From Candidatus Uhrbacteria bacterium (GTDB lineage: Bacteria > Patescibacteriota > Patescibacteriia > UBA9934 > GWF2-40-263), in NCBI GenBank assembly GCA_016188495.1, contig JACPHU010000013.1, forward strand, positions 5,498-69,497: 64,000 nucleotides of DNA. The letters run 5' to 3'. A program made the translations under genes and the position numbers. Positions 1-64,000 of the stretch are shown one piece after another; position 1 is the stretch's first letter, and each line of letters begins with the position of its first letter. The notes beneath the pieces are model-generated. The model did not search any database. It had not been told where the DNA came from and saw nothing but the letters and a program-made list of their open reading frames with translations.

Positions 1-434
1 GGAGTCAGGCGCTGTGCCCGTTCTTCCGGAGTTTCTGTCGTGGCTTGTGTCCAGCCTCGATCGACAACAATGCCATTTCTGTGATCTAGAGCCACGATAA
101 CCCGATTTTTAGGAAACTGCTTGAGCAATTCCGGATCAGCGTTTGTACCGATGATAATGGACTGTGCACCTGCACGCAGGAAATCCAATCCTGTTTCTAC
201 GTCCCGAATTCCTCCTCCTACCCGCACATCCGCCACGCGACAGATGTGTTCAATGAGATATCGATTGTGTTTCTTGCCCATGGCGGCATCCAGATCCACG
301 ACAGCCACAGGTCCAAACCGATTAAACCGGCGAGCCAATTCGATCGGGTTTTCCTGTGAAGTGATCATTAGGTCACGTCCCTGCCGAAGCTGGACCGCTT
401 TTCCACCACGTAGATCAATACTTGGAATGATCAT
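1..434 (-). CDS. HisA/HisF-family (beta/alpha)8-barrel isomerase. Partial: the N-terminus is at 434 and the gene runs off the window start. Not in the ORF track because it is truncated.
   Basis: The reverse-strand translation from the ATG at 434 reads MIIPSIDLRGGKAVQLRQGRDL...VADVRVGGGIRDVETG...IIIGTNA...VALDHRNGIVVDRGW. This matches the HisA pattern IIPAIDLKDG...VGGGIRS...IIGT...GLDAKDG. Confidence 0.6.
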   Translation of the reverse strand, partial: MIIPSIDLRGGKAVQLRQGRDLMITSQENPIELARRFNRFGPVAVVDLDAAMGKKHNRYLIEHICRVADVRVGGGIRDVETGLDFLRAGAQSIIIGTNADPELLKQFPKNRVIVALDHRNGIVVDRGWTQATTETPEERAQRLT

Positions 435-470
435 GCTTGATCTCTCTTTCCTTTGTTTTGAATTGTAGAG

Positions 471-503
471 AACAAAAACCGTTCTTGCGGTTGGCAAGAA
501 CGG
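471..503 (-). terminator. Intrinsic terminator downstream of the radical-SAM operon
   Basis: A perfect 10-bp stem CCGTTCTTGC/GCAAGAACGG with a 5-nt loop. On the minus strand it is followed by TTTTTGTT. Confidence 0.6.
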
Positions 504-562
504 CTAAAATTAGATGAAATGTTAGAAAATGTCAATAGATTTCTCTGCGACCTTGTCTGACA

Positions 563-1480
563 TTATCTGAGAACGAATGATCCGAGACGATCATTGGACG
601 GGAAAGAGAATTGTCGTAACAAATAGTCCTGGAGTTTTCCTTGGCTAAATGCCATATGGAGTCTTCCGTATCGGCGTTTTTTCATTTCCATGATCAAGGG
701 AACGTCGCAAGCATCCCAAACGATTCGGTCTAGGACAGGATCGTATTCTTGTTTCAACGAATAACGAGATGAAACAAGTTCGGCTACCGTCTCCGATTTC
801 TCTGGTGGAACACCGTGATCAAATACCCATTGGGAGTAGGGGTTGTCGGGTTTTCCTGTCCGAGTGTTTATATTGAGAACTTTGAGTGTTAGTCGTACAA
901 GCCGATCTCCGAACGCATTCAGGTAACGATCAATTTCGTTTGGAAGATCAGGGAGGTTTTCCTCTATAAGCGTGATGTTCAATCCAAGACGCGCTTTGCG
1001 AAACGTCTCTGTCTTCGTGTAGTCGCGCTTATATCCGCGCATGGTCATGTCGCGTTTTGGATCAAACGCACCACGCGTAAGTTCCATGGTCCAGTCCCAG
1101 AACAACTCGAATTTTTTTGTGTCCCAAAAGAGGTTCCCCCCTGTTTGAAAGAGATATTCTTCGAAGTGTTGAGTTTTTAGGGTGTCGCGGATTTTTCGCA
1201 GATCCTCATATCCCAGGAAAGAAGGTTCACCATTCCCTGAGATAATTCCCATGTTGAAGCGAATGCCTGCCCGACGCGTGTGTTCCAAACAGCAGACAAG
1301 CTCTTCAAGCTGATCATCTCCGAACGGATAATTCGTCGCTTTTCCCGTGCACCAAGGGCAATGCAGGTCGCACGCCTGTTGGTTGGTGATCACGAGAAAC
1401 TTTTCGAATCGTCTCAAACCATCTTCGTCAAAGACAAGAGGAATATCCTCTATATCGCATCCCGAATCCGGATTCATCAT
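563..1480 (-). CDS. Radical SAM enzyme (paralog 1, 305 aa), family unresolved
   Basis: The CxxxCxxC cluster is ACDLHCPWC, about 37 aa from the N-terminus. It also has the Gly-rich SAM motif ISGNGEPS, then FQTGG and LKVLNINT. There is no second Cys cluster, so no SPASM domain. The ATG overlaps the stop of the upstream paralog by 4 nt (ATGA). Confidence 0.8.
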   Translation of the reverse strand: MMNPDSGCDIEDIPLVFDEDGLRRFEKFLVITNQQACDLHCPWCTGKATNYPFGDDQLEELVCCLEHTRRAGIRFNMGIISGNGEPSFLGYEDLRKIRDTLKTQHFEEYLFQTGGNLFWDTKKFELFWDWTMELTRGAFDPKRDMTMRGYKRDYTKTETFRKARLGLNITLIEENLPDLPNEIDRYLNAFGDRLVRLTLKVLNINTRTGKPDNPYSQWVFDHGVPPEKSETVAELVSSRYSLKQEYDPVLDRIVWDACDVPLIMEMKKRRYGRLHMAFSQGKLQDYLLRQFSFPSNDRLGSFVLR

Positions 1481-2475
1481 AGCGTTTCCTCTGCAGCCAT
1501 GGCGAAGATTCGCTCGCGTTCTTGGGAGGTTGGCACACGAATCGGCTGGAGCTGATAGTCAACCAGATCTCCGCCGTAATAGACGACGTTTGCCAGGCCG
1601 TACTTGGCCCGTCGGGCATAGAGCGTGATCGGGATTTGCCGACCGCTTGGCAGGGCAGGCCCGTTCCACACATACCGATCCAAGAACGGATCAAAATTTT
1701 CTTCCAGACGGCAAAATGTCTGATCCATTGTGCGGACGACCTGATCTCCTTCGGCTTTGAGAAGCCCGTTTCGGAGAATCCATTGGGATTGAGGATTTTT
1801 CACTTCAGATTCATCGAACGTGTTGATGTTCAGAATTTTGAGATTAAGCCCTGCAAGGATATCTCCAAAACGTTCGACATATCGGTCGATAATGCTCAGT
1901 ACATCGCGTACGTTGTCTTTGAGAAGAACGATATTGAACACGACCTTTGCGCTTTTGAACGCATCGGTTTGCGTATAGTTCCCCTTATAGACAAGACCCA
2001 TCATGTCTTCTTCATCATCAACACTCAGACGTGTGATCTCGAAGGTGAACTCGCGTCCAAAGAGGTCGAACACGCGATCAATGAAGAAAATAGCGCCGCC
2101 TGTCTGGAACCGGCGATAGCCGAACAGGTGGAGTTTCTGATCGAACACCTGTTTGAGGTAAGCCAACTCTTCTACTGGCACGAGCGATGGTTCGCCGTTG
2201 CCAGAAATGGTGAGGTATTCGAACCAAATCCCATTGCGTTGACACTCATCCAACCGAGCAGACATCAATTCCCATCGATCTTCAACCCGTGGCCAACGAG
2301 TGATCATTGCCGTACAAAATGGGCATTTTTTGTTGCACAGATACGGATTTTCTCCCGATGCAATGGTATCTTTTCGAAACCCGCTTGTGACGACCATGAA
2401 GGTCTTATAGATGAGTTTTTCAGTTTCTGGGCACACGGCATGAGGTTGCCCATCCAAAACGACAAGTTGTTTCAC
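1477..2475 (-). CDS. Radical SAM enzyme (paralog 2, about 333 aa from a GTG start; the ORF track extends it to 2688)
   Basis: CNKKCPFC, ISGNGEPS, FQTGG and LKILNINT align with the downstream paralog. The preferred start is GTG at 2475, which has an AAAGGGG Shine-Dalgarno sequence 5 nt upstream and a TTGACA-17-TATAAA promoter at 2522-2550. The extra 71 aa of the longer ORF are low-complexity and basic. Confidence 0.7.
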   Translation of the reverse strand: MKQLVVLDGQPHAVCPETEKLIYKTFMVVTSGFRKDTIASGENPYLCNKKCPFCTAMITRWPRVEDRWELMSARLDECQRNGIWFEYLTISGNGEPSLVPVEELAYLKQVFDQKLHLFGYRRFQTGGAIFFIDRVFDLFGREFTFEITRLSVDDEEDMMGLVYKGNYTQTDAFKSAKVVFNIVLLKDNVRDVLSIIDRYVERFGDILAGLNLKILNINTFDESEVKNPQSQWILRNGLLKAEGDQVVRTMDQTFCRLEENFDPFLDRYVWNGPALPSGRQIPITLYARRAKYGLANVVYYGGDLVDYQLQPIRVPTSQERERIFAMAAEETL

Positions 2476-2521
2476 GCTTTCCCCTTTCTTTTTTCGTTGT
2501 ACTGTCCGATTCGGACGAAGG

Positions 2522-2550
2522 TTTATATGAGTTTTTTGTATTTCTGTCAA
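2522..2550 (-). promoter_or_regulatory. Sigma70-like promoter for the radical-SAM operon
   Basis: On the minus strand, TTGACA (2550-2545), then a 17-nt spacer, then TATAAA (2527-2522). It lies about 50 nt upstream of the GTG start. Confidence 0.5.
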
Positions 2551-2565
2551 TGGCACGTGGTCGCT

Positions 2566-2597
2566 AAAATGAATAACCCCGCCGCAAGCGGACGGGG
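2566..2597 (-). terminator. Intrinsic terminator just upstream of the radical-SAM promoter
   Basis: On the minus strand, a GC-rich stem CCCCGTCCGC/GCGGCGGGG with one bulge and loop TTGC, followed by UUAUUCAUUUU. Confidence 0.5.
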
Positions 2598-2599
2598 TA

Positions 2600-2808
2600 T
2601 CACGCTTCATATTCCCTGAGCGGAGGTTCGTTCGACGAACCGGAGTCGAAGGGCTCATATGCAGCCTTCGACCGTTCGACAAGCTCACGACAGACAGGCT
2701 CAGGCAATAATACGCAGCCGTTCGATCTACTCACGACAGGCAAGCTGACGGGGTATTTACTCTGAGGGAATAAAAAACCCTCCAATGGTTTGAGATGTTT
2801 TGGAAGGT
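2600..2808 (-). repeat. GC-rich structured spacer with hairpins and direct repeats. Probably a degenerate relative of the palindromic element family at 9945 and 30431.
   Basis: There is a perfect hairpin GGTTCGT-TCG-ACGAACC at 2625-2641. Direct repeats ccgttcga...ctcacgacag...caggc occur at about 2670-2705 and 2713-2750. The motif gacggggtat is duplicated. Segments GCCCtTCGACTCCG and TCTGTCGT are shared with elements A and B. Confidence 0.45.
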
Positions 2809-3501
2809 TTATCGTAGGATGGGAGAAAAACGAGTGATCGAACAATTGTCGAGGAATTGTTGCTCTTCTGGTACGAGTGTATGACCGTCATGGATTTTGG
2901 AGAATAACCAGACGATCTGATAGGCAACTTCTGGTTCTTTTGCGAAGAACACTTGTTGGCCGAGTCGTGGGTTGTCCTTGAGCAAATGAAACATCTCACA
3001 CACGACCAGGATTTTTTTCGCTAATTCCTCCGAAGGATCAAGTAAAACCAAAGGAGGGAGAAATAGCTTCTTGTTTTTGTAGATGTTAATGCTGTGTAGA
3101 GCGGTTATCGCCTCTAGAAATGTGCCCATCCTGCCAGGAAGGCAGATGTAGGCAAAAGATCCGTCAATCAGCTTTTGAATTTTTTTGGACAATGTAGAGA
3201 CGATCTGTATGTTTCCGATCTCCATCGGTCCCCACATGTGCATTGCGTAACCGATAGGTTCCAGATTTTTTCGTTTCTGTTTTTGTGCCAGCTCGTACGC
3301 GGTTAGAGTTGCCACTTCCATTGTTCCAGCTTTTTGGCCTCCTGTTGCGATTCGAAAGCCGTTTTCTGTCAGACGGACCGTTATTTCTTTGGCAAGCACA
3401 CATGCTTCGCCCGTCTCATCAACAGCTGTGCCAAAGAGAGAAACAGTTTTCGGTTTTTTGCTCACGAGTTCTCCTGTTTTAGACAAATTGATAAAGGACA
3501 A
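2809..3501 (-). CDS. LOG-family (TIGR00730-like) Rossmann-fold nucleotide-binding or nucleotide N-glycosidase-like protein, divergent
   Basis: ICLPGRMGTFLEAITA matches the LOG PGGxGTxEE motif. TGGQKAGTM matches the GGGxxGxM region. Size is 230 aa. Confidence 0.55.
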   Translation of the reverse strand: MSFINLSKTGELVSKKPKTVSLFGTAVDETGEACVLAKEITVRLTENGFRIATGGQKAGTMEVATLTAYELAQKQKRKNLEPIGYAMHMWGPMEIGNIQIVSTLSKKIQKLIDGSFAYICLPGRMGTFLEAITALHSINIYKNKKLFLPPLVLLDPSEELAKKILVVCEMFHLLKDNPRLGQQVFFAKEPEVAYQIVWLFSKIHDGHTLVPEEQQFLDNCSITRFSPILR

Positions 3502-3547
3502 ACGACGGACGGTTAAAACTAGAGTTGTTTCCCCGATTTGTCAATGG

Positions 3548-3585
3548 TTTTCGGATTCGTTTTCGGATTCGTGTTTTCGGATTCG
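3548..3585. repeat. Three direct repeats of TTTTCGGATTCG upstream of the LOG gene
   Basis: Copies lie at 3548-3559, 3560-3571 and 3574-3585. They sit 47-85 nt upstream of the LOG ATG and just upstream of a possible TTGACA -35 box at 3539-3544 on the minus strand. Confidence 0.5.
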
Positions 3586-3607
3586 AAGCCTTGAGGAGTT
3601 CATGTGT

Positions 3608-4456
3608 TCATCGGGTTTTTATTTTTTGCAATTCGTAGGCTTTTAGAATATTCACTAAAAGCATCGCCACGGTCATAGGGCCTACGCCCCCTGGAACGGG
3701 CGTGATGGCGCTGATGATGTCTTTTACCGACTCCAAATCGACATCGCCCACAAGACCTTCTGGTGTTCGGGTGGTTCCTACATCGATCAAGATAGCATCT
3801 GGTTTCACAAAATCTTTTGTGATGAGTCCAGGAATGCCTTCTGCGACAATCAATAGATCGGCTTGTGTTGTTTTGTCTGCAAGATGTTTATCTTCTGCTT
3901 GAGTCACAGTTGTTTGAACACCTGATTCTTTTAAGAGAATTTCAAGAGGCTCAGCAAACAGGGGGGAGGACACGATCGTTGCATGGGGAGGAAGGGGTCC
4001 TGTTCCAACGGCTTCACGAATAAGGCGCATCACACCCAGGGCTACGGCAGAAATTAAAGATGGTTGGTGAGCTCTGAGTTTTTCGAGGTTAGCAGGATGA
4101 AATCCATCAACATCTTTGAGAGGATTGATGGCAAAAATAACGTTATTTGCATTTTGAGAGGGGAGAGGCAACTGCACTAAAATGCCATGGATATCATTTC
4201 GTCTATTAAGTTCTTGAATGTTATTGATGAGCGTTTGTTCGGGTTCCGTGGCCGGATACAAAAATAATTCAAAATGAATTCCTACCTCTTCGCAAGCCTT
4301 TCGTTTCAGCTGGACATAGATGTGCGATGCAGGATCATCTCCAACTAAAAGAATGGCCAGTCCAGGGGTGGAAGGCATCGTTTGGACACGGGCTTGGATT
4401 TTTTTTTGAATGCGCGCGGCAAGCGCTTTCCCGTTTAAAATATGAGACATAGACAA
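3608..4456 (-). CDS. folD: Bifunctional methylenetetrahydrofolate dehydrogenase/cyclohydrolase
   Basis: The N-terminus ILNGKALAARIQKKIQARV and overall FolD architecture are present, with VGDDPASHIYV. Confidence 0.9.
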   Translation of the reverse strand: MSMSHILNGKALAARIQKKIQARVQTMPSTPGLAILLVGDDPASHIYVQLKRKACEEVGIHFELFLYPATEPEQTLINNIQELNRRNDIHGILVQLPLPSQNANNVIFAINPLKDVDGFHPANLEKLRAHQPSLISAVALGVMRLIREAVGTGPLPPHATIVSSPLFAEPLEILLKESGVQTTVTQAEDKHLADKTTQADLLIVAEGIPGLITKDFVKPDAILIDVGTTRTPEGLVGDVDLESVKDIISAITPVPGGVGPMTVAMLLVNILKAYELQKIKTR

Positions 4457-4467
4457 CAGTAAAGATT

Positions 4468-4495
4468 ATTTTACACGAAAACCCTTTTTTTTCAA
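4468..4495 (-). promoter_or_regulatory. Sigma70-like promoter for folD with a very short leader
   Basis: On the minus strand, TTGAAA (4495-4490), a 16-nt spacer, then TAAAAT (4473-4468). The -10 box ends only about 11 nt before the folD ATG. Confidence 0.35.
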
Positions 4496-4527
4496 TTAAA
4501 AAATGCATCGTAAGATGCATCGTAGAG

Positions 4528-5484
4528 TTAGAATTTCGCCGAAATTCGTTGGCAGATACACCAACTATTTAGTTCTGTGAGTCTGGACTCATGGATGGTC
4601 AGGACTTCGTATGGCTCCTCCACGATCGTTTTGGGGACTACTGGATCGAACCGTTCAATGAGCGGACTGGCTCCATGCGGTCGATAGGGAACGATGCGCA
4701 GATGGACATATCCCAGCCGCTGGTTCATCCCAATAACGGGGGTCACGTCCCATGGTGTTTGAGTTTTCATGGCTGTGACAGTTCCGCCGACCTCGCCCTT
4801 CCACAGACGCGCCATTGAGATTCCGATAGAACCATCAGCGGTTTCCGCGTCTTTGAACAACCCGGTATGGACCATATCCTGCACAATTTTAGAGCGTCTG
4901 TGCAGCATGCTTCGCAGAAGGAGATATTGTTCTCGGAGAGGGGTTTCGGGATTTGCTACCATCGGTTGAACACGTTCCTGACGCAGCAAAAGACGATGGG
5001 TTTTGCTGGAGCCCGGACGGAAATAATACATCTCCTGGCTATTGACGTCGCCGATACACACAGCAACGACTTTCCCATTTACCACAAGTGCCGACATGGT
5101 TCCAATGCCATGAGACTGTTTTCGATCCAGTGCTGAAGTTCCATCGTAAGGATCGAAGACGAAGTAAATATCCATTCCCTCAAGTGCACAAGGAATATTA
5201 AGTTTGTGTTCCTCTCCGATGAGACCGAATCCGAAAGGTTTTACAAACTGTTCTGTTATGAGTTTCTGATACATGTCAGAAGCCGCAATATCTGCCTTGC
5301 TTACCTTATCGGGACTCCCGTCCTCCTTGAGTCCCTTTATCGTAAATTCGTTATGAAACTGGAATGCCGGAAATCCCATGATGACACGCCTTGCGCATTC
5401 CTTCATCAGGTTACCAATCTGAGAAGCCATCATCTCAACAAAGGCTTCCCCACCCATTACTTCCACGAGCCTTTTTGCATTCAT
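4528..5484 (-). CDS. Inositol monophosphatase-family phosphatase (SuhB/HisN-like)
   Basis: The metal-binding motif FDPYDGT (DPxDGT) is present, along with EEH and the IMPase fold pattern. The start is reset to the ATG at 5484 (MNAKRLVEV), which has an AAGGAG Shine-Dalgarno sequence 9 nt upstream. The ORF-track start at 5541 reads through that RBS. Confidence 0.75.
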   Translation of the reverse strand: MNAKRLVEVMGGEAFVEMMASQIGNLMKECARRVIMGFPAFQFHNEFTIKGLKEDGSPDKVSKADIAASDMYQKLITEQFVKPFGFGLIGEEHKLNIPCALEGMDIYFVFDPYDGTSALDRKQSHGIGTMSALVVNGKVVAVCIGDVNSQEMYYFRPGSSKTHRLLLRQERVQPMVANPETPLREQYLLLRSMLHRRSKIVQDMVHTGLFKDAETADGSIGISMARLWKGEVGGTVTAMKTQTPWDVTPVIGMNQRLGYVHLRIVPYRPHGASPLIERFDPVVPKTIVEEPYEVLTIHESRLTELNSWCICQRISAKF

Positions 5485-5561
5485 GAGTATTCGCTCCTTA
5501 TTTAGGGGGTTTTCAAGTAATGTGGAGACCAAAGATAGCATGTGATATGCTTTTTGTCAAT

Positions 5562-6158
5562 ATGAAACGACTTATTTTTGCTACGCACAACACAGGAAAA
5601 GTGAGAGAAATGCAGCAGCTTCTTTCTGATATGGATATTCATGTTCTTAGTGCTGAACAAGCGGGTATTTTGGAAGACGTAGAAGAGGATGGAGAGACCT
5701 TTGAACAAAATGCTTTAAAGAAAGCCCGATTTGTTGCCAGCAAAAGTCAGGAATGGTCTGTGGGTGATGACTCGGGTATTACCATTGATGCTCTGGGAGG
5801 ACGTCCAGGTATTTTTACGGCTCGTTGGGCTGGCGAAGGGGCAAGCGATGAACAATTGATTGATCATACGCTTGATCAGTTGAAGGAAGTACAAGAAAGG
5901 GATCGAGGAGCGTCTTTTTATTCTGTCATCGCACTAGTGTCTCCTCAAGGAGAAGAGTATCTTTTTGAGGGTGTTGTTGAAGGAGATGTTACTCTTGAGC
6001 CTCGTGGACAGCATCTTCCTAAGCTTCCTTATGATGTGATTTTTCAACCAAAGGGTTTTGAACAAACGTTTGGAGAGATGTCAGAACAGGAGAAAAATCA
6101 GTTAAGCCTTCGAGGAAGAGCGTTTGAAAAATTGAAACTTTTTTTGAGGACAAAATGA
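5562..6158 (+). CDS. rdgB: Non-canonical purine NTP pyrophosphatase (RdgB/Ham1)
   Basis: MKRLIFATHNTGKVREMQQLL matches the RdgB N-terminus. Length is about 198 aa. The start was trimmed from the ORF-track start at 5520 to the ATG at 5562. Confidence 0.85.
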   Translation: MKRLIFATHNTGKVREMQQLLSDMDIHVLSAEQAGILEDVEEDGETFEQNALKKARFVASKSQEWSVGDDSGITIDALGGRPGIFTARWAGEGASDEQLIDHTLDQLKEVQERDRGASFYSVIALVSPQGEEYLFEGVVEGDVTLEPRGQHLPKLPYDVIFQPKGFEQTFGEMSEQEKNQLSLRGRAFEKLKLFLRTK

Positions 6159-6162
6159 ATAT

Positions 6163-6190
6163 AAAAAAGAGAGCATAAGCTCTCTTTTTT
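6163..6190. terminator. Bidirectional intrinsic terminator between convergent rdgB and glyA
   Basis: Stem AAGAGAGC/GCTCTCTT with loop ATAA, flanked by an A-run on one side and a T-run on the other. Confidence 0.65.
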
Positions 6191-6194
6191 CTAT

Positions 6195-7436
6195 TTAGTA
6201 ATGAAGATCGGGATAAAGAGGGAAGTGGCTAGTGAGGTTTTTCACCTCTTCTGCGATTGCGATAAGTTTTGTGTTGTCATCCCAGTGAGTAATCGCTTCG
6301 TCGATCCAACGTCCGATTTGTTTCATTTCCTCCTCTTTCATTCCGCGGGTGGTCAGAGCCGGAGTTCCTAAACGGATACCGGATGGGTCCATCGGGGATC
6401 TTGTATCGTCTGGAATCATGTTTTTATTTACGGTGATTCCTGCTTTATCCAGAGCTGTTTCTGCTTGTTGACCCGTGACTCCTTTGGGGGTTACGTCTAC
6501 TAGCAAAAGATGGTTATCCGTTCCTCCGAACATCAGTTTATATCCTTTTTCTTGGAAAATCCCTTCAAGCACTTTTGCATTTTTCTTTATTTGTTGTGCG
6601 TATGTTTTGAATTCTGGGAGAGCGGCTTCTTTAAACGCTACGGCTTTGGCCGCAATGACGTTTTCGTGTGGACCTCCCTGAAGGCCTGGGAAGACAGCTT
6701 TATCAACGGCTTTTTTATGTTCTTCCTTGCACATGATCATTCCGCCTCGTGGACCTCGGAGCGTTTTGTGAGTGGTTGTTGAAACAAGATCAAACAGGGG
6801 AACCGGATTGTTCATTTCTCCTGCGGCGATCAGTCCTGCAATATGGGCGATATCCGCCATGGTTCGCGCACCTACTTCATCAGCAATCTTTTTGATGCGT
6901 GCATAATCGATCTCTCGAGAATACCCAGAATAACCAACCAAGATTAAGTGCGGTTTATGGGTATGGGCCATTTTTTCAATCTCATCGTAATCAATGATTC
7001 CCTCTGGAGTTGTCTTGTATCGGATAAAATTCCAGACTCCGGCGATAAACGTGACGGGATGGCCGTGAGTCAGGTGGCCTCCATGAGAAAGATCCATTCC
7101 GAGAATCGTTCCTCCGGGAGGAACCAGAGCCACATAAGAGGCAAGGTTCGCTGGGGCTCCCGAGAGCGGTTGGACATTGACATGTTCGGCGCCAAAGAGG
7201 TGTTTTGCTCGATCTATCGCCAGTTGTTCCACCACATCAATCTCCTGGCATCCGCCGTAATAGCGTTTGCCGGGGTAACCTTCGGAGTATTTATTTGTGG
7301 CGATGGATCCAAGCGCTTCCAACACCGCAGAGGAAACAAAATTTTCAGAAGGGATCATCTCAAGGCCGTTTTGTTGTCGTACAAGTTCTCGATTCAGAGC
7401 AGAAGAAAGATCCGGGTCAAAAGAAGAAAGTGTCAT
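6195..7436 (-). CDS. glyA: Serine hydroxymethyltransferase
   Basis: EMIPSENFVS, the PLP-lysine region and full-length GlyA (413 aa). Confidence 0.95.
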   Translation of the reverse strand: MTLSSFDPDLSSALNRELVRQQNGLEMIPSENFVSSAVLEALGSIATNKYSEGYPGKRYYGGCQEIDVVEQLAIDRAKHLFGAEHVNVQPLSGAPANLASYVALVPPGGTILGMDLSHGGHLTHGHPVTFIAGVWNFIRYKTTPEGIIDYDEIEKMAHTHKPHLILVGYSGYSREIDYARIKKIADEVGARTMADIAHIAGLIAAGEMNNPVPLFDLVSTTTHKTLRGPRGGMIMCKEEHKKAVDKAVFPGLQGGPHENVIAAKAVAFKEAALPEFKTYAQQIKKNAKVLEGIFQEKGYKLMFGGTDNHLLLVDVTPKGVTGQQAETALDKAGITVNKNMIPDDTRSPMDPSGIRLGTPALTTRGMKEEEMKQIGRWIDEAITHWDDNTKLIAIAEEVKNLTSHFPLYPDLHY

Positions 7437-7616
7437 ATCAGTTGTAAAACCAAAACATGAGTTAAAAAGGGTTCATGTGTGTCTTACAAGAAGATTATGA
7501 CATAGGTTTGATGTTAGACTCTTTTACTATGTTCGTATTCTACGAGACCTGAGCTGGATTGACAATCTGTCCAAAATAACGATTGAATTGAACTTCTTAT
7601 GATAAAATCATCTTGT

Positions 7617-8987
7617 ATGTTTCAATTTTATCGCCATGTTCATTTTGTGGGAATTGGAGGCATTGGGATGTCTGCCCTTGCAAAGTGGTTTATCCATGAA
7701 GGGATCAGGGTGAGTGGTTCTGATGTGTCTGCCAATACTATAACGGAGGATCTTCGTAAACGCGGAGTCAGATTTTTTTCAGGTCATGCCGTTTCCAATA
7801 TCGCCCAAGATGTTGATTTGCTTATCTACACCTCAGCGATTCCACAAGACAATACTGAACGACAGTATGCTCAAGAACGCGGTATTCCTCAGAAATCTTA
7901 TTTTGAAATGCTCGGAGAAATTTCTAAATCTTTTTCGACCATTGTCGTGACAGGCACCAACGGGAAAAGTACGACCACGGCCATGTTGGGACTTTTATTG
8001 GAAGCAGCCGGGTATGATCCAACCGTTCTTGTCGGCTCGCTTGTTCCGGGATTTCCCGATGGAAATCTTCGTTTGGGGAAAGGACGTTTTTTTGTGGTCG
8101 AAGGATGTGAATATCGCGCCAACATGATGAATCTGGAACCCGAGATGATCGTCCTTACGAATATCGAAGAAGACCATTTAGATTATTACCGTGACCTGGC
8201 TCATATTCAGGAGACGTTCCAGGCATTCGTACAAAAACTTCAAGGAAAGGGACTCGTGGTTTATAACGCCATGGATTCAGGAACCAAGCCTTTGCATTTT
8301 TTTCGAAGTGTTGGATATGGGTTGGAAAAAGAAACGGACTATGTTGCGCGACAGAGACGAGTTTCACAAGGCCTTCAACAAGTCAGCATCTATCGTCATG
8401 AGGCGCAGGAGATTTCTATGGGGGATTTAACATTGCAAATTCCAGGGACGTTTAATGTCATGAACGCCCTTGCCGCGATTTCTGCGGCCATGGAAATAGG
8501 AATTCCTTTTGAAACCTGTCGTCGAGTTTTGGAACAGTTCAAAGGCATTTGGCGTCGTTTTGAAAGGTTAGGTGTGTGGAAGGGGGCAGATATTCTGTCT
8601 GATTACGGCCATCATCCAAGTGCGATTGCTCAGACGATTGAGGCTGCGAGAGAATTTTTTCCAGGTCGAAGAATCATTTTGTGTTATCAACCTCATCAGC
8701 ATGACAGAACGAAAAAATTGTTTGATGAGTTTGTTCAGACGTTAGCCCTTGCCGACCATGCGATCGTCGTAGAGATTTATGATGTGGCAGGACGCAACGA
8801 AGTGCATGATGTGAGTTCGAAGGATCTCGTGTTGGCGATCAAGAAAAAAGATTCTGCAAAGGATATCGTCTATGCCGAAGATTTTATGGCAGCAGAACAA
8901 TTATTGCGGGATCATATTCAACCCAATGATGTTCTTCTCATGATGGGTGCTGGAGATATTGATTCGCTAGCAAGAAAACTCGTATGA
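7617..8987 (+). CDS. murC: UDP-N-acetylmuramate--L-alanine ligase
   Basis: HFVGIGGIGMSALA and the Mur ligase P-loop GTNGKSTT. The start is set at ATG 7617 (MFQFYRH) because the ORF-track start at 7599 would include an extended -10-like sequence TGATAAAAT. Confidence 0.85.
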   Translation: MFQFYRHVHFVGIGGIGMSALAKWFIHEGIRVSGSDVSANTITEDLRKRGVRFFSGHAVSNIAQDVDLLIYTSAIPQDNTERQYAQERGIPQKSYFEMLGEISKSFSTIVVTGTNGKSTTTAMLGLLLEAAGYDPTVLVGSLVPGFPDGNLRLGKGRFFVVEGCEYRANMMNLEPEMIVLTNIEEDHLDYYRDLAHIQETFQAFVQKLQGKGLVVYNAMDSGTKPLHFFRSVGYGLEKETDYVARQRRVSQGLQQVSIYRHEAQEISMGDLTLQIPGTFNVMNALAAISAAMEIGIPFETCRRVLEQFKGIWRRFERLGVWKGADILSDYGHHPSAIAQTIEAAREFFPGRRIILCYQPHQHDRTKKLFDEFVQTLALADHAIVVEIYDVAGRNEVHDVSSKDLVLAIKKKDSAKDIVYAEDFMAAEQLLRDHIQPNDVLLMMGAGDIDSLARKLV

Positions 8988-9946
8988 CTATTTCTCAACA
9001 GTTAACAAACATCGTCGGCAATCGAATGACAGAGAATGAACCCATGTCCAAGCATACGAATTTTCGTATTGGCGGTCCGGCAAAGTGGTTTGTCGAAGTA
9101 AGATCTCTTTCTGAACTTCAGGAAGTGTTGAACGTGGTTAAAAATCATCAACTCTCTTTTTTTGTGCTGGGAGGCGGATCCAATATTCTCGTGAGCGATC
9201 AGGGGTTTGACGGCGTTGTTGTGAAGATGGCGATGCGCACTTATGAAATTCAAGGAAATCGTGTCAGATCCGATGCTGGGGTTCTTGCGAGCGCTTTGGC
9301 ACGCGCGACGGCAACACACGGACTAAAAGGACTTGCGTGGGCAATTTCACTTCCTGGAACTGTTGGCGGGGGTGTGCGAGGGAACGCGGGTTGTTTTGGT
9401 GGCGAGATGAAAGATTGCCTTGTTAGTGCGGTGGTGCTTCGTGACGGAGAATTGATTGAACTCAAAAAAGAGGATTTAGCTTTTGGGTATCGTGAGTCTA
9501 TTATTAAGCACAGTCGCGATATTATCGTGTCTGCAACATTTGAGTTACAAGAAGGAGATCCCGTAGAATTGAAAATGGAATTAGACGATAAGCTTATGAA
9601 GCGTAAGAAGTCTCAACCATTGGACGCAGGATCTGCAGGATGTCTGTTTAAAAATTATGAGATAAAAAATGACGAAGAGGTGCAACGTCTTTCCTCTAAA
9701 CTCGATATACCTTCAGAGATGTGGTCAGCCCGGCGGATTTCCGCCGGCTGGCTCATCGACAATCTGGATCTTAAAGGTATGCAGATTGGTGGAGCAAAAA
9801 TCAGTGGACAACACGGAAATTTTGTCGTTAATACAGGTTCTGCTACGGCGGATGACGTAGTTCAATTAGTTGCCTTGGTAAAAACCCGTGCTCGCAATGA
9901 ATATGGTATTGTGTTGAAGGAGGAGGTTCAATACGTTGGCTTCTAA
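8984..9946 (+). CDS. murB: UDP-N-acetylenolpyruvoylglucosamine reductase
   Basis: NFRIGGPAKWF, VLGGGSNIL and the MurB C-terminal region. Its start overlaps the murC stop by 4 nt. Confidence 0.9.
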   Translation: MTISQQLTNIVGNRMTENEPMSKHTNFRIGGPAKWFVEVRSLSELQEVLNVVKNHQLSFFVLGGGSNILVSDQGFDGVVVKMAMRTYEIQGNRVRSDAGVLASALARATATHGLKGLAWAISLPGTVGGGVRGNAGCFGGEMKDCLVSAVVLRDGELIELKKEDLAFGYRESIIKHSRDIIVSATFELQEGDPVELKMELDDKLMKRKKSQPLDAGSAGCLFKNYEIKNDEEVQRLSSKLDIPSEMWSARRISAGWLIDNLDLKGMQIGGAKISGQHGNFVVNTGSATADDVVQLVALVKTRARNEYGIVLKEEVQYVGF

Positions 9947-10074
9947 AATTTTTCAAAAAATCGCGATCTTGCGGCTTACGGGCGCCCGTCGACTCCGCTC
10001 TCCCTATTGTGAATAGGGTTCGCGCAGCTCGACAGCCCGTGCACCGCAATCTCATCGATTTTTTGAAAAATTTT
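9945..10074 (+). repeat. Palindromic intercistronic element, copy A. About 130 nt, with 19-bp perfect terminal inverted repeats.
   Basis: AAAATTTTTCAAAAAATCG at 9945-9963 pairs perfectly with 10056-10074. An internal hairpin CCCTAT-TGTGA-ATAGGG lies at 10002-10018. Core segments CGATCTTGC, TCGACTC and GCAATCTCATCGA are shared with copy B in the same transcriptional orientation. Confidence 0.7.
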
Positions 10075-10116
10075 AATTAAATAAGAATTCTGAAAAGTGA
10101 TAATTTATTAGTGTTT

Positions 10117-10464
10117 ATGCGTATTACTTCAATAAAAGGAACGAACATGCTTCTTACTGATGCCATTAAATCTCGTGTGACTTCACAAGCCGTTGCATTG
10201 GAAAAGTTAACAAAAGGTTTTGAACCTGCGGCAGAATTACGAGTAGAAGTTGGAAAATCAACAAAACATCATGTTAAAGGACCTTTTTATCTTGCAGAAT
10301 TTCAACTCCACGTTCCAGGAACGGAATTAAGAGCGTCTGTTTTGGAAGAGGATTTATATCACGCGATCTCTCAGGCTCGAGATCAAATACGACGACAGCT
10401 CAAGGGATACAAAGATAAATTAAAAGAGAAGAGTCAAAAAAAAGAACGACCAGGTAAAAAATAA
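10117..10464 (+). CDS. hpf: Ribosome hibernation promoting factor / RaiA (YfiA) family
   Basis: MRITSIKGTN...LLTDAIKSRV...FYLAEFQLHVPG fits the HPF pattern. The start was trimmed to ATG 10117. Confidence 0.8.
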   Translation: MRITSIKGTNMLLTDAIKSRVTSQAVALEKLTKGFEPAAELRVEVGKSTKHHVKGPFYLAEFQLHVPGTELRASVLEEDLYHAISQARDQIRRQLKGYKDKLKEKSQKKERPGKK

Positions 10465-10530
10465 AGAAACCTCGTCGAGTTTTCTAGAGGTTTCTAAAAT
10501 CAAACGACGGGGGAAATCCCCGTCGTTTGA
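10465..10530 (+). other. Two strong hairpins between hpf and secA, with no U-tract after either
   Basis: AGAAACCTC...GAGGTTTCT at 10465-10495, and TCAAACGACGGGG-GAAAT-CCCCGTCGTTTGA, a 13-bp stem, at 10500-10530. Confidence 0.5.
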
Positions 10531-10564
10531 TTAATTCATCAAAAAAGAGGATAATCATGCCCGT

Positions 10565-13318
10565 ATGTCAAAGATTTTGAAGGTTCTTTTTGGGGACCCA
10601 AACAAGAAATTGCTTAACCAATTACAGAAAGAAGTTGAAAAAATAAATGCTTTTGAATCAAGCATTCAACCTCTTTCTGATGAAGCCCTAAAAGCAAAAA
10701 CACAGGAATTTAAGGTAAAACTTTCTCAAGGTGTTCTTTTGGACGACCTTCTTCATGAAGCGTTTGCTGTGGTACGCGAGACGGCTCGACGAACACTGGG
10801 GCAGCGCCATTATGATGTTCAGCTCATTGGGGGACTCGTGTTACATCGAGGTCAAATTGCTGAAATGCGTACAGGCGAAGGAAAAACATTAACTTCTACC
10901 TTGGCGTTATATACAAATGCCTTACGCGGACAAGGATGTCATCTTGTGACCGTAAACGACTATTTGGCCAGACGCGATGCGGTTTGGATGGGGCAAGTGT
11001 TTCATTTTCTTGGGCTCTCTGTCGCTTGCATTCAGCAAGATGGAGGGCTCTTGTATGACCCTTCTTTTAAACATAAAGAAGGCGGGGATGTTGAGCAAAA
11101 AGCAGATGAGGAACGTGATGAAACAGGGTCTTTTCATATTCGTGAAGATTATTTGCGTCCCTGCTCTCGTTCTGAGGCTTATGCCGCAGATATTACCTAC
11201 GGAACAAATAATCAATTCGGGTTTGATTATCTTCGTGACAACATGGCTCCTACGTTGGACCAGTGCGTAATGCGCGAACTACACTACGCGATTGTGGATG
11301 AAATCGATTCGATCTTGATTGATGAAGCGCGTACCCCTTTGATTATTTCTGCCGCGGCTGAGAAATCAAACGATCTTTACTATCGCTTTGCCCAAATCGT
11401 CAACGAACTCAACGAGAAAGAGCATTTTAATGTGGATGAAAAAATGCGAACCGCAACGTTGACCGAATCTGGGATCGAAAAAATTGAAAAAATGTTAGGC
11501 ATTGAAAATTTATACGCCATGGATCAAGGTCTCTATCAACGTTTTGCCGATACAGCTTTGCGCGCACGGGCAAACTATCAACGCGATGTCCATTACGTGG
11601 TTAAAAATGGAGAAGTGATTATCGTTGATGAATTTACCGGACGTTTAATGCCAGGTCGTCGATTTTCTGAAGGAATTCATCAAGCCATCGAAGCCAGAGA
11701 AGGCGTAGAGATAAAAAATGAAAGTCGAACCATGGCTACGATTACCTTCCAGAATTTATTTCGCATGTATCACAAATTGGGTGGAATGACAGGTACCGCT
11801 GCCACAGAAGCAGAGGAGTTTTCAAAAATTTATAATCTGGAAGTCGTAGAAATTCCAACCAACAAATCTGTGATCCGTGTGGATGCCCAAGATCGTGTTT
11901 ATAAAACAGAACTTGGTAAATTTTCCGCGCTTGTTAACGATATTCGAGAATATCAACAAAAAGGCCAGCCTGTATTGGTGGGAACAGTGAGTGTGGAAAA
12001 AAACGAACTTCTTTCCCAGTTGTTAACCAAGGCGGGGATTACTCACCAATTGCTCAACGCGAAGAACCATGTTCAAGAAGGGGAGATTATCGCACAGGCT
12101 GGACGCAAGGGGGCCGTTACCATTGCCACGAATATGGCAGGACGGGGAGTAGATATTAAGCTTGGAGGAAATCCTCCGGTCAAAGAAGAGGAAGACGAGG
12201 TAAAACGATTGGGGGGGCTTCATGTGATCGGAACTGAAAGACACGATTCACGCCGTATTGATAATCAGTTGCGGGGACGCTCCGGACGTCAAGGCGATCC
12301 TGGATATACGCAGTTCTATCTTTCTATGGAAGATGGATTGATGCGCATTTTCGGATCAGACCGTGCCAAAGGCATGATGGATCGATTAGGCATACCCGAC
12401 GACATGCCTATTGAAAATAGTTTTATTACTGGTTCTATTGAGAAAGCTCAAACGCGTGTGGAGGGCCATCATTTCGATGCACGTAAGCACCTGTTGGAAT
12501 ATGACGACGTGCTAAACAAACATCGCGAAGTGATTTACGCTCGTCGTCGAGAGATTTTAGAAACGTTTTCCAAAGAACCAGAAAAAATGCGAGACCGTAT
12601 TTTGGACGTGATTGAAGGTGAGATTGAACAGATTGTTCTTTTTCATTCTTCTGAAAATGGAACAGACGGAACGTGGAATCTTAAGGAGATTATTGAAACG
12701 GTTAATGCTATTGTCGCTTTGTCAGAAGAAGAAATGGCTGATTTTAAACAGATGGGTTTGACGATCAAACAAGACAAAGAGCACTTAGCACAGCTTCGTA
12801 CTCAAGTGATTGTAAAAATCATGGAAAGTATCCGAGCTCATTACGATGCTCTTTATGATGTATTTGAGGATCGTAAGAGTGTATATAACATTGAACGTGG
12901 AGTTCTTTTGCGGGCTATCGATATGCTTTGGGTAGATCACTTAGCAGCGATGGGAGCTCTTCGTACAGGCATTGGTTTGCAAGGATACGGACAACGCGAT
13001 CCATTGATTGAATACAAGAAAGAAGGCTTCAACATGTTTCAGCATTTGCTTGGATCGATTAACAACGAAGTCACCAACACCTTCTTTAAGTACGCCAAAC
13101 ATGCGGTGGACATGAAAGTTCAGGTTGATTTGGGCAAGTCCCTTTTTCAAAAAGCGGGTATTACCCTTCAAGGTCCAGCAAAGACCAGTAGTGGTGATAA
13201 GGAAAAATCCGTAACAATAACTACGGAACCTTCTCAATCAGACGAATCAAAAATTGGCCGTAACGATCCCTGTTTTTGTGGATCGGGAAAGAAGTATAAA
13301 AAGTGTCATGGGAAATAG
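10565..13318 (+). CDS. secA: Preprotein translocase ATPase SecA
   Basis: DEAD motor motifs, the HxxxGRxGRQGDPG region and a C-terminal zinc-binding CFCGSGKKYKKCHG. Confidence 0.95.
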   Translation: MSKILKVLFGDPNKKLLNQLQKEVEKINAFESSIQPLSDEALKAKTQEFKVKLSQGVLLDDLLHEAFAVVRETARRTLGQRHYDVQLIGGLVLHRGQIAEMRTGEGKTLTSTLALYTNALRGQGCHLVTVNDYLARRDAVWMGQVFHFLGLSVACIQQDGGLLYDPSFKHKEGGDVEQKADEERDETGSFHIREDYLRPCSRSEAYAADITYGTNNQFGFDYLRDNMAPTLDQCVMRELHYAIVDEIDSILIDEARTPLIISAAAEKSNDLYYRFAQIVNELNEKEHFNVDEKMRTATLTESGIEKIEKMLGIENLYAMDQGLYQRFADTALRARANYQRDVHYVVKNGEVIIVDEFTGRLMPGRRFSEGIHQAIEAREGVEIKNESRTMATITFQNLFRMYHKLGGMTGTAATEAEEFSKIYNLEVVEIPTNKSVIRVDAQDRVYKTELGKFSALVNDIREYQQKGQPVLVGTVSVEKNELLSQLLTKAGITHQLLNAKNHVQEGEIIAQAGRKGAVTIATNMAGRGVDIKLGGNPPVKEEEDEVKRLGGLHVIGTERHDSRRIDNQLRGRSGRQGDPGYTQFYLSMEDGLMRIFGSDRAKGMMDRLGIPDDMPIENSFITGSIEKAQTRVEGHHFDARKHLLEYDDVLNKHREVIYARRREILETFSKEPEKMRDRILDVIEGEIEQIVLFHSSENGTDGTWNLKEIIETVNAIVALSEEEMADFKQMGLTIKQDKEHLAQLRTQVIVKIMESIRAHYDALYDVFEDRKSVYNIERGVLLRAIDMLWVDHLAAMGALRTGIGLQGYGQRDPLIEYKKEGFNMFQHLLGSINNEVTNTFFKYAKHAVDMKVQVDLGKSLFQKAGITLQGPAKTSSGDKEKSVTITTEPSQSDESKIGRNDPCFCGSGKKYKKCHGK

Positions 13319-13326
13319 TGCTACAT

Positions 13327-13851
13327 ATGAACATTCGTGTCGGATCTCTAAATAAAATAAAAGTTGAAGCGGTGCGGGAGTTATTACAAGATTATCCTCA
13401 TCTTGCTTCTTTTACCGTGGAAGGTGTTTCTGTTGAATCTGCTGTATCTGCCCAACCAAAAACATTAGAGGAGACTATTCAAGGAGCGATGCATCGAGCT
13501 CAAGCTGTTTTTGAAAATTGTACCTACAGTTTTGGAATCGAGTCTGGACTCATGGCTGTTCCTTATACAAAGACCGGATTTATGGATGTGTGTGTTTGTG
13601 TCATTTATAACGGCAAAGATTATTATTTAGGCTTATCTTCTGCTTGGGAAGTTCCACAACCGGTTACCAGATTGATTATGGAAGAAGGACTAGATATGAA
13701 TGATGCGGCAATGAGAGCTGGATATACAACAAACTCCAATATTGGTTCTGATCAAGGTTTGATTGGAATCGTGACAAAAGGACGCCTGGATCGTAAGACA
13801 TATACAAAAGAGGCGATTCGTACTGCCTTGATTCATTTAGAAACATCCTAA
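13327..13851 (+). CDS. Inosine/xanthosine triphosphatase, YjjX family (DUF84)
   Basis: It aligns along its length with E. coli YjjX. VSVESAVSAQP matches VAVESGVPEQP, and GLIGIVTKGRLDRKTYTKEAIRTAL matches [25 protein letters not shown]. Confidence 0.75.
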   Translation: MNIRVGSLNKIKVEAVRELLQDYPHLASFTVEGVSVESAVSAQPKTLEETIQGAMHRAQAVFENCTYSFGIESGLMAVPYTKTGFMDVCVCVIYNGKDYYLGLSSAWEVPQPVTRLIMEEGLDMNDAAMRAGYTTNSNIGSDQGLIGIVTKGRLDRKTYTKEAIRTALIHLETS

Positions 13852-13867
13852 ATTTGTTTTCATTATT

Positions 13868-13890
13868 AACCGCCTTCGGGCGGTTTTGTG
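13868..13890 (+). terminator. Intrinsic terminator after the yjjX-like gene
   Basis: CCGCC-TTCG-GGCGG followed by TTTTGTG. Confidence 0.5.
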
Positions 13891-13904
13891 ATACGATTCT
13901 TTCT

Positions 13905-14369
13905 ATGAAAACTATCCTGACCCTTTGTCTTATTTATCAACATCCAAGAATTCTTCTTGGAATGAAGAAACGAGGATTTGGTGTTGGAAAATGGAATGGG
14001 TTTGGTGGAAAGGTATTGCCAACAGAAACAATAGAAGACTCTGTGCGAAGAGAAGTACAAGAAGAAGCGGGGATACGGGTTAAAGATTTAACTAAAGTAG
14101 GGATTTTAGATTTTATTTTTACCGATCGCACCGAAGTATTAGAGGTTCATGTTTTTAAATCTGAAGAATTTTTAGGGATAATAACAGAAAGTGAAGAGAT
14201 GAAACCTCAGTGGTTTCACATAAAGAACATTCCATTTGATGAAATGTGGTCAGATGATCGATTTTGGATGCCGCTTTTTTTGAGTGGAAAGAAATTTAAA
14301 GGTGTGTTTTCTTTTGGAGAGTCTGATACTCTTCTTGAACAAGAATTAGTTGAAGTTGAGGAATGGTAA
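13905..14369 (+). CDS. Nudix hydrolase (MutT-like)
   Basis: The Nudix box is GGKVLPTETIEDSVRREVQEEAGI. The start was trimmed to ATG 13905. Confidence 0.8.
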   Translation: MKTILTLCLIYQHPRILLGMKKRGFGVGKWNGFGGKVLPTETIEDSVRREVQEEAGIRVKDLTKVGILDFIFTDRTEVLEVHVFKSEEFLGIITESEEMKPQWFHIKNIPFDEMWSDDRFWMPLFLSGKKFKGVFSFGESDTLLEQELVEVEEW

Positions 14370-14400
14370 ATTTTTTCTGTGGCATTGAGAAAATGAAACT

Positions 14401-14616
14401 ATGTTTAAACTAGGAATATATAGGCATTATAAAGGAAACGAATACGAGGTGATCGGTGTTGCCACACACAGCGAAACATTGGAAGCATTGGTTGTCTACC
14501 GAGCTTTGTATGGCAATCACGGTTTATGGGTTCGTCCATTGAAGATGTTTGTTGAGACAGTGGAAATAGATGGAAAAATAAGGGACAGATTTGAATATAG
14601 AGGTGATCGTGTTTAA
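14401..14616 (+). CDS. DUF1653-like small protein
   Basis: YRHYKGNEYEVIGVATHSETLE...VVYRALYG fits the DUF1653 pattern. Confidence 0.55.
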   Translation: MFKLGIYRHYKGNEYEVIGVATHSETLEALVVYRALYGNHGLWVRPLKMFVETVEIDGKIRDRFEYRGDRV

Positions 14617-14636
14617 ACCAAATTTTTTCAATAAGT

Positions 14637-15260
14637 ATGTTCGAACACTCACGTGAAAATCATGAAATATCTCATCGTATTGATTGGAATACCGTTCTTA
14701 GACAATGGCAGGAGGGCGAGGAAAAACAATGGGAGCAACTTATTCGCGAACGCGGATTTTCTTCTTGGTGGGAGTGGCGTAAAAGTTATGTCAAAGAGTT
14801 AGATCTTGAACAACGTGAATGGCGTGAAGAGATAATAATGAAACCGCATGATGTCATTCCTGATCTGGTATTAGGGGGATTCCGTGGATGGAAGCAGTAC
14901 CGCCCTGCTGATAAGGACCTTGTTACGTTTAGAGAAATGGTTTCCCCTGTCGTTTCTGGAGAAGTTTCCTATGCCCAAACTTCTCGTGTGGACATGAGAA
15001 CAAATTCAAGAGTTATGAGTTTAGTTGGAAATCTTACGGATACCTCTCTTCTTGTTTTACGATCTTCTGATTTTTCTGTTGTTCTTGATGGAACACATCG
15101 TTGCGCGGCGACAGCTATCGAAGTCGTAGATACTTTTTTACAGCCTTCTTCGTTTGTTGCCCGATTGCGTACATGCCAATTTTCTGAATCAGAAAGAGAA
15201 TTACTCGAAGCCTTTGCTCGAGATCGTGAAATAGTGATTAAGAAAGAGAATAAAGCTTAA
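14637..15260 (+). CDS. Hypothetical protein with a Trp-rich N-terminus
   Basis: A 207-aa ORF in a same-strand run of genes. No recognised motif. Confidence 0.45.
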   Translation: MFEHSRENHEISHRIDWNTVLRQWQEGEEKQWEQLIRERGFSSWWEWRKSYVKELDLEQREWREEIIMKPHDVIPDLVLGGFRGWKQYRPADKDLVTFREMVSPVVSGEVSYAQTSRVDMRTNSRVMSLVGNLTDTSLLVLRSSDFSVVLDGTHRCAATAIEVVDTFLQPSSFVARLRTCQFSESERELLEAFARDREIVIKKENKA

Positions 15261-15335
15261 AGAAAAAATCGCCCTGTTGGGAAGGCGATTCACGTGAGAC
15301 TCTCCAGTATCAATATCCGTGATTGGGAAAAAATG

Positions 15336-15596
15336 TTATTTACGATTAAGTGCGAAGAATTTTTCTTCTTCCAAGAGCTGGACGAGCTGCTCTTGGGTGA
15401 TGTATTGATTCATTGTGCGCGTTCCGTTCTTGACCTCTTCCATGACTTTTTGAAGAATAACAATCTCTTCGTCATCTTTACACACATTTAAGTAAGCTTC
15501 TGCTTTATGATAGAAAGTAATCGAAGCAGCTGTCTTACCGATTTCCCACTCCATTCCTGGTGGTGGATTGGTGCCTGTAACGCGTTTGTGACCCAT
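15336..15596 (-). CDS. Hypothetical small protein (86 aa)
   Basis: It occupies an otherwise empty 380-nt gap between plus-strand genes. No recognised motif. Confidence 0.35.
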   Translation of the reverse strand: MGHKRVTGTNPPPGMEWEIGKTAASITFYHKAEAYLNVCKDDEEIVILQKVMEEVKNGTRTMNQYITQEQLVQLLEEEKFFALNRK

Positions 15597-15639
15597 GAGC
15601 TCACTCCCAAAATGTTAGGGGTTCATGTATTGAACGTGT

Positions 15640-16047
15640 ATGCACAGTAAAAAAACAAACGGAAAAAGTCAATTTATGCTATTGCGTCCTATTGATAAAC
15701 AGGGTTTGTTTCTTTGGTTTGTGTTTTCTTTTGTTTTTGCGCTTATTTTGAGATTCAGTTTTCATGTTCAAATATTTTTTTCTGTTTTGTTCGGTATTAA
15801 TGTTTCAACTTTTTTGGTGATGTTTATTGATAAGATTCAAGCGCAACAGTCAGGAGGACGTAGGTTATCTGAACGTTCGCTCTATTTCATGACTTTTTTG
15901 GGAGGATCCTTAGGCATGATTTGCGCGATGTACGTCTTGCGTCATAAAAATCGTAAATGGTCGTTTCAGGTGATTATTTGGTTACTCGTTTTTCTTCAAT
16001 TTTTGGCCCTTTTCTTTTTCTCTGCTCCTTCTATTCCTTCTTTTTAA
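15640..16047 (+). CDS. DUF1294-family membrane protein
   Basis: RRLSERSLYFMTFLGGSLGMICAMYVLRHKNRKWSFQVIIWLLV matches the conserved DUF1294 core (R.SE..L..L.GG..G....LRHK.RK..F). Several TM segments are present. Confidence 0.6.
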   Translation: MHSKKTNGKSQFMLLRPIDKQGLFLWFVFSFVFALILRFSFHVQIFFSVLFGINVSTFLVMFIDKIQAQQSGGRRLSERSLYFMTFLGGSLGMICAMYVLRHKNRKWSFQVIIWLLVFLQFLALFFFSAPSIPSF

Positions 16048-16122
16048 TTTTCTCTCACGTATTTGTCCACTTGCGATAGGGAGTAGAATCGCTTAAACTA
16101 GCGCCGATTTATCAACGTCTTT

Positions 16123-18180
16123 ATGCAAACCTGGAAATTAAAGAAGAAGGTTAAAAAAATAGAGAGAAAAACATGGAAAACAAGACTTGTTGCCGTGTTT
16201 CTTCTGGTCACAACCATTGCCATCGGTTTTTACGATTTTCCTGGAATCTGGAATCAAACAGGACAATATGTTCAGGCGAAAACAGGTTGGTTACCACCTA
16301 CTCTTACGGAAAAGTCATTTCGGTTAGGTCTTGATCTTCAAGGTGGAACGCACCTTGTCTATGAAGCCGATATGTCTGAAATTCCAGAAGAAGACCGTGT
16401 AGACGCTCTGCAGGGAGTTCGCGATGTGATTGAACGTCGAGTGAATGCGTTTGGTGTTTCAGAACCTGTTATTCAGACAACAACATCTGGAGGAACCTAT
16501 CGTCTTATCATAGATCTTGCTGGTGTGATGGACGTTTCACAAGCGATTACTCTTATTGGAGAAACTCCTGTATTGGAATTTAAAGAACCTGGACAGGAAG
16601 CCCAGCGTGATCCAACTCCAGAAGAGTTGAGTCAGCTTGAAACGGCTAATACGCAAGAACGAGCAAAGGCGCAGGAAGTTCTTACTCGAGCATTATCTGG
16701 AGAAGATTTTAATGCTCTTGTTTCAGAATTCAGTATTGATGAAAATAAAGAGGAGACTCAAGGAATCATTAAAGACATTACGGGAGATTCGTATTACAGC
16801 GAATATGCCGCATTAATCCAACAAAGAGGTGTTCAACCAGGACAACTCAACAGTAATTTGATTGAGGGGGATGACGGAATCAGTATTTTTAAATATACCG
16901 CTCCAGCAGAAGTGACAGAAATGTTGCTTTCTCACATCCTGATCTGTTTTGAAGGAAAGAAAGGGTGTGCCAGTCAAACACCGGCCTTGGACGCTTCTAT
17001 TCAAATAGGGAATCTTAAAGATCAAGCAACTCCGGAAAATTTTTCTGAATTGGCAAAAACCTATTCCACAGATCCGTCCGCTCTTTCTAACGGAGGGGAT
17101 CTTGGATGGGGAACCGCTACCGATTACGTTGCTTCTTTCAGTCTTGCAGCCGGAGCTCTTCCTGTGGGAGGAATTTCAGATGCTGTTGAGACAGAATACG
17201 GATATCACTTGATCTACAAAGCAGATCAGCGAACAGTGCCCGCCTACACGATTCAGCGTATTTTAATGCCTTTGACCGATATTTCAGATATCGTTCCTCC
17301 TCCTTCCGTTTGGGTCAATACGCAACTTTCTGGAAAAAATCTTGAACGTGCCGCTGTTGAATTTGATCCAAACTCAGGTCAACCCTATGTCGGTCTTACC
17401 TTTGATACAGAAGGAGGAGAACTTTTTGGAGCATTGACCGAGAGTCATGTAGGACAACCGATCGCGATCTTTTTAGATGGAGCCTCCATCTCAACTCCTC
17501 TTGTGCAGCAGGCTATTTATGGAGGACGTGCGGTGATTACAGGAGATTTTACCGTAGATGAAGCAAAGCTTCTTGCCCAACGTCTTAATGCCGGAGCTCT
17601 TCCTGTTCCTGTTGAGCTTTTATCTCAACAAACCGTTGGACCAACATTAGGGGCTATCTCTCTTGAAAAGAGTATTCATGCCGCTTTATTCGGATTTCTA
17701 TTGGTGGCTCTCTACATGATGATTGTTTATCGTCTACCAGGATTTATTTCTGTTGTGGCCTTAGTCTTGTTTGCCTTTCTAAACTTGTTGGCTTATCGCT
17801 TGTTTGGAGTGACGATTACTCTGGCTGGGATTGCTGGTCTGGTTCTTTCTTTGGGGGTAGCAGTGGATGCGAACGTTTTGATTATCGAACGGTTTAAAGA
17901 GGAATTTGCTTCTGGTCGAGATTTTCATTCATCTATCGATGAAGCATTTAAACGTGCATGGACGGCGATCAGAGATGGAAACATGACGACTCTTATTTCT
18001 TCGGTCATCTTGTATTGGTTTAGTTCCAGCTTTATTCGCGGTTTCGGTCTTACTCTTTCTTTGGGTGTCTTGCTGAGTATGTTTACCGCCATCATCGTAA
18101 CAAGAATTTATTTAACGACTGTTCTTGATTGGAAGGGTATTCGTAAACCATTTCTTTTTGGAATCAAAAAACGATCATAG
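16123..18180 (+). CDS. secD: Protein translocase subunit SecD with an inserted tandem parvulin (PpiC) PPIase-like region
   Basis: The SecD head and TM regions are present (LDLQGG, and a C-terminal 6-TM region with VDANVLIIER). Residues about 165-370 carry two parvulin-like modules. One reads SHILI...GGDLGW...GGISDAVETEYGYHLI. Confidence 0.85.
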   Translation: MQTWKLKKKVKKIERKTWKTRLVAVFLLVTTIAIGFYDFPGIWNQTGQYVQAKTGWLPPTLTEKSFRLGLDLQGGTHLVYEADMSEIPEEDRVDALQGVRDVIERRVNAFGVSEPVIQTTTSGGTYRLIIDLAGVMDVSQAITLIGETPVLEFKEPGQEAQRDPTPEELSQLETANTQERAKAQEVLTRALSGEDFNALVSEFSIDENKEETQGIIKDITGDSYYSEYAALIQQRGVQPGQLNSNLIEGDDGISIFKYTAPAEVTEMLLSHILICFEGKKGCASQTPALDASIQIGNLKDQATPENFSELAKTYSTDPSALSNGGDLGWGTATDYVASFSLAAGALPVGGISDAVETEYGYHLIYKADQRTVPAYTIQRILMPLTDISDIVPPPSVWVNTQLSGKNLERAAVEFDPNSGQPYVGLTFDTEGGELFGALTESHVGQPIAIFLDGASISTPLVQQAIYGGRAVITGDFTVDEAKLLAQRLNAGALPVPVELLSQQTVGPTLGAISLEKSIHAALFGFLLVALYMMIVYRLPGFISVVALVLFAFLNLLAYRLFGVTITLAGIAGLVLSLGVAVDANVLIIERFKEEFASGRDFHSSIDEAFKRAWTAIRDGNMTTLISSVILYWFSSSFIRGFGLTLSLGVLLSMFTAIIVTRIYLTTVLDWKGIRKPFLFGIKKRS

Positions 18181-18181
18181 T

Positions 18182-19072
18182 ATGAAGTTACACATCGTCG
18201 AACATCGAAATCGTTGGTTTCTTTTTTCCGGGGTTCTTATTTTAGGAAGTTTTTTAGCGCTTGGACTTTTTGGCTTGAAATTGGGTATTGATTTTACAGG
18301 AGGAAGTCTTATCGAAGTTCAAGCACAACAAGCGCTTAATTCAGAACAAATACGTTCTGAATTGGCAAATGGGGGATATAACGTCACAGTACAAATAACG
18401 GATAAGAACACTCTTCTTATCAGGACAAAAGATTTGAATAATGAGGAGCATGAAAAACTTCTTACCAGTCTTTCTGCCATTGTGGGTTCTGTAGACGAGC
18501 TGCGTTTTGATTCCATCGGTTCTGTCGTAGGGGGAGAATTGAGAAAAACAGCTGTAACGGGACTCATTTTAATTCTTGTTTTGATTGGATTGTATATTGC
18601 TTGGGCTTTTCGGAAAGTATCCGGACCGATCGCTTCCTGGAAATACGGAGTTTTGACCGTGTTAACAGCTTTTCATGACGTGATTGTTCCGTTGGGTGTT
18701 TTTGCCCTATTGGGTCACTTTATGGATTGGGAAATCGATATTACTTTTGTTGCAGCGATCCTCACCATTTTGGGTTATTCTATTAATGATACCGTTGTGG
18801 TATTTGATCGTACTCGAGAAAACTTAACGAAAAAAGTTGGAAATTCTTTTGAAGAAACTGTGGAATTAAGTATTGAACAAACGTTTGCTCGTTCTCTCAG
18901 TACGAGCATGACAACGCTGTTGGCTCTTTTCGCCATTTTTATTTTCGGAGGAGATACTACTAAACCTTTTGCTTTGGCTCTTATTATAGGAATTGCGGTA
19001 GGGGCCTATTCATCTATTTTCGTTGCGAGTCCTGCGTTGGTAGAGTGGGAATTGCGAAACAAAAAGAAATAA
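18182..19072 (+). CDS. secF: Protein translocase subunit SecF
   Basis: MKLHIVEHRNRWFLFSGVLIL, GIDFTGGSLIEV and the SecF 6-TM core. The start was trimmed to ATG 18182, right after the secD stop. Confidence 0.9.
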   Translation: MKLHIVEHRNRWFLFSGVLILGSFLALGLFGLKLGIDFTGGSLIEVQAQQALNSEQIRSELANGGYNVTVQITDKNTLLIRTKDLNNEEHEKLLTSLSAIVGSVDELRFDSIGSVVGGELRKTAVTGLILILVLIGLYIAWAFRKVSGPIASWKYGVLTVLTAFHDVIVPLGVFALLGHFMDWEIDITFVAAILTILGYSINDTVVVFDRTRENLTKKVGNSFEETVELSIEQTFARSLSTSMTTLLALFAIFIFGGDTTKPFALALIIGIAVGAYSSIFVASPALVEWELRNKKK

Positions 19073-19085
19073 ACAGTCCTCTTTC

Positions 19086-19114
19086 AAAAAACTGGGTTGC
19101 AACCCAGTTTTTTG
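19086..19114 (+). terminator. Intrinsic terminator after secF
   Basis: AAAAAACTGGGTTGC/AACCCAGTTTTTT, a perfect stem followed by a T-run. Confidence 0.7.
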
Positions 19115-19133
19115 ATATACTAGAAACTAACGT

Positions 19134-20696
19134 ATGCTTTCACTTTTTGCTATTCCTATTGTAAGCCAGGCGACAGGGTTTGCCTCAGGAACTTCTTCTT
19201 ATTTTTTACAACCTCTGGATGCTATTCTTTTTGATATTCTGATTTGGTTTGGTTGGATTCCTATCGTGATGACGTTAGGTTGGGGTTTTACACAGATGTG
19301 GTTAGATTACCGACGAGGACTTTATTCTGCAAAGTTGAAGTATATTCTTTTGGCGGTCGATGTTCCGACAATGACAGAACAAACACCAAAAGCTCTCGAG
19401 AATTTTTTTGCGTCTATTTACGGAACCAAATCTTCTATTACATGGAAGGAAAAGTGGATTGGAGGAAAGTTACATCCGGTTTTTTCTTTCGAAATTATTT
19501 CGACAGAAGGGTATATTCGTTTTCTTATTCGTACACAGGCACGTTTTCGAGATGTGATGGAAGCCGGTATTTATGCTCATTATCCAGACGCAGAAATTTC
19601 TGAAGTGGAAGATTACGCCAAATCATTTCCTAACGAATTTCCAAATGATGAGTATGAAATGTGGGGTGGGGAAATGACGTTTGATAAGCCTTCCATGTAC
19701 CCAATCCGAACCTATATTGATTTTGAGGATCGGATGACGCAAGAAATCAAAGATCCTTTAGGACTCACGTTGGAACAGTTGGCTAAAATGCGGCCAGGAG
19801 AACATTTTTGGATTCAAATTTTGGTTCAGCCTTCCAGTAACGATTGGGCAAAGGCGAGTGTCAAGCATGTTCGTAAAATTTACGGAGATGAAGATGCTCC
19901 TAAAAAGAGTCTTATTGCTTCAACATTTGAATCTGTTATCGCTTGGCCGACCGGTTTATTGAATGAAACGTTAGGAATCGATTTAAGCGGTTTATTGTCA
20001 TCCGGAACTCAGGTAAAGGAAGTAGATCCTTGGAAGACGTTTAAAATTACTCTTCCGCAAAAAGATGAAGCCGAGGCTATTTTGCGCAAAGCAACAAAAG
20101 TCGGTTATGGAGTGAAACTTCGTATTCTGTATGTTGCGCGAAAAAGCGTTTTTCAAAAAGTCGAACGAACAGGAATGGTGAAGGGAATTTTAAATCAGTA
20201 CAGCCATTTGAATTTTAATAAATTCGCTCTGTATATTCCTCAGGTTCCTAAGGATGATTATTTTTGGATGCGTTGGGAATATACCCAAAAACAACACCGC
20301 TTAATGACCGGTTATCAGAAACGAAGCTGGGGAATCGGTGCAAATCCTATCTGGTTGAATGTTGAAGAACTGGCAACTCTTTGGCACTTCCCAACCATTA
20401 CGATGAAAGCTCCGCTTGTGAAGAAGAGTGAGTCTAAACGCGGAGAGCCACCTGTTGGACTTCCTATCACCTTTTTAGAAGACACACTTCCAGGATTTAT
20501 TCCTCCTAAGACAGAGGAACAAAAACAGAATTATTTTCCTGAATTTGAAGAAGAATCGGAGAAAAAATTAGAACCAGAAAGCTCTTCAGAATCGACAGAT
20601 CCGTTTGAAGATCTTGTTCAACCAGTTCTTCCTCGTCAAACGTTTAAAAAATCTTTAGAAGATGATGATGTTGTTCCTCCGAATCTTCCTGTTTAG
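19134..20696 (+). CDS. Membrane-anchored hypothetical protein (520 aa). It has N-terminal TM helices, a large soluble domain and an acidic C-terminus.
   Basis: TM segments occur at about 1-60 aa. The motif NVEELATLWHFP is present. The 3' end is 29 nt upstream of the following VirD4-like ATPase gene. Confidence 0.6.
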   Translation: MLSLFAIPIVSQATGFASGTSSYFLQPLDAILFDILIWFGWIPIVMTLGWGFTQMWLDYRRGLYSAKLKYILLAVDVPTMTEQTPKALENFFASIYGTKSSITWKEKWIGGKLHPVFSFEIISTEGYIRFLIRTQARFRDVMEAGIYAHYPDAEISEVEDYAKSFPNEFPNDEYEMWGGEMTFDKPSMYPIRTYIDFEDRMTQEIKDPLGLTLEQLAKMRPGEHFWIQILVQPSSNDWAKASVKHVRKIYGDEDAPKKSLIASTFESVIAWPTGLLNETLGIDLSGLLSSGTQVKEVDPWKTFKITLPQKDEAEAILRKATKVGYGVKLRILYVARKSVFQKVERTGMVKGILNQYSHLNFNKFALYIPQVPKDDYFWMRWEYTQKQHRLMTGYQKRSWGIGANPIWLNVEELATLWHFPTITMKAPLVKKSESKRGEPPVGLPITFLEDTLPGFIPPKTEEQKQNYFPEFEEESEKKLEPESSSESTDPFEDLVQPVLPRQTFKKSLEDDDVVPPNLPV

Positions 20697-20725
20697 AGAT
20701 CTTTCGTTCATCTTTCAACAATCAC

Positions 20726-22885
20726 ATGTCTTACAATCACGACCATGAAAACGAAGTAAATTACTTCGCCAAGACCAATTTCCGAAATCAAATGACAAAA
20801 TTCGGAATTAAGACGGATGATCGTCGCCGACATGTCTATGTGATCGGAAAGACAGGTATGGGAAAAACGACCCTCCTGGAGAATTTTATTTTATCTGATA
20901 TTTACGCTGGGCACGGATGCTGTTATGTAGATCCTCATGGAGACACTGCTGAAAAATTGATCAATTACATTCCAAGTTGGAGACTCAATGACGTGGTGTA
21001 TTTCAATCCCGCGGACATGGATTATCCTGTTGGATTTAATATTCTTGAAGCGGTAAGCGAACGTCATAAACATCTTGTCGCCTCAGGAATGATGGGGGTC
21101 TTTCAAAAAATATGGGAAAACATGTGGTCTTCACGCATGGAGTATATTTTAAATAACACCATTCTTGCTCTCTTGGATAATCCTGGACAGACACTGCTTG
21201 GAATTAACCGAATGCTTTCTGACGCTGATTTTCGAAAACGTATTATCGGAAACGTCAAAGATCCTGTGGTTCGTCAGTTTTGGTTAAAGGAGTTTGCTTC
21301 TTATAACGATAAGTATGCCCAGGAAGCCGTAGCTCCTATTCAAAATAAGATCGGACAATTCCTTTCAGCGACCGTTATTAGAAATATCGTTGCCCAAGTC
21401 AAGTCTTCTATTAATGTTCGGGAAATCATGGATAGCGAGAAAATTTTTATTATCAATCTTTCGAAAGGACGTATCGGTGAAGATAATTCTCGGTTATTGG
21501 GAGGACTTCTTATTACGAAAATTCAGTTATCAGCGATGGAACGTGTTGATACGCCAGAAAAAGAACGAAAAGATTTTTACTTATACGTCGACGAATTTCA
21601 AAATTTTGCCGTTGAATCTTTCGCGAGTATTTTATCTGAGGCTCGTAAGTACCGTTTGTGTCTAACCATGGCGCATCAATATATTGCCCAATTAACAGAA
21701 GAGGTGCGCGATGCGGTGTTTGGAAACGTTGGTACTATCATTACGTTTCGTGTTGGTTCCCCCGACGCTGTTTTTATGGAGGCAGAGTTCATGCCACGGT
21801 TTACTCCAGAAGACATTATTAATCTTCCAAAGTTTAACGTTTATCTCAAACTGCTTATTGAAGGGGTTACGAGTCAGCCTTTTTCTGCCATGACGCTTTC
21901 GCCTATTGCTCAAGTGACCCATTCCGAAGAAAAAGTCATCAAGATTTCTCGTGAGCGTTATGCCAAACCTAGAGCTGAAATCGAAGAGAAGATTCTGCAA
22001 TGGAGCGGTATGGAGAATACGGATATGGAGACGCTTTTGAAAGAGGCTGAACAGAAGAAAAAAGACCAGAAAGAAAGTAAGAAACCACGATTTGAATATA
22101 AGTGTTCTCGTTGCGGTAAAGATGTTGTATTACCTGTTGAACTCGATCGATCTCGACCTATTTATTGTGATGACTGTATTGCTATTGTTCGGGATGAGCG
22201 CAAAACTGGTAAAAAACCTTTTGTTAAACCACCTTTTCCTCCTAAGCCTTCGGAAGGACAATCGGTTGAAAAGCTTCCTGAGGAGCCTTCTATCACGTTA
22301 AGCACGCTGCGAAAGCCTTCTATTTCGGCTCCGGTTTCGGTTCCTAAATCCGTCGTCGTGCCTTCAAGAACACCTGCACCTGCAACACCTGCACCTGCAA
22401 CACCTGCACCTGCAACACCTGCACCTGCAACACCTGCACCTGCAACACCTGCACCTGCAACACCTGCACCTGCAACACCTGCACCTGCAACACCTGCACC
22501 TGCACAACGTTCTTCAGTGGCAAGTCATTCATACACGTGTTCTGATTGTACACGCACGTTTAGCGCCGGAGTGAAACTTGATCCTAGTCGTTCGTTGTAC
22601 TGCCAAGAGTGTTTAGAAAAAATTCGCGCGAAGCGTAAAGAACATCCTGTTGAAAAAAAACAAGAAGCCAATCACCCAAGGCTTGTTACCAGTTCGGTGG
22701 TCCAAAGTAGCTTATCGCAACAGACCGATGACGTTACAAAAAAGAAACGTAAACGTAAAAGAAAAAATAAACAGACAGAGACTGTGCCTTCTGTTCATAC
22801 AGAGTCGATGTCTCCTAAAAAACCTGAACCTCCTCAAGAAAAATTGGGAACGCTAAAAACAGGACAAACCGTTCATTTTGATTAA
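20726..22885 (+). CDS. TraD/VirD4/FtsK-HerA-superfamily P-loop ATPase (type IV secretion coupling-protein-like). It has a C-terminal double zinc ribbon and a (TPAPA)9 linker.
   Basis: Walker A is VIGKTGMGKTT. DPHGD follows. Walker B is LYVDEFQNF. LTMAHQ is also present. The C-terminus has CSRCGK...RPIYCDDC and CSDCTR...RSLYCQEC, both YacG-like CxxC...YCxxC ribbons, separated by nine TPAPA repeats. Confidence 0.7.
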   Translation: MSYNHDHENEVNYFAKTNFRNQMTKFGIKTDDRRRHVYVIGKTGMGKTTLLENFILSDIYAGHGCCYVDPHGDTAEKLINYIPSWRLNDVVYFNPADMDYPVGFNILEAVSERHKHLVASGMMGVFQKIWENMWSSRMEYILNNTILALLDNPGQTLLGINRMLSDADFRKRIIGNVKDPVVRQFWLKEFASYNDKYAQEAVAPIQNKIGQFLSATVIRNIVAQVKSSINVREIMDSEKIFIINLSKGRIGEDNSRLLGGLLITKIQLSAMERVDTPEKERKDFYLYVDEFQNFAVESFASILSEARKYRLCLTMAHQYIAQLTEEVRDAVFGNVGTIITFRVGSPDAVFMEAEFMPRFTPEDIINLPKFNVYLKLLIEGVTSQPFSAMTLSPIAQVTHSEEKVIKISRERYAKPRAEIEEKILQWSGMENTDMETLLKEAEQKKKDQKESKKPRFEYKCSRCGKDVVLPVELDRSRPIYCDDCIAIVRDERKTGKKPFVKPPFPPKPSEGQSVEKLPEEPSITLSTLRKPSISAPVSVPKSVVVPSRTPAPATPAPATPAPATPAPATPAPATPAPATPAPATPAPATPAPAQRSSVASHSYTCSDCTRTFSAGVKLDPSRSLYCQECLEKIRAKRKEHPVEKKQEANHPRLVTSSVVQSSLSQQTDDVTKKKRKRKRKNKQTETVPSVHTESMSPKKPEPPQEKLGTLKTGQTVHFD
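22370..22504 (+). repeat. Perfect 9 x 15-nt tandem repeat (ACACCTGCACCTGCA) encoding (TPAPA)9
   Basis: It is read in frame inside the ATPase gene. It also creates the spurious antisense ORF at 22344-22553. Confidence 0.9.
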
Positions 22886-22887
22886 GT

Positions 22888-23688
22888 ATGAATGTTTTTC
22901 AAGCGTTCGTTCTGGGTCTTGTCCAAGGTATTGGAGAGTTTCTTCCGATTTCTAGTTCCGGTTTTCTGATTCTTGTTCCAAAACTGTTTGGTTGGCAGGT
23001 TCAAAGTTTGGCCTTTGACGCTTTTTTGCATATTGCCACGCTCACCGCCACCATCGCGGCATTGTGGCCCGAGGTGAACATCATGTTGCGAGCATTATTT
23101 TTATCCAAAAAACAAGATGAAACCTCGCAACAGTGGCGCAATCTCATCTTATGGATTGTCTGCGCGTTTATTCCTGTGGCTCTTTTTGGATTGATCTTTC
23201 AACATTTCATTGAAGATTATTTCCGTTCCGAAAAAACCGTTGCCATTTCTTTGATTGTCTGGGGAATTGTTTTGTATATTGCCGATAGGCGAGCCAATCA
23301 AAAAATAGATTCCGTAACCCGCGTAGGATTATCTCGTGCGTTTATCATCGGTTGTGCTCAAGTCATCGCCCTTATTCCAGGAACATCGCGTTCTGGAATT
23401 ACCATTACGGCAGGATTATTTTCAGGTCTTTCTCGCGAATCTGCTGCTCGGTTTTCTTTTCTGCTTGCTATTCCTACGGTAGCAGCAGCAGGATTGTTTA
23501 AGTTAGGAGATGTTATTGAAGGTGGGGCAGTCATAGGATGGGTTCCTCTTGTTGTTGGTTTTTTAACAGCGACGATTAGCGGATTTCTTACGGTTCGTTT
23601 TCTTTTACAATTTTTAAAACGTTCTACTTTTAGCGAGTTTGCTCTTTTTCGTATTTTCATTGGAGTGTTTATTCTTCTTTTGATTTAA
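22888..23688 (+). CDS. uppP: Undecaprenyl-diphosphatase
   Basis: The BacA/UppP motifs FLPISSSG and SRSGITITAGL, with 8 TM segments. Confidence 0.9.
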   Translation: MNVFQAFVLGLVQGIGEFLPISSSGFLILVPKLFGWQVQSLAFDAFLHIATLTATIAALWPEVNIMLRALFLSKKQDETSQQWRNLILWIVCAFIPVALFGLIFQHFIEDYFRSEKTVAISLIVWGIVLYIADRRANQKIDSVTRVGLSRAFIIGCAQVIALIPGTSRSGITITAGLFSGLSRESAARFSFLLAIPTVAAAGLFKLGDVIEGGAVIGWVPLVVGFLTATISGFLTVRFLLQFLKRSTFSEFALFRIFIGVFILLLI

Positions 23689-23695
23689 ATGGTGT

Positions 23696-25024
23696 ATGAA
23701 CCCCTACGAAATTCGAGATTCCATTCATAAACATATTGGGTTTAATGCATTTGAACGGGGGATTATCGATCACCCGTTTTTTCAACGATTGCGTTTTATC
23801 TCGCAATTAGGATTTATAGAAGCGTATGTTTATCCGGGAGCCTGTCATGATCGCTTTACCCACGCACTTGGCGCCATGCATGTCGCCGGCCGATTATGGG
23901 GCAGAATAATCGCGTCTACAGATCTTTTTACAAACAGATTATCCAAAGAGGAACTGGAGGCGCTAAGACAACGTGTGCGTTTGGCCGGCTTATTACACGA
24001 CATTGGACATGGTCCGTTTTCTCATGCTTCCGAAGTCATTTTTCCTTCGTTGACGTCATTGCCTCTTGATTGGTCTTGGTGGTATGAAATGCCTGTTAGT
24101 CGCCAAGCCGTTCACGAAGATTATAGCGTTTTGTTAATCCAAACGCTTGCACAGGAGCATCTTTTGGAACAAACGATGGCTCAAGATATTTGTTCTTTAA
24201 TCCATTCCGGTGTTCAGCCATCCTCCGCATTAAGGACGATAGAAAAAAAGATTCCGAGTTTGCAAAAAGTGCTTAAGGGCTTGATTTCAGGAGAGGTGGA
24301 TTGCGATCGCATGGATTATCTCTTGCGAGACGGGTATTACTGCGGAGTCGCTTACGGCCAGTACGATATAGACTGGTTGATTTCTTCCATGGGGGTGCAG
24401 GAGTATCGAGGGGAATTGGTTTTTACTCTTTCAGAAAACGGTGTCCGGGCGTTTGAGGATTTTCTTTTGGCTCGCTATCACATGATCGACCAGGTGTATT
24501 GCCATAAAACCAAGATGGGACTTACGCACTATTTGGAACAAGCTATTTTGCTGGGTGAGATAAGCTTGAACATTCCAACAGATCCGTATGCGTACGCAGC
24601 TCTTCATGATGGAGCTGTGATTGAACAATTATTTGAGGCCAGCAAAAATGAAACGAATTATTATTCTTTTCATTTAATGCACCGTCTGCCTGCCAAGAGG
24701 ATTTTGCGTTTGCATGAAAAAGTTGAACCTAAGGATCAACAGACATTAGAAAAATTACAGCACATCTGTGATCGTTCAGGTATCCGTTGGTTCACACATT
24801 CCATTGAAAAGGAATTAACTCATTTGGGTGAGGATATAAAGAAAACTCAGGAAATTTTTGTAAAGAAACATCGTGTAAGTGGACACGAATTGGTTCCCAT
24901 TTTCGAATATTCGGATTTAGTGAAAAAATACAATGAAAAGCTTCAAATCACCGATTTTTTCGTTTATAGGGAAGATCTCGTTCTTTTTGAGGAACAGTTA
25001 AAAAATAATCCTGATATCTCTTGA
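23696..25024 (+). CDS. HD-domain dNTP triphosphohydrolase-like protein (SAMHD1/Dgt-related)
   Basis: HDRFTHALGAMHVAGRL...LAGLLHDIGHGPFSH...DCDRMDYLLRDGYYCGVAYG. This is the H..RF.HSLGV / HDxGHGPFSH / DxDRxDYxxRD pattern of the dNTPase family. Confidence 0.75.
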   Translation: MNPYEIRDSIHKHIGFNAFERGIIDHPFFQRLRFISQLGFIEAYVYPGACHDRFTHALGAMHVAGRLWGRIIASTDLFTNRLSKEELEALRQRVRLAGLLHDIGHGPFSHASEVIFPSLTSLPLDWSWWYEMPVSRQAVHEDYSVLLIQTLAQEHLLEQTMAQDICSLIHSGVQPSSALRTIEKKIPSLQKVLKGLISGEVDCDRMDYLLRDGYYCGVAYGQYDIDWLISSMGVQEYRGELVFTLSENGVRAFEDFLLARYHMIDQVYCHKTKMGLTHYLEQAILLGEISLNIPTDPYAYAALHDGAVIEQLFEASKNETNYYSFHLMHRLPAKRILRLHEKVEPKDQQTLEKLQHICDRSGIRWFTHSIEKELTHLGEDIKKTQEIFVKKHRVSGHELVPIFEYSDLVKKYNEKLQITDFFVYREDLVLFEEQLKNNPDIS

Positions 25025-25056
25025 TTTTTCTTTCTTTTTTGCTATTCTTTTTTCTT

Positions 25057-26145
25057 ATGCCAAAAAAGAAGGTGCTTCTTGGAATGTCCGGGGGAGTGGA
25101 TTCAAGTGTTTCCGCTGGTTTGTTGTTGGAGAGTGGATATGAGGTGATAGGAGCCTTCATGAAGAATTGGTCAGGTTCGGTGTGTGGGCCAAGACAGACA
25201 GATACGGGTGAGGTTGGGGAGATGTTTCAGGAATGCGGTTGGAAAGATGAACGCCGAGATGCGGCTCGCGTTGCGGCTAAATTAGATATTCCCTTTGTCA
25301 CGTTCGACTTCGAGAAAGACTATCGTAGAGATGTCGTTGAATATCTGTTTCGTGAATTTGAAGCAGGAAGGACGCCTAATCCGGATGTGATGTGTAATAA
25401 ATATATTAAGTTTGAACGTTTTATTGAGGAAGCCGACCGACTGGGATGTGAATATGTGGCCACAGGACATTATGCCAGAGAACGAAAGGGTCTTTTATAT
25501 ACAGCAGCGGATTCAAACAAAGATCAAACCTATTTTCTTTGGGCGATTAATCCAAAGGTTGTTTCTCGGATTCTGTTTCCCATAGGAGAGATGATTAAAC
25601 CAGAGGTTCGAAAAAAAGCGGAGGAATTTGGACTTGAAGTTGCACACAAAAAAGACTCAACAGGAATTTGTTTTGTGGGTGAAGTTGATATGCGTACCTT
25701 TCTTCAGGAACGTCTCCCAAAAGATCCAGGTCACGTAATTACTCTGGAAGGGGAAAAGATCGGCACACATGAGGGAGTTTCTTTTTATACGATCGGACAA
25801 CGCCATGGTCTGAGTATCGGAGGAGGGACTCCTTACTATGTGGTTGAAAAGCGTCCCCAGACAAAAGAACTTGTCGTTTCAAGTAATTTTCATCCTGCGC
25901 TTTTTAAGACCCAGCTCACAGCAACACAATTAAATTGGTTTGAAAAACCGATATCTCCTTTTCGATGTTTCGCTCGTATCCGCCATCGTCAACCGTTACA
26001 ACCATGTCAGATCGAATTGATTCCTATCGGTGGAGTAGAAGGTGTTTCCGTTTTATTTGATGAACCTCAACGAGCTGTAACCCCAGGTCAATCTATTGTT
26101 TTTTACGATGGGGATAAAGTATTAGGTGGGGGAATTATAGAATAA
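25057..26145 (+). CDS. mnmA: tRNA-specific 2-thiouridylase
   Basis: The PP-loop VLLGMSGGVDSSV and full MnmA architecture. The start was trimmed to ATG 25057 (MPKKKVLLGM). Confidence 0.9.
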   Translation: MPKKKVLLGMSGGVDSSVSAGLLLESGYEVIGAFMKNWSGSVCGPRQTDTGEVGEMFQECGWKDERRDAARVAAKLDIPFVTFDFEKDYRRDVVEYLFREFEAGRTPNPDVMCNKYIKFERFIEEADRLGCEYVATGHYARERKGLLYTAADSNKDQTYFLWAINPKVVSRILFPIGEMIKPEVRKKAEEFGLEVAHKKDSTGICFVGEVDMRTFLQERLPKDPGHVITLEGEKIGTHEGVSFYTIGQRHGLSIGGGTPYYVVEKRPQTKELVVSSNFHPALFKTQLTATQLNWFEKPISPFRCFARIRHRQPLQPCQIELIPIGGVEGVSVLFDEPQRAVTPGQSIVFYDGDKVLGGGIIE

Positions 26146-26183
26146 CGTAAGTCAAACGCTCGTGTGGATAGACGAAAAAATGA

Positions 26184-26210
26184 AAAAATCACCCATAAAT
26201 TGGGTGATTT
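26184..26210. terminator. Bidirectional terminator between convergent mnmA and the HAD hydrolase gene
   Basis: AATCACCCA-TAAAT-TGGGTGATT, flanked by an A-run and a T-run. Confidence 0.55.
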
Positions 26211-26222
26211 GCGTTTTATGCG

Positions 26223-27104
26223 TTATACATTTAGCAGATTCAGAAACGGGATCAACGAATCGCTGGCAAGGATAAGTGTGATCCGATCCCACATAGATGC
26301 GAGATTTCCTTCTCGAAAATCAGCGAGCTTACGATCCAGTTCGTTGGGAGGCACGATCAGGACATTGAAACTGTCCGTTCCCATCATGTGGACATCAACG
26401 ACCGAGTCGCCCATGACCAGCAGATTTTCTCCGTCAATTTTTCCTACCTCACGAAATCGTTCTACAGCACACTTCTTTGTGTGACTGGCAACCAGATTGA
26501 TATGGCATCCATGAACCCGGTTCTCTTCATTAAACTTTAAACGAGAAGCAGCGACTGACGTGGGATGAACCTGATGGTGTTCAACCCAATCTTGGATCAG
26601 CTGTTCTATTCCGAAGGTGATAATAACTCGCTTTTCCATCGCTTGCAGAAGTTCAAGTGCCCCTTCTCTTGGGTGGAGTGTTTTTGCCACCTCTGCGATT
26701 TGAGCGCGGGTGATACGAGCTTCGCTGTAAAGTCGAATGGTTTCGGCGATCCAAGCGCCGTCCATCACCTTCAAATTTTCAGGATAGAATCCTCCATGGA
26801 ACCAATCTGGATCTTCCAGGTCGACGAGATCCGGTCGGATGGGTTGTTCGTGTTTTTGTTTCCAATAGATAGCCCGATTTTCCTCATCTTGCGCTGCCAG
26901 AGAGGGGGGCATGAGCGTAGAAGTCGCCTTCCATTGGCTGCCTGGAATCAAGGTTCCGTCAAAATCGAAGGCTCCATGATAAATGCGTCGTGCACGCTCA
27001 AAGAGTTTATGGAGAGGGATTCGGCTGATGAGAGGCGTATCGCCGCACTCGACCATTTTTAGAGCATTTGATAACGAATAGGCACAGACTATTTTTTCGA
27101 TCAT
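26223..27104 (-). CDS. HAD-superfamily hydrolase (HAD-IB / phosphoserine phosphatase-like)
   Basis: HAD motif I is FDFDGTL. A downstream GDSVVDVHM aspartate motif is also present. Confidence 0.7.
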   Translation of the reverse strand: MIEKIVCAYSLSNALKMVECGDTPLISRIPLHKLFERARRIYHGAFDFDGTLIPGSQWKATSTLMPPSLAAQDEENRAIYWKQKHEQPIRPDLVDLEDPDWFHGGFYPENLKVMDGAWIAETIRLYSEARITRAQIAEVAKTLHPREGALELLQAMEKRVIITFGIEQLIQDWVEHHQVHPTSVAASRLKFNEENRVHGCHINLVASHTKKCAVERFREVGKIDGENLLVMGDSVVDVHMMGTDSFNVLIVPPNELDRKLADFREGNLASMWDRITLILASDSLIPFLNLLNV

Positions 27105-27163
27105 GGTTTTCTCCTGTTCTGTGTTGATGTGAAATGAGCAAGGTCAGATTTTAGCAGTTTTTT

Positions 27164-27778
27164 TCAATAAGTCAATGCATTCGTCCATTGGTAAAAGTCT
27201 GCAGAATCTCCCGCCATCAAATTGACATCAAGGGACTCGTGGGAGACAGGAGGTGTTTCGTGGATTGAATAAGGAGCCGACTGTGTGAAACGTTCCTTTG
27301 TTTGGCGTAAATGCGTTTCTACAGAATTCATAAGCGGGATCACATGGATTGTTTCAAGAAAATCGTAATTGATGAAGGAAGCCATTGCGTCAGAAAGGAC
27401 ATGCTCTGTGTTGTTTGTTTTAATTATTAAAGGAGTTTGTGCGGATGTTTTTGCCAAGATCCTTCCTTTGATGAGTCGGATGATCAGTTCGTCTTTGTAT
27501 AGTCGTTCTAATTCGATAGAAGTATTTTTTGAAAGCCAGATGATTGTCTGAGCTTGATCTGCTTGTGCAAGCTCTTCACCTATGTTTAGTTGAATAAAAC
27601 CCTCCACTGTTTCAACTAAAGATCCTCGCTGTAAACCTTCTCCAAATCCATACCCAGCGTCTTCACCAGCTCCAGCGGTGATACGAACGGGGAGTTCTTT
27701 AGGAAGTGAAAAACGTTGGACAATGAGTAATCCAACGACAAAGCAGAATAATATGACTGTAAGGATTTTGAGAGACAT
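27164..27778 (-). CDS. Hypothetical N-terminally membrane-anchored protein
   Basis: A signal or anchor sequence MSLKILTVILFCFVVGLLIV. No recognised catalytic motif. Confidence 0.45.
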   Translation of the reverse strand: MSLKILTVILFCFVVGLLIVQRFSLPKELPVRITAGAGEDAGYGFGEGLQRGSLVETVEGFIQLNIGEELAQADQAQTIIWLSKNTSIELERLYKDELIIRLIKGRILAKTSAQTPLIIKTNNTEHVLSDAMASFINYDFLETIHVIPLMNSVETHLRQTKERFTQSAPYSIHETPPVSHESLDVNLMAGDSADFYQWTNALTY

Positions 27779-27818
27779 GTTAAAATTTTAGCATCTAATT
27801 ACCTACGATTCTAGCAGT

Positions 27819-28085
27819 ATGCTTTATTTTTACTACGGAGAAGAATGTCCGCATTGTCACCACATGATGCCTCTTATTGATAAATTGATTGAAGAAGGAA
27901 AAGAAATCCAAAAAAAGGAAACCTGGCATAGTGAAGAAAATGCTCAACATTTTGAAAAAGCAGATAACGGTAAATGCGGTGGAGTCCCATTTTTTCTCAA
28001 TACGGATTCAGGCCAATCGATTTGTGGCGCTACCACAGAGGAACGTGTGAGAGCATGGGCGAACGGAGAAACACTTAGCCAATAG
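27819..28085 (+). CDS. Thioredoxin/glutaredoxin-fold small protein (CPHC active site)
   Basis: YYGEECPHCHHMMP and GGVPFF are typical of thioredoxin-fold thiol-disulfide oxidoreductases. Confidence 0.6.
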   Translation: MLYFYYGEECPHCHHMMPLIDKLIEEGKEIQKKETWHSEENAQHFEKADNGKCGGVPFFLNTDSGQSICGATTEERVRAWANGETLSQ

Positions 28086-28088
28086 TGT

Positions 28089-29054
28089 ATGAAACTCTTG
28101 CGGAGACAGATTGCTCTAGGATTCTTTAGTCTCTTGTTCCTAGGTTCGGGCTGTCTTTCTCCAGATGTTTCAAATCTGACGCCAGAGCAAGCGGCTTCCA
28201 ACCTTTCTTTTTCTGTTGGGGATACCTTTGTTTTAAGGCCAACTGTGTTGGGATTGGGTGGTTCCGTTGTTGAATGGTCGGGTGCGGATGAGCAGATACG
28301 TACGGTCACTCTGACCGATTGGATTCCCAATCAGAAAGTACATGTAACGTGGGAGAGTTTAGTGACGGTTGAAACGTCTGAGTCTCAAGTAGCAAGAGAA
28401 GCGTATGATGCTCAGTATTCTCAATCTCCTGTGGGAGTTGAAATTCCTGAGGCTCCTGAACCCGTTTATGAACAACGTTCTCAAACGGGAACCATTGCTT
28501 CACAATCATTAGCAACGGCTACCACACTAAAACTTGCCCAACAGTGGCCTGTCGGTGATGGGGGAATGGTCGAAGAATCCCTTGTATGGCTTTCTCCTTC
28601 CCAATATAGTGAACTTATTAATACCCGATCGACAAAAGTGAGTTTGGGTTTATTTGATGAATCTTTAACCAGAATTGAAGACACTACCGCGCAAGCAAAG
28701 TCTTTTGTTGATCGAATCAGTGGTTTCTTCTCATTGTTTACGGGTGATGATTCGTCTGTGAATAATGAGTCAACAGTACCTACAATAAAAAATGCTACAA
28801 CGATAGAAGCGAATCCTTCTTGGGGAGTTTATTCTTTAGACGTGGATGGTGTGAGAACAAAGGTAAGAGTGGTTGAAGCCAAGAATTCCTTTGCCAGTTA
28901 TAAAATCCTCGCGAATCCAGAGAATCCTATTATTTTAGAAATTCAACTCACTCCTCTTTCTCAGGGAAACCTTAAATTTTTGAGTAAAGAAGGACTAGCA
29001 AAAGGATTCAGCGGATATGAAATTTCACAGATCAATCTAAAAACGGGCGAATAG
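28089..29054 (+). CDS. Putative lipoprotein, hypothetical
   Basis: A signal peptide with the lipobox LGSGC. The rest is Ser/Thr-rich and unrecognised. Confidence 0.55.
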   Translation: MKLLRRQIALGFFSLLFLGSGCLSPDVSNLTPEQAASNLSFSVGDTFVLRPTVLGLGGSVVEWSGADEQIRTVTLTDWIPNQKVHVTWESLVTVETSESQVAREAYDAQYSQSPVGVEIPEAPEPVYEQRSQTGTIASQSLATATTLKLAQQWPVGDGGMVEESLVWLSPSQYSELINTRSTKVSLGLFDESLTRIEDTTAQAKSFVDRISGFFSLFTGDDSSVNNESTVPTIKNATTIEANPSWGVYSLDVDGVRTKVRVVEAKNSFASYKILANPENPIILEIQLTPLSQGNLKFLSKEGLAKGFSGYEISQINLKTGE

Positions 29055-29063
29055 CCCGTTTTT
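29039..29063 (+). terminator. Intrinsic terminator overlapping the lipoprotein stop codon
   Basis: AAAAACGGGC-GAATA-GCCCGTTTTT. Confidence 0.65.
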
Positions 29064-29078
29064 AGTGATTTCGAACTA

Positions 29079-29107
29079 TTGACTTTTTCCATAAAATTGT
29101 TTATGAT
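29079..29107 (+). promoter_or_regulatory. Sigma70-like promoter for the 110-aa gene
   Basis: TTGACT (29079-29084), a 17-nt spacer, then TATGAT (29102-29107). An AAGGAG RBS lies before ATG 29163. Confidence 0.55.
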
Positions 29108-29162
29108 CCATCGTCTTTAGTGAAAGACTTCATGGTAATAATCTCACAAAAGGAGAAAATTC

Positions 29163-29495
29163 ATGTCCGTTACCTTAAGGGAGTTTCTTGAAGTAGAGCT
29201 TCAAAAGAATCAAGATTCATTTGAAAACATCGAAGCGCTGGCCATTAGCAATAAGTATCAGTGTGATGGAATCAGATGTCTTGCAGACTCAGAAGAAATC
29301 AAAAAAGTTTTAGATGAGGAACACTATGATTTTCCTAGTATTCCTCGGTTTGTCATGTGGACTACAAAACGAATTTATTTCCTTACGATTCACAATGCGG
29401 GACCAGCATATGATGGCGATGAATGTCAGTTTGAGCACGAAATAAGTAGTATTTCTAGAAATCCCTCAGCAGAATTGATTCAGTCTGAGTACTGA
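29163..29495 (+). CDS. Hypothetical protein (110 aa)
   Basis: It has its own promoter, a strong RBS and a downstream terminator. No recognised motif. Confidence 0.5.
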   Translation: MSVTLREFLEVELQKNQDSFENIEALAISNKYQCDGIRCLADSEEIKKVLDEEHYDFPSIPRFVMWTTKRIYFLTIHNAGPAYDGDECQFEHEISSISRNPSAELIQSEY

Positions 29496-29508
29496 ACTCA
29501 AATCATCG

Positions 29509-29543
29509 AAACCTCGGCACTTACGGTGTCCGAGGTTTTTTTA
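29509..29543. terminator. Intrinsic terminator between the convergent 110-aa gene and era
   Basis: CCTCGGCAC-TTAC-GGTGTCCGAGG followed by TTTTTTT. Confidence 0.65.
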
Positions 29544-29558
29544 CATACGTTCGTTTTT

Positions 29559-30410
29559 TTATCCGAATTTTGCCATCCAATGCTTGTCCACTTCTACCGT
29601 GAGATCAAGAAAGACTTTTGTATTAAGAACAGCTTCCAGTTCGTGGCGGGTCGATTGACCGATTTCCCGAATGCCGCGACCGCCCTGACCGATGATCATG
29701 CGTTTATAGCGATCGTCATTTGTAAAGATGGTTCCCGCGATATAGATCATTCCATTGGGTCGTTCTTCTACCTCGCTTACCTCTACGTGGGTACTGTAGG
29801 GGACTTCCTGACGCAAACGCAGAAAGAGTTTTTCTCGAATCAGTTCTGCCAACCATACCTTATTTGGCATGTTTGTAAGCTGGTGTTCTGGGTAGTAATA
29901 CTCACCTTCGGGCATCAGCTCAAACAGTTTTTTAACAAGATGATTGATGTTGGTTTCTCGCAAGGCTGAGACTTCAAACGTGGCTGTATACTCTGGTGAA
30001 AGATCGCGATAGAAATCAAGAAACGGTTTTATTTTGGCATCTATTTTATTGATGACCAAAATTTTTGGCTTTTGCAAAGAGGCAATGGTACGCATGACTT
30101 CGCGCTCTTCTTGTCCGATTTCACGCGTTGGATCTACTACGTATACAATCACATCAACATCGTTGAGTGACGCTCGGACAGATTCTGCAAGTTTTTTAGA
30201 TAAAAGATCCTTTTCTCCTTTAAGAACTCCTGGAGTATCCACGAAGACCATTTGCCCTTCCTCGCGTGTGATAATCCCTTGGATAGGAAGACGCGTGGTT
30301 TGCGGTTTTGGGGTAGTAATGGCAATTTTTGAACCAACGATCGTGTTCATGAGGGTTGATTTACCCACGTTTGAACGACCGATCATCACGACGAAACCAG
30401 ATTTTGGCAT
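29559..30410 (-). CDS. era: GTPase Era
   Basis: G1 GRSNVGKSTL, G3 DTPG, NKID and a C-terminal KH domain. Confidence 0.9.
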   Translation of the reverse strand: MPKSGFVVMIGRSNVGKSTLMNTIVGSKIAITTPKPQTTRLPIQGIITREEGQMVFVDTPGVLKGEKDLLSKKLAESVRASLNDVDVIVYVVDPTREIGQEEREVMRTIASLQKPKILVINKIDAKIKPFLDFYRDLSPEYTATFEVSALRETNINHLVKKLFELMPEGEYYYPEHQLTNMPNKVWLAELIREKLFLRLRQEVPYSTHVEVSEVEERPNGMIYIAGTIFTNDDRYKRMIIGQGGRGIREIGQSTRHELEAVLNTKVFLDLTVEVDKHWMAKFG

Positions 30411-30430
30411 AGAATAGAGGTAATCAGATT

Positions 30431-30559
30431 AGGAATTGTCGTCTTATTCGATGAGATTGCCTTGAATGGGGCGATCGACGACAGAGCCGTACTCACAGTA
30501 CGGTGACGAGTCGATGGGGCCCCATGAAAGGCAAGATCGCGAATGAGACGACAATTCCT
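30431..30559 (-). repeat. Palindromic intercistronic element, copy B. 129 nt, with 14-bp perfect terminal inverted repeats. It lies between the rumA-like stop and the era start.
   Basis: AGGAATTGTCGTCT at 30431-30444 pairs perfectly with 30546-30559. An internal hairpin CCGTAC-TCACA-GTACGG lies at 30487-30503; its loop reads TGTGA on the transcribed strand. The core is shared with copy A in the same orientation relative to transcription. Confidence 0.7.
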
Positions 30560-30560
30560 T

Positions 30561-31691
30561 TTACTTAAGAAGTAAAGAAGAGACTAGTTCAACATGAGGA
30601 GTATGTGGAAACAGATCAATCGCGCGCATGGCTTCCACGGTATAGTATTGCTGTAATTGTATCATTTCTCGCGCAAAGTTTTTGTAGTTACAGGAAATAT
30701 AGACAATGTGTTTTGGTTTAACCTGGAGAATATCCTCTAGAGCCTTATCATGCATTCCGCTGCGAGGAGGATCAAGAATAACGACATCACCACTAAGATT
30801 TTTCCAATCAAATTCTTCCGTCTTGGCATCATGATACTGGATGGTTCTATCATTAATTTCGGCATTTATCCGAGCATCTCTGATGGCATCCTTGCTCATT
30901 TCTACCCCGATGCATTCTTTGGCTTTTTCCGCTAACGCGATAGAAAAGAATCCTGATCCGCAATATAAATCTAAGAGCGTTTTTTGATGCATGTCACCAC
31001 AAAACGCAGTAACGGTTTCAAGAAGGAGCTTAGCTCCATGGGGATTTGTCTGAAAGAATGCGTTTGGACTTATACGATAGGTCGATGATCCGATGCGTTC
31101 TTCTATAAATCCTGGACCCGAGATCGTTTGTAGAACGTCTCCAAAACTGATATCCGTGATCGTACTGTTTTGAGACCAAATGAGTGTTGTCGCAAGAGAT
31201 TCTTTGGCCAGATGGGCAAGAGACTCTTGAAGAAAAGAAGATTCTTGCTCATGTTGTGGGACCGAAGTGATCACGTTGATCATCGTTTCTCCTAAGGTTG
31301 TCGATCGGATCACAGCGTAGCGTAAAAGACCTTGATGACTTTTGCGATCATAATAAGAGAGTCCGGAGGATTTCACCCATGTTCGTACGATGTGGAACAG
31401 ATCCTCGATTTTTTTATCAGCCAAAAAACAGGTGTGTCCATCAATCACTTTCCACCATTTTCCTTTTTCCCGCATTCCTACACGACCTTCGAAATCGATC
31501 ACAAAGTCCATGCGATTCCGGTAATGTTCTGTGATAGGAGATGGTAAAATGGTTTCACACAACAGATCCACATTTTTTATCTTGAAAGATCCATTGATAT
31601 CTGAAACTTTTTGAAGAAGCTGTTTCTGGTAGGGAATATGAGACCAAGAACAAGATCCACAAATGTCTTTATTTGAGCAAAGAGATGACAT
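30561..31691 (-). CDS. RNA (uracil-5-)-methyltransferase, RumA/RlmD-TrmA family
   Basis: An N-terminal Cys cluster CGSCSWSH. A class I SAM fold with LDLYCGSGFF, DPPRSG and a C-terminal catalytic Cys region. Confidence 0.8.
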   Translation of the reverse strand: MSSLCSNKDICGSCSWSHIPYQKQLLQKVSDINGSFKIKNVDLLCETILPSPITEHYRNRMDFVIDFEGRVGMREKGKWWKVIDGHTCFLADKKIEDLFHIVRTWVKSSGLSYYDRKSHQGLLRYAVIRSTTLGETMINVITSVPQHEQESSFLQESLAHLAKESLATTLIWSQNSTITDISFGDVLQTISGPGFIEERIGSSTYRISPNAFFQTNPHGAKLLLETVTAFCGDMHQKTLLDLYCGSGFFSIALAEKAKECIGVEMSKDAIRDARINAEINDRTIQYHDAKTEEFDWKNLSGDVVILDPPRSGMHDKALEDILQVKPKHIVYISCNYKNFAREMIQLQQYYTVEAMRAIDLFPHTPHVELVSSLLLK

Positions 31692-31744
31692 AACAGCACA
31701 ATGCTACGCTTCTTCACCCTTTTTTTCAAGAGTTTATTCATTCT

Positions 31745-32194
31745 ATGATTGTTATTGCACATAATATTCGCTCTTTGCATAATGTTGGATCCATTTTTCG
31801 ATCTTGCGATGCGTTTGCTGTTGAAAAATTATATTTAACAGGTTTTACCGGTGTTCCTCCTAGAAAAGAGATCGCAAAAGTCTCATTAGGATCCGAACAT
31901 CGAGTGTCTTGGGAAGCGGTTTTAGAAATCCGGTCATTATTACAGACCTTAAAACAGCAAGGGTTTTGTGTGGTCGCCTTAGACAATACTCATGCGAGCA
32001 TGCCTATTCAGACATTTAAAACGGATAAGCCTTTGGCTCTTCTTCTGGGTAACGAAGTAGACGGGGTTGAAAAAGACCTTTTAGCTGCGTGTGACCAACA
32101 GGTTGAGATTTTGATGCCTGGCGAAAAACAATCACTCAATGTGTCGGTCGCAACAGGGATCGCTCTGTTTGCTCTCACACAAGAAGGACGGTAA
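31745..32194 (+). CDS. SpoU-class RNA 2'-O-methyltransferase, TrmL-like (about 150 aa)
   Basis: The SPOUT knot motifs LLLGNE..G and the size, which is typical of TrmL (YibK). Confidence 0.75.
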   Translation: MIVIAHNIRSLHNVGSIFRSCDAFAVEKLYLTGFTGVPPRKEIAKVSLGSEHRVSWEAVLEIRSLLQTLKQQGFCVVALDNTHASMPIQTFKTDKPLALLLGNEVDGVEKDLLAACDQQVEILMPGEKQSLNVSVATGIALFALTQEGR

Positions 32195-32204
32195 AATAGA
32201 ATAA

Positions 32205-32930
32205 ATGTTAACGATTATTATCCCCACAAAAAATGAAGAGTCGTATCTTCCACGACTTCTCGAGTCTATTAGTAAACAGACACGACAACCTGTTGAGGTT
32301 ATTGTTTCCGATGCGCAATCAACAGACACCACACGAGAAATCGCCCGTTCTTTTGGCGCACGCGTGGTTGAAGGCGGAGCGATTTCTTTTGGAAGAAATG
32401 CCGGAGCGTCGTATGCGCACACAGAGCTTCTCTTATTTTTAGATGCTGACGTAGAACTGCGTGACCCGCAATTTTTGGAAAAAGGCGTGGAAGAAATGCT
32501 GCAGAGAAAATTAGATTTGGCCACATGCGATGTGTTTCCGCTTTCTGACGCGTTTATCGATCATGTCATGCATAAAGCCTATAACACGTATGCCCGCGCG
32601 TGGGGTTCTCTTTTTCCGCATGCTCCTGGTTTTTGCATGTTTGCACGTAAACAACTTCATGATCGTATTCAGGGTTTTGATGAAAAAATTACCTTTTGTG
32701 AAGATCATGACTACGCGCGCCGTGCGTGCGTTGTGGGAAAATTTGGTCTTCTTAAATCCACAAAAATCCCTGTTTCTATTCGAAGATTGGATCGAGATGG
32801 TCGAATGAACATTGCGATAAAGTACATGCTCGCTGAATTTCACCTCGCATTTATTGGTCCTATACGACACAACCGGTTCCACTATACGTTTGGCTATGAC
32901 AAGCTAAAAGATAAAAAACAAAGACGTTGA
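32205..32930 (+). CDS. Family 2 glycosyltransferase
   Basis: IIIPTKNEE...VIVSDAQSTD...DAD, the GT-A fold DxD pattern. Confidence 0.8.
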   Translation: MLTIIIPTKNEESYLPRLLESISKQTRQPVEVIVSDAQSTDTTREIARSFGARVVEGGAISFGRNAGASYAHTELLLFLDADVELRDPQFLEKGVEEMLQRKLDLATCDVFPLSDAFIDHVMHKAYNTYARAWGSLFPHAPGFCMFARKQLHDRIQGFDEKITFCEDHDYARRACVVGKFGLLKSTKIPVSIRRLDRDGRMNIAIKYMLAEFHLAFIGPIRHNRFHYTFGYDKLKDKKQRR

Positions 32931-32936
32931 AATCGT

Positions 32937-33854
32937 ATGGGAATACAGGTTGTAGAATCAAAAGGCGTGAGTTGGCATCATATCAATCAGGTGGATGATC
33001 ATGATCTTGAGCAGCTTCAAGAACGTTTTAAGTTTAATCATCTTGATTATGATGATATCCGTGCGGAATCACCCATTTCTAAAATGGATATCTATAAACA
33101 TTATCTTTTTTTTGTTTTTCATATTCCAGCCATTGATAAAGAATCAGAACATTTGTACGGGGAAGAATTGTATATTTTTTTGAGTGCTGAAAGTTTGGTC
33201 ACGATAACGCATATCCCCATTCCTGTTTTAGAAGCTTTTTTTGAAAGAATGCAACGAAGTAACAAGTTTCGATCCATCGTGCTAGGCAAGGGTACACCTT
33301 TTGCTATGCATAAAATTTTAGCAGAAGTGTTTCATGAAGGCCTTTCTTTGCTTGGGGATTTGACCAAGGAAGTTCACAGACTTGAAGAGGCAATTGAGCA
33401 CAGACATGACAAACGTTTGACCGTGGATTTGGGTCATGTACGAAGAAATGTTCTCTTTTTACGTCATGTAATTGATCCACAAAGAACAATTGTGGCAAGC
33501 TTATCCAATATAAAACGGTCTTTTATTTCTGAGGACATGGCTATTTACTTTGATGATGTACACGACGTGCTGGATACGATTTGGCTTTCTTCGGATAATT
33601 TGAAACTTATTATTGATGGTTTATTTGATATGAACGAGGCTCTTCTTTCACATAAAACCAATGAGGTCGTGACCATTTTGACCCTTGTATCTGCCGCATT
33701 AATGGTACCCACACTCATTGCTGGTTTTTACGGAATGAATGTTCCGTGGCTGCCTTATGTTGAAAATGCAAAAATCGTTTCGTTATTTTATGCCGTTGGA
33801 TTTTTTGGAATGCTTCTTATTGTTTTGATCATTATCAAAAGACCTCGTTCCTAA
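32937..33854 (+). CDS. corA: Magnesium/cobalt transporter CorA
   Basis: A GMN motif (FYGMNV) followed by two C-terminal TM helices. Confidence 0.85.
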   Translation: MGIQVVESKGVSWHHINQVDDHDLEQLQERFKFNHLDYDDIRAESPISKMDIYKHYLFFVFHIPAIDKESEHLYGEELYIFLSAESLVTITHIPIPVLEAFFERMQRSNKFRSIVLGKGTPFAMHKILAEVFHEGLSLLGDLTKEVHRLEEAIEHRHDKRLTVDLGHVRRNVLFLRHVIDPQRTIVASLSNIKRSFISEDMAIYFDDVHDVLDTIWLSSDNLKLIIDGLFDMNEALLSHKTNEVVTILTLVSAALMVPTLIAGFYGMNVPWLPYVENAKIVSLFYAVGFFGMLLIVLIIIKRPRS

Positions 33855-33860
33855 TAATGT

Positions 33861-34418
33861 ATGGAGATACCTGTTGTCGTACAACACAGACATGTTCATC
33901 TTTGTGAGCATGATGCTCAAATTCTTTTTGGGACGGATAACCTCACCTCATCACGGATGATTGACCAAAGAGATCAGTACATCTTTTCGCGCAAGGTGAG
34001 TCTTCATGGATCCAAAGGTTCTTTCGAAGATGTGTGTGTCATCGGTCCTGTACGAGATCAGACGCAAGTGGAAATTTCTTCCAGTGATGCCTATGCGATC
34101 GGACTCCTTGCGCCATTGCGGGTTTCAGGTGATTTAGAGCGATCCGGTACCGTTCTTCTTAAGACAGATTTAGGAGAAATTCGTGCCAAATCAAGTACAA
34201 TTATCCCTATGCGTCATTTGCATCTCCCGCTTTCTCTTGCAGAGGAATTAGGACTTTCTCATCATGATACCGTCTCTCTTACCCTAAAAGAGTATCCGGA
34301 GATCGTCTTTGACCATGTCGTTATCAGAATTCATCCAGCCTTTCTTCCTGCCTTTCATCTGACTAAAGATGAGGCCGCATCAGAGTGGATACAGACAGGT
34401 GATCACGTTATTTTATGA
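33861..34418 (+). CDS. pduL: Phosphate propanoyltransferase / phosphotransacylase PduL
   Basis: QHRHVHL...LFG, LHGSKGSFEDVCVIGPVRDQTQVEIS and a second RHLHL half-site, as in PduL. Confidence 0.75.
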   Translation: MEIPVVVQHRHVHLCEHDAQILFGTDNLTSSRMIDQRDQYIFSRKVSLHGSKGSFEDVCVIGPVRDQTQVEISSSDAYAIGLLAPLRVSGDLERSGTVLLKTDLGEIRAKSSTIIPMRHLHLPLSLAEELGLSHHDTVSLTLKEYPEIVFDHVVIRIHPAFLPAFHLTKDEAASEWIQTGDHVIL

Positions 34419-35629
34419 AACGTTATTTCTTTTTTTCTCTCCTCGTTTTCTTTTTTCCTGTTGTGGCTTACGCTGCTGTGGATTTAGGCATAAGTCAGGG
34501 GGATATTCATTTTTCAAAAGAAACCTTTGTTGCAGGTGATGCGATTCGTATTTATGCAACCGTTCATAACGTTGGAGATCAAGATGTTTCCGGGTATGTG
34601 AGTTTTTACCAGGGTGCATCTTTGATCGGACAACCTCAGGCCATTTCGTTATTAAAAAATGGAAACCCTGAGGAAGTTTATGTAGATTTTATTGTTCCTG
34701 TTTCTGAATTCAATATCATGGCGCAAGTCGGGGGTACAGATCCCGAAGATAGTAATTCATCCAATAACACGGCGATCACCGGAAAAATTACGCCTATCAT
34801 CGATTCCGACCATGACGGCATAGATGAAAAAAATGATAACTGTCCTACGATGGCTAACGAAACACAGATTGATTCCGATAAGGATGGCCAGGGAGACGCT
34901 TGCGATCAGGACGATGACGGAGACGGCTTATCTGATGAAGTAGAAAAAGAACTTGGAACAGATACGACGCAAGTCGATTCCGATGGGGATGGAGTAAACG
35001 ATCCTCAGGATGCTTATCCTACAGATAAAGAAAAGACGGTTATTGAAACTCCACAGGAAGAAACAAAAGAAACGATTGATTCTTCAACGGTTTCCGATAC
35101 AAAAGAGACATTTCAACAAATTGTCACGAAAGTTGCTCAAACTATTCGTGAAACTTCAGATACCCAGTCTGATCCGTCGTCCTCTCTTGATGATCAAGAA
35201 CATGAAGAAACTTTATTAGACACAGATACGCTTTCTAAAAATGAGGTCACGATAAACGAAGTAAGCATTTCTCCCAATACGGTTTTTCGATCTCGGAGAG
35301 AATCCTGGAATACCTTTACATTTGAAGTCCTCGCTCCGCCGAACGATTCCACGATTTATGTTTGGGATTTTGGCGATGGAGTAAATTCATCAAAGTCATT
35401 TGTTAGCCATACGTACAATTCTCCGGGAGCTTTTACTGTTTCTTTAACCATGACCGATGCTTCAGGCGTTGTTTCTACGGATTCAACAACGGTTTTTGTC
35501 CCATTTTTTAGCCTTTCAAATCGTTTAGTGGTCGTTTCACTTGGGCTTTTGAGTCTTTTATTAATAATCGCTCTCGTTTTCTTCTTTTCTTTAGGAAGAA
35601 AACGTTTTAAAGAATCGTCGCATGTTTAG
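34415..35629 (+). CDS. Secreted protein with thrombospondin type-3-like Ca-binding Asp repeats and a PKD domain. Has a C-terminal TM anchor.
   Basis: A signal peptide. Repeated DSDxDGxxDxxD motifs. WDFGDG...HTY...GAFTVSLTMTD fits the PKD pattern. A hydrophobic C-terminus. Confidence 0.65.
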   Translation: MKRYFFFSLLVFFFPVVAYAAVDLGISQGDIHFSKETFVAGDAIRIYATVHNVGDQDVSGYVSFYQGASLIGQPQAISLLKNGNPEEVYVDFIVPVSEFNIMAQVGGTDPEDSNSSNNTAITGKITPIIDSDHDGIDEKNDNCPTMANETQIDSDKDGQGDACDQDDDGDGLSDEVEKELGTDTTQVDSDGDGVNDPQDAYPTDKEKTVIETPQEETKETIDSSTVSDTKETFQQIVTKVAQTIRETSDTQSDPSSSLDDQEHEETLLDTDTLSKNEVTINEVSISPNTVFRSRRESWNTFTFEVLAPPNDSTIYVWDFGDGVNSSKSFVSHTYNSPGAFTVSLTMTDASGVVSTDSTTVFVPFFSLSNRLVVVSLGLLSLLLIIALVFFFSLGRKRFKESSHV

Positions 35630-37229
35630 TTTTTTTCAAAAAGAATCGAAAACGATTATCGGAGCAGCAACGATTGTCGGCATTTTATCATTGGCCAGTC
35701 GTTTAGTTGGTTTTGTTCGCGATAGAATTCTTGCTGGTACATTTGGAGCGGGGGATACGTTAGACGTCTACTATGCCGCATTTAAAATTCCTGACCTCTT
35801 GTTTAATTTGATCGTTGTGGGTGCGTTGTCTGCAAGTTTTATTCCTCTTTTCCTTTCCCATTACCATAAACCTTTACAAAGACAGCAAGCCTGGGATTTT
35901 ACCAATAATGCTATTCATCTGATAGGAAGCATTATTCTTCTTTTCTCTCTTGTTCTTATTTTTTTTGCGACTCCTCTGGCACATCTGATTGCACCAGGAT
36001 TTGAAGAATTCAAGCAAGTCAAAGTGGTTCTGTTCATGCGGATCATGTTTTTAGGACAAATTTTTTTAGCGGTTTCACTCATCTACGGATCCGTGTTACA
36101 AAGTTTAAAACATTTTTTTATTTACTCTCTCGCCCCTCTTTTTTATAACGCGGGTATTATTATAGGAGCACTCTGGTTAGAACCTGTTTTTGGTTCGGTC
36201 GGTCTTGCTTGGGGGGTTGTGTTGGGAACGTTTTTTCATTTATGCACGCAAATCATTGGAATGCGTGGTACAGGTTATGCATACCGTTTTGTTCTTGATC
36301 CTCGTTCAAAAGACATGCGGGAAATGGTAAGGCTCATGGGTCCACGGACGATTGGTCTGGCAGTGAATCAGTTGATGTTTATGATTTTGACGATTATGGC
36401 ATCGATGTTTGTGGCCGGTAGCCTCACGATCTTTCAATTTGCTTACAATATTCAATTTTTTGCGGTAGGAATTTTTGGCGTCTCTTTTGCTATCGCTGTG
36501 TTTCCTACGTTATCGGAATTTGTAGAAAAAAAAGAATTGTCTAAATTTATTGAAACAATTGCTAGGACAACAGGTCAATTATTTTATCTTCTTATTCCCA
36601 TGACTCTTTTATTTTTAATTTTTCGTGCACAGATTGTACGTGTGGTGGTTGGGGCAGGGGCGTTTGATTGGTCAGCCACAGTGTTAACCGCTAACACGTT
36701 GGCTTTTTTTGCCCTCACCTTTATTCCTCAATCTCTTGTATTTTTGCTCGCCCGTGCTTTTTATGCTCTGCATGACACCATTACTCCTCTCACTATTGCT
36801 GTTGTCTCTGCCTTTGTGGGTATATTAAGTGCTTTTCTTTTTCGTGAAAGTTTTGGAGTGATTTCTTTGGCGATCGCTTATTCTATTTCATCGCTGGTAA
36901 ATGCTTTGCTTCTTTGGATCTCCTTAAGACAACGAGTAGGAACATTACAAGAATCCGTTATTTTGAGTTCGTTGTTAAAAATGACAACTTGTGGTCTTTT
37001 TGCCGCGGTCATTATGCAGTTTCTCAAACCTATCGTTGTTTCGTTTATTCCACTGGAAACGTTTATCGGGGTTTTTCTTCAAGCGTTTTTAGCTGGTGGA
37101 GCAGGTTTGTTGGCTTATTTTATTTTAGGAATGTTTTTAGGAATTGAAGAACAAAAAAGATTTATTGATGCATTGAGACGTCATGCAGTGCGCCAGGCTA
37201 AACCAACGGAAGTTACTCTTGACCATTAA
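35622..37229 (+). CDS. murJ: Lipid II flippase MurJ (MviN)
   Basis: The N-terminus LVGFVRDRILAGTFGAGDTLDVYYAAFKIPD and 14 TM segments. Confidence 0.85.
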   Translation: MFSFFQKESKTIIGAATIVGILSLASRLVGFVRDRILAGTFGAGDTLDVYYAAFKIPDLLFNLIVVGALSASFIPLFLSHYHKPLQRQQAWDFTNNAIHLIGSIILLFSLVLIFFATPLAHLIAPGFEEFKQVKVVLFMRIMFLGQIFLAVSLIYGSVLQSLKHFFIYSLAPLFYNAGIIIGALWLEPVFGSVGLAWGVVLGTFFHLCTQIIGMRGTGYAYRFVLDPRSKDMREMVRLMGPRTIGLAVNQLMFMILTIMASMFVAGSLTIFQFAYNIQFFAVGIFGVSFAIAVFPTLSEFVEKKELSKFIETIARTTGQLFYLLIPMTLLFLIFRAQIVRVVVGAGAFDWSATVLTANTLAFFALTFIPQSLVFLLARAFYALHDTITPLTIAVVSAFVGILSAFLFRESFGVISLAIAYSISSLVNALLLWISLRQRVGTLQESVILSSLLKMTTCGLFAAVIMQFLKPIVVSFIPLETFIGVFLQAFLAGGAGLLAYFILGMFLGIEEQKRFIDALRRHAVRQAKPTEVTLDH

Positions 37230-37268
37230 TTGGACGATAAAAAAAGGCTTTTGTAGAATGTTAGCGCT

Positions 37269-39164
37269 ATGAATATCCACGAAATTAGATCCGAATACCT
37301 TCGTTTTTTTAAAGAAAAAGGACACGCGATCCTTCCTTCCTCGTCTTTGGTTCCAAATAATGACCCCACAACGCTCTTTACAGGGTCCGGTATGCAGCCG
37401 ATGATTTCTTTTTTATTAGGAGAAAAACATCCACAAGGCAATCGGCTCGCTGATTCTCAAAAATGTTTTCGATCCCAGGATATTGATGAGGTGGGGGACA
37501 ATCGTCACACAACTTTTTTTGAAATGCTTGGTAATTGGTCGCTAGGGGATTATTTTAAACAGGAACAGATCCCTTGGATGTTTGATTTTTTAATGGGTAT
37601 CGGACTTGACCCTAAAAAATTGTATATTACCTGTTTTATCGGAGATGCTCAGTTTAATATTCCAAAAGACGTGGAGGCGGGGGAATTGTGGAAAAAACAG
37701 TTTGCCCGTGTTGGAATTGAAGCAGTGGATGCAGAAATAGGTTCTGAACAAGCTGGCTATGAGCGAGGAATGAAACTTGGGGAACGGATTTTTTATTATG
37801 ATGGAAAAAAGAATTGGTGGAATCGTGGAAAAACGGGTCCTACAACAACGATAGTAGGCGATCCTTGCGGCCCTGATTCTGAGATGTTTTATGATTTTGG
37901 AACCCCTCATGATCCTAAATGGGGTAAGGAATGCCATCCAAACTGTGATTGTGGGCGATTTATGGAGATTGGAAACAATGTATTCATGGCTTACTTAAAA
38001 AAGAGTGAAGATACTTTTGTTCCTTTGAATGCTCCTAATATTGATCATGGATCCGGTTTAGAACGCATTGCTGCAGCCGTTAATAATAATCCGGATGTAT
38101 TTGCTTTGGATGTATTTCAACCATTCTTTGCCCAAGTCAAAAATAATTTTGGATGGGACTATGAACACGCTACAGAAGACCAGAAACATACGTTACGCAT
38201 CATTGCCGATCATGTTCGAGCAACGGTCTTTTTGATCGGAGATGGAGTTTTACCATCCAATAAAGATCAAGGATATTTTGTTCGTCGTTTGATGCGACGA
38301 GCTATTTTTCGTGCCTGGCAGTTTTCAGATGGCGCTTCTCATCTTTATCAATCAGTAGAGACGTTTACTACGGCTTATAAAGAGACTTATCCTGATCTGG
38401 CGTTGAAAACAAAGGAAATCCAAAACGTATTTGAACAAGAAGAAGCCAAATTTCGCCGAACAGTAGAGAAAGGATATCGAGAGCTTCGTTCCATTGCCGA
38501 AAAGACAAAAACTTTCACAGGTAAAAATGCTTTTGATCTCTATCAATCTTACGGATTTCCCCTTGAACTCACTATTGAAGAATTACAACGATCTTTTGGA
38601 ATTACAGTGGATGTAGAGCAATTTCAAACAGAATTTAAGAAACATCAGGATCTTTCTCGAGCGGGTTCTGAACAAAAATTCGCTGGTGGTCTTGCGGATC
38701 ATTCGGAAGCCACAACACGTCTACATACCGCTACACACCTTCTTCATCAAACTCTTCGTATGGTCCTTGGAACCCATGTCGAACAAAAAGGATCCAATAT
38801 TACTCCAGAACGTCTTCGTTTCGACTTTTCTCATTCTGAAAAAATGACAGAAGAACAACTTCACGAAGTTGAACGCATGATCAACGAGATCATTTCAAAA
38901 AATCTTCCCGTACATTATGAAATACTGACCTTAGATGAAGCTAAAAAACGTGGAGCTATAGGTTTATTTGAAGATAAATATGCTCAATTAGATGGTCAAA
39001 TTAAAGTTTATTTTATCGGTGAAGAGGTTCTTGGCAATTATTTTAGTAAAGAAGTTTGTGGGGGACCTCATGTGGAAAGAACCGGAATGTTAGGATCTTT
39101 TAAAATCATGAAAGAAGAATCAGCCGCAAGCGGTATTCGAAGAATTAAAGCCGTTCTTGAATAA
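37269..39164 (+). CDS. alaS: Alanine--tRNA ligase (631 aa; ends after the editing domain and lacks C-Ala)
   Basis: The N-terminal class II core FFKEKGHAILPSSSLVPNNDPTTLFTGSGM. The editing-domain metal motif CGGPHV. It terminates at IRRIKAVLE. Confidence 0.9.
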   Translation: MNIHEIRSEYLRFFKEKGHAILPSSSLVPNNDPTTLFTGSGMQPMISFLLGEKHPQGNRLADSQKCFRSQDIDEVGDNRHTTFFEMLGNWSLGDYFKQEQIPWMFDFLMGIGLDPKKLYITCFIGDAQFNIPKDVEAGELWKKQFARVGIEAVDAEIGSEQAGYERGMKLGERIFYYDGKKNWWNRGKTGPTTTIVGDPCGPDSEMFYDFGTPHDPKWGKECHPNCDCGRFMEIGNNVFMAYLKKSEDTFVPLNAPNIDHGSGLERIAAAVNNNPDVFALDVFQPFFAQVKNNFGWDYEHATEDQKHTLRIIADHVRATVFLIGDGVLPSNKDQGYFVRRLMRRAIFRAWQFSDGASHLYQSVETFTTAYKETYPDLALKTKEIQNVFEQEEAKFRRTVEKGYRELRSIAEKTKTFTGKNAFDLYQSYGFPLELTIEELQRSFGITVDVEQFQTEFKKHQDLSRAGSEQKFAGGLADHSEATTRLHTATHLLHQTLRMVLGTHVEQKGSNITPERLRFDFSHSEKMTEEQLHEVERMINEIISKNLPVHYEILTLDEAKKRGAIGLFEDKYAQLDGQIKVYFIGEEVLGNYFSKEVCGGPHVERTGMLGSFKIMKEESAASGIRRIKAVLE

Positions 39165-39218
39165 AAAATACTTAAAAATTAGATTAAAAAACACTTTTGG
39201 TTATCCACGGAAGCATTC

Positions 39219-39247
39219 TTGACAATAGATCTGTTGATGAGTACAAT
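39219..39247 (+). promoter_or_regulatory. Sigma70 promoter of the infA-rpmJ-rpsM-rpsK-rpsD-rpoA-rplQ operon
   Basis: TTGACA (39219-39224), a 17-nt spacer, then TACAAT (39242-39247). Confidence 0.6.
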
Positions 39248-39329
39248 ACCGGCGCATTAAATTTCACTGATTTCTTGTCATTTTTGTCCATAGGTGTTAG
39301 CATTGTTTCGTTATTTCATTATGGAAAAG

Positions 39330-39542
39330 ATGACCAAAGATTTCATTGAGATGCGGGGCACGGTAGAAGAACTTCTACCTGCTGCAAACTTCAAAATAAA
39401 ATTAGAAAATGGACAGCTTATTACGGGACATTTATCTGGAAAAATGAGAAAGTTTCGAATCAGAATTCTTCCAGGTGATGATGTAAAGGTAGAAATCAGT
39501 CCGTACGATCTTACAAAAGGTCGAGTTGTATATAGATTTTAG
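39330..39542 (+). CDS. infA: Translation initiation factor IF-1
   Basis: [70 protein letters not shown] aligns end to end with E. coli IF-1. The start was trimmed to ATG 39330. Confidence 0.9.
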
Positions 39543-39578
39543 CAAACGTCATCGATCGTTTCGATGGCGTTTATAATT

Positions 39579-39692
39579 ATGAAAGTACGAGCTTCAGCAA
39601 AAAAGATTTGTCGCGATTGTAAGGTCACTCGACGAGAAGGTCGTGTGGTTGTTCTTTGTAAGAATCCTCGTCATAAACAACGACAAGGTTAA
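39579..39692 (+). CDS. rpmJ: 50S ribosomal protein L36. Missed by the ORF track because it is too short.
   Basis: The translation is [37 protein letters not shown], the classic L36 zinc ribbon. Confidence 0.9.
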
Positions 39693-39701
39693 ACTTTAAC
39701 T

Positions 39702-40088
39702 ATGGCACGTATAGCAGGAGTCACAATTCCGTCAGACAAGCGTATCGTTATTGCTCTAACGTATATTTATGGCGTAGGACTTACCACGTCGAAAAAAATC
39801 CTTTCTCAAGCAGAAGTCGATGAAAATATTCGTACAAAAGATTTGAATGACGATCAAGTGAATAATATCAGAGTTCTTCTTGAAAAAAATTATCGACTTG
39901 AAGGAGATCTTCGACGAGATAAAATTTCCAACATTAAACGCCTCAAGGAGATCAACTCTTATAGAGGAAGTCGTCATGCCAAGAATCTTCCTGCGAGAGG
40001 TCAACGTACCAAATCAAATTCTCGTACCGTTAGAGGAAACGTTCGACGTACAACAGGAAGCGGTCGACGAACTCTTACAAAGACCTAA
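39702..40088 (+). CDS. rpsM: 30S ribosomal protein S13
   Basis: [26 protein letters not shown]. Confidence 0.95.
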
Positions 40089-40091
40089 ACT

Positions 40092-40490
40092 ATGACAGTA
40101 CAGACGAAAACAAAGACTCGAACAAAGAAAAAGGTGACCCATCAAATTTCACAGGGTTGTGCTTATATTCAAGCAACATATAACAATACAATCATTACTC
40201 TTACGGATTTAAATGGAAATACGTTGGGTTGGTCCAGTGCAGGAAATTGTGGTTTTAAAGGACCAAAAAAATCGACTCCTTACGCTGCCAGTATTGTTGT
40301 AAAAACTGTTGCTGATCGAGTTAAAGAAATTGGACTTCGAGAATTGAACGTTTATGTAAAAGGAGTGGGTACAGGACGTGATTCTGCGATTAGAGCACTT
40401 AATGCTAATGGATTCCAAGTACTTTCATTAAAAGATACCACACCACTACCTCATAACGGTTGTCGTCAATCCAAACCACGACGCGTCTAA
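40092..40490 (+). CDS. rpsK: 30S ribosomal protein S11
   Basis: YIQATYNNTIITLTDLNGNTLGWSSAG...TPLPHNGCR. Confidence 0.95.
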   Translation: MTVQTKTKTRTKKKVTHQISQGCAYIQATYNNTIITLTDLNGNTLGWSSAGNCGFKGPKKSTPYAASIVVKTVADRVKEIGLRELNVYVKGVGTGRDSAIRALNANGFQVLSLKDTTPLPHNGCRQSKPRRV

Positions 40491-40493
40491 GAT

Positions 40494-41108
40494 ATGGCAA
40501 AACAGCGAACACCAATTGTAAAACTTTCACGCCGACTCGGTATTGTTTTGGGTAAAGAAAAATATGTTCGACGTCGAGCATATCCTCCAGGAGTTCATGG
40601 ACCAAAACAAGCTAAAAATAGATCCAGACTTTCCGCGTTTGGAGAACAGTTGAGAGAAAAACAAAAAGCCAAGGCTATTTACGGTATTCTTGAAAAACAG
40701 TTTTCTGGTTATTTTGAAAAAGCATCTCGTAAAGAGGGAAATACAGCAGAAAGTCTTGTGCGTTTATTAGAGCTTCGACTTGATAACGTTGTTTATCGTC
40801 TCGGTTGGGCTAGAACTCGAAGACAGGCACGACAAATAGTTAATCACGGTTTTATTTTAGTGAATGGAAGTTCCGTAGATATCCCTTCTTATAGTGTATC
40901 TATGGGTGATGAATTAGCTATTAAGCCTTCTAAAGTTGAGAAAGGTATTATAAAGATGATCCCTGAGGCGGTGAATTTAGGCACGTTGCCAAGATGGATT
41001 GCTCGTGATGAAAAGGCTGTCACAGGAAAAATTACATCAATTCCTGAGGGGGAGGACCTTGATCAAGGTTTTGACCCAACACTCATCGTCGAGTTCTACT
41101 CACGATAA
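40494..41108 (+). CDS. rpsD: 30S ribosomal protein S4
   Basis: MAKQRTPIVKLSRRLG...RLDNVVYRLGWARTRRQARQIVNHG, which includes the S4 domain. Confidence 0.95.
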   Translation: MAKQRTPIVKLSRRLGIVLGKEKYVRRRAYPPGVHGPKQAKNRSRLSAFGEQLREKQKAKAIYGILEKQFSGYFEKASRKEGNTAESLVRLLELRLDNVVYRLGWARTRRQARQIVNHGFILVNGSSVDIPSYSVSMGDELAIKPSKVEKGIIKMIPEAVNLGTLPRWIARDEKAVTGKITSIPEGEDLDQGFDPTLIVEFYSR

Positions 41109-41123
41109 TCATCTATATTTTGT

Positions 41124-41864
41124 ATGGAGAATATTCTTCTTCCATCACGTATCCAATATCAAGACGCTGAACGTCCAAACGAAGGTATTTTAACTGTGGA
41201 ACCTTGTTTTCACGGATATGGTACAACGTTAGGAAATGCTCTTAGACGAGTCTTGCTCTCATCTCTTCCAGGTGCTGCAGTAACAGCAGTAAAAATCAAA
41301 GGGGTAAATCATGAATTTCAGTCTGTAAAAGGTATTAAAGAAGATGCTCTTGAGATTATCTTAAATCTCAAATCATTGCGTATGAAGTGTTTTTCTGATG
41401 AACCGGTTAAATTAAATTTAACTTTTAGTGGTTCAAAAGTTGTAACTGCTGCTGACATTACACCAAATGCTGATGTAGAAATTATTAATTCTGACTTGGT
41501 TATTGCTACTGTTACTGAAGACAAAGCAAATCTAGAAATGGAGTTAACAGTCAGAAGAGGACGTGGATATAGCACAAGCGAAGAACGTGTAGATGAAAAT
41601 AGAGAATTGGGAACCATTGCTATTGATGCATTATTCTCACCTGTAAGAAATGTAGGTTATCGTGTTGAAGATACTCGTGTGGGCGAAATTACAAACTATG
41701 ATAAGCTCATCATGAATATCGAAACAGATGGGTCTATTTCACCTAAAGAGGCTGTTCAAGAATCTGCAAAAATTTTGATTGACTATTTTTCAATCTTGAT
41801 AAATAATGCCAATCCTTCCTCAGCATTGGAATCGTTTGAAACAGATCAAAAAGGTGCGTTTTAG
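41124..41864 (+). CDS. rpoA: DNA-directed RNA polymerase alpha subunit, N-terminal domain only (246 aa; no recognisable alpha-CTD)
   Basis: The alpha-NTD dimerisation and assembly region (TVEPCFHGYGTTLGNALRRVLLSSLPGAAV). The ORF stops about 80-90 aa short of a full-length alpha subunit. The next gene, rplQ, starts 20 nt later. Confidence 0.85.
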   Translation: MENILLPSRIQYQDAERPNEGILTVEPCFHGYGTTLGNALRRVLLSSLPGAAVTAVKIKGVNHEFQSVKGIKEDALEIILNLKSLRMKCFSDEPVKLNLTFSGSKVVTAADITPNADVEIINSDLVIATVTEDKANLEMELTVRRGRGYSTSEERVDENRELGTIAIDALFSPVRNVGYRVEDTRVGEITNYDKLIMNIETDGSISPKEAVQESAKILIDYFSILINNANPSSALESFETDQKGAF

Positions 41865-41883
41865 AAAGGGATAGAAATATTTT

Positions 41884-42234
41884 ATGCGTCATAGAAAAAA
41901 AGGAAAAATTTTAGGTAGAGTAAAGGCATCGCGAGAAGCTTTGCTTAGAAATCTTGCGGCAAATATTATACTTTACGAAAAAATTACGACAACGGAAGCA
42001 AAAGCAAAAGCCGTTAAACCTTTTGTTGAAAAAGCTATTACTTCTGGAAAAGTAGCTTCACTTACTTCTCGACGTAAGTTAATGAGTTTTTTTTATACCG
42101 AACATCCAGTAAAGAAAATTATTGAAGTCCTTGGTCCTCGTTATTTGAAACGACCTGGTGGATACACTCGTATCATTAAATTAGGTCACAGAAAAAATGA
42201 TGGGGCTGACATGGTTCAAATAGAACTTGTATAG
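41884..42234 (+). CDS. rplQ: 50S ribosomal protein L17
   Basis: MRHRKKGKILGRVKASREALLRNLA. Confidence 0.95.
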   Translation: MRHRKKGKILGRVKASREALLRNLAANIILYEKITTTEAKAKAVKPFVEKAITSGKVASLTSRRKLMSFFYTEHPVKKIIEVLGPRYLKRPGGYTRIIKLGHRKNDGADMVQIELV

Positions 42235-42237
42235 TAT

Positions 42238-42597
42238 ATGACAGTTATGCAGAGGGAAATTCAAACAATTGATGCACAAGGAAAATCTCCAGGTCGTCTT
42301 GCCTCAGAGATCGCTCGTTTTCTTATTGGAAAACATAAACCTACCTACACCCCTCATATTGATGACGGTGATCACGTGCAAGTAATCAATGCGGCAAAAA
42401 TGACTGTTACTGCGAAAAAACTTGATCAAAAAGTTTATACGCATCATACAGAATTTGCTCATGGTTTACGTCAGGAATCTATGGCTAAAGTTTGGTCTAT
42501 AGATCCATCTGAAGTTCTTCGAAGAGCTGTTTCACGAATGCTTCCGAAAAATAAACACCGCAACGAGAGATTAAAACGTCTTCTTGTAACGAACTAG
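42238..42597 (+). CDS. rplM: 50S ribosomal protein L13
   Basis: IDAQGKSPGRLASEIARFLIGKHKPTYTPHIDDGDHVQVINA. Confidence 0.9.
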   Translation: MTVMQREIQTIDAQGKSPGRLASEIARFLIGKHKPTYTPHIDDGDHVQVINAAKMTVTAKKLDQKVYTHHTEFAHGLRQESMAKVWSIDPSEVLRRAVSRMLPKNKHRNERLKRLLVTN

Positions 42598-42603
42598 ACT
42601 GAT

Positions 42604-43011
42604 ATGACAAGTAGTAACCAGACTAAATATATTGAAGCTCTTGGACGTCGTAAGGCTGCCGTTGCGCGTGTGAGACTTTATTCAGGCGGAACAGGATCTA
42701 TTAAGGTTAACGATCGTCTTTTGAAAGAGTACTTGCCTGTTGAAATAATGCAACAATCAGTTGTCTCTCCCTTGCGAGAAACTGGTATGGAAAATGTATT
42801 TGATATCACCGTTCATGTAACAGGTGGTGGTATCCATGGACAGGCAGACAGTATCAGACTCGGAATTGCTCGTGCTCTTATTGATTTCAATCCAGAATTT
42901 AGAAGCTCTCTTAAAAAAGTTGGATTTCTTACCAGAGATGCTAGAATAAAAGAACGAAAGAAGTACGGAAAGAAATCAGCTCGTCGTTCGCCACAATGGT
43001 CAAAACGTTAG
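42604..43011 (+). CDS. rpsI: 30S ribosomal protein S9
   Basis: GRRKAAVARVRL...GGGIHGQADSIRLGIARAL...KKYGKKSARRSPQWSKR. Confidence 0.95.
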   Translation: MTSSNQTKYIEALGRRKAAVARVRLYSGGTGSIKVNDRLLKEYLPVEIMQQSVVSPLRETGMENVFDITVHVTGGGIHGQADSIRLGIARALIDFNPEFRSSLKKVGFLTRDARIKERKKYGKKSARRSPQWSKR

Positions 43012-43039
43012 AAAGTGGCTTGCACAATTGGAAATTTTT

Positions 43040-43067
43040 AAAACACCCATTCACAATGGGTGTTTTT
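43040..43067 (+). terminator. Intrinsic terminator after rpsI
   Basis: ACACCCATT-CAC-AATGGGTGT followed by TTTTTGTT. Confidence 0.7.
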
Positions 43068-43137
43068 GTTATTTAAGTATTTTTTAAAAAATACCAGTCC
43101 TTTTTTAAAAAGAAGAAATTGACTATAATGCGACCGT

Positions 43138-44574
43138 GTGACGAATAAAGTTGCCAGAAATACGCTCTACTTAACAGGTGCTTCTATTGGACAAAAGATC
43201 ATCGCTTTTATCTATTTTTTATTTTTAGCAAGAATAATGATGCCGGAACAAACAGGACAGTATTTTCTTGCTATTTCGATTACATCTATTTTTTCTGTTA
43301 TTGCCGATTTTGGTATCACATCTGTTATTACTCGAGAAATCGCTAAAGACGAAATGCAAGCAAGATCTCTTGTTTCTAATGCTATTAGTTTAAAAATCAT
43401 ACTTACGATTACGGCTGTTGCGGTGACATTAATCGCAAGTTATTTTTTACATTACGGTTCAACCATTCAATTTTTAATTTTTTTAGCTTCTCTTGTCCTT
43501 GTTCTGGATGCTTTTCAAGTTTTCTTTTACGGAATTCTTAGAGGATTCCAGTCTTTAGAATTTGAATCTTTAGGTGTTTTTGTTGGCATGCTTACCACAG
43601 CCTTATTCGGTGGTTTTATTCTTTGGTTTTATCCATCTTTACCCCTTTTGGTGGTTGCTTTAGTCTTAGGAAGTTTTGTGAACGTGATTGTTTCTTTGAT
43701 TCATGTTGCTAGACATATGGGTTGGAACGTTCTGATTCCATCATTAAACAAGAAGGATTTATCTTGGCTTTTAAAAGCAGCTTTTCCTTTCGCTTTGGCA
43801 GCTATTTTTGTAAAGATTTATTCCTATGTAGATACTATTTTTATTTCTAAATTTCTTGACCCTGCTTCTTTGGGATTTTATGCAATTGCTTATAAGTTTA
43901 CTTATGCTTTCCAATTTCTTCCAATGGCCTTTGTAGCCGCTCTTTATCCGGGTATGAGTGCTCTGGTTGATAAAGATCCGAACGCTTTAGAAGCAGTGTT
44001 ATCTCGCTCTATGTGGTATGTGGCTGTTATTTCAGCCCCTATCGTTTTTGGTCTTTATGCTATTGCTTCTGAGGTCGTTCAGCTTGCCGGTCCTGAATAT
44101 GTGTCAGCGACCGTTGTTCTTCAGGTTCTTATTTTTGTTCTCATTCCTATTTTTTTAGATTTTCCCATAGGTTCGTTACTTAATGCATCAAATCGTCAAT
44201 CTATTAAAACGACAATTATGGGAGTAACCATGATCATAAACGTTTTTCTCAATGCTATTCTTATTCCTCGCATCGGAATTATAGGAGCTGCTTATGCGTC
44301 TTTATTTAGCTTTCTTTTTATGTTTTTGGTGGGATTTTATTTCATTCGATCTGTTATTCCCAATTTTTCTCACTGGGGATTGTTAAAAACACTTCTACCT
44401 ATTTATACGAGCGGAATTATCATGTTGATGGCCGTTCTCATTTTAAAACCAATTCTTGGTTGGATCTTTGTTATTCCAGTAGGTGGAGTTATTTACCTTT
44501 TCTTTTTATTATTTTTAGGGGTTTTTACAGAAAGTGATAAGTCTTTTTTCAAATTTAAACGTCATCGTGTATGA
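43138..44574 (+). CDS. Polysaccharide/oligosaccharide flippase (Wzx-like, MOP superfamily)
   Basis: About 12 TM segments. The N-terminus KVARNTLYLTGASIGQKIIAFIYFLFLAR is Wzx-like. The start is GTG at 43138, only 8 nt after a TATAAT hexamer. Confidence 0.8.
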   Translation: MTNKVARNTLYLTGASIGQKIIAFIYFLFLARIMMPEQTGQYFLAISITSIFSVIADFGITSVITREIAKDEMQARSLVSNAISLKIILTITAVAVTLIASYFLHYGSTIQFLIFLASLVLVLDAFQVFFYGILRGFQSLEFESLGVFVGMLTTALFGGFILWFYPSLPLLVVALVLGSFVNVIVSLIHVARHMGWNVLIPSLNKKDLSWLLKAAFPFALAAIFVKIYSYVDTIFISKFLDPASLGFYAIAYKFTYAFQFLPMAFVAALYPGMSALVDKDPNALEAVLSRSMWYVAVISAPIVFGLYAIASEVVQLAGPEYVSATVVLQVLIFVLIPIFLDFPIGSLLNASNRQSIKTTIMGVTMIINVFLNAILIPRIGIIGAAYASLFSFLFMFLVGFYFIRSVIPNFSHWGLLKTLLPIYTSGIIMLMAVLILKPILGWIFVIPVGGVIYLFFLLFLGVFTESDKSFFKFKRHRV

Positions 44575-45668
44575 GTCAAAAAAAGATGTTACTCATCACG
44601 CCAGATTTTCCACCTCACAAAGGTGGCGTTGCAACGTATCTTTCTACATTCGCTTTTTATTTCAAAGAAAAAATAGAAATTTTGACCCAAACTGACCCTC
44701 AATCCCATTTTTTTGATGTGGGAGTTGAATATCCGGTTTATCGAAAATCTTTGTTTTTTAAATGGATATGGCCACACTGGTTGAAGATGGTGATGTATCT
44801 TTTTCTTTATCGTCACGATTACCGGCTTATTTTAGTCAGTCATCTTTTGCCTGTTGGCACTGCAGCTTTATTAGCCAAAAAACTAACAAAAATTCCTTAC
44901 GTTGTTTTTATTCATGGAATGGATTTACGCCTAGCTAATACATCGTGGAAAAAACATTATTTGAGTGCTGAAGTACTCAGGGAAGCTCAACTCGTGGTTG
45001 CAAATTCAAAAGCTCTTGCAAAAGAAATAACAAACATTTACAGGATATCAAATGTACTTGTTTTATATCCTTGTCTTTTCCCACAAAAAGATAACATTTC
45101 AGTCGTTGTGAAGAATGAGTCTGTTTTTACGTTACTTACAGTTAGCCGTCTTGTGCAACGCAAGGGGCACATTCCCGTTCTTCATGCACTTGCTAACCTT
45201 AAAAATTCCGGAAAGCTTTCACATTTTCTGTACCATATCGTTGGTCATGGTCCTATGGAGCCGATACTTAAATCCCTCGTTTTAGAATTAGGTTTGGAAA
45301 AACAAGTTGTTTTTCATGGAAATGTCAGTGATGATGATCGTGGAAGTTTCTATACATCTGCCGATATATTTATTATGCCTGTTTCTCTAGATCCTGTTGA
45401 TAAAGAGGGATTCGGTCTTGTCTTTATAGAAGCGGCTCAAGCGGGACTTCCTTCTCTTTCTACAAATATTGAAGGAGTGAACGAGGCTATTATTGATGGG
45501 GAAACGGGTATTCTTCTTCCGGATCAAAATGAACAGGTTCTTGCAGAGGCCATTTTTACCCTTTACTCAAACCGATCTTTACGCCAAAGATTATCTGACA
45601 ATGCCCGCAGACACGCACAAACATTTTTGTTTGATGTTCAAATGAAAAAAATCGAGCCCTACTTATGA
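44571..45668 (+). CDS. Family 4 glycosyltransferase
   Basis: The GT-B C-terminal motif EGFGLVFIEAAQAGLPSLSTNIEGVNEAIIDGETG. Confidence 0.85.
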   Translation: MSQKKMLLITPDFPPHKGGVATYLSTFAFYFKEKIEILTQTDPQSHFFDVGVEYPVYRKSLFFKWIWPHWLKMVMYLFLYRHDYRLILVSHLLPVGTAALLAKKLTKIPYVVFIHGMDLRLANTSWKKHYLSAEVLREAQLVVANSKALAKEITNIYRISNVLVLYPCLFPQKDNISVVVKNESVFTLLTVSRLVQRKGHIPVLHALANLKNSGKLSHFLYHIVGHGPMEPILKSLVLELGLEKQVVFHGNVSDDDRGSFYTSADIFIMPVSLDPVDKEGFGLVFIEAAQAGLPSLSTNIEGVNEAIIDGETGILLPDQNEQVLAEAIFTLYSNRSLRQRLSDNARRHAQTFLFDVQMKKIEPYL

Positions 45669-46369
45669 GTCGACTCTCTGTTATTATTCCAACCTATCAA
45701 CATGCGATGACACTCTCTCGTTGTTTAGATGCGATTTTTCTTCAATCTCGTTTACCGGAAGAAATTATCATTGTCGATGACGGATCTACCGATGGAACAA
45801 GGAAATTGTTAGATCCTTATATGGATCGTGTTCAATATGTTTTTCAAAAAAATCAAGGAGCTCCCGTAGCGCGCAATAACGGTTTCCATCTTTCTACAGG
45901 CGATCTTGTGATTTTTTGTGATGCGGATGCGATTCTTGAACCTGTCATGTTCGAGGTGCTAGAAAGCGCATTAAACAACCATCCTGAGGCATCATGGGCT
46001 TATTCAAGTTTTTATTGGGGGCAGAAATTATTTCGTGGCAAATCTTTTGCTGTAGAGTCTCTGAAAGAACACAATTATATTCACACAACATCACTTATTC
46101 GCAGACAAGACTTTCCCGGGTTTGATCCTTCTCTCAAACGATTTCAGGATTGGGATTTATGGCTTACGATGTCTGAACAGGGGAAAAAGGGGATTTTTGT
46201 TGATCAAACATTATTTCAAATTTTGATTGAAAAAAAACGTTCTGCCTACTCTACATGGCTTCCAAAATTGGCTTATAAAATTCCATGGAAGAAATTTGGT
46301 TGGGAACCCGAATCTATTCGAAAACATGAAATGGCTAAAAAGATTATTGTTGAGAAACATGCATTATGA
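45665..46369 (+). CDS. Family 2 glycosyltransferase
   Basis: SVIIPTYQH...IIIVDDGSTDGT...DAD. Confidence 0.8.
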   Translation: MSRLSVIIPTYQHAMTLSRCLDAIFLQSRLPEEIIIVDDGSTDGTRKLLDPYMDRVQYVFQKNQGAPVARNNGFHLSTGDLVIFCDADAILEPVMFEVLESALNNHPEASWAYSSFYWGQKLFRGKSFAVESLKEHNYIHTTSLIRRQDFPGFDPSLKRFQDWDLWLTMSEQGKKGIFVDQTLFQILIEKKRSAYSTWLPKLAYKIPWKKFGWEPESIRKHEMAKKIIVEKHAL

Positions 46370-47211
46370 TTTCTGTTGTAACGGTTAATTATAAAACAAT
46401 GGATTATACGCTTCGCATGCTTGAATCTTTGTTTTTACATCATTCAAAAGAAGACGTAGAAGTTTTTGTTGTAGAAAATGCCTCTGGAGATTCAGTGACC
46501 CAACTTATAGAGCAATTTCCACAGGTTCATTTGATTCAAACACAGACAAATCTGGGATTTGCGGGTGGGTGTAATCAGGCGATGAAACAAGCAACCGGGG
46601 ATTTTATCGTTCTCGTCAATCCTGATATTCTTTTTGATAATGATGCTCTTTTTCAAATAGCAGAAAAGATGAAACATTCTTCTGACGTAGGAATAGGCGG
46701 CATTTCTTTGAAGAATATTGATGGAACGCAACAAGCGTGCGTGTGGTCTTTTCCTCAGCCGCTCGATCAATGTTTATTACTTTTTAAAATTCCACATCTG
46801 CTTCCAAATACAAAATCATTGAAACGATGGCTCATGAAAGACTTCGATTATCGTCAATCATCTGACGTGGATCAGGTCATGGGGGCTTTTTTCTGTATAA
46901 GACGTCAAGTGATTGAAGAAATAGGCATGTTGGATGACGGATTTTTTATGTGGTATGAGGAAGTAGATTTTTGTCAAAGGGCAAAAAAAGCTGGATGGCG
47001 TATTCGTTATTATGCTGATATTCAAACAAGACATAAAAAAGGAGCGAGTTTTGACCAAATAAGAACCATGAAAAAACAATCCATGCTTCGTCGCAGTATT
47101 AGGCGTTATATGTTTAAACATTATGGAGTAAGTACTGGAATCGTTTTTTTGATCCTCGAACCTTTCTTTTGGATGGCGAGTCTTTTAGCCTCCGTTATTA
47201 AACCTCAGTGA
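46366..47211 (+). CDS. Family 2 glycosyltransferase
   Basis: ISVVTVNYKT...VVENASGD...NPD...GGF, the GT-A pattern. Confidence 0.8.
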   Translation: MISVVTVNYKTMDYTLRMLESLFLHHSKEDVEVFVVENASGDSVTQLIEQFPQVHLIQTQTNLGFAGGCNQAMKQATGDFIVLVNPDILFDNDALFQIAEKMKHSSDVGIGGISLKNIDGTQQACVWSFPQPLDQCLLLFKIPHLLPNTKSLKRWLMKDFDYRQSSDVDQVMGAFFCIRRQVIEEIGMLDDGFFMWYEEVDFCQRAKKAGWRIRYYADIQTRHKKGASFDQIRTMKKQSMLRRSIRRYMFKHYGVSTGIVFLILEPFFWMASLLASVIKPQ

Positions 47212-47212
47212 T

Positions 47213-48754
47213 ATGTCTCAATTTTTTGGAAATACATTCCGTAATAGTCTTTTATTGATGGCTGGTCTTTATCTACTTGGGTTCATTGGCTATTACACCG
47301 ATTTTTCTGCCATCATCCTCCTTTTTGTTGGAATTGCCTCTGCTATTTTTGCCTATAAAAAATTAGATCAAGCGTTGTACCTTCCTTTTATTGAACTCTT
47401 TTCTAATCCTCATGGAGCTTTAGTGGTTGTACAACTTGGGGGATTTACTCTTTCTCTGCGCATGGTTCTTTTTGTTGGAATCATGTTGGGGTGGGGGATA
47501 GGTTGGTTAAAGAAAACATATAAGCCAAATCTTCAAGACGGAAGAGCACAGATTTTTTCTTTAACAATGATCGGAGTGTTTATAGGATTTATTCTAGGCA
47601 TATTCTCTCGAAATCTGGGTGCGGTTTTTTCAGATGGAAATGCCTATTTATATTTATTTTATCTCCTGCCAATTCTTTCTGTTGAATGGAATACTCGGCA
47701 CAGACATGATTTTTTACAGATCCTCACAGCAGGGGCTTTGTGGGTTTCCTTTGTTTCCTTTGTTCTTTTATATCTCTATACACATTTTAGCGAAACGATT
47801 TTAAAAATGGTTTATGTTTTTTTTCGAGACCTACGTATCGCGGAGATCACTCCTGTGGGTATCGGTGTTTATCGCATTTTTATTCAATCGCAAGTTTTTA
47901 CGATTATTTTTGGTCTGATTCTTTTGTGTTTAGCTATTGTCCAAAAAAAGAGAAAAATTTTTATTGCTCTAGGGGCTATTGTGGTAAGTATTGTTTTGTT
48001 GGCCCTTTCGAGAAGTTTTTGGGTAGGTTTTTTCCCAGCATTCCTTTTTCTATTGATTGTTCTTTGGAAAAAGCATAAGCCTACGATCGGATCTCTTTTC
48101 CGTTTTGCTTCTCATTCCAGTTTGACTGTTTTATTAGGAGTTTTTCTTCTTGTGTCCATTGTGTTTTTTCCTATTCCTCCACAATCTCTTTCAAGTTTAT
48201 CTCTGGTTGATTCTTTTAAAGATCGAACAACGGATTCTCAAGATGCAGGAATTTCTAGTCGGTGGAAACTCCTTACACCCATGCTCAACGAAATCGTGAG
48301 TAATCCGTTTCTTGGTCATGGATTTGGAAAATCTGTGACGTTTGAGACGGATGACCCTCGCGTACGAGCGATTAATCCCGATGGCGTGTGGACAACGACC
48401 TCTATGGAATGGGGTTGGTTTGAGTTATGGATCAAAATGGGAATTTTGGGACCTGTTGGTTTTCTTTATCTAGGCTATCAATTAGCCAAACGCCTTTGGG
48501 TTTATACTTCCACACCGCAAGCATGGTTAGGGTATGGGTTGATTGCAGGACTTATCTTTATCTTTGGAACTCACTTTTTTTCACCCTATTTAAATCATCC
48601 CATCGGCTTAGGGTATTTGTTATTTTTGATTCCATTTTTATCTGTAGAAAAAAAGGTTTTAGATTCCGTTGTTCTCTCTAACGAAGGACTTTTTTTAACC
48701 AATCAAGTTCCTCATACGATTGTTGTGACCCAAGCTCAGTCTCGTGTCGATTGA
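47213..48754 (+). CDS. Polytopic membrane protein, O-antigen ligase/polymerase (Wzy)-like
   Basis: More than 10 TM helices and a large periplasmic loop. It sits directly downstream of the flippase and GT genes. Confidence 0.5.
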   Translation: MSQFFGNTFRNSLLLMAGLYLLGFIGYYTDFSAIILLFVGIASAIFAYKKLDQALYLPFIELFSNPHGALVVVQLGGFTLSLRMVLFVGIMLGWGIGWLKKTYKPNLQDGRAQIFSLTMIGVFIGFILGIFSRNLGAVFSDGNAYLYLFYLLPILSVEWNTRHRHDFLQILTAGALWVSFVSFVLLYLYTHFSETILKMVYVFFRDLRIAEITPVGIGVYRIFIQSQVFTIIFGLILLCLAIVQKKRKIFIALGAIVVSIVLLALSRSFWVGFFPAFLFLLIVLWKKHKPTIGSLFRFASHSSLTVLLGVFLLVSIVFFPIPPQSLSSLSLVDSFKDRTTDSQDAGISSRWKLLTPMLNEIVSNPFLGHGFGKSVTFETDDPRVRAINPDGVWTTTSMEWGWFELWIKMGILGPVGFLYLGYQLAKRLWVYTSTPQAWLGYGLIAGLIFIFGTHFFSPYLNHPIGLGYLLFLIPFLSVEKKVLDSVVLSNEGLFLTNQVPHTIVVTQAQSRVD

Positions 48755-48861
48755 CCATTGCTTCAAATATAGGTATACTCGACTTCCATGCTGGATATTT
48801 CGCAAAGTAAAGTAAAAATATTCAGTATTTCTTTTTGTAACAGATTGACAGAAAGGATGGC

Positions 48862-49560
48862 ATGAATCGTCGTTATCGTTCTTTGGTGATCGCGCACCGA
48901 GAAGCTCTCGGTGATTGGTTCAAAATGGCATCGGATCTGGCGCATATTTTGGATCACGAGGTTACACAGGTCAAACGAGTGGGAAATCAGTGGGTGGGGC
49001 CGCTTCCTCAACGATTTCGGGCATTCACAAAGCTTCATAGAATTTTTTTGAATGCCAAGATCGATTCACCCTTAACTCCTGAGGACGGATTTTCGACCCT
49101 GGTCTCTCTTCACATCAATCTTCCTCCTCAGCACAATCTCAGTGCGCCGACCCACCGATTGACAAAAGTGGTGATTGTCGATGATGCCCCTGACGAGCTT
49201 ATCGATTCGGCATTGGTGCTGATCGGGGTGCCTAACATCCAGTTAGGATTTTTCCACTACGACTACTACAACAACCTGCGCAAAACACCGAATCAGTCGC
49301 TGGAAGAGAAACTTCAAATCTTGGCCACAAGAATTCTTTCCCACGATCCGGACGTCATTCTCATGGATCATTCTTTGGGAGATATTGAGGGACCATCCCT
49401 GGTAGAGGAAATTAAAAAACAGCTCGATCATGAGAAAGGGTTGGTTTTCATCGCCAATACAGGAGGTCATCCTCATGCTCTTCTGGAGGTTGGATGTTCA
49501 GGTAATTTTCGAAAAGGTCGTCAACCAGACGTCTTTTTTCAGACGGTAGTTAATCTGTAA
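48862..49560 (+). CDS. Protein with a C-terminal CheY-like receiver (REC) domain and an unrecognised N-terminal domain
   Basis: KVVIVDDAPDE...DVILMDHSLGDIEG...LVFIANTGG fits the receiver-domain acidic pocket and phospho-Asp pattern. Confidence 0.5.
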   Translation: MNRRYRSLVIAHREALGDWFKMASDLAHILDHEVTQVKRVGNQWVGPLPQRFRAFTKLHRIFLNAKIDSPLTPEDGFSTLVSLHINLPPQHNLSAPTHRLTKVVIVDDAPDELIDSALVLIGVPNIQLGFFHYDYYNNLRKTPNQSLEEKLQILATRILSHDPDVILMDHSLGDIEGPSLVEEIKKQLDHEKGLVFIANTGGHPHALLEVGCSGNFRKGRQPDVFFQTVVNL

Positions 49561-49578
49561 CCCCGTCTGTTCTCACTG

Positions 49579-49608
49579 CCCGCATAGATGTCTTTCTTGC
49601 GGGTTTTT
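49579..49608 (+). terminator. Intrinsic terminator after the REC-domain gene
   Basis: CCCGCA with a 13-nt loop, then TGCGGG followed by TTTTT. Confidence 0.5.
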
Positions 49609-50560
49609 ATTTTAGTACAGCTCCTTCGATTTCTTTATATCCTTGAATAAACGCACCGCTTTCCATTTGAGGTTTTCCTTCCAATTGAAGTTCTTGTATT
49701 TCAATGGTTCCATCTAAACAATCTACCAATAGCCGATCTTTTTTAAGAGAGACGGTTCCTGGAGAAAGATCGGCTCGATAGTCGGTCGCTTGCAACTTAA
49801 GAAATTTAATGCGCACAGGAGGTTGGCCTTGAATACGTTCCCATAGACTCCAAGTTCCCGGCCAAGGATTGTAGGCACGATGTTTGCGCTCTATGTCTTC
49901 CATACGGCTTTCCCAGATAACATGTCCGTCTTCTTTATCCAATAAACGCGTCATCGTGGCTTTCGATTCGTCTTGAATAAGCGGAATGATTTCATTTTTA
50001 ATAAATCGTTTTAATGTAGAGAGAAGAAGCCTTGGGCCTATTGCATGCACTTTTTGTACAAGAGAAGCATAGGTTTCCTCCGCATCCAAAGTAATCACTT
50101 CTGAAGCAAGTAGAGGACCGGTATCGGTTCCTTCATCTAGCAACATAATCGTCACGCCTGTTTGAGGAACTCCTTGGGCAATAGCCCATTGCAGGGGACT
50201 GGGACCACGGTATTGTGGAAGGAGAGACGGATGCACGTTCAAGCATCCTTTTGATGGAATTTCCAAAATATTTTTTGGGATGATTTTTCCATAAGCCACA
50301 ACAATAAAAAGATCGGCATTTAAGGCGCGTAATTCTTTTTCGATCTCTGGATTTGTTTTGAGCGAGGAAGGCTGAAGCACGGGGATCTTTTTTTCTTCCG
50401 CTATCATTTTTACAGGAGGAGGATTCAGTTGAGCACCCCTTCCTGAAGGTTTATCTGGCTGTGTGACCACGCACGCAACCTCAATCTCAGAATCTAAAAT
50501 GAGTTCCTTTAAAAAAGGGACGGAAAAATCAGGTGTACCAAAGAAAACAATTTTAGTCAT
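49607..50560 (-). CDS. fmt: Methionyl-tRNA formyltransferase
   Basis: MTKIVFFGTPDFSVPFLKEL, the SLLPQYRG motif and a C-terminal domain. Confidence 0.9.
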   Translation of the reverse strand: MTKIVFFGTPDFSVPFLKELILDSEIEVACVVTQPDKPSGRGAQLNPPPVKMIAEEKKIPVLQPSSLKTNPEIEKELRALNADLFIVVAYGKIIPKNILEIPSKGCLNVHPSLLPQYRGPSPLQWAIAQGVPQTGVTIMLLDEGTDTGPLLASEVITLDAEETYASLVQKVHAIGPRLLLSTLKRFIKNEIIPLIQDESKATMTRLLDKEDGHVIWESRMEDIERKHRAYNPWPGTWSLWERIQGQPPVRIKFLKLQATDYRADLSPGTVSLKKDRLLVDCLDGTIEIQELQLEGKPQMESGAFIQGYKEIEGAVLK

Positions 50561-50590
50561 AGAAAAAACCCGATGAGACGGGTTTATTTT

Positions 50591-51064
50591 TTATAAACGA
50601 GGAGGGTTGGTATAGCGGACAACTTTATCAATAAACAAGATACCTTCTAGATGGTCTGTCTCATGTTGCAACACAACAGAAAGAAGACCTTCTCCTTTTA
50701 TCAAAACGGGATTACCTCGTCGATCAAGAGCTTCTACTTCAATCTGTTTATGTCTTTGAACGATTCCATACACACCCGGAATAGAAAGACACCCTTCTTC
50801 AAAATCAATCATGGTCGGAGATCGAAACGTAATATGTGGATTGATGAGTGCCACAGATTCGTGACCGTCATCTACAATAATAATTTGCTCGTGGATTCCA
50901 ATCTGCACAGCGGCGATCCCGATCCCGTTTTCAATCTTCATGGTTTCTATAAGATCATCAATAAGCGTCTGAATACGCGCAGAAGGAATATCTTCGAGAG
51001 CCACTTTTTTTGAAGGTTTTCTCAATGTTTCATTTGGATTTTTGAGGACAGGGCGGTTGGTCAT
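50591..51064 (-). CDS. def: Peptide deformylase
   Basis: The three Def motifs GIGIAAVQIG, EGCLSIPG and HETDHLEG. Confidence 0.9.
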   Translation of the reverse strand: MTNRPVLKNPNETLRKPSKKVALEDIPSARIQTLIDDLIETMKIENGIGIAAVQIGIHEQIIIVDDGHESVALINPHITFRSPTMIDFEEGCLSIPGVYGIVQRHKQIEVEALDRRGNPVLIKGEGLLSVVLQHETDHLEGILFIDKVVRYTNPPRL

Positions 51065-51091
51065 ATTTTTGTATGAAAGAGACCAAATGTA

Positions 51092-52924
51092 TCAAGAAAA
51101 AAGGTTTGTGTCAATGATATACCGATCTGAAAGAGCTGTGAATATGGGAGAAAACAAATGAAAGGATATTTCAGGCAGTCCGCACTCAATGAATCCGTAT
51201 CCTTTTTGGTTCCATTGTAAAGAATGCAGAACGATTTCAGGAATAGCCGAAAGTTCATCTGAAAGATGTTTTAAGGCGATTTCTGCTTTACGCCGTTCAT
51301 CCTCCTTGTAAAGAATGCGGCACCAACGATAAAAAGGAGGGAGAAAATACCGTTGTCGCGCTTGGAGTTCTTCTTGGATCAGCTTAAAAGGATTTTCCAT
51401 GACCCCTGTGACCAGATCAGGACTGGCTGTTTGGATGATATACGGCGCTCGTGCTCCAAAGGCAAGCCATGCCCATTGCCAGCTTTGGCGAAAGAGTTCT
51501 TCAATGGCCGTAGGGCTGCTATCGTAAAGTGGGGCATCTACATTCAAGTGGACCACCAAACCGATCCCAGTTTTTTTAAACGGGTCAAAGACGGTTTCGT
51601 AATAGTAGGTTGTTACGAGAAGAATATCGGCTGTATCTGCGGTATAAGGATGTTCTTTATCCACGATCGTAATTTGTGCAGACGGAAAGATCGTTGAAAG
51701 TTCTTTGGCCACTCGCTCATTTCCATATCCGATAGGAATTAAATCCATGCTTGTGCAAGAAGGGCAGCGAAGAGGTTTACCTTCCTTATATCGACAGCGT
51801 GCGCATTCAAGCGTGTGAGAAAAGGCCGTGAGTGAAGTGCTACATGTAGGACACAAAAATCGATACGCACATTCACGACAACGTATTTCTTTCGATTTAC
51901 CCTTTTTGTTATAAATACACAAAACTTGCTTGCCTTGTGAAAGCGTTTGGGACATAGCCTCACTGGCGGTATAACTGACGATTTGCGCAGAAGAAGCGGC
52001 TTTTTCTTGATTGACATTTACGACAGAAATAGACGGATATAATCCCCATGTCAGGCATTCGATTTCGTGAAAGCGTGTCAGTGTTGAACAAGAGGGGCTG
52101 ACATCCAAACAAAAAAGAGTAGAGGCAAATTTTTCTTGGAATTTCCAAACAAGTTCTCTCACATCATAGCGAGGATTGCGATCATGCTGTTTATGATTTT
52201 TTTCTCCTGATTTTAATAGAAAGATTGTGGTAATACTGGAATCGATCGTGAGTAACGCGGTACGGGTTCCTAATAAGATTCCTGTAGAGGCTTTTCGAAA
52301 GGCACTCCACGCCTGATAGCGTTCATTATTGGTTTCCTCCCCGCTGATAATGTACGGCTGTTGTCCTGTGAGGTGGCAACGAAGCAGTTGGATATCTCGC
52401 AGTGTAGGAACCAGAATGAGTATTTTTTGATTCGGTTTTTGTTGGAGATACCCTAAGATGACGGCCGCCGCTCGACGAATATCTGGAGTTTGAACAAAAG
52501 CTTTTCCACGTTCGCTTAAACGGCGTACCACACGCACCACATGTTCGGCCTCTGAATTGGGAAGGGTCAGAGGTAGCCAGGATAAGGCGACTGGACTGCC
52601 TTGCCCGATACGTTTAGGAGGAAGAGGTAGAGCAGCATAAAGGAGAGAAGAAACAGATTGGGCAAGGTCTTGGGCCGTAGACTCAAAAAAAGAGAGTTCT
52701 TCCTCTCTTAAATGTACATCTTGCTGTACATCCAACAGCGTTTTTAATGTAATCCCTCTTGGGGGTTTATCTTTGACACCTCGAACGATTCCCCAGATTC
52801 GTTTGTTTCGATAGGGGATAGAGACAAGATTTCCTCGAGAGACTTTTAAAAATTCAGGAATTAAATAATCAAACGTTTTTTTGTTTCTTGGCAGACGGAT
52901 CAGCGGATACACTTCAGCAATCAT
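51092..52924 (-). CDS. priA: Primosomal protein N' (PriA helicase)
   Basis: An N-terminal 3'-DNA binding region, helicase motifs and the Cys-rich zinc region CRECAYRFLCPTCSTSLT...CARCRYKEGKPLRCPSC. Confidence 0.9.
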   Translation of the reverse strand: MIAEVYPLIRLPRNKKTFDYLIPEFLKVSRGNLVSIPYRNKRIWGIVRGVKDKPPRGITLKTLLDVQQDVHLREEELSFFESTAQDLAQSVSSLLYAALPLPPKRIGQGSPVALSWLPLTLPNSEAEHVVRVVRRLSERGKAFVQTPDIRRAAAVILGYLQQKPNQKILILVPTLRDIQLLRCHLTGQQPYIISGEETNNERYQAWSAFRKASTGILLGTRTALLTIDSSITTIFLLKSGEKNHKQHDRNPRYDVRELVWKFQEKFASTLFCLDVSPSCSTLTRFHEIECLTWGLYPSISVVNVNQEKAASSAQIVSYTASEAMSQTLSQGKQVLCIYNKKGKSKEIRCRECAYRFLCPTCSTSLTAFSHTLECARCRYKEGKPLRCPSCTSMDLIPIGYGNERVAKELSTIFPSAQITIVDKEHPYTADTADILLVTTYYYETVFDPFKKTGIGLVVHLNVDAPLYDSSPTAIEELFRQSWQWAWLAFGARAPYIIQTASPDLVTGVMENPFKLIQEELQARQRYFLPPFYRWCRILYKEDERRKAEIALKHLSDELSAIPEIVLHSLQWNQKGYGFIECGLPEISFHLFSPIFTALSDRYIIDTNLFS

Positions 52925-52928
52925 AATG

Positions 52929-53723
52929 CTATACGGACAGATGAAATTGAACCACCAGGTATCCTACCCCAAAAGGTGCTTCATAAGAGAGAATTTCTGG
53001 ACGAATATGCTTGTGTTCAAAAATACCCAAAAGAATGAGTAACTGTTGGTAAAGACATTCTTCTGATTTTTGTACAAGTTCTTCAGGCATAGATAACAAG
53101 GACGCGATGGAATGTCCTTTGATCGCTTCAAGCAGCTTATCCGTATACTCTTGTCCTTCAGGACGAAATCCTAAGGGGGCATCAGAAGAAAGGCAGTGTG
53201 AAAGATCTCCTGAAGCAATGACCGCGATACGTTTGGTCGTATTTTCAAAAACTTCTTTGAGGACCGTGCCAAAACGGACATGATCTTTTCTAGAAAGTCT
53301 ACTGAAGGTAACGGGAACAACATGTATGCGAGGAAGATGTTGAGTCAGAAGATAGGTAGGAACGCCTGTTCCATAATCAAGAAAAACGTTTGAATCTAGG
53401 GTAAACGGAATTTGGTGTTCTTCCATGATTCGACCAATCGTGGTGGAGAGTTCCAGGTCCGTTTTAAGTGTTCTGTGAGTGGTGAGATCTCCAAAATCCT
53501 TCAAATCGATTTGATACTCGTCGTGAAGATTAAGCGAAAAAGCTTTTTCGTGTTGCGTTGCATGAGAAGAAAGGATCACGAGCGTATCAGGCGAAGAGGC
53601 ATACAACTCTTGGGCAAGGTGCGTCAGTGTTTGGACGGTTGTTTTTAATTTATCCGTATTTTCTTTTCCCACGCTAGGAATCAGTAAGGGTGTGTGTGGG
53701 GTAATGGCAGCAAAACAAATCAT
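52929..53723 (-). CDS. MEMO1/LigB-superfamily (class III extradiol dioxygenase-like) protein
   Basis: AITPHTPLLIPSVG matches the IAPHAGYxYCG region. VILSSHATQHE matches ILGPSHH. VIASGDLSHCLS matches SSDFCHWG. This is the same three-block arrangement as MEMO1. Confidence 0.55.
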   Translation of the reverse strand: MICFAAITPHTPLLIPSVGKENTDKLKTTVQTLTHLAQELYASSPDTLVILSSHATQHEKAFSLNLHDEYQIDLKDFGDLTTHRTLKTDLELSTTIGRIMEEHQIPFTLDSNVFLDYGTGVPTYLLTQHLPRIHVVPVTFSRLSRKDHVRFGTVLKEVFENTTKRIAVIASGDLSHCLSSDAPLGFRPEGQEYTDKLLEAIKGHSIASLLSMPEELVQKSEECLYQQLLILLGIFEHKHIRPEILSYEAPFGVGYLVVQFHLSV

Positions 53724-53726
53724 AGG

Positions 53727-55148
53727 TTAACGTGAAGCAATAATGATCTCTTGCGCATCATCTTGAGGTTCTGTTTCCAAAAGAAGAAGATCTCCCAAAG
53801 GATGCTCTAAGACGGCACGTTCTGTTGTCCAGACAACCTGACTCCAATCCCATCCAAAACTATTGAAGGTCAATTCATTGGCGATAGGATGCCTTACCCC
53901 CTCAGAGATGACAAAAATATCACGCGAACCTTGTGCGGCAATAAGGGTTCCATCTTGGAAACGAACAGGTTCTGCACGTTCAAATGCCTCCAACTCTTCT
54001 GGAGCTACAACGGTTATTGAGTCATGAGGGAAACGGTTTTTTAATATTTCACGTGAAAGAATCGGATATTTTTTTCCATCCTTCACCGAGAAGACTCCTC
54101 CTGTAGATTTGTCTTGAAGCAAGACTCCTGCAGGATTTGCAGAAGAAACAGTCAACGGTTCACCTTCTGTATAAGGAACCAGATCCTCCCATGTCACATC
54201 CGTGATTTCTTCTGAGGAAAATCCAAGAGACCTGAGAGCTTGCTGTGAGGCAAACCCCCGTCTTGTGTCGTCTACAATCAGATAGACGGTTCCTCCTGGA
54301 GATCGCAGTAGAGAATAATTTGGAAAGCTAATCGCAAGCCCTATCGGATATTTTTCAAGCGTAGAAGGACTCACAGAAATAACCGTTTCAGGATTGAACC
54401 TCGAATAAAACGCTGTACGCGAGGTAATCGGTCTGCGTGTATTGTGTTGAATCAACCAGATACCTCCCGTTTCTTTGTCTTGAAGAAGACTGCCTGTTAA
54501 ATAATCGTAGTTAAACCAGCGGTTCCAAATACGGGCGAAATTTTCATTTCCATGAAGATGGGGAGTGTAGGTATAAAGAGAAGCGGTCGCATTGTTAGCC
54601 GGAATAACCGTTGTTCCGTCGATGATAGACTCAATTCCTGGACCTATTCCTGTTTGGGTGTAACCTCTTGATTCGAGATCGGATAAATAAGAATCGCGAA
54701 TACGTTGTCCGGCATAATATAATTGATTTCCAAAACCTTTGTATTTTTGAATGATAGGATCTGATTTGGAACAGCTATCGCATACGGCATAGCCCATCGC
54801 CCAATCGAGTTGATTTTGGGTTGGATCAGGATCTTCGACCAGACTTTGTTCACGCTGAAGAAGAACCAAGAGGAAACGTGGACTTAATTCAAATGTCTGA
54901 GACACATCCCAAATGATTTTTGCGGCACTTTGTTCAATTCCGTCTTTGTCTGTTGTGCTATAAGAAGCGAGGCTTCCGCGAGTTAAAAAGCCTTGTATGT
55001 CCTCAAGTGACATACTCGAAACATCCAACATTTCTGTATCTGAAATAAGATATTCCGGATCCACAGCAAAATTTTCCATTGCGTAAGCTGTTGCCACGGG
55101 TTCTCCCGCAAAAATAAACAAAAAGAAAATAAAAAACAGTCGTTTCAT
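53727..55148 (-). CDS. Secreted hypothetical protein with internal repeats
   Basis: A signal peptide. There are two copies of an LLQDKxTGG[IV][WF]...[RK]xPI module. Confidence 0.5.
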   Translation of the reverse strand: MKRLFFIFFLFIFAGEPVATAYAMENFAVDPEYLISDTEMLDVSSMSLEDIQGFLTRGSLASYSTTDKDGIEQSAAKIIWDVSQTFELSPRFLLVLLQREQSLVEDPDPTQNQLDWAMGYAVCDSCSKSDPIIQKYKGFGNQLYYAGQRIRDSYLSDLESRGYTQTGIGPGIESIIDGTTVIPANNATASLYTYTPHLHGNENFARIWNRWFNYDYLTGSLLQDKETGGIWLIQHNTRRPITSRTAFYSRFNPETVISVSPSTLEKYPIGLAISFPNYSLLRSPGGTVYLIVDDTRRGFASQQALRSLGFSSEEITDVTWEDLVPYTEGEPLTVSSANPAGVLLQDKSTGGVFSVKDGKKYPILSREILKNRFPHDSITVVAPEELEAFERAEPVRFQDGTLIAAQGSRDIFVISEGVRHPIANELTFNSFGWDWSQVVWTTERAVLEHPLGDLLLLETEPQDDAQEIIIASR

Positions 55149-55199
55149 AGCAAGAAGATTATATCGCGATACAGCCTCTAGAGGAAGAAGTGGGTTTTT

Positions 55200-57863
55200 C
55201 TATTTTTCTTTCGTGTTCTTTTTTGTTTTTAATGTAATTTCATTGTCTTTGGTACCTATGACTACTTCCGTTTCCTCTTTAATTTCCCCAGAAACGATTT
55301 TCATGGAAAGGGGATCCAGGATCATAGATTGAATGACTCGTTTGAGAGGTCTGGCACCGTAAGATGGATCGTATCCACGAGCAGCAAGAAGTTTCTTTGC
55401 AGAGTCTGAAATTTTGAGAGTCATGTTGCGCTGGTGTTTGAGGCGTGCACTGACAAGATCGAGTTGAAGTTCAACGATCGCTTCGATTTGTGTTTCTTTA
55501 AGAGAATGGAACATGATGATGTCGTCAATACGGTTGAGAAATTCTGGGCGGAAGTGTTCTTTGAGCATTCCCATGACGTGTTCGCGTGTTTCGTCTTCTT
55601 CAGAGCGTTCCTGTTGTGTATCTTCAAAGCCCATTTCAGATTTGGTCTGGCCGCTATTGAGAATAAATTCAGATCCAATGTTGCTTGTCATGATGATGAT
55701 CGTATTTTTGAAATTCACCTTTCGGCCTTTCGCATCTGTCAGATGTCCATCATCAAGAATCTGAAGCAGAATATTGAAGGTGTCAGGATGAGCTTTTTCA
55801 ATTTCATCGAAAAGTAAAACTGAATAAGGCTTACGGCGGACCATTTCTGTCAGTTGACCTCCTTCATCATATCCAACGTATCCAGGCGGGGAACCGATGA
55901 TTTTGGAAACGGCATGTTTTTCCATGTATTCGGACATGTCTAATCGAATCAACGCAGACTCTTCATTAAACATGAACGTCGCCAGTGCGCGAGCAAGTTC
56001 TGTTTTTCCAACCCCTGTGGGTCCGAGGAAAATAAACGATCCGATAGGCCGTTTTTCTTCGCCAATACCGGCACGAGACCGACGCAGAGCGTTAGAAACG
56101 GCCGTGATTGCTTCCTCTTGACCCACGACTCGTTTGGAAAGCTCTGTTTCCATGCGGGCAAGTTTTTCCATTTCAGATTCCAGCATTTTGGAAACAGGAA
56201 TATGCGTCCATCGCGAGACCACCGTTGCGATGTCTTCTTCACCAACGACTTCTTTCAAGAGTCCTCGTTCTTTTTGAAGAGCAGATAATTCCTGTTCTGC
56301 TTTACGCAGTGCTTTTTCTTTTTCAGGAATACGGGCATAACGAATTTCTGCCACTTTTTCCAGATCTCCTCGGCGCTCCTCTACCTCAGCACTGGCACGA
56401 AGCTGGTCAACAAGCGATTTAATTTCCTGAATTTCGGTAATTTTTGTTTTTTCATTTTGCCAACGACCCTCGAGTCCTGTGGTTTGTTCGCGCAAATCAG
56501 CTATTTGTTTTTCAATTTCGGAAAGGCGCAGTTTGGATTCCTTATCATCTTCTTTTTGAAGCGCGCGCTGTTCGATTTCAAGGCGCATCAGGTCTCGTTT
56601 GAGAACATCTAACTCTTCTGGCATGGAATCGATCTGCATACGCAACATCGAACCAGCTTCATCAATGAGATCAACAGCCTTGTCAGGAAGATTTCGGTCA
56701 GTAATATAGCGATAGGATAGTTCAGAGGCGGCAACAATGGCCGGGTCTGAAATTCGAACGCCGTGGTGGACTTCATATTTTTCCTTGATTCCACGCAAAA
56801 TAGCAATCGTATCTTGAACAGAAGGTTCTTCTACAATCACCGGCTGGAATCGGCGTTCCAGTGCAGGATCTTTTTCAATATACTTTTGGTATTCTTTTAA
56901 GGTTGTGGCTCCCACGGCTCGCAAATCTCCACGCGCCAGTGCTGGCTTGAGCATATTTGAGGCGTCTAACGATCCACCTTCCGTTGTCCCTGTTCCCACA
57001 AGCGTGTGGAGCTCATCAATAAAAAGAATGACTCTTCCTTGAGAAGCTTCAATTTCTTTAATAACGGCTTTAAGACGGTCTTCGAATTCGCCGCGATACT
57101 TGGTTCCAGCCACCATCGAACCCACGTCCAATGCCACCACGGATTTATTCTTTAATAGTTCCGGAACATCTCCTGAAGCAATCCGCTGGGCGAGACCTTC
57201 GATAATAGCGGTTTTTCCTACACCAGCTTCTCCGATTAACACAGGATTATTTTTTGTTCGTCGCGAAAGAACTTGCATGACCCGTCGAATTTCTGTATCT
57301 CTGCCAATAATCGGATCGAGCTTTCCGTTACGAGCCTCTTGAGTAAGGTCTTTGCCGTATTTTTCTAGAGCTTGATAGCGAGTTTCTGGTTGTGCAGAAT
57401 CCACTCGCTGGGTTCCGCGAATTTCTTTCAAGGCACTCATGGCCGTTTCCTCGTTAAGCTCGTAGCCGGCTAAAAGACGGGCAATGGCTTTGTTTCCAAG
57501 AAGTCCAAGAAATAAATGCTCTGTGGAAATAAATTCATCAGAAAAGGCTTTTGATTTTTTTTCAGCCAACGTCAAGACATTTGCCATCTGCTGGCTCATG
57601 TAAATTTGTGCGAGCCCGCCCGGCGGTATCGCAGGACCAGGCGAAGAGGGAAGGGATTCAAGAATGGAATCAACTTCTCCGCGAAGACGCGCACGATGAG
57701 GAGTGATTTTATCCACGAGAGCTCCTACCACACCATCTTCTTGCTGCAAAAGCGCCATCAGAAGATGGATCGGCTCCAACGCGTGTTGGCCGTGTTCCAC
57801 AGCAATAGCATGAGCCATTTGCAAGGCTTCTTGTGATTTATGAGTAAAGTTATTTGGCATCAT
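55200..57863 (-). CDS. clpB: Chaperone ClpB
   Basis: A Clp N-domain, two AAA+ modules (GEAGVGKTA and GPTGVGKTE) and a long coiled-coil middle domain. 887 aa. Confidence 0.95.
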
Positions 57864-57872
57864 AAATAGAAA

Positions 57873-57899
57873 TTAGCACTCTTAAGTGTAGAGTGCTAA
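57873..57899. promoter_or_regulatory. CIRCE operator (HrcA binding site) immediately upstream of clpB
   Basis: TTAGCACTC-N9-GAGTGCTAA is an exact match to the CIRCE consensus. It sits inside an 18-bp perfect inverted repeat (57864-57881 and 57891-57908). The left arm abuts the clpB ATG at 57863. Confidence 0.85.
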
Positions 57900-57913
57900 T
57901 TTCTATTTGTCAA
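57885..57913 (-). promoter_or_regulatory. Sigma70-like promoter overlapping CIRCE
   Basis: On the minus strand, TTGACA (57913-57908), a 17-nt spacer, then TACACT (57890-57885), which lies within the CIRCE spacer. Confidence 0.45.
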
Positions 57914-57966
57914 CCTGTGGAAAACTTCATTTTTTGCTATAATACGTTCTAATTATTGGCTATTTT

Positions 57967-58779
57967 ATGATCCATGAGTTATTTGGGGTAAAGGTTGATG
58001 ATCTTTCCTTTGCGGACCTGCAGGCTTTGTTCCAGTCATGGATTCAGTCTGATTCAGGTCATATTATCGTGACACCTAACGCAGAATTTCTTCTGATTGC
58101 CAGAAAAGACAGTGATTTTAAACGTCTTTTAAATAAAAGCGATCTTGCGTTAGCGGATTCTGTGAGTCTGCGTTATGCCGTCGCTGCTCTTACGCCTCGT
58201 AATCTTCTGTACCGATATCCGGGAGTAGATGTATTAGATTACCTGTGTCATTTATCCCAAAAAGAAAACGTTCGAACATTGTTTGTCGGAGGCAATCCCG
58301 GGGCTGCGCTTGGTGCTGCTGTAAAGATGAGGGAGCGTTTTCCCGATCTAGATGTTCAAGCGATTGACCCCGGCATTATTCCATTGAGAGAGAAAGACGT
58401 TTTGGTTCCTCAAGAGTTTATTGAACAAATAAACGTTCTGAAGCCTACGATCGTTGCAGTAGGACTTGGACAAGTAAAGCAAGAGCGTTTCATGTTTCAG
58501 CTTAAAGAGCTGTGTCCTTCCGTACGCATTTGGATTGGTGTAGGTGGAGCCTTTGAAATGATTTCTTCCCAAAAGCCGCGTGCTCCAAAGTATGTTTCTC
58601 AAGTAGGTTTTGAATGGTTATGGCGGCTTTTCATTGAGCCAAAACGTTGGCGCCGTATCATGAACGCCGTTGTTGTCTTTCCAAGTCTTGTTGTCTACAG
58701 TACCCTACGGTCAGGAACTTTTATTCAGGCCTTTTTACGTGTCTTTTCAGAAATATGGAAACAAATTCGTCAGGTATGA
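57967..58779 (+). CDS. WecB/TagA/CpsF-family (GT26) glycosyltransferase
   Basis: IIVTPNAEFLLIARKD, ADSVSL and the C-terminal EWLWRL motif of the TagA/WecG family. Confidence 0.8.
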   Translation: MIHELFGVKVDDLSFADLQALFQSWIQSDSGHIIVTPNAEFLLIARKDSDFKRLLNKSDLALADSVSLRYAVAALTPRNLLYRYPGVDVLDYLCHLSQKENVRTLFVGGNPGAALGAAVKMRERFPDLDVQAIDPGIIPLREKDVLVPQEFIEQINVLKPTIVAVGLGQVKQERFMFQLKELCPSVRIWIGVGGAFEMISSQKPRAPKYVSQVGFEWLWRLFIEPKRWRRIMNAVVVFPSLVVYSTLRSGTFIQAFLRVFSEIWKQIRQV

Positions 58780-60242
58780 CTATTAAAACTCGTTTCGCCC
58801 CTTCACCAACCGGTTATCTTCATGTCGGATCTCTCCGAACAGCTTTATATAGCTATTTGTTTGCCAAAAAACACAACGGTGTTTTTCTTATTCGGATTGA
58901 AGACACAGATCGCGAACGTTATGTTGAAGGCTCTGTTGAAGCCCTTATTCATGTTCTTAATAAGGTCGGGTTAACTTATGATGAAGGTCCTGTTTTACAA
59001 GATGGACACTTAACTGAAAAAGGGGATTACGGACCTTATACTCAATCAAAACGTTTGGAGATTTATCAACAATATGCCCAGCAACTTTTAGAACAAGGCA
59101 GTGCGTATCGTTGTTTTTGTTCAAAGGAACGTTTAGAAAAATTGCGTTCTGATCAGCAGCTTGCCAAACTTCCTACAAAATACGATCGAACCTGTGTTGG
59201 ATTAGACTCAAAAGAAATTCAAACTCGTCTAGACAAGCAAGAACCCTTCGTCATTCGTTTGATGATTCCAGAAGGGGAGACTACGTTTAAAGACGAAATT
59301 CGTGGAATGATTACGATTCAAAATAGTGAAATAGACGATCAGGTTCTTTTAAAAACGGATGGATTTCCAACCTATCATCTAGCTGTTGTGATTGATGACC
59401 ATCTCATGGGAATTACTCATGTTATTCGTGCCGAAGAATGGATTTCTAGCGCTCCAAAACATGTTTTGCTTTATAAGCTTTTTGGATTTCCTTTGCCGTC
59501 TTTCGCCCATCTTCCTCTTATTTTAAATCCGGATAAATCAAAACTTTCAAAACGACAGGGAGATGTAGCGGTTGAGGATTATCTTAAAAAAGGCTATCTC
59601 CCAGAAGCCCTCATTAATTTTGTGGCTCTTTTGGGATTTAACCCTTCGGGAGACAGAGAAATTTATCGCATGGCTGAATTGATTGACTCTTTTGATTTGA
59701 CTCGTGTGAATAAAAGCGGAGCCGTTTTTGATCTTACGAAGTTGAATTGGATGAATAAGCAATATATCCGTTCGATAGAACCAAAAAGACTCATGGATCT
59801 TGCCGCACCGTTTTTTGATGAAACGCTGAATTTTTCTCTTGATCAAAAAGAAAGAATTCTTGAAGTAGAAAAAGAGCGTCTGACAACATTGCAAGATCTT
59901 TCTCCACAGACGCACGTTTACCATACCATTCCTGAATTTGATAAAGAATTACTTATTTGGAAAAAAGCAGATCAACAAGATGCCCTTCATCATTTACAAC
60001 AACTGGAAATGACGTTTCGCAATGCCGATGAACACATTTTTACTGACCGGGCATTGATCGAAGACCTCATAAAGAAGTATATTGAAGTAAACCAATATCA
60101 GAACGGAAACGTGCTGTGGCCATTGCGGGTCGCCTTATCAGGTCAAGCACAATCAGCAGGACCATTTGAATTAGTCTGGGTTCTAGGAAAGAAAGAATCG
60201 ATGAAACGCGTTCAACAAGCGATCGAAAAAATACTCTCATGA
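58776..60242 (+). CDS. gltX: Glutamate--tRNA ligase
   Basis: RFAPSPTGYLHVGSLRTAL (the HIGH region), a KLSKR-type KMSKS motif and a class I anticodon-binding C-terminus. The start was trimmed to ATG 58776, overlapping the upstream stop by 4 nt. Confidence 0.9.
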   Translation: MTIKTRFAPSPTGYLHVGSLRTALYSYLFAKKHNGVFLIRIEDTDRERYVEGSVEALIHVLNKVGLTYDEGPVLQDGHLTEKGDYGPYTQSKRLEIYQQYAQQLLEQGSAYRCFCSKERLEKLRSDQQLAKLPTKYDRTCVGLDSKEIQTRLDKQEPFVIRLMIPEGETTFKDEIRGMITIQNSEIDDQVLLKTDGFPTYHLAVVIDDHLMGITHVIRAEEWISSAPKHVLLYKLFGFPLPSFAHLPLILNPDKSKLSKRQGDVAVEDYLKKGYLPEALINFVALLGFNPSGDREIYRMAELIDSFDLTRVNKSGAVFDLTKLNWMNKQYIRSIEPKRLMDLAAPFFDETLNFSLDQKERILEVEKERLTTLQDLSPQTHVYHTIPEFDKELLIWKKADQQDALHHLQQLEMTFRNADEHIFTDRALIEDLIKKYIEVNQYQNGNVLWPLRVALSGQAQSAGPFELVWVLGKKESMKRVQQAIEKILS

Positions 60243-61438
60243 AATATTTAAGATTTTTTACAGGGATTTTCATTCTTTCCGTTCTCTTGTTTGGAGGGAT
60301 GAATTTTGTTTTGGCACAGACAAGCGTTTCAGATGATATTAATGTTCTTAATCAAGAAATTGAGTTTAAGCAGCGTTCTATCGATCAGTTAAATCGTCAG
60401 ATTGAAGAATATCGAAAAAAAATAGAACAGAAACAAGCGCAATCGAGTTCGTTGCTTAATGAAATTGATCTCATTGAAAACCGCATTGCCAAAACCAAAC
60501 TTGATATTGAATCCGCGCAATCTCAAATTGATTTAGTGAATACTCAAATTGCTCTTATCGAGCGTGAAATTCATGAACTAGAACAAACGCTTGAAAAAGA
60601 CCGAGAATTAATTTCTACCATCCTTCTAGAAGTTCAGATTCAGGATCATTCTCTTCCATTCCAGCTTCTGTTTAGTACAGATTCTTTTTCAGAATTTTTT
60701 GATGATCTAGAGCATCTTGAGTCTTTAAGTACGGATTTAAAAAAAGCGGTTGATACGGCTCGTTCTTCAAAAGAAGAATATCTTAATAAAAGAGAAAATG
60801 AACAGGGGAAAAAAGATCAGCTTGTTTCCTTAAGCCTGTTACTAGAAAAAGAACAACGGCACCTTAATGAAGTCGTTGGGGCAAAAGAAACACTTTTAAG
60901 TACAACCCAAGCTTCAGAATCTGCGTTTAAGGCACTGTTGAGTGATGTAAAACAAGAGCAGACGTATGTAAATCAGCAAATTGCCATTCTTCAAGATGAA
61001 ATAGAAGGCAAGTTAAACGAACATGATTCAATAGGGGATAGCTCTGTGCTTTCTTGGCCATTGGATCCAACAGTAAGAGGTATTTCAACGTATTTTCATG
61101 ATCCAACGTATCCATTTAGAAATTTATTTGAGCATTCAGGTCTTGATCTTCCAGCACCTACAGGAACACCTGTAGGTTCAGCGGCACCAGGATATGTTGC
61201 GTGGACAAAAGTAGGGAGTTTATATGGAAATTACGTCATGGTAATTCATTCCAACGGTTTTGCGACACTTTACGCCCATCTTTCACGCATTGATGTGGTT
61301 CCGGATCAGTTTGTTGCACGTGGGGATCAAATAGGGGCCGTGGGCAGTACGGGATTTTCAACAGGGCCTCACCTTCATTTTGAAGTTCGAAAAAATGGTA
61401 TCCCAACAGATCCGATTACTCATCTCATATCATATTAG
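60239..61438 (+). CDS. M23-family metallopeptidase with an N-terminal coiled coil (EnvC-like)
   Basis: A signal or anchor sequence, long coiled coils, and the C-terminal LytM motifs HxxxD and HLHFE (GPHLHFEVRKNG). Confidence 0.8.
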   Translation: MKYLRFFTGIFILSVLLFGGMNFVLAQTSVSDDINVLNQEIEFKQRSIDQLNRQIEEYRKKIEQKQAQSSSLLNEIDLIENRIAKTKLDIESAQSQIDLVNTQIALIEREIHELEQTLEKDRELISTILLEVQIQDHSLPFQLLFSTDSFSEFFDDLEHLESLSTDLKKAVDTARSSKEEYLNKRENEQGKKDQLVSLSLLLEKEQRHLNEVVGAKETLLSTTQASESAFKALLSDVKQEQTYVNQQIAILQDEIEGKLNEHDSIGDSSVLSWPLDPTVRGISTYFHDPTYPFRNLFEHSGLDLPAPTGTPVGSAAPGYVAWTKVGSLYGNYVMVIHSNGFATLYAHLSRIDVVPDQFVARGDQIGAVGSTGFSTGPHLHFEVRKNGIPTDPITHLISY

Positions 61439-61441
61439 CGT

Positions 61442-61645
61442 ATGACGCTTGTTCTCATATTAAAAATTTTTGGTTGGTTCTTTACTCTTGTTCCGCTCGT
61501 AACTTTTTTTGCGATCAGTATTACCATGATTAAAGGAGCTGGAGAAGATGATCCATCAGTTCAATCATTGTCATTGATTGGATTAACGATTTTCCTTATG
61601 GGGATCATAACACTGCTCATTACGTATCTTACCGATCTGTTCTAA
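61442..61645 (+). CDS. Small two-TM membrane protein, hypothetical
   Basis: A 67-aa ORF with two hydrophobic helices, translationally adjacent to the M23 peptidase gene. Confidence 0.4.
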   Translation: MTLVLILKIFGWFFTLVPLVTFFAISITMIKGAGEDDPSVQSLSLIGLTIFLMGIITLLITYLTDLF

Positions 61646-61798
61646 AGTAAAGATTATTAGTAGAACAAAAAAGAGGGTGTTGTAGTATAGTGTGGGGAAG
61701 AATAAAGCAATCTGTTGTGTCGTACAATATACCTTATACGACATTAGGCTTATAAACCTCTTTAAAAACTAGTACGTTTGTAGCGTTGGGTTGAAGTC

Positions 61799-62632
61799 CT
61801 ATTTAAAATAAACCCTATCCCCAAAACGTAGATCGATGTATTCTAGACGATCAAGATTGGCTGCTTGGTCATCTAGAATGATTTCAAGGTTACGATATTG
61901 AGTTTCAATATTACCTCCAGTGTCAAAGAGGATTCCAAATCCATTCGTTGTGACCACCTGCATCCACTTCCCTGCCAGACGATCAATTTCAATGTGTGTA
62001 TAGGTGAGGCTTCTTTTTGCAAGAAATTCCAAAAAAAGGAAGGTATGAGTAATCTCTTCTGTTTTGAGTACTTGAGAACCAATAGTAACGGAAGCATTAT
62101 TTTTATCTTTAAAATGAGGGAGGTCTTCTGATGGAAGCGTACTCTCTTTTTCTTGTTCACGAACAATAATCCCCTCAAGATCTACGACGTAGCTCTTCCC
62201 TGCTGTTTCCCAAATGAGATTGGAAGTTCTCTCTTCTAATAAAAGTGTGAGTGTTTTTTTGTTTACATTTATGGAGATCGAGGCAAGAGAAAACTGTTTC
62301 ATGATCAAATTTTCTAAATCTTCTGTTGAAAAAAGAAACGTATTTGAAGTGGAGAAAAAGAAAAAAACAGGTGTTTGTAGATATTCAGTAATGGTTTTTT
62401 CTAAATTTGTTCTATCGACATATTCTATTCCCTGTATTTCAACTCTATTAATTAAAAAAGTGTTGCTTCTCAAAAAGTAGAGGCTCATTCCTCCTATGAA
62501 CGAGATGCAGGAAACAACGATCAAAATTGATTTCCAAGGAAGAGACCTTTTCTCCTGTAAATGAGGGTTCTTATAGTTTCGAGAACGATACGTCCTTTGT
62601 TGAGTTTTTTTAAAAAAATCTCTTCGAGACAT
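61799..62632 (-). CDS. ftsQ: Cell division protein FtsQ/DivIB-like (POTRA domain)
   Basis: A basic N-terminus, one TM helix, the POTRA start INRVEIQG and the C-terminal ...IDLRFGDRVYFK. Confidence 0.65.
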   Translation of the reverse strand: MSRRDFFKKTQQRTYRSRNYKNPHLQEKRSLPWKSILIVVSCISFIGGMSLYFLRSNTFLINRVEIQGIEYVDRTNLEKTITEYLQTPVFFFFSTSNTFLFSTEDLENLIMKQFSLASISINVNKKTLTLLLEERTSNLIWETAGKSYVVDLEGIIVREQEKESTLPSEDLPHFKDKNNASVTIGSQVLKTEEITHTFLFLEFLAKRSLTYTHIEIDRLAGKWMQVVTTNGFGILFDTGGNIETQYRNLEIILDDQAANLDRLEYIDLRFGDRVYFK

Positions 62633-62635
62633 ACG

Positions 62636-63778
62636 TTAAGCAATAACGATTCTGGGTAAAAGAGGATTAATACGCGTGACAACTTCATAGGAAATCGTCT
62701 CTATTTTAGCAGCAATATCATCAGAAGAAATCTTTTGCCGTCCATCTGTCCCTAATAAGATGACCTCCTCTTCTTTTTCTGGTTGTGGAACCTGTGACAC
62801 ATCCACCATCATCATGTTCATGCAGATACGACCAAGAACTTTACAACGATATCCTTTTATCAGTACTTCTCCTATAGAAGAGAGCGCACGATCGTATCCA
62901 TCCCAATACCCAATAGGAAGAACGGCAACACGACCATTTCGTTTCATTGTTTCCGTAAGCCCGTAACCTATGGGGGTGCCCATGCGCAATGATTTGATTT
63001 GAGCTATTCGTGTTTTCCAGGTAAGGACGGGTTGCAAGTCGCAAGAAAAACCTTGGTTTCTTACCGTGTGTTCAACCAGTTCAGAAGGCCATATTCCATA
63101 GAGAGAAATCCCTGCTCGGACCAAAGTTTGATGTGTTTGCGGGTAAAGAATCATTGCTGCTGAACACGCGCAGTGTCTCCAGACAGGATCGATTCCATAG
63201 CGCTCTAATTGCGAAATACTTTCTTGAAAGAGAGCAAATTGGGAACCGGCGTACTCTGGATCGGATGTATCTTCAATATTAGCAAAGTGTGTTGAAACTC
63301 CCATGACTTTTACCGCTTCTGATCGTTGAAGAATTCGGATGATATCTTCTAAATCTTCTACAAGGATTCCTTGACGAGAAGTACCTGTTTCTATTTTAAG
63401 ATGTATAGGAAATGGTCGTGCCGAAGCTTTTCCTATGCACTGAGCTTGTTCAATCCCCTCTTTGTCATAGAGCGTTAAGTGGATATTGGCCCTGAGAGCG
63501 TCTTTAAACCTATCAAAGAGCGTGTAACCCAAAACAAGAATCAAAGCGCTTGGAAAATATTCTCGAAGCGTCAGCGCATCATCAATGTCGTCAACGGCAA
63601 AAGCATCGACACCTGAACGGGATGCAATTTGGGTTATTTCTTTTAATCCGTGTCCGTAAGCATTTCCTTTTACTACCGCACAAAAACGAGCGTTGGAATC
63701 AAGCAATGTATTGAGTGACTTAATATTGTTCGTTAAAGCTCGTTCACTGAGTTCGACCCATGTTCGATAGCGTTGCAT
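62636..63778 (-). CDS. alr: Alanine racemase
   Basis: The PLP-lysine motif AVVKGNAYGHG and the C-terminal beta-domain. Confidence 0.9.
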   Translation of the reverse strand: MQRYRTWVELSERALTNNIKSLNTLLDSNARFCAVVKGNAYGHGLKEITQIASRSGVDAFAVDDIDDALTLREYFPSALILVLGYTLFDRFKDALRANIHLTLYDKEGIEQAQCIGKASARPFPIHLKIETGTSRQGILVEDLEDIIRILQRSEAVKVMGVSTHFANIEDTSDPEYAGSQFALFQESISQLERYGIDPVWRHCACSAAMILYPQTHQTLVRAGISLYGIWPSELVEHTVRNQGFSCDLQPVLTWKTRIAQIKSLRMGTPIGYGLTETMKRNGRVAVLPIGYWDGYDRALSSIGEVLIKGYRCKVLGRICMNMMMVDVSQVPQPEKEEEVILLGTDGRQKISSDDIAAKIETISYEVVTRINPLLPRIVIA

Positions 63779-64000
63779 GTGATGAAGTAGTTTAAAATAT
63801 CTTTATTGGCTGAAAGAATTTCATAATGAACAACTTCAGCAAAAGTCGTCCACACAGAGGAATAAGCCTTTTCAGGTTCAAGAATCACATCCCCCTGCCC
63901 TACATAACAATGGAAACAATGTAGATGAACACGCAAAATTTTTTCTTCAAGATCCCAGTCATGTTGATGAAGAAGAAAAAAAGTAGTGTGTAAAACTGAC
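63733..64000 (-). CDS. Hypothetical protein, partial. The 5' end lies beyond the window end, and the frame is open to position 64000.
   Basis: The reading frame ...LHQHDWDLEEKILRVHLHCFHCYVGQGDVILEPEKAYS... continues without a stop to the window edge. It overlaps the alr start by 46 nt. Confidence 0.3.
   Translation of the reverse strand, partial: SVLHTTFFLLHQHDWDLEEKILRVHLHCFHCYVGQGDVILEPEKAYSSVWTTFAEVVHYEILSANKDILNYFITCNAIEHGSNSVNEL

Follow-up and report, generated by a model that had tools for sequence, protein, structure and literature searches.

The pair of radical SAM genes found in a 64,000-nucleotide stretch of DNA from Candidatus Uhrbacteria (the window, in the following) belongs to a rare, unnamed, nucleotide-linked radical SAM family, which is duplicated here, and is not an autonomous orphan. 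Genes of this family nearly always adjoin, or are fused with, genes for nucleotide-handling enzymes, so that the two proteins probably modify a nucleotide in company with partners. As the best explanation it is proposed that the two proteins, rSAM-B (B) and rSAM-A (A), are competent members of this small family acting on a nucleotide or nucleoside, with the mechanism, the partner proteins and the division of roles discussed below. Taken in full, this explanation is held tentatively, with a little under an even chance of being correct.

ORF calling placed rSAM-A at positions 563-1480 of the minus strand (305 residues). The longest ORF for rSAM-B spans 1477-2688 (minus strand), and alignment with its homologues set the start at the GTG codon at position 2475, leading to a radical SAM enzyme of 332 residues encoded at 1477-2475 (minus strand), with a Shine-Dalgarno-like GGGGAAAG upstream. 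A is a diverged paralogue of B (35% identity across 275 residues, E = 2e-53), and the stop codon of B and the start codon of A overlap in an ATGA (1477-1480, minus strand), which on reading the DNA suggests translational coupling, while an AGAGGA Shine-Dalgarno-like site for A sits within the 3' end of B. The [4Fe-4S]/SAM cluster motif is CNKKCPFC in B (2314-2337, minus strand), with cysteines that are invariant in the family, and CDLHCPWC in A (1349-1372, minus strand); SGNGEPS, FQTGG and LK[VI]LNINT are common to both proteins. The adjacent paralogues with their ATGA overlap and the shared motif set had been recognized in a preliminary description of this DNA, and are confirmed, as is the lack of a SPASM domain, no SPASM or auxiliary-cluster cysteines being conserved in the family alignment.

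B is preceded, 47 nt upstream of its GTG, by a sigma-70-like promoter, TTGACA-17-TATAAA (2522-2550, minus strand), which is the single match in 64 kb against 0.02 expected from shuffled sequences, so that the pair does have a promoter of its own, as had been claimed. Of the two GC-rich terminators thought to flank it, the downstream one stands, a terminator-like hairpin of 12 bp followed by TTTTGTT being found 3' of A (477-505, minus strand; fold z-score, -4.75). The upstream hairpin (2576-2598, minus strand) is also GC-rich but weaker, with 8 bp, a poor U-tract and a fold not better than that of shuffles, and it probably terminates the upstream LOG-like gene. A putative second promoter-like site, TTGACA-17-TAATTT (507-535, minus strand), was read in the spacer between A and the HisA-HisI-HisE gene that follows, immediately upstream of the hairpin at 477-505. 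At two related loci (L006 and L009) a terminator-like hairpin likewise lies 3' of the radical SAM gene, with a TTGACA-17-TAxxAT site after it. From these elements, the radical SAM unit and the cassette of genes next to it look to be transcribed separately, yet they are co-located repeatedly. An Rfam search of the window and of the contig that extends it (L008) gave no family match, and hence no riboswitch or attenuator was found in the spacers.

Neither A nor B reaches a Pfam, NCBIfam or PADLOC threshold, in agreement with the initial view that their family is unresolved; with PF04055, B scores 15 bits and A gives no match, leaving A without any Pfam match. A word-indexed search of 5.8 billion proteins returned 16 relatives of B and five of A, all metagenomic or from Patescibacteria, one of them, annotated as Candidatus Uhrbacteria, matching at 100%. 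When 1.84 billion representatives were searched exhaustively with a profile, 275 matches were obtained at E<=1e-3, 50 of them at E<=1e-30, with a weak tail of unnamed MoaA/viperin-like proteins below every curated cutoff. No relatives were found in cultured phage or plasmid collections. That the proteins belong to the radical SAM superfamily is indicated by the CxxxCxxC motif, by the SAM-binding motif, in which GNGEP is invariant, and by the fold: the AlphaFold2 model of B (pLDDT 91) matches dozens of radical SAM structures, with viperin within the top three, and a BFVD fold search returned generic radical SAM matches only (TM-score approx. 0.5). The only conserved cysteines of the family are three N-terminal ones. 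Of the enzymes in the placement first suggested, the QueE/MoaA/viperin/NrdG-like part of the superfamily, MoaA and viperin are the nearest nucleotide-using neighbours by fold; the features of QueE and of NrdG/PflA-type enzymes were not found, as detailed below.

In a neighbour-joining tree the A-type sequences form a single clade beside the B-type sequences of Patescibacteria, and each of them directly follows a B-type gene, an arrangement confined to Uhrbacteria-like genomes. A keeps 31 of the 49 family-conserved positions, including CxxxCxxC and GNGEP, and all A-type sequences carry the substitutions K24E, K240P/A/G and Y300N/S/H, with R122L in three of the five, the window's copy included. 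By taking into account the single clade, the constant position after B, the motifs kept and the pocket substitutions shared, A is an old, lineage-specific duplicate with an altered pocket, probably still catalytic, and not a decayed copy, as had also been noted at the outset. In the preferred reading, B is the ancestral type of the family.

The statement that no cognate pathway gene is visible proved to be incorrect. Positions 3-434 (minus strand) contain the first 144 codons of a HisA-HisI-HisE fusion (415 residues in full; PF00977, E = 1.8e-28), cut by the edge of the window. A Logan contig (L008), identical to the window over positions 1-2604, extends 5385 nt further and yields, on the coding strand, the order B, A, terminator-like hairpin, HisA-HisI-HisE fusion, a short HisG, a 319-residue SAICAR-synthetase-like (PurC-like) protein, a Ham1-like protein, a 129-residue dTMP-kinase-like P-loop protein and a 110-residue ORF. 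With the NCBIfam models the fusion scores 198 bits for HisIE and 144 bits for HisA, as opposed to 40 bits for HisF, and the short HisG scores 129 bits with TIGR00070. For the 319-residue protein, PurC alone was matched in PDB profile searches (E = 1.3e-6, then 2.6e-9), and the top 38 Foldseek matches of its AlphaFold2 model (pLDDT 88.5) are all SAICAR synthetases (best E = 5e-16). A canonical Ham1, 25% identical to that of the cassette, is also encoded in the genome at 5520-6158. Upstream of the pair lies the gene for a LOG/SLOG-like protein of 230 residues (2809-3501, minus strand; PF03641, E = 9e-5, and PF18306, E = 1e-3, both below cutoff), of the same superfamily as the deoxyribosyltransferase-like partner found elsewhere. 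As a counterpart of the fused deoxyribosyltransferase-like domain it was rejected, no pairwise or HMM similarity being detected, and in the other Patescibacteria loci examined it is not kept beside the radical SAM gene. Its membership of the module is uncertain.

The interpretation first given is supported in part. The term autonomous, used for the operon in the preliminary description, is appropriate for its own promoter and strong terminator, but the HisA-IE/HisG/PurC-like/Ham1/kinase cassette adjoins it, and the adjacency recurs. Among Patescibacteria-type loci the B-A pair is found again, and the cassette, or parts of it, stands beside a B-type gene in five lineages, others having B and A alone. 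Besides the arrangement of the window and L008 (B, A, cassette), a single B-type gene is followed by HisG, PurC-like and Ham1 genes in L009 and in L006/7, the latter adding the kinase and HisA-IE; L089 has the order PurC-like, B, A, with the PurC-like gene directly upstream of B; and the AT-rich L010-12 have MazG-like, HisG, kinase, Ham1 and a B-like gene. The cassette is absent from the B and A loci of L001-3/L014/L088 and of L004/5/L013/L086/L087, with a Maf pyrophosphatase adjoining the pair in L004. The gene orders of the cassette-associated loci vary, in lineages only 45-60% identical to B. The cassette far outnumbers the radical SAM gene. PurC-like proteins number at least 446, many fused to Ham1 and one to a kinase domain and Ham1, and cassettes with no radical SAM gene are present in a Falkowbacteria-type contig, where PurA is inserted, in a Polyangiaceae MAG and in others.

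Overall, 185,579 species genomes yielded 63 loci in the scans, to which metagenomes added 42 and viral sequences six. Most of those outside Patescibacteria are from animal-gut or rumen MAGs labelled Clostridia, Bacilli/"Tenericutes", Alphaproteobacteria, Gastranaerophilales and Muribaculaceae. ORF clustering and custom HMMs identified in them a stereotyped operon for a PnuC-like transporter (PF04973), a deoxyribosyltransferase-like protein (PF05014, below the Pfam cutoff) and the radical SAM enzyme. In many cases genes for a P-loop kinase, an NrtR-like regulator and Ham1 come next, and in the alphaproteobacterial variants there are also NMNAT-like, CofE-like and HD-like genes. The kinase of the gut operons shows a weak resemblance to CYTH proteins in its N-terminal half, the best PDB matches (E approx. 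0.1) being 3typ and 2fbl (NE1496), which we take to be a CYTH protein. Dereplication at 90% identity led to 65 groups, for which partners were counted within 5 kb of the radical SAM gene. The PnuC-like gene is found in 50 groups and a separate deoxyribosyltransferase-like gene in 42, with nine more in which, judging from ORF length, it is apparently fused; a Ham1 or MazG-like gene occurs in approximately 24 groups, a kinase in approximately 21, the A-type paralogue in five, and HisG or PurC-like genes also in five, while radical SAM, kinase, Ham1, PnuC-like and deoxyribosyltransferase-like genes are all present in 11, in operons of the gut type. Fusions join the radical SAM protein to a deoxyribosyltransferase-like or SLOG domain, with the radical SAM part at either end, to a cytidylate kinase and to a MazG-like domain. 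In one phage contig, of 416 kb, the PnuC-like, radical SAM and deoxyribosyltransferase-like genes are consecutive, and other phage contigs carry MazG-like and radical SAM genes with one for a protein resembling, by eye, the core of class-II aminoacyl-tRNA synthetases. No published description of the radical SAM family, or of either operon, was found in full-text literature searches.

That the substrate is a nucleotide or a nucleoside is what we infer most firmly, from the independent fusions, from approximately 100 conserved gene neighbourhoods, in which kinases, NTP phosphohydrolases of three kinds, N-glycosyl-transfer enzymes and a transporter of the nucleoside type are encoded, and from a fold nearest to those of two nucleotide-using, ribose-attacking radical SAM enzymes, namely MoaA, which uses GTP, and viperin, which uses CTP. 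In the proposed mechanism each enzyme would cleave SAM reductively on its single CxxxCxxC cluster, and the resulting 5'-deoxyadenosyl radical would attack a nucleoside phosphate, probably that of a purine, with the ribose as the most likely site by analogy with MoaA and viperin. The P-loop kinase and an NTP pyrophosphatase (Ham1, MazG-like or CYTH-like) would set the phosphorylation state or protect the producer, and an N-glycosyl-transfer enzyme, deoxyribosyltransferase-like in gut bacteria and phages and HisG in Patescibacteria, would make or swap the glycosidic bond. The pair would be its own transcription unit; it heads the HisA-HisIE/HisG/SAICAR-synthetase-like/Ham1/kinase cassette, which includes the enzymes of the early part of the coformycin/pentostatin pathway. 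B would carry the ancestral activity of the family, and A, as an Uhrbacteria-specific duplicate with changed pocket residues, may catalyse a second radical step or act on a second substrate. The exact reaction, the site of attack, on the sugar or on the base, the roles of A and B, and a pathway shared by the pair and the cassette are points that we infer along with the substrate class; the paralogy, the intact motifs, the neighbouring folds, the rarity of the family, its gene contexts and its fusions are direct observations.

Attack on the base is unlikely. In this case the radical SAM enzymes would rearrange the purine-derived heterocycle of a cassette intermediate (PR-ATP, ProFAR, PRFAR or a ring-expanded 8-ketocoformycin-type nucleotide), so that pair and cassette would form a single linear route leading to a new base or nucleoside. 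Such chemistry has precedents in QueE and ThiC, which are heterocycle-rearranging radical SAM enzymes, and the complete HisG, HisE, HisI and HisA set beside the pair, along with HisG and/or PurC-like genes adjoining the radical SAM gene in all five lineages, L089 included, is in favour of this reading. However, some 50 of the 65 groups have PnuC-like and deoxyribosyltransferase-like partners instead of HisG or PurC-like ones, the cassette is widely distributed where the radical SAM gene is missing, and a terminator and a promoter divide the two units in three genomes. A more specific form of the sugar-directed reading, itself quite unlikely, is that the product of the pair is an adenosine-type nucleotide with a modified sugar, serving as an antimetabolite or chain terminator, and that it is protected by a coformycin-like inhibitor of deaminases, which would be the product of the HisG/HisA-IE/PurC-like cassette. 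If true, candidate-phyla-radiation bacteria would have here their first 'protector-protege' pair of nucleoside antibiotics, and the new radical SAM chemistry behind it would also be that of the PnuC-like/deoxyribosyltransferase-like operons of gut bacteria and phages.

The same partners could be those of ordinary salvage in reduced genomes, with the radical chemistry serving the deoxygenation or conversion of imported nucleosides, for example to obtain deoxy-sugars independently of a ribonucleotide reductase. PnuC-like transporters, NrtR-like regulators, deoxyribosyltransferase-like enzymes, kinases and Ham1 would fit, the hosts are small-genome, salvage-dependent lineages, and the window's neighbouring genes include the housekeeping FolD, GlyA and MurC. 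This reading is very unlikely, however, by taking into account that a family so rare and patchy (the 63 loci in 185,579 species genomes) is at variance with an essential housekeeping role, and that no reductase partner was seen in the gene contexts. There is a similarly small chance that the module is truly autonomous and modifies a tRNA or a cofactor in two steps that have no connection with the adjacent genes, in which case HisG would lie next to it through inherited synteny. The unique promoter, the strong terminator and the cassette-free pairs of L001-5 are in its favour, but cassette adjacency in different gene orders and in such diverged lineages, and the fusions to nucleotide enzymes elsewhere in the family, speak against it. 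A viperin-like antiviral defence based on chain-terminating nucleotides has a slight chance only. The position of viperin among the fold matches, the sporadic distribution and the kinase fusions and adjacency, which mirror the arrangement of the viperin and CMPK2 genes, agree with it; on the other hand, the score with the viperin model NF038283 is 11.6 bits against a cutoff of 180, the family is also phage-borne, and its operons include genes for transporters and NrtR-like regulators and do not have the surroundings of a defence island. Identity as a defence system was rejected for want of a PADLOC match. A pair of RiPP peptide maturases, or a glycyl-radical-enzyme activase, can be given next to no credence, SPASM/twitch cysteines being absent from the family alignment and no precursor peptide, glycyl-radical enzyme, peptidase or exporter being present in any context examined.

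If the preferred assignment to nucleotide or nucleoside substrates holds, the family adds a new nucleotide-directed branch of radical SAM enzymes beside MoaA, viperin and QueE, for which an unusually informative partner set, with fusions to deoxyribosyltransferase-like, cytidylate-kinase and MazG-like domains, makes the substrate search narrow and directly testable. Two uncharacterized modules, namely the HisG/PurC-like/Ham1/kinase cassette of hundreds of Patescibacteria and the PnuC-like/deoxyribosyltransferase-like/radical SAM operon of gut phyla and phages, would be linked to the chemistry of nucleosides or antimetabolites, in organisms believed to be nearly devoid of specialized metabolism. 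New nucleoside analogues and their resistance NTPases are of practical interest as antivirals and antibiotics.

Among known systems, viperin (RSAD2, with the prokaryotic viperins) is 14% identical, and the family differs from it in having its own N-terminal beta-strands and C-terminal beta-sheet, and deoxyribosyltransferase-like, PnuC-like, Ham1 and HisG genes, not defence islands, as partners. MoaA (GTP 3',8-cyclase) has three further cysteines for a C-terminal second [4Fe-4S] cluster, which the family lacks; neither A nor B matches TIGR02666, and no MoaC or other molybdopterin genes are near the pair. With QueE (7-carboxy-7-deazaguanine synthase) the family would share a nucleotide-derived substrate and it has a similarly small radical SAM core, but no match to the QueE model, no close fold match and no queC, queD or folE nearby were found. 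Similarly, the pair is not a small activase beside a glycyl-radical enzyme, as NrdG and PflA-type proteins are, and the conserved extra cysteines of SPASM/twitch maturases are missing.

The cassette resembles the pentostatin, coformycin and adechlorin clusters, in which PenA/AdeC are HisG homologues, PenC/AdeA/CofB SAICAR-synthetase homologues, AdeK a HisA homologue and PenB/CofA short-chain dehydrogenases (SDRs). CofB is said, in work by Ren and colleagues of 2020, to act on an intermediate of the His pathway. The cassette likewise has HisG, HisA (with HisI and HisE) and a protein of the SAICAR-synthetase fold. However, a PenB/CofA-type NADPH-dependent SDR, which reduces the 8-keto group, was not found at the cassette loci, there being no SDR family match in the Pfam listings for the called genes of L006, L008, L009 and L082-L084, where several small ORFs have no match at all. 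Furthermore, pentostatin-type clusters lack Ham1 and the small kinase, which are conserved, and even fused, partners in the cassette, and their hosts are Actinomycetota or fungi as opposed to Patescibacteria. The cassette also occurs mostly in the absence of the radical SAM gene. A simple coformycin reading is weakened by the missing SDR and by the independent spread of the cassette. The pentostatin, coformycin and adechlorin clusters, with their core of HisG and SAICAR-synthetase homologues, characteristically lie beside a second, independent nucleoside-analogue pathway (PMC12648386, PMC13055916), as the separately encoded radical SAM unit lies beside the cassette here. In the 4'-thiothymidine cluster thmABC, a radical SAM enzyme is encoded along with a nucleoside kinase and an NTPase for self-resistance (PMC12691670), which is the partner logic found here. 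In their gene set, thmABC of Photorhabdus and AbmM/AbmJ/AbmG of albomycin biosynthesis share a three-part logic, namely radical SAM enzyme, nucleoside kinase and NTP hydrolase, for making a sugar-modified nucleoside. The window genome has the corresponding radical SAM pair, small kinase and Ham1, and albomycin biosynthesis, like the pair described here, includes two radical SAM enzymes.

Beyond position 1, the window continues in locus L008 with a cassette (L008:2171-6119) that is also found in the loci L082, L083 and L084 and that contains HisG, a PurC-like protein, Ham1, a small dTMP-kinase-like protein and, optionally, a HisA-HisI-HisE fusion. Variants include a PurC-like-Ham1 fusion, a triple fusion joining the PurC-like protein, the kinase and Ham1, and, in one cassette, an inserted PurA. 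A dehydrogenase was not seen in the cassette in any of these four loci, and no published description of it was found in the literature searched. The cassette is widespread, as at least 446 PurC-like proteins exist, with a majority in Patescibacteria and some in Myxococcota and Oligoflexia.

The genome encodes two Ham1 paralogs that share an identity of only 25%, namely, a canonical RdgB-like form in the window (5520-6158, plus strand) and a cassette-specific one carrying insertions (L008:5005-5733). The former is divergent from an inositol-monophosphatase-family ORF (4528-5541, minus strand), the annotated starts overlapping by 22 nt, and the two are flanked by FolD (3608-4456) and GlyA (6195-7436). 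The cluster of L009, a locus with a single B-type radical SAM gene, is likewise flanked by SHMT and FolD.

In gut and rumen MAGs, with labels spanning several different phyla, a stereotyped operon was observed (L015-L074 and L090-L124; for example, L020:8925-13595), which comprises a PnuC-like transporter, a deoxyribosyltransferase-like protein, the radical SAM enzyme, a CYTH-like/P-loop kinase, an NrtR-like regulator and Ham1. The high similarity, as judged by eye, of its radical SAM proteins between differently labelled phyla, along with its presence in a 416-kb phage contig (L076:9385-11298), suggests that the operon spread horizontally. In other phage contigs, a gene for a 223-aa protein (L077:10806-11477 and L080:10815-11486) comes after the radical SAM gene; by eye, this protein resembles the catalytic core of class-II aminoacyl-tRNA synthetases, a likeness hinting at an aminoacyl-nucleotide product.

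The AT-rich contig L010, which carries SSB, TyrRS and DUF723 genes, contains two split radical SAM-like ORFs (L010:4141-4705) and a second radical SAM gene of a different kind, with cysteines at the C-terminal end of its product (L010:4733-5449), all upstream of its MazG-like/HisG/kinase/Ham1/radical SAM block.

Across the whole 64 kb of the window (1-64000), no tRNA genes were detected by ARAGORN and no Rfam families at the gathering threshold. Just upstream of the terminator-like hairpin (505-477) that precedes the HisA-IE gene is a TTGACA-17-TAATTT site (507-535, minus strand), which could be either a chance match or part of a leader/attenuator arrangement for the HisA-IE cassette. In L009 and in L006, also a single B-type gene locus, the hairpin comes first and the promoter follows.

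Follow-up and report, generated by a model that had tools for sequence, protein, structure and literature searches.

Two palindromic elements in the window

The window, i.e. the whole stretch of 64,000 nucleotides that was analyzed, harbors two related palindromic elements. Element A lies at the junction of murB and hpf, element B at the junction of an RNA U5-methyltransferase gene and era. The genes flanking each element are co-directional, and A and B are oriented alike relative to transcription, as the earlier note on this DNA had stated. F denotes the orientation in which the window copies correspond to the mRNA-sense strand, R the opposite strand. The following features are relevant:

9944..10075, plus strand (F orientation; mRNA-sense strand of murB and hpf): element A, foot to foot
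9945..9960, plus strand: 5' outer arm of A, AAAATTTTTCAAAAAA, AT-only, perfect complement of 10059-10074
9961..9972, plus strand: 5' half of the basal motif of A, TCG-C-GA-TC-TTGC; invariant across the family: CGATCT
10002..10018, plus strand: apical hairpin of A, CCCTAT-TGTGA-ATAGGG
10046..10058, plus strand: 3' half of the basal motif of A, GCAA-TC-TC-AT-CGA; invariant across the family: ATCTCATC
10059..10074, plus strand: 3' outer arm of A, TTTTTTGAAAAATTTT
30431..30559, minus strand (F orientation; mRNA-sense strand of the RNA U5-methyltransferase gene and era): element B
30431..30447, minus strand: 3' outer arm of B (F orientation); the plus strand reads AGGAATTGTCGTCTTAT
30448..30460, minus strand: 3' half of the basal motif of B, GCAATCTCATCGA on the minus strand
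30487..30503, minus strand: apical hairpin of B, CCGTAC-TGTGA-GTACGG, read on the minus strand
30531..30542, minus strand: 5' half of the basal motif of B, TCGCGATCTTGC on the minus strand
30543..30559, minus strand: 5' outer arm of B (F orientation); the plus strand reads ATGAGACGACAATTCCT
39165..39236, no strand: empty site, the spacer after the alanyl-tRNA synthetase gene (37269-39164)

Element A matched its first description. It is about 130 nt long with perfect terminal inverted repeats (arms 9944-9963 and 10056-10075; 20 nt, 100% complementary) and begins at the murB stop codon, the first base of the inverted repeat being the T of TAA (murB ORF 8984-9946). The gap between its end and hpf, which has an in-frame ATG at 10117, is 42 nt. 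The outer arm AAAATTTTTCAAAAAA bears no sequence resemblance to the family consensus GAGACCTCTGCAAAAC. The sole ORF overlapping A is an unsupported antisense frame of 70 amino acids (9843-10055). Two public contigs terminate within copy A. The arms of B (30431-30450 and 30540-30559; 20 nt) are 95% complementary (19/20); the 14-bp repeat closing this element is perfect, as had been noted, since the outer 14 bp of the arms contain no mismatch.

A and B are homologous. The blocks TCGCGATCTTGC and GCAATCTCATCGA, which they have in common, have no further matches in the 64 kb; each is found once in A and once, on the opposite strand, in B. The apical stems differ by compensatory changes (CCCTAT-TGTGA-ATAGGG in A, CCGTAC-TGTGA-GTACGG in B). 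Upon folding, both elements form one long hairpin with minimum free energies of -60 to -82 kcal/mol, compared to -30 to -35 kcal/mol for dinucleotide shuffles. The z-scores ranged from -8.8 to -13.9 (A: -8.8 on the plus and -10.3 on the minus strand), and 0/200 shuffles were equally stable. A covariance model scored A with 119.9 bits and B with 111.8 bits and revealed no third copy in the 64-kb window; thus, A and B are the sole family members there.

Rfam 15 gave no match at the gathering threshold over the whole window, and when both strands around A were searched at E <= 10, the only hit was a chance lncRNA fragment of 13 bits. Scanning A and B for promoters and terminators yielded nothing exceeding the shuffled background. 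Neither copy shows the GC-rich stem with U tract of an intrinsic terminator, and across the family the sequence after the 3' arm is arbitrary. Three known motifs were considered and rejected. Inspection by eye for a hammerhead core showed CGAUGAG instead of CUGAUGAG on the R strand and no GAAA partner. A K-turn, likewise judged by eye, would have the non-canonical architecture of two to three Watson-Crick or wobble pairs between the tandem G·A and the bulge. As to the raiA motif upstream of hpf, Rfam did not detect it, and copy B precedes era.

Size and distribution of the family

An exact-motif scan retrieved 51 genome loci in 14 assemblies and 31 metagenome loci; additional divergent copies were recovered with the covariance model. 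Taken together, both searches extended the pair to approximately 95 copies, which come from groundwater metagenomes and from 14 genome bins, with Candidatus Uhrbacteria accounting for nearly all of the bins. The highest copy number, up to 18, was found in one bin of approximately 1 Mb (nzgw366). Genomes carrying recent copies include nzgw366 (JAHFIQ01), NC_groundwater_1839 (JACRJW01) and DeMMO3_34 (JAGVQB01). Most elements are ~128-135 bp long, variants with an extra stem-loop reach ~168 bp. The copies sit between housekeeping genes, and the genes between closely spaced copies are all housekeeping, too. So far, the family is limited to Candidatus Uhrbacteria and close Patescibacteria relatives; the viral contigs scanned contained no copies. 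A literature search on the motif strings, CPR repeats, MITEs and structured RNAs returned nothing relevant. The family, whose members are small, non-coding and mobile, had not been described before.

A covarying fold with free arms

The preserved pairing of A and B had been interpreted as covariation. The family alignment confirmed this, as 95.2% of its cells are paired, compared to 79.5% in shuffles and 32-43% in slid controls. Double changes occur in 28/37 pairs, a level reached by 0/500 shuffles, with the counts being inflated through shared descent within subfamilies. Part of the covariation could be due to non-selective templated correction between the arms. More than 15 unrelated arm sequences exist, all of them still complementary, and several coexist in one bin; at least one divergent arm type has a target-site duplication. 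The arms comprise 16-20 nt; pairing between them is perfect in 20 of 55 copies, and 48 of 55 have at most two mismatches. For the apical stem, 35 different sequence pairs were found across the family. In divergent subfamilies the invariant motif is reduced to CGATCT and ATCTCATC, the asymmetric basal loop. An optional side hairpin is located at a fixed junction.

It might be argued that the family is an ordinary MITE, mobilized as double-stranded DNA by cut-and-paste transposition of a DDE-type IS. The hairpin would then be incidental, and the covariation would reflect subfamilies derived from different ISs. The 16-nt terminal inverted repeats, the fixed duplications of 4-5 bp, the small size and the multiple copies are all consistent with such an element. 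So are the commonest arm GAGACC..TGCAAAAC, which is only moderately variable within one genome, and recent copies with uncompensated point mismatches of both transition types. Nevertheless, we regard this explanation as rather unlikely. A sequence-specific transposase would reject some of the at least 15 unrelated arms, whose tips are unconserved and of which several occur together in one bin of ~1 Mb, while a transposase ignoring the arms would have no need for arm complementarity. Moreover, the inner stems covary too, over the full length of the element. The strand asymmetry described below would be meaningless for double-stranded ends, and ~620 kb of flanking sequence contain no IS bearing these ends.

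Evidence for mobility

Strict flush direct repeats of 4 nt flank 16 of 55 copies (permutation mean 0.56, maximum 4). When the boundaries were kept flexible, direct repeats were found at 28 of 55 copies vs. 3.2 expected, and duplications of 4 nt or more are present in 26 of 78 non-redundant copies. These target-site duplications are 4-5 bp long and variable in sequence. In L020 one copy is nested within another (duplication CCTA), and in one genome the 96-nt cores are identical at four loci. Occupied and empty orthologous sites were detected for L017/L028, L004/L024, L035/L050, L018/window, and B of the window vs. L091, L092 and L093. L018 is an Uhrbacteria bin with a family member at the position orthologous to the empty spacer 39165..39236 of the window. 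The family is mobile. Target-site duplications, a feature the earlier note had suggested looking for, are thus present across the family; at the window copies, only a repeated TAA and no clean 4-5 bp duplication was seen. Two other origins of the palindromes were rejected. Insertion of the core into a pre-existing palindrome, e.g. a terminator, disagrees with loci lacking 'empty' arm palindromes and with duplications lying outside the arms. Derivation of the arms from the target disagrees with the unusual arm TTGAATTACGAAAC, which recurs at four unrelated loci.

The earlier note had suggested a structured RNA or a REP/MITE-like mobile element. The second part is supported by the duplications, the nested insertion, the empty orthologous sites and the identical cores. 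The first, taken as the primary identity, did not hold, given the lack of Rfam matches, the occurrence in both gene orientations and a distribution explained by mobility. A cis-acting or independently expressed structured RNA (3'-end stabilizer, processing site, sRNA or riboswitch-like) selected at each locus is accordingly highly improbable in our view, even though every stem covaries strongly, the optional side hairpin has a fixed junction, a trait found in many structured RNAs, and the copies reside within operons directly after stop codons. Such an RNA would also agree with the excess of wobble pairs, which is confined to one strand, and with the conservation between A and its ortholog, which is far above that of neutral sites with arm changes mirrored. 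However, Rfam revealed no match on either strand at E <= 10, promoter or terminator consensus sequences are not associated with the copies, and the neighboring genes share no function. The duplications, the nested copy and the empty orthologous sites indicate that the distribution was made by transposition. Besides, the better-folding strand is antisense in both window copies and coincides with the mRNA strand in just 16 of 45 co-directional contexts.

Thus, A and B probably belong to a mobile, non-autonomous family of MITE/REPIN-like palindromic elements. Typical for MITEs are the non-coding sequence of 128-168 bp, the terminal inverted repeats, the duplication of fixed length (4-5 bp), the dispersed multiple copies and the insertion polymorphism. 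A parent autonomous IS with the same repeats was not found in the sampled window and ~620 kb of flanks, nor did this flanking sequence contain a transposase-like gene. Among the window ORFs with Pfam and NCBIfam matches there were no transposase, reverse transcriptase or recombinase domains. Clustering of 413, then 580 flanking proteins revealed no recurrent neighbor gene. No unpaired element ends (half-sites) flanking a gene were seen in the sampled loci, and no integrase was found near the copies.

Age and conservation of the window copies

The sister species L085 possesses an orthologous copy of A at the same murB|hpf junction, while L087, L088 and L089 have this junction without the element. 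A is an old insertion, common to the window genome and the sister species and predating their split. By contrast, B is younger than A. Its site is precisely empty in L091, L092 and L093 (the sister-species site is empty), and the TAA stop codon is found on both sides of the insert, showing that B was acquired when the two species had already separated, its insertion point being precisely the TAA stop of the upstream gene.

Between the arms of A and L085 there are two substitutions and a 2-nt indel, all three mirrored on the opposite arm without any mismatch. In the orthologous pair L062/L066, on the other hand, one or two arm changes are uncompensated. The core is ~94% identical, whereas fourfold-degenerate sites of murB are only 59% identical. 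Gene conversion among paralogs as the cause of this conservation found no support in the core, where the paralogs of the L085 ortholog are more distant from it than A is; the 33-nt side hairpin in common, however, suggests local exchange. The strong conservation in place is unexpected for a purely selfish fossil copy and leaves room for a host function or gene conversion.

It is conceivable, though on the doubtful side, that copies have been exapted as intercistronic modules (RNase III site, mRNA-end hairpin, translational coupling), which would be compatible with a mobile origin. At the murB|hpf junction, the outer stem is still perfect although the arm sequence has drifted to AT-only, and the core is conserved as described. 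Of 59 abutting stop codons, 29 are located between -3 and +6 nt relative to the hairpin foot, a figure that, like the other distance and orientation statistics, is based on crude ORF calls. The consensus element has an SD-like AGAGG within its 3' arm and a stop codon directly adjoining its 5' arm. In L017, the gene downstream begins at a verified start codon 4 nt past the element, so that its only SD-like sequence is inside the 3' arm. Correia elements provide a precedent, as they are cleaved by RNase III in mRNAs (PMC2649163). On the other hand, the corresponding junctions of close relatives are empty without visible compensation, and both orientations are found. The 3' arms of the window copies contain no SD-like sequence, with hpf and era starting 42 and 21 nt downstream, respectively. 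Adjacency to stop codons is expected from purifying selection alone in spacers of 2-40 nt, and template switching at quasipalindromes can explain the maintenance of the arms (PMC7202029).

Strand asymmetry and gene orientation

From the shared orientation of A and B, the earlier note had derived a single-strand function. This argument failed at the level of the family, in which 29 co-directional contexts are window-like and 16 opposite, in addition to seven convergent and six divergent contexts. A strand asymmetry does exist, but its direction is opposite to the one assumed. The R strand is more stable in 80/80 copies, with a mean difference of 11.7 kcal/mol. It contains 263 G·U pairs compared to 76 on F (182 vs. 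76 if the invariant motif is excluded) and carries the tandem G·A loops. In both window copies, this better-folding, wobble-bearing strand is antisense to the flanking genes.

Comparison with known systems

The REPINs mobilized by RAYTs are similar in several respects. They are miniature, non-coding, multi-copy mobile DNA with a hairpin of ~100 nt, one strand of which is structured; their conserved blocks are set apart by pairing-only sequence, and compensatory changes are common (PMC3116915). A REP/REPIN-type element moved by a RAYT (IS200/IS605-like Y1 HUH transposase) on ssDNA hairpins would fit the clearly structured single strand of our family, the conserved extrahelical or mismatched bases close to the hairpin foot and the apical stem, which is often GTAG/CTAC. 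Yet we consider it very unlikely that the Uhrbacteria elements are moved in this way. The chemistry of IS200/IS605 and RAYTs leads to insertion beside a fixed tetranucleotide and is not known to produce a target-site duplication. By contrast, the Uhrbacteria family has variable duplications of 4-5 bp, a conserved flanking tetranucleotide was not seen, and no RAYT-like gene adjoins any copy. The element is a single 130-nt hairpin instead of two short REP hairpins. Its conserved block, rather than being a terminal REP, is an asymmetric internal loop separated from the hairpin foot by 16-19 bp of variable outer stem. The host belongs to the CPR. Finally, A and B are situated on opposite strands while the cumulative GC skew of the window is monotonic, i.e. 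they are opposite within one replichore.

Correia/NEMIS elements of Neisseria, ERIC of enterobacteria and RUP of pneumococcus share with the Uhrbacteria family a length of 100-150 bp, terminal inverted repeats, a target-site duplication, an intergenic or intra-operon location in both orientations and co-transcription as hairpin RNA, which is presumed for the Uhrbacteria elements. Their duplication is the TA dinucleotide. They have no sequence similarity to the Uhrbacteria elements, and their terminal repeats are sequence-conserved and match those of ISs, whereas the Uhrbacteria arms are free, with unconserved tips and covariation over the full length. Correia elements are cleaved by RNase III at their paired repeats (PMC2649163, PMC10969869).

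The IS200/IS605-derived palindrome-associated elements (PATEs) show strong strand asymmetry, as does the Uhrbacteria family, and their recognition involves a folded strand containing mismatched or extrahelical bases, as we propose for the latter. Unlike this family, PATEs carry one subterminal hairpin on the left and another on the right, insert next to a specific short target and make no duplication. The family is also reminiscent of integron attC sites, which are 60-140 nt long, conserved in structure rather than sequence, and contain asymmetric unpaired bases. An attC-like site, read as a folded single strand by its structure and extrahelical bases, would account for the size range, for the imperfect, variable palindrome with a conserved structure and for the asymmetric unpaired bases. 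However, this reading is effectively refuted by the genomic context. The copies are scattered among housekeeping genes in both orientations, outside of one-directional cassette arrays, with target-site duplications and without an integrase nearby. R and L core sites are lacking; the R''/R' cores RYYYAAC / GTTRRRY are missing from the arms, whose consensus GCAAAAC / GTTTTGC differs from them.

A possible mechanism and its implications

Transposases that make target-site duplications normally require conserved termini. The family fits neither known mechanism cleanly, as it has duplications, unlike IS200/IS605 and RAYT elements, and yet unconserved termini, unlike the elements of duplication-making transposases. 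What is conserved would be a fold, not a sequence. This fold may be described as having five parts. An outer stem of 16-19 bp with arbitrary sequence encloses an invariant asymmetric internal loop, in which the R strand shows a bulged A, one U·G pair and tandem G·A. The remaining parts are the inner stems, three to four in number and covarying, the GA-rich inner loops and the optional side hairpin. Since the fold appears to be conserved rather than the sequence, the recognized or mobilized form is most likely one folded R strand (ssDNA, possibly RNA); for a recognition step on a folded single strand as such, we see about an even chance. A putative trans-acting enzyme would identify the element by its basal loop and cleave at the base of the outer stem. 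In the compact host genomes, presumably only insertions in very short spacers beside stop codons survive. An inserted copy would be co-transcribed and form a long hairpin in the mRNA, whose perfect ~19-bp outer stem may be a natural RNase III substrate as in Correia elements, probably as an effect of the element and not its raison d'être. In addition, selection or templated (quasipalindrome) correction may keep the arms complementary in place. Taken as a whole, we tentatively put forward, as one possibility, a hitherto undescribed mechanism, in which the enzyme would read the R-strand loop (bulged A, U·G, tandem G·A), measure ~16-19 bp to the foot and insert the element with a staggered duplication of 4-5 bp, while retained copies would be kept folded and co-opted as operon-internal modules.

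Genomes of Patescibacteria (CPR) are roughly 1 Mb in size and usually called poor in mobile DNA. As the family illustrates, housekeeping operons with spacers of 2-40 nt are open to invasion by a small selfish element, which often lands right on the stop codon. Patescibacteria are not mentioned in a 2024 review on prokaryotic MITEs (PMC10969869). With ~95 naturally occurring versions of one fold and a defined loop that is invariant, the family provides a substrate for identifying the mobilizing enzyme. If this enzyme reads structure and nonetheless makes duplications, it would bridge two styles of transposition that are now held separate. At the practical level, the element breaks assemblies, and screens for covariation may mistake it for a structured RNA gene.

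Elements A and B and their family

Both elements described from the sequence alone in the earlier note were found where it had placed them, A between murB and the ribosome hibernation factor gene hpf and B between an RNA uracil-5-methyltransferase gene and era.

Element A, 9944-10075, plus strand: arms 9944-9963 and 10056-10075, 20 nt each, perfectly paired
Element B, 30431-30559, minus strand: arms 30431-30450 and 30540-30559, 20 nt each, one mismatch

A starts on the murB stop codon, B 1-2 nt past that of the methyltransferase gene. The blocks said to be common to both were recovered: TCGCGATCTTGC and GCAATCTCATCGA occur without mismatch in the window solely in A (plus strand) and B (minus strand), and the proposed structure was confirmed, each element forming a single long hairpin (z = -8.8 to -13.9 compared to dinucleotide shuffles). 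Further copies, by which the note had set store, are plentiful. A scan of one genome per species for TCGCGATCTTGC-N70-95-GCAATCTCATCGA revealed 51 loci in 14 assemblies, nearly all labelled Candidatus Uhrbacteria or Patescibacteria, with 16 exact matches in bin nzgw366 and nine each in two other bins. The same pattern detected 31 loci in groundwater metagenomes and no family copies in viral contigs. A covariance model built from 54 copies recovered more, and more divergent, members, and in the window A and B alone; no Rfam family matched A or B when the window was scanned on either strand. The window belongs to a Candidatus Uhrbacteria bin; its MurB is 100% identical to an NCBI protein labelled Candidatus Uhrbacteria, and its housekeeping genes share 65-72% DNA identity with other Uhrbacteria loci.

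In the commonest copy, the 5' arm GAGACCTCTGCAAAAC and the 3' arm GTTTTGCAGAGGTCTC enclose a core of 95-99 nt, which begins with TCGCGATCTTGC and finishes with GCAATCTCATCGA. Once divergent subfamilies are included, only CGATCT (5' side) and ATCTCATC (3' side) stay invariant; the strand reading in this order is termed F, its complement R. From the outside inwards, the outer stem of 16-19 bp is followed by an asymmetric internal loop, a stem of 6-7 bp, a small loop, then a GGGG/CCCC stem whose CCC bulge is conserved, one or two further stems and, at the tip, the apical hairpin. At the bulge junction, some copies have an additional hairpin of about 33 nt. This stem-loop, CCGCCCGAACGAACG and TCGACGGTCGGGCGG separated by T or C, is found in three copies of one genome that are otherwise unlike, always at the same internal junction, and analogous hairpins occur elsewhere.

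Copies with the ~33-nt stem-loop: L085 about 4045-4078; L015 2556-2721; L015 5932-6098
Analogous hairpins: L031 1176-1339; L059 1174-1327

The carrier at L085, a sister-species locus, is the ortholog of A, which itself is devoid of the stem-loop, and a divergent subfamily in another bin has a related stem with a different loop. The stem-loop represents an optional domain of ancestral origin or else a module swapped between copies. Two decayed members were also seen, a solo left arm with the core start (TGAATTACGAAACTCGTGATCT) at L026 6672-6695 and a 5'-truncated copy without left arm at L079 2391-2478.

Mobility of the family

Four independent lines of evidence concur that the family moves. 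Target-site duplications, suggested as a check in the earlier note, are present: when the boundaries are set 16 nt outside the core, identical 4-mers flank 16 of 55 copies, against an average of 0.56 and a maximum of 4 on permuting the right flanks among copies. When the boundaries were free to slip by one nucleotide, direct repeats were found in 28/55 copies versus 3.2, and in a non-redundant set 26 of 78 copies revealed a repeat of 4-6 nt. As a fifth base agrees in most cases, the duplication measures 4-5 bp; its sequence varies from copy to copy. At L020, a copy is inserted within the apical stem of another copy, with CCTA on either side. Related genomes showed occupied and empty sites between the same gene pairs:

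L017 occupied, L028 empty: empty spacer only 6 nt
L004 occupied, L024 empty: clean 131-bp indel
L035 occupied, L050 empty
L018 occupied, window 39165-39236 empty

In bin nzgw366, a 96-nt core is identical at four loci.

A member lies directly upstream of the trigger-factor gene in three genomes (L025 2370-2499, L056 5742-5876, L079 4349-4483). The arms of these copies are unlike each other and one copy has the opposite orientation, which suggests repeated insertion into this spacer, not inheritance. Where L024 has a divergent family member, L004 (4060-4152) contains a different sequence of about 90 nt with its own inverted repeat (GTTGTAGGTGAGA...TCTCCTACAAAC), which may represent another repeat family.

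History of A and B

The closest database relative, the sister species, has a MurB 88% and an Era 96% identical to the window proteins. At the methyltransferase-era junction, the element is absent from this relative and from two more distant ones. The sister reads CTTAAA followed directly by TAATCTGA; the window reads CTTAAGTAA, the insert (AAGGAATT...AATTCC) and TAATCTGA. Because the site is empty in the relatives, B must have inserted after the split from the sister, and it did so at the TAA stop codon, now found on either side of the insert. A predates the split: between murB and hpf, the sister carries its ortholog, identically placed and oriented, and in three relatives farther off this spacer measures 13-41 nt.

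The arms of A and its ortholog differ by two substitutions and a 2-nt indel, all mirrored, so that both copies pair perfectly. The 25 nt of the basal motif are identical and the core is about 94% identical, fourfold-degenerate sites of murB 59%. Another orthologous pair (L062/L066) shows one mirrored 1-nt indel and one or two unmirrored changes. In recent copies, arm mismatches read on F comprise about 14-16 of G·U type and 22 of A·C type, i.e. both transition types, which looks like ordinary decay. Template switching in quasipalindromes is a known mutational process (PMC7202029). At such orthologous sites, the arms are maintained in place either by selection on pairing or by mutual correction through such switching; that the unpaired loop is kept in the A ortholog argues that arm correction is not the whole story.

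The spacer between hpf and secA (10465-10564) contains a perfect GC-rich 15-bp inverted repeat (AATCAAACGACGGGG...CCCCGTCGTTTGATT; hairpin 10498-10532), which was not detected by the terminator scan. It is 100% identical to the sister over 66 alignable nt, a conservation far above that of synonymous sites.

Conserved pairing and strand asymmetry

The covariation seen between A and B extends to the family. In the model alignment, standard pairs make up 95.2% of the cells (shuffles 79.5%), and double-sided changes are seen in 28 of 37 pairs, which 0/500 shuffles matched. Pairing fell to 32-43% when the partner was slid by 1-3 columns. Shared descent within subfamilies inflates these values, yet the diversity itself is informative. 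The apical stem is represented by 35 different sequence pairs. At least 15 unrelated outer arm sequences exist, every time with the complement on the other arm.

Arm types, examples: GAGACCTCTGCAAAAC, GAGGCTGTCCCAAAAC, GGGTCTGTTCCCGAAT, GGGGTTATCTCTAAAT, GAAGTCGCCCCGAAAC, TTGAATTACGAAAC, GAAATTTCTCTAAAAC
Arm types, window copies: AAAATTTTTCAAAAAA, GGAATTGTCGTCTCAT

Bin DeMMO3_34 harbors four of these arm types, and a 5-bp duplication was found at one divergent type. The same unusual arm recurs at unrelated loci, so arms move together with the element instead of being templated by its target.

R folds better than F in 80/80 copies, with a mean gain of 11.7 kcal/mol. The invariant loop differs between the strands: R has one bulged A followed by the pairs U·G, G-C and A-U and by a tandem G·A/A·G, where F has mismatches of the C·A and pyrimidine-pyrimidine kinds. 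Of the inner loops, the R versions are GA-rich and the F versions rich in pyrimidines. Minimum free energy folds contain 263 G·U pairs on R versus 76 on F (182 versus 76 outside the invariant motif; the events are not independent), as would be expected if R pairing is selected. In both window copies R is antisense to the flanking genes.

Position relative to genes

The single-strand function deduced from A and B facing the same way does not hold up as argued, since both orientations occur in the family: by simple ORF-based gene calls, F lies on the mRNA strand in 29 and R in 16 co-directional pairs (two-sided binomial p about 0.07), beside 7 convergent and 6 divergent contexts. The mild excess could arise if the weaker F hairpin is better tolerated inside mRNAs. 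Of 59 stop codons facing an element, 29 fall between -3 and +6 nt relative to the hairpin foot, and the stop codon is often partly built by the duplication (TGA/GACC, TAG/AGACC). Purifying selection alone could produce this adjacency because spacers in these genomes measure 2-40 nt; a target preference is possible too.

Both window copies are within apparent operons and would be co-transcribed; scans associated no promoter or terminator consensus with either. On the transcript strand, the F hairpin of A and B reaches about -60 to -67 kcal/mol and its foot is a perfect helix of 14-20 bp. Correia elements are cut by RNase III at their paired repeats (PMC2649163, PMC10969869), and by this analogy the murB-hpf and methyltransferase-era junctions are plausible sites of RNase III-type processing.

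In both orientations, a Shine-Dalgarno-like AGAGG/AAAGG lies in the consensus 3' arm GTTTTGCAGAGGTCTC, 8-9 nt short of the element end; the window copies are without it. At L017 (3' arm 5199-5214), the next gene, its start codon verified by homology, begins 4 nt past the element, so its ribosome-binding site must be inside the hairpin arm. Two independent public short-read assemblies of this organism (L052, equal to window 2731-9990; L053, equal to 5994-9990) both stop at 9990, 46 nt inside A; thus, element A breaks assemblies.

Mechanism and classification

The family consists of mobile palindromes that do not code for protein, occur in multiple copies and come with a 4-5 bp duplication. No recurrent gene family adjoins its copies, genes between closely spaced copies are housekeeping genes, and no unpaired element ends bracket a gene among the loci examined. 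Window ORFs of at least 150 aa with a family match revealed no transposase, recombinase or reverse-transcriptase domain; eleven ORFs had no match at the thresholds used. The mobilising partner may reside elsewhere in the genomes, beyond the flanks and the window searched.

Arm sequence and tips seem free as long as complementarity is retained, covariation involves all stems, and wobble pairs and structured purine loops distinguish one strand. Together, these properties make a folded single strand the most likely recognised form, with the invariant loop as putative recognition site and the hairpin foot as putative cut site. Such a mechanism would join the single-strand feature of hairpin recognition with the duplication typical of staggered-cut transposases. 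The latter require conserved ends, and the hairpin-recognising systems REP/RAYT, IS200/IS605 and attC are not known to make a duplication. A plain double-strand MITE is possible if the enzyme binds the inner motif only, but the continued complementarity of the arms is then left unexplained.

Descriptively, the family has the features that define a MITE, except that no parent IS is known. Hairpin covariation is shared with REPINs (PMC3116915), from which the family differs in having a duplication and no RAYT gene next to its copies. It is filed among the miniature non-autonomous palindromic mobile elements, a known kind, and is itself new: searches of the accessible literature turned up neither this family nor any MITE from CPR bacteria. 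It is rather unlikely that the unusual properties reflect a new mobilisation mechanism or host co-option.

Other features of the window

Ten ORFs of 200-520 aa had no Pfam match at E <= 1e-10 and the eight of them in the first 29 kb likewise none in NCBIfam (E <= 1e-8), as is typical of CPR genomes.

Window ORFs without Pfam match
563-1480
1477-2688
2809-3501
14637-15260
19134-20696
23696-25024
27164-27778
28089-29054
48862-49560
53727-55148

A 719-aa ORF (20726-22885) among housekeeping neighbours contains a TrwB/VirD4-type coupling-protein domain (Pfam PF10412, E = 1e-11) and a CxxC-x17-CxxC domain. Two perfect palindromes are unrelated to the family:

57864-57908: 19-nt arms, 7-nt loop
19084-19115: 16-nt arms, no loop

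Follow-up and report, generated by a model that had tools for sequence, protein, structure and literature searches.

A two-lobed parvulin insertion in the periplasmic P1 domain of a SecD protein from Candidatus Uhrbacteria

The extracytoplasmic compartment of bacteria contains no ATP, and the way in which a protein leaving the Sec channel is handed over to folding factors is still debated. SecDF has recently been argued to be the docking site of SurA, PpiD and PrsA-like proteins. The P1 head of SecDF touches preproteins and swings (PMC5974789), and SurA binds the holotranslocon; in AlphaFold models its two parvulin domains, P1 and P2, lie on the P1 head of SecDF (PMC9987972). In Mycoplasma pneumoniae, PrsA-like PPIase lipoproteins (Mdp444, Mdp436 and Mdp489) form a dome over SecDF-SecYEG, cross-linking to SecDF and sitting on it. 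Here we describe a SecD protein in which a parvulin unit is covalently part of the polypeptide itself. The explanation that best accounts for all of our data, to which we assign a probability of roughly 0.65, is that we are dealing with a working SecD into whose periplasmic P1 domain a two-lobed parvulin unit has been added at the base/head junction, and that this unit would act as a translocon-tethered foldase/holdase, a covalent counterpart of SurA, PpiD and PrsA at SecDF.

The secD gene (16123..18180, + strand; TAG stop at 18178-18180) lies in a 64-kb stretch of a Candidatus Uhrbacteria contig, referred to here as the window, and encodes 685 aa. An NCBIfam profile scan identifies the product as SecD through a match to TIGR01129 (360.8 bits against a cutoff of 244.4); it also matches TIGR00916 (215.5 bits against 148.6). 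Pfam places SecD_1st at aa 98-155, SecDF_P1_head at aa 400-495 and SecD_SecF_C at aa 497-660, and the best Foldseek matches to the full model are the SecDF structures 5XAN, 5YHF and 3AQP. The protein has the full SecD architecture of TM1, a large periplasmic P1 consisting of base and head, and five further TM helices. TM1 (aa 17-38; 16171..16236, + strand) coincides with an AF2 helix over the same residues. In the standard SecD topology, the stretch after TM1 up to aa ~505 is extracytoplasmic. This stretch contains the N-terminal half of the base of P1, with the GG motif and SecD_1st (aa 61-156; 16303..16590, + strand; PF07549 at 66-85 and PF21760 at 98-155), which aligns to residues 23-118 of Thermus thermophilus SecDF and ends in the strand PVLEFKE. 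The P1 head and the segment that leads back into the base of P1 (aa 397-500; 17311..17622, + strand; PF22599 at 400-495, E 1.4e-29) can be aligned to T. thermophilus SecDF from its residue 158 onward. TM2-TM6 follow (aa 501-670; 17623..18132, + strand; PF02355 at 497-660, AF2 helices 507-668). Within them, D582 (17866-68) of the AVDANVL motif is invariant in 60 homologues and aligns with avDgnvl of T. thermophilus SecDF, and we take it to be the equivalent of the functionally tested Asp of the proton pathway. The ATG of secF (18182..19072, + strand; PF02355 E 3.1e-54 plus Sec_GG), encoding the SecD partner subunit, lies one base downstream of the secD stop, and secA (10565..13318, + strand) lies 2.8 kb upstream of secD. 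Rfam and tRNA scans of the window found no RNA genes.

Like the canonical SecD and SecDF proteins of T. thermophilus (3AQP/5YHF), Deinococcus radiodurans (5XAN/5XAP) and E. coli (SecD, 5MG3), the protein has TM1, P1 base, P1 head and TM2-6, carries the conserved AVDxNV motif in its TM region and has SecF encoded next to it; it differs from them by ~240 extra residues that make up two parvulin lobes. In the alignment to T. thermophilus SecDF (3AQP), aa 56-172 pair with residues 23-133 and aa 400-677 with residues 158-435, which delimits the insertion to about aa 157-396. It sits between the last P1-base strand (VLEFKE) and the P1 head, where it replaces a short helical linker of ~25-40 residues in the Thermus protein, and it has no counterpart in the Thermus P1. 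A preliminary description of this DNA had proposed a parvulin/PpiC insertion in the SecD periplasmic domain, and matches to the rotamase families PF00639 and PF13145 in a Pfam scan confirm this. It had placed the insertion in the periplasmic head; the insertion is indeed within P1 and lies at the base-to-head junction, outside the head core. The span that it gave, 16610-17235 (aa ~163-371), does cover both modules and falls 36 nt short of the end of the insertion, because the strand at aa 372-383 is assigned to module 1.

An artefact could in principle account for such a protein, whether through chimeric assembly, through a frameshift joining secD to a prsA-like gene or through motifs that match by chance. 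The open reading frame is uninterrupted, with SecD sequence flanking the insert on either side, and hundreds of independent contigs, drawn from NCBI, JGI, ENA and Logan and in some cases longer than 1 Mb, show the same architecture. PF00639 is found inside SecD in 118 of the 120 best homologues, and the parvulin match, with E-values down to 1e-24, is far beyond chance. Nothing was found in favour of an artefact, and given the domain calls and the recurrence across independent contigs we consider that explanation refuted for practical purposes. The insert is also the most confident part of the full AF2 model (pLDDT 88-96). An insert-only model reached a pLDDT of 90.5 and a pTM of 0.72; the pTM of the full model is 0.44, so the placement of the insert relative to the rest of SecD is uncertain.

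Two parvulin-like modules had been proposed within the insertion, and the Pfam scan finds both, a weak one at aa 157-262 and a strong one at aa 271-366. Module 2 (aa 263-371; 16909..17235, + strand) is a parvulin in canonical order, matching PF00639 over profile positions 1-95 of 97 with an E-value of 6e-24 and 85.3 bits against a cutoff of 21.7. The motifs SHILI (aa 270), GGDLGW (aa 324) and GYHLI (aa 360) occur where the preliminary description had located them, and the PrsA/SurA-like signature that it read there is borne out; the catalytic residues H271 (16933-35), D317 (17071-73) and H362 (17206-08) are intact and form a set of the SurA-P2/PrsA type. These residues align to Pin1 H59, C113 and H157, and the module can be aligned to SurA P1, SurA P2 and PrsA, with its residues matching sqDpgs and fgwHli of SurA P2 and lsHili of SurA P1. 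PrsA-type residues are present in TEYGYH and in the D of the S-x-D-P loop; Y359 occupies the position of Pin1 S154, as in PrsA. The hydrophobic proline pocket is kept (L327 and F339), and two conserved cysteines, C275 (16945-47) and C282 (16966-68), lie on either side of the β1-α1 loop. The parvulin fold (β-α3-β-α-β2) is predicted for module 2 with a pLDDT above 90. In Foldseek comparisons with the insert model, single parvulins gave TMt values of 0.74-0.84 at an rmsd of 2-3 Å, including 0.84 for SurA P2 (4g2p), 0.83 for Staphylococcus aureus PrsA (2jzv) and 0.78-0.80 for the Pin1 catalytic domain. Judged from its residues, module 2 looks catalytically intact. It is cleanly missing in close relatives from two clades, in which module 1 and the strand that trails module 2 stay in place, and on these alignments it is a discrete unit.

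Module 1 (aa 157-262; 16591..16908, + strand; PF00639 and PF13145) has the same element order as module 2, α1-α2-α3-β2-α4-β3-β4, at a pLDDT of 88-95 in AF2, and lacks the canonical β1 ahead of α1. Scanned alone, it matches PF00639 with 32.7 bits against the cutoff of 21.7 (E 1.6e-7), over profile positions 12-96 only, and because the Rotamase profile matched only from position 12, we describe it as a parvulin body without β1. Rotamase_2 (PF13145) matches at aa 168-261 with 29.2 bits against a cutoff of 27, and hhalign relates module 1 to module 2 with an E-value of 1.9e-5. Neither catalytic histidine is present: S254 stands at the β4 His position and R379 at the β1 His position. The tandem arrangement proposed earlier therefore holds in that there are two modules and fails in that they are no simple tandem copies, module 1 being without β1 and without both histidines. 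Its residues and element order mark module 1 as a catalytically degenerate and rearranged parvulin.

The models suggest that the missing β1 of module 1 is supplied by aa 372-382, C-terminal to module 2. This trailing strand, ADQRTVPAYTIQRILMP (aa 372-383; 17236..17271, + strand), is predicted from DSSP to be β1 of module 1 and carries R379 (17257-59), at the catalytic His position and nearly invariant among homologues. In the insert-only model, the strand at 360-382 is continuous by DSSP with a pLDDT of 96-98. We also considered VLEFK (aa 150-154), at the N-terminal end, as β1 of module 1. In the insert-only model this segment is disordered (pLDDT ~45) whereas aa 372-382 are confident, and the natural variants with module 2 deleted retain the trailing strand beside module 1; we therefore rejected it.

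SecD proteins that carry only one module help to interpret this arrangement. Module classes and motifs were counted with HMMs built on sub-alignments of homologues. In single-module SecDs the His-bearing β1 motif follows β4 in 129 of 143 proteins and precedes it in none (0/143), whereas 259 of 278 two-module SecDs have it upstream and 5 have it downstream. The one-module proteins have the pattern ...GGDLG...G[YW]HII-KKxEERGEGDxxEVx[AS]HIL, and when their sequences are un-permuted the Pfam match reaches profile position 1 and gains 2-5 bits. By these sequence criteria, the one-module SecD relatives are circularly permuted parvulins. A literature search that took in few subscription journals turned up no parvulin that is circularly permuted in nature, and this appears to be the first. 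The double unit would then be two copies of the permuted parvulin that occurs singly in other patescibacterial SecDs, with the linear order [α1..β4]A-[β1]A-[α1..β4]B-[β1]B. The β1 of copy A, with H271, would pair with the body of copy B, with D317 and H362, to complete a SurA-P2/PrsA-like active site, which is module 2; the β1 of copy B, with R379, would complete the degenerate lobe, module 1 (S254, R379). In two independent AF2 models, full and insert-only, DSSP assigns uninterrupted strands at 253-274 and 360-382. The insert can thus be read as two permuted units that have swapped their β1 strands, the fold and the exchange both being AF2 predictions taken from DSSP strings. Two permuted units closed by hairpins, with no exchange, are not favoured by the models, in which the DSSP strands of 22-23 residues run unbroken through both junctions.

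With these features in hand, the insert can be compared with the known trans-side parvulins. Among solved structures SurA, a tandem parvulin, is the best match to the insert both in sequence and in structure: in Foldseek, full-length E. coli SurA (1M5Y) aligns over both lobes, with 221-249 columns covering both of its parvulins. Each protein also combines one degenerate with one intact parvulin, P1 being inactive and P2 active in SurA. The SecD insert differs from SurA in being covalently part of SecD, in having no N/C chaperone core and in consisting of what the models predict to be strand-exchanged permuted units, whereas the SurA parvulins are two independent domains. The setting differs as well, in that the host is probably a monoderm and would have no OMP-delivery role. 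No SurA_N-type or trigger-factor-type Pfam family is found in this SecD at E ≤ 1, and the parvulin stretch is the only part matched by the NCBIfam models for PrsA and SurA, at scores far under their cutoffs (47 against 360 and 40.7 against 394). The protein thus lacks the helical N-terminal (and C-terminal) domain of SurA/trigger-factor type that flanks the parvulin in the PrsA, SurA and PpiD chaperone families. PrsA of the Firmicutes and PpiD/YfgM of E. coli likewise hold a parvulin at the trans side of the membrane beside the translocon; they do so by a lipid anchor or a TM helix rather than by insertion into SecD, and they possess the NC helical chaperone domain that the SecD insert lacks. 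The M. pneumoniae dome is similar in that a genome-reduced, wall-less or monoderm host places PPIase domains right over SecDF, in that only one of several parvulin domains retains catalytic residues, and in that the first catalytic His of Mdp444 is replaced by Arg, like R379 in module 1. It differs in being non-covalent and built from separate lipoproteins with SurA-like helical domains around a large chamber, whereas the SecD insert is part of a single polypeptide and has no chamber.

The insertion is widespread yet patchy across Patescibacteria. A contig search with one protein query gave 38 loci, its patterns being specific to close relatives; in all, hundreds of clusters come from Uhrbacteria, Moranbacteria, Parcubacteria, Kerfeldbacteria, Peregrinibacteria, Gracilibacteria and Peribacteria. 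Two modules are found in Uhrbacteria, Peregrinibacteria and Gracilibacteria SecDF, and a single one in Moranbacteria, Parcubacteria and Kerfeldbacteria. Of the 278 two-module proteins 273 keep the β4 His motif, as do 132 of the 143 with one module, and the β1 His motif is kept in the 259 and 129 proteins noted above, although the clades are very divergent (33-40% identity). This residue conservation, together with the spread, argues for purifying selection on the insert. A search of the literature on SecD combined with parvulin, PpiC, rotamase or PPIase, again reaching few subscription journals, did not find the architecture described. The insert is a clade marker inside Patescibacteria.

The extent of the insertions also bears on whether the modules merely lengthen the periplasmic arm of SecD or dock another envelope component, such as the cell wall, an S-layer, pilus or T4SS subunits, or signal peptidase, with no general folding role. 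Peribacteria SecD inserts are longer still, by ~100 residues, unrelated insertions of ~100-150 residues with no rotamase match occupy the same P1 site in loci of Bacteroidetes and Actinomycetes, and long-P1 NCBIfam SecDF models (NF009585 and NF009540) align the head far downstream, all of which would suit a spacer. However, parvulin active-site residues kept across classes would not be expected of a mere spacer, and the window contains no consistently adjacent partner gene. We consider this explanation improbable.

The parvulin modules probably put a folding helper directly on the secretion machine. The unit at the base-head junction would ride the mobile P1 arm beside the SecYEG exit. An unfolded secretory chain captured by SecDF would undergo prolyl cis/trans isomerisation catalyzed by module 2, while both lobes would present surfaces for peptide binding like that of SurA P1, on which the chain is held against aggregation and back-sliding. 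A foldase/holdase that is recruited in trans elsewhere, as PrsA, PpiD/YfgM, SurA or the Mycoplasma dome proteins, would in this way be hard-wired into the translocon motor. The identity and boundaries of the domains, the conservation of their residues and their phyletic spread are established here; the PPIase or chaperone activity and any coupling to P1-head motion are what we infer.

Catalysis need not be the essential part of such a function. The parvulin domain of PpiD and SurA P1 are non-catalytic, and SurA and PrsA can do without PPIase activity in their role as chaperones; it follows that the essential contribution of the insert may be that of a holdase or structural. Likewise, the loss of module 2 in some close relatives indicates that catalysis is dispensable at least in those relatives. 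Taken further, both lobes could be non-catalytic peptide-binding surfaces that enlarge the cavity in which the P1 head captures substrates, comparable to SurA P1 and the PpiD parvulin domain, with the conserved histidines of module 2 serving fold stability instead of catalysis. The non-catalytic module 1 is always kept while module 2 can be lost, the single module of Kerfeldbacteria is degenerate (GYYVG, with no His strand), and the structural matches include SurA P1 (2pv1; TMt 0.81), all as such a clamp would predict. D317 is also variable, being less conserved than H271 and H362, and some homologues have an STGPS or SDGPS loop. Against this, H271 and H362 are each at least 90% conserved among 60 Uhrbacteria-type homologues, most one- and two-module proteins of divergent clades retain the β4 and β1 His motifs, and the proline pocket is complete. 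We therefore regard a purely holding role as a minority possibility, though a more serious one than a spacer, and favour a translocon-tethered foldase/holdase.

A stronger form of the tethered foldase/holdase, which we advance only tentatively, is that the permuted, strand-exchanged double parvulin is carried on the swinging P1 arm so that substrate capture, isomerisation and release are gated by PMF-driven head movement. If this were true, the protein would be an extracytoplasmic foldase coupled to energy where ATP is lacking, and the fusion would be a Rosetta stone for a general bacterial rule, that SurA, PpiD and PrsA do their work at the P1 head of SecDF. A covalent fusion of parvulin and SecD that is shared across a lineage offers independent evolutionary evidence for a chaperone-SecDF partnership; the fusion site suggests that this partnership acts at the base-head junction of SecDF, and the protein provides a compact, one-polypeptide system for asking whether the SecDF power stroke drives folding catalysis.

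The preliminary description had linked the insert to a possible lack of canonical periplasmic chaperones in the organism; within the 64-kb window, no other parvulin was found. According to a published survey, PrsA is annotated in every CPR class (PMC9166423), and the genome of this organism possibly encodes a free-standing PrsA as well. Some of the annotations in that survey may be the parvulin-bearing SecDs themselves, and automated calls of PrsA presence in CPR genome surveys need caution; one of the SecD homologues in our set, P0337, is annotated as 'foldase protein PrsA precursor'.

The 685-residue protein encoded by the ORF at 16123-18180 on the forward strand is a SecD by all testable criteria. 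It matches the NCBI SecD equivalog model TIGR01129 with 360.8 bits (cutoff 244.4), and secF lies directly 3' of it, with one base between the secD stop and the secF ATG, while secA lies 2.8 kb upstream. In a Pfam scan, the SecD domains Sec_GG (residues 66-85), SecD_1st (98-155), SecDF_P1_head (400-495), and SecD_SecF_C (497-660) enclose two rotamase matches, Rotamase_2 (PF13145) at residues 168-261 with 29.2 bits against a cutoff of 27, and Rotamase (PF00639) at residues 271-366 with 85.3 bits and an E-value of 6e-24. Thus, the rotamase domain that the preliminary description had read inside SecD is real and far beyond chance, and the motifs it had cited fall at residues 270 (SHILI), 324 (GGDLGW), and 360 (GYHLI).

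We delimited the insertion by aligning the protein to canonical SecD. Using phmmer against PDB sequences, residues 56-172 align with Thermus SecDF 23-133 and residues 400-677 with Thermus SecDF 158-435, which leaves residues ~157-396 as the foreign block. It starts right after the conserved strand PVLEFKE, the end of the N-terminal half of the P1 base, and ends ahead of the W-x-N-T-x-L-S-G entry to the P1 head. In a canonical SecD from the candidate phyla radiation (CPR; Saccharibacteria locus L016), this site is occupied by a helical linker of just ~40 residues. Bacteroidetes and Actinomycetes loci (L029 and L033) carry 100-150 or more extra residues at the same base-head junction with no rotamase match, and the NCBIfam SecDF models NF009585 and NF009540, which have a long P1, align the head far downstream. 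The junction seems to be a general insertion hotspot, used by unrelated phyla in a lineage-specific manner.

To predict its structure, we modeled the full-length protein with AlphaFold2 from a 60-sequence alignment (mean pLDDT 83.5), with the highest confidence in the insert (88-96). The placement of domains on SecD is uncertain because the full model has a pTM of only 0.44. The insert modeled by itself (residues 147-400, 22 sequences) reaches a pLDDT of 90.5 and a pTM of 0.72. Foldseek searches of the PDB with the whole protein return SecDF structures first. With the insert, full-length SurA ranks first over 221-249 aligned columns that span both of its parvulin domains, followed by isolated parvulin domains (TMt 0.74-0.84, rmsd 2-3 Å), namely SurA P2 (4g2p), the PPIase domains of S. 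aureus, B. anthracis, and B. subtilis PrsA, Pin1, Par14, and SurA P1 (2pv1).

The preliminary description had proposed two tandem parvulin modules at 16610-17235. Two parvulin-like modules are indeed present, but they are not equivalent. Module 2 (residues 263-371) is a canonical-order parvulin as judged by its profile, predicted fold, and catalytic residues, which it retains as H271, D317, and H362. In the alignments, the counterparts of H271 are the SurA P1 β1 His and Pin1 H59; D317 corresponds to the SurA P2 Asp (sqDpgs) and to the Cys found in Par10 and Pin1, and H362 to the parvulin β4 His. Y359 occupies the PrsA Tyr position, and L327 and F339 line the proline pocket. For this mapping, SurA alignments came from PDB sequences. 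Among 60 homologues, conservation is 90% or higher for H271, H362, L327, and F339 and less strict for D317. Module 1 (residues 157-262) is parvulin-derived, degenerate, and incomplete, failing both canonical order and the catalytic histidines. By itself it scores 32.7 bits against Rotamase, above the gathering score, and aligns to module 2 in hhalign with an E-value of 1.9e-5. Its Rotamase match covers only profile positions 12-96, indicating that it lacks β1, and S254 stands at the β4 His position.

A near-invariant Cys pair in a C-x6-C arrangement, C275 (16945-16947) and C282 (16966-16968), lies on either side of the β1-α1 loop in the intact parvulin, and similar C...GC loops occur in the divergent relatives P0130, L010, P0228, and P0239. 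In Pin1, this is the substrate- or phosphate-binding loop. The pair may form an extracytoplasmic disulfide.

DSSP assignments for both AlphaFold2 models contain two unbroken long strands, 253-274 and 360-382, such that β4 of module 1 is continuous with β1 of module 2, and β4 of module 2 with the strand AYTIQRILMP (residues 372-383). The latter is predicted to be the missing β1 of module 1, with R379 at the His position. The upstream SecD strand VLEFK was ruled out for this role; it is disordered in the insert-only model, where residues 372-382 reach a pLDDT of 96-98, which argues that the trailing strand completes module 1. Strand exchange, like domain placement, is read from DSSP strings and confidence values.

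We then examined relatives of this protein. A P1-region search of 1.84 billion representatives yielded 346 proteins at E ≤ 1e-30, and 135 of the best 150 contain both flanking SecD parts. Among these 135, the insert is under 50 residues (canonical) in 60, ~125-175 residues (one module) in ~17, ~225-275 residues (two modules) in ~41, and longer (325-400 residues) in 9. One-module inserts follow the pattern α1 ... G(E/D)DF..LA...S.DPGSK..GGDLG ... G[YW]HII-KK.EERGEGD..EV.[AS]HIL, in which the His-bearing β1 follows β4 via an acidic hairpin; they are therefore circular permutants. In 421 proteins from three families of near relatives, which are not phylogenetically independent, the His-β1 motif lies downstream of β4 in 129 and upstream in 0 of 143 one-module proteins, and downstream in 5 and upstream in 259 of 278 two-module proteins. 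When two one-module inserts are un-permuted in silico, the Pfam match reaches back to position 1 of the Rotamase profile or 14-15 of Rotamase_3, with a gain of 2-5 bits. The linear order of our protein, α..β4 - β1 - α..β4 - β1, reads exactly as two permuted units in tandem would. In the AlphaFold2 model, each unit takes its β1 strand from the other, which would rebuild one site that looks canonical and has the full set of residues (module 2) and leave the other degenerate (module 1). The same final topology would result from a canonical parvulin nested within a β4-β1 hairpin as from this tandem-unit history. Four close relatives, P0053 and P0065 (Uhrbacteria-like) and P0410 and P0414 (Peregrinibacteria-like), have lost exactly module 2 and retain module 1 plus the trailing strand. 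The two clades lost it independently; each of these four sequences comes from a short Logan contig and may represent a real variant or occur alongside a full-length copy.

An assembly artefact was excluded. PF00639 is found in 118 of the 120 best homologues (58-98% identity), which are named Candidatus Uhrbacteria or Patescibacteria. The lineage survey places the insertion in Uhrbacteria, Moranbacteria, Parcubacteria, Kerfeldbacteria, Peregrinibacteria, Gracilibacteria, and Peribacteria. Among GTDB loci, a single permuted module with intact catalytic residues is present in each of Parcubacteria GW2011_GWF2_45_11 and Patescibacteria RA.bin89, a single degenerate module in Kerfeldbacteria UBA9570, and a longer insert in Peribacteria. 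The one-module proteins related to P0147 bear the names Moranbacteria, Moraniibacteriota, or Parcubacteria, two-module SecD-SecF fusions of ~1050-1100 residues are named Peregrinibacteria or Gracilibacteria, and the homologue P0205 derives from Peribacterales. In the same scan, the rotamase is absent from Saccharibacteria, Roizmanbacteria, Woesebacteria, Nealsonbacteria, Bacteroidetes, Actinomycetes, and Bacillus loci, some of which have other insertions at the same SecD site. The insertion is thus widespread but patchy within Patescibacteria, and it was not found outside them in a shallow non-CPR sample. Species-representative MAGs titled 'uncultured Gammaproteobacteria bacterium' (L002, L006, L007, L010, L011) encode Uhrbacteria-type SecD with 48-75% identity to our protein; these titles are probably taxonomic mislabels.

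The SecDF P1 head touches preproteins as they emerge, and it swings from a form that faces the membrane to an upright one and back (PMC5974789). E. coli SurA binds the holotranslocon, with AlphaFold placing both of its parvulin domains on the P1 head (PMC9987972), and PpiD/YfgM is located at SecYEG (PMC9643414). M. pneumoniae has PrsA-like PPIase lipoproteins that cross-link to SecDF, above which they build a dome. In Patescibacteria SecD, the association is covalent. Given these precedents and the covalent link, we favour the insert as a translocon-tethered foldase/holdase, in which module 2 would isomerise prolyl bonds of chains leaving SecY and module 1 would contribute a lobe for binding and scaffolding, without catalysis. 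The chief competing reading is that the insert works solely as a holdase or clamp and catalyses nothing; it is favoured by the dispensability of module 2 in some relatives, the degenerate Kerfeldbacteria module, and the known dispensability of PPIase activity in SurA and PrsA. The conserved active site makes a role in spacing or docking less probable.

PrsA, SurA, and PpiD families are defined by a helical chaperone domain; Pfam and NCBIfam scans found none in our protein, so it is not a member of these families. The SecD-rotamase combination already appears in precomputed Pfam annotations, and annotators name these proteins SecD and once 'PrsA precursor', the single-module SecD P0337 being 'foldase protein PrsA precursor' at NCBI. 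CPR surveys report PrsA annotations (PMC9166423), and such homology-based calls may in part reflect the parvulin inside SecD. Searches of an incomplete body of full-text literature found no description of a SecD-parvulin fusion or a circularly permuted parvulin. This Rosetta-stone fusion offers a tractable system for testing the coupling of the SecDF motor to folding.

Between secF and a VirD4/TrwB-like type IV coupling protein gene (T4CP; 20726-22885, forward strand) lies a 520-residue ORF on the same strand (19134-20696) with no Pfam match. The T4CP matches TrwB_AAD_bind, T4SS-DNA_transf, and a zinc ribbon and carries a low-complexity repeat, (PAPAT)x8, at 22373-22492. No virB4 was found nearby among the ORFs scanned. 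Patescibacteria are reported to have orphan T4CPs commonly (PMC12102498). Across window positions 1-64000, we found zero tRNA genes by tRNA scan and zero Rfam families at the gathering threshold, and cumulative GC skew rises almost monotonically.
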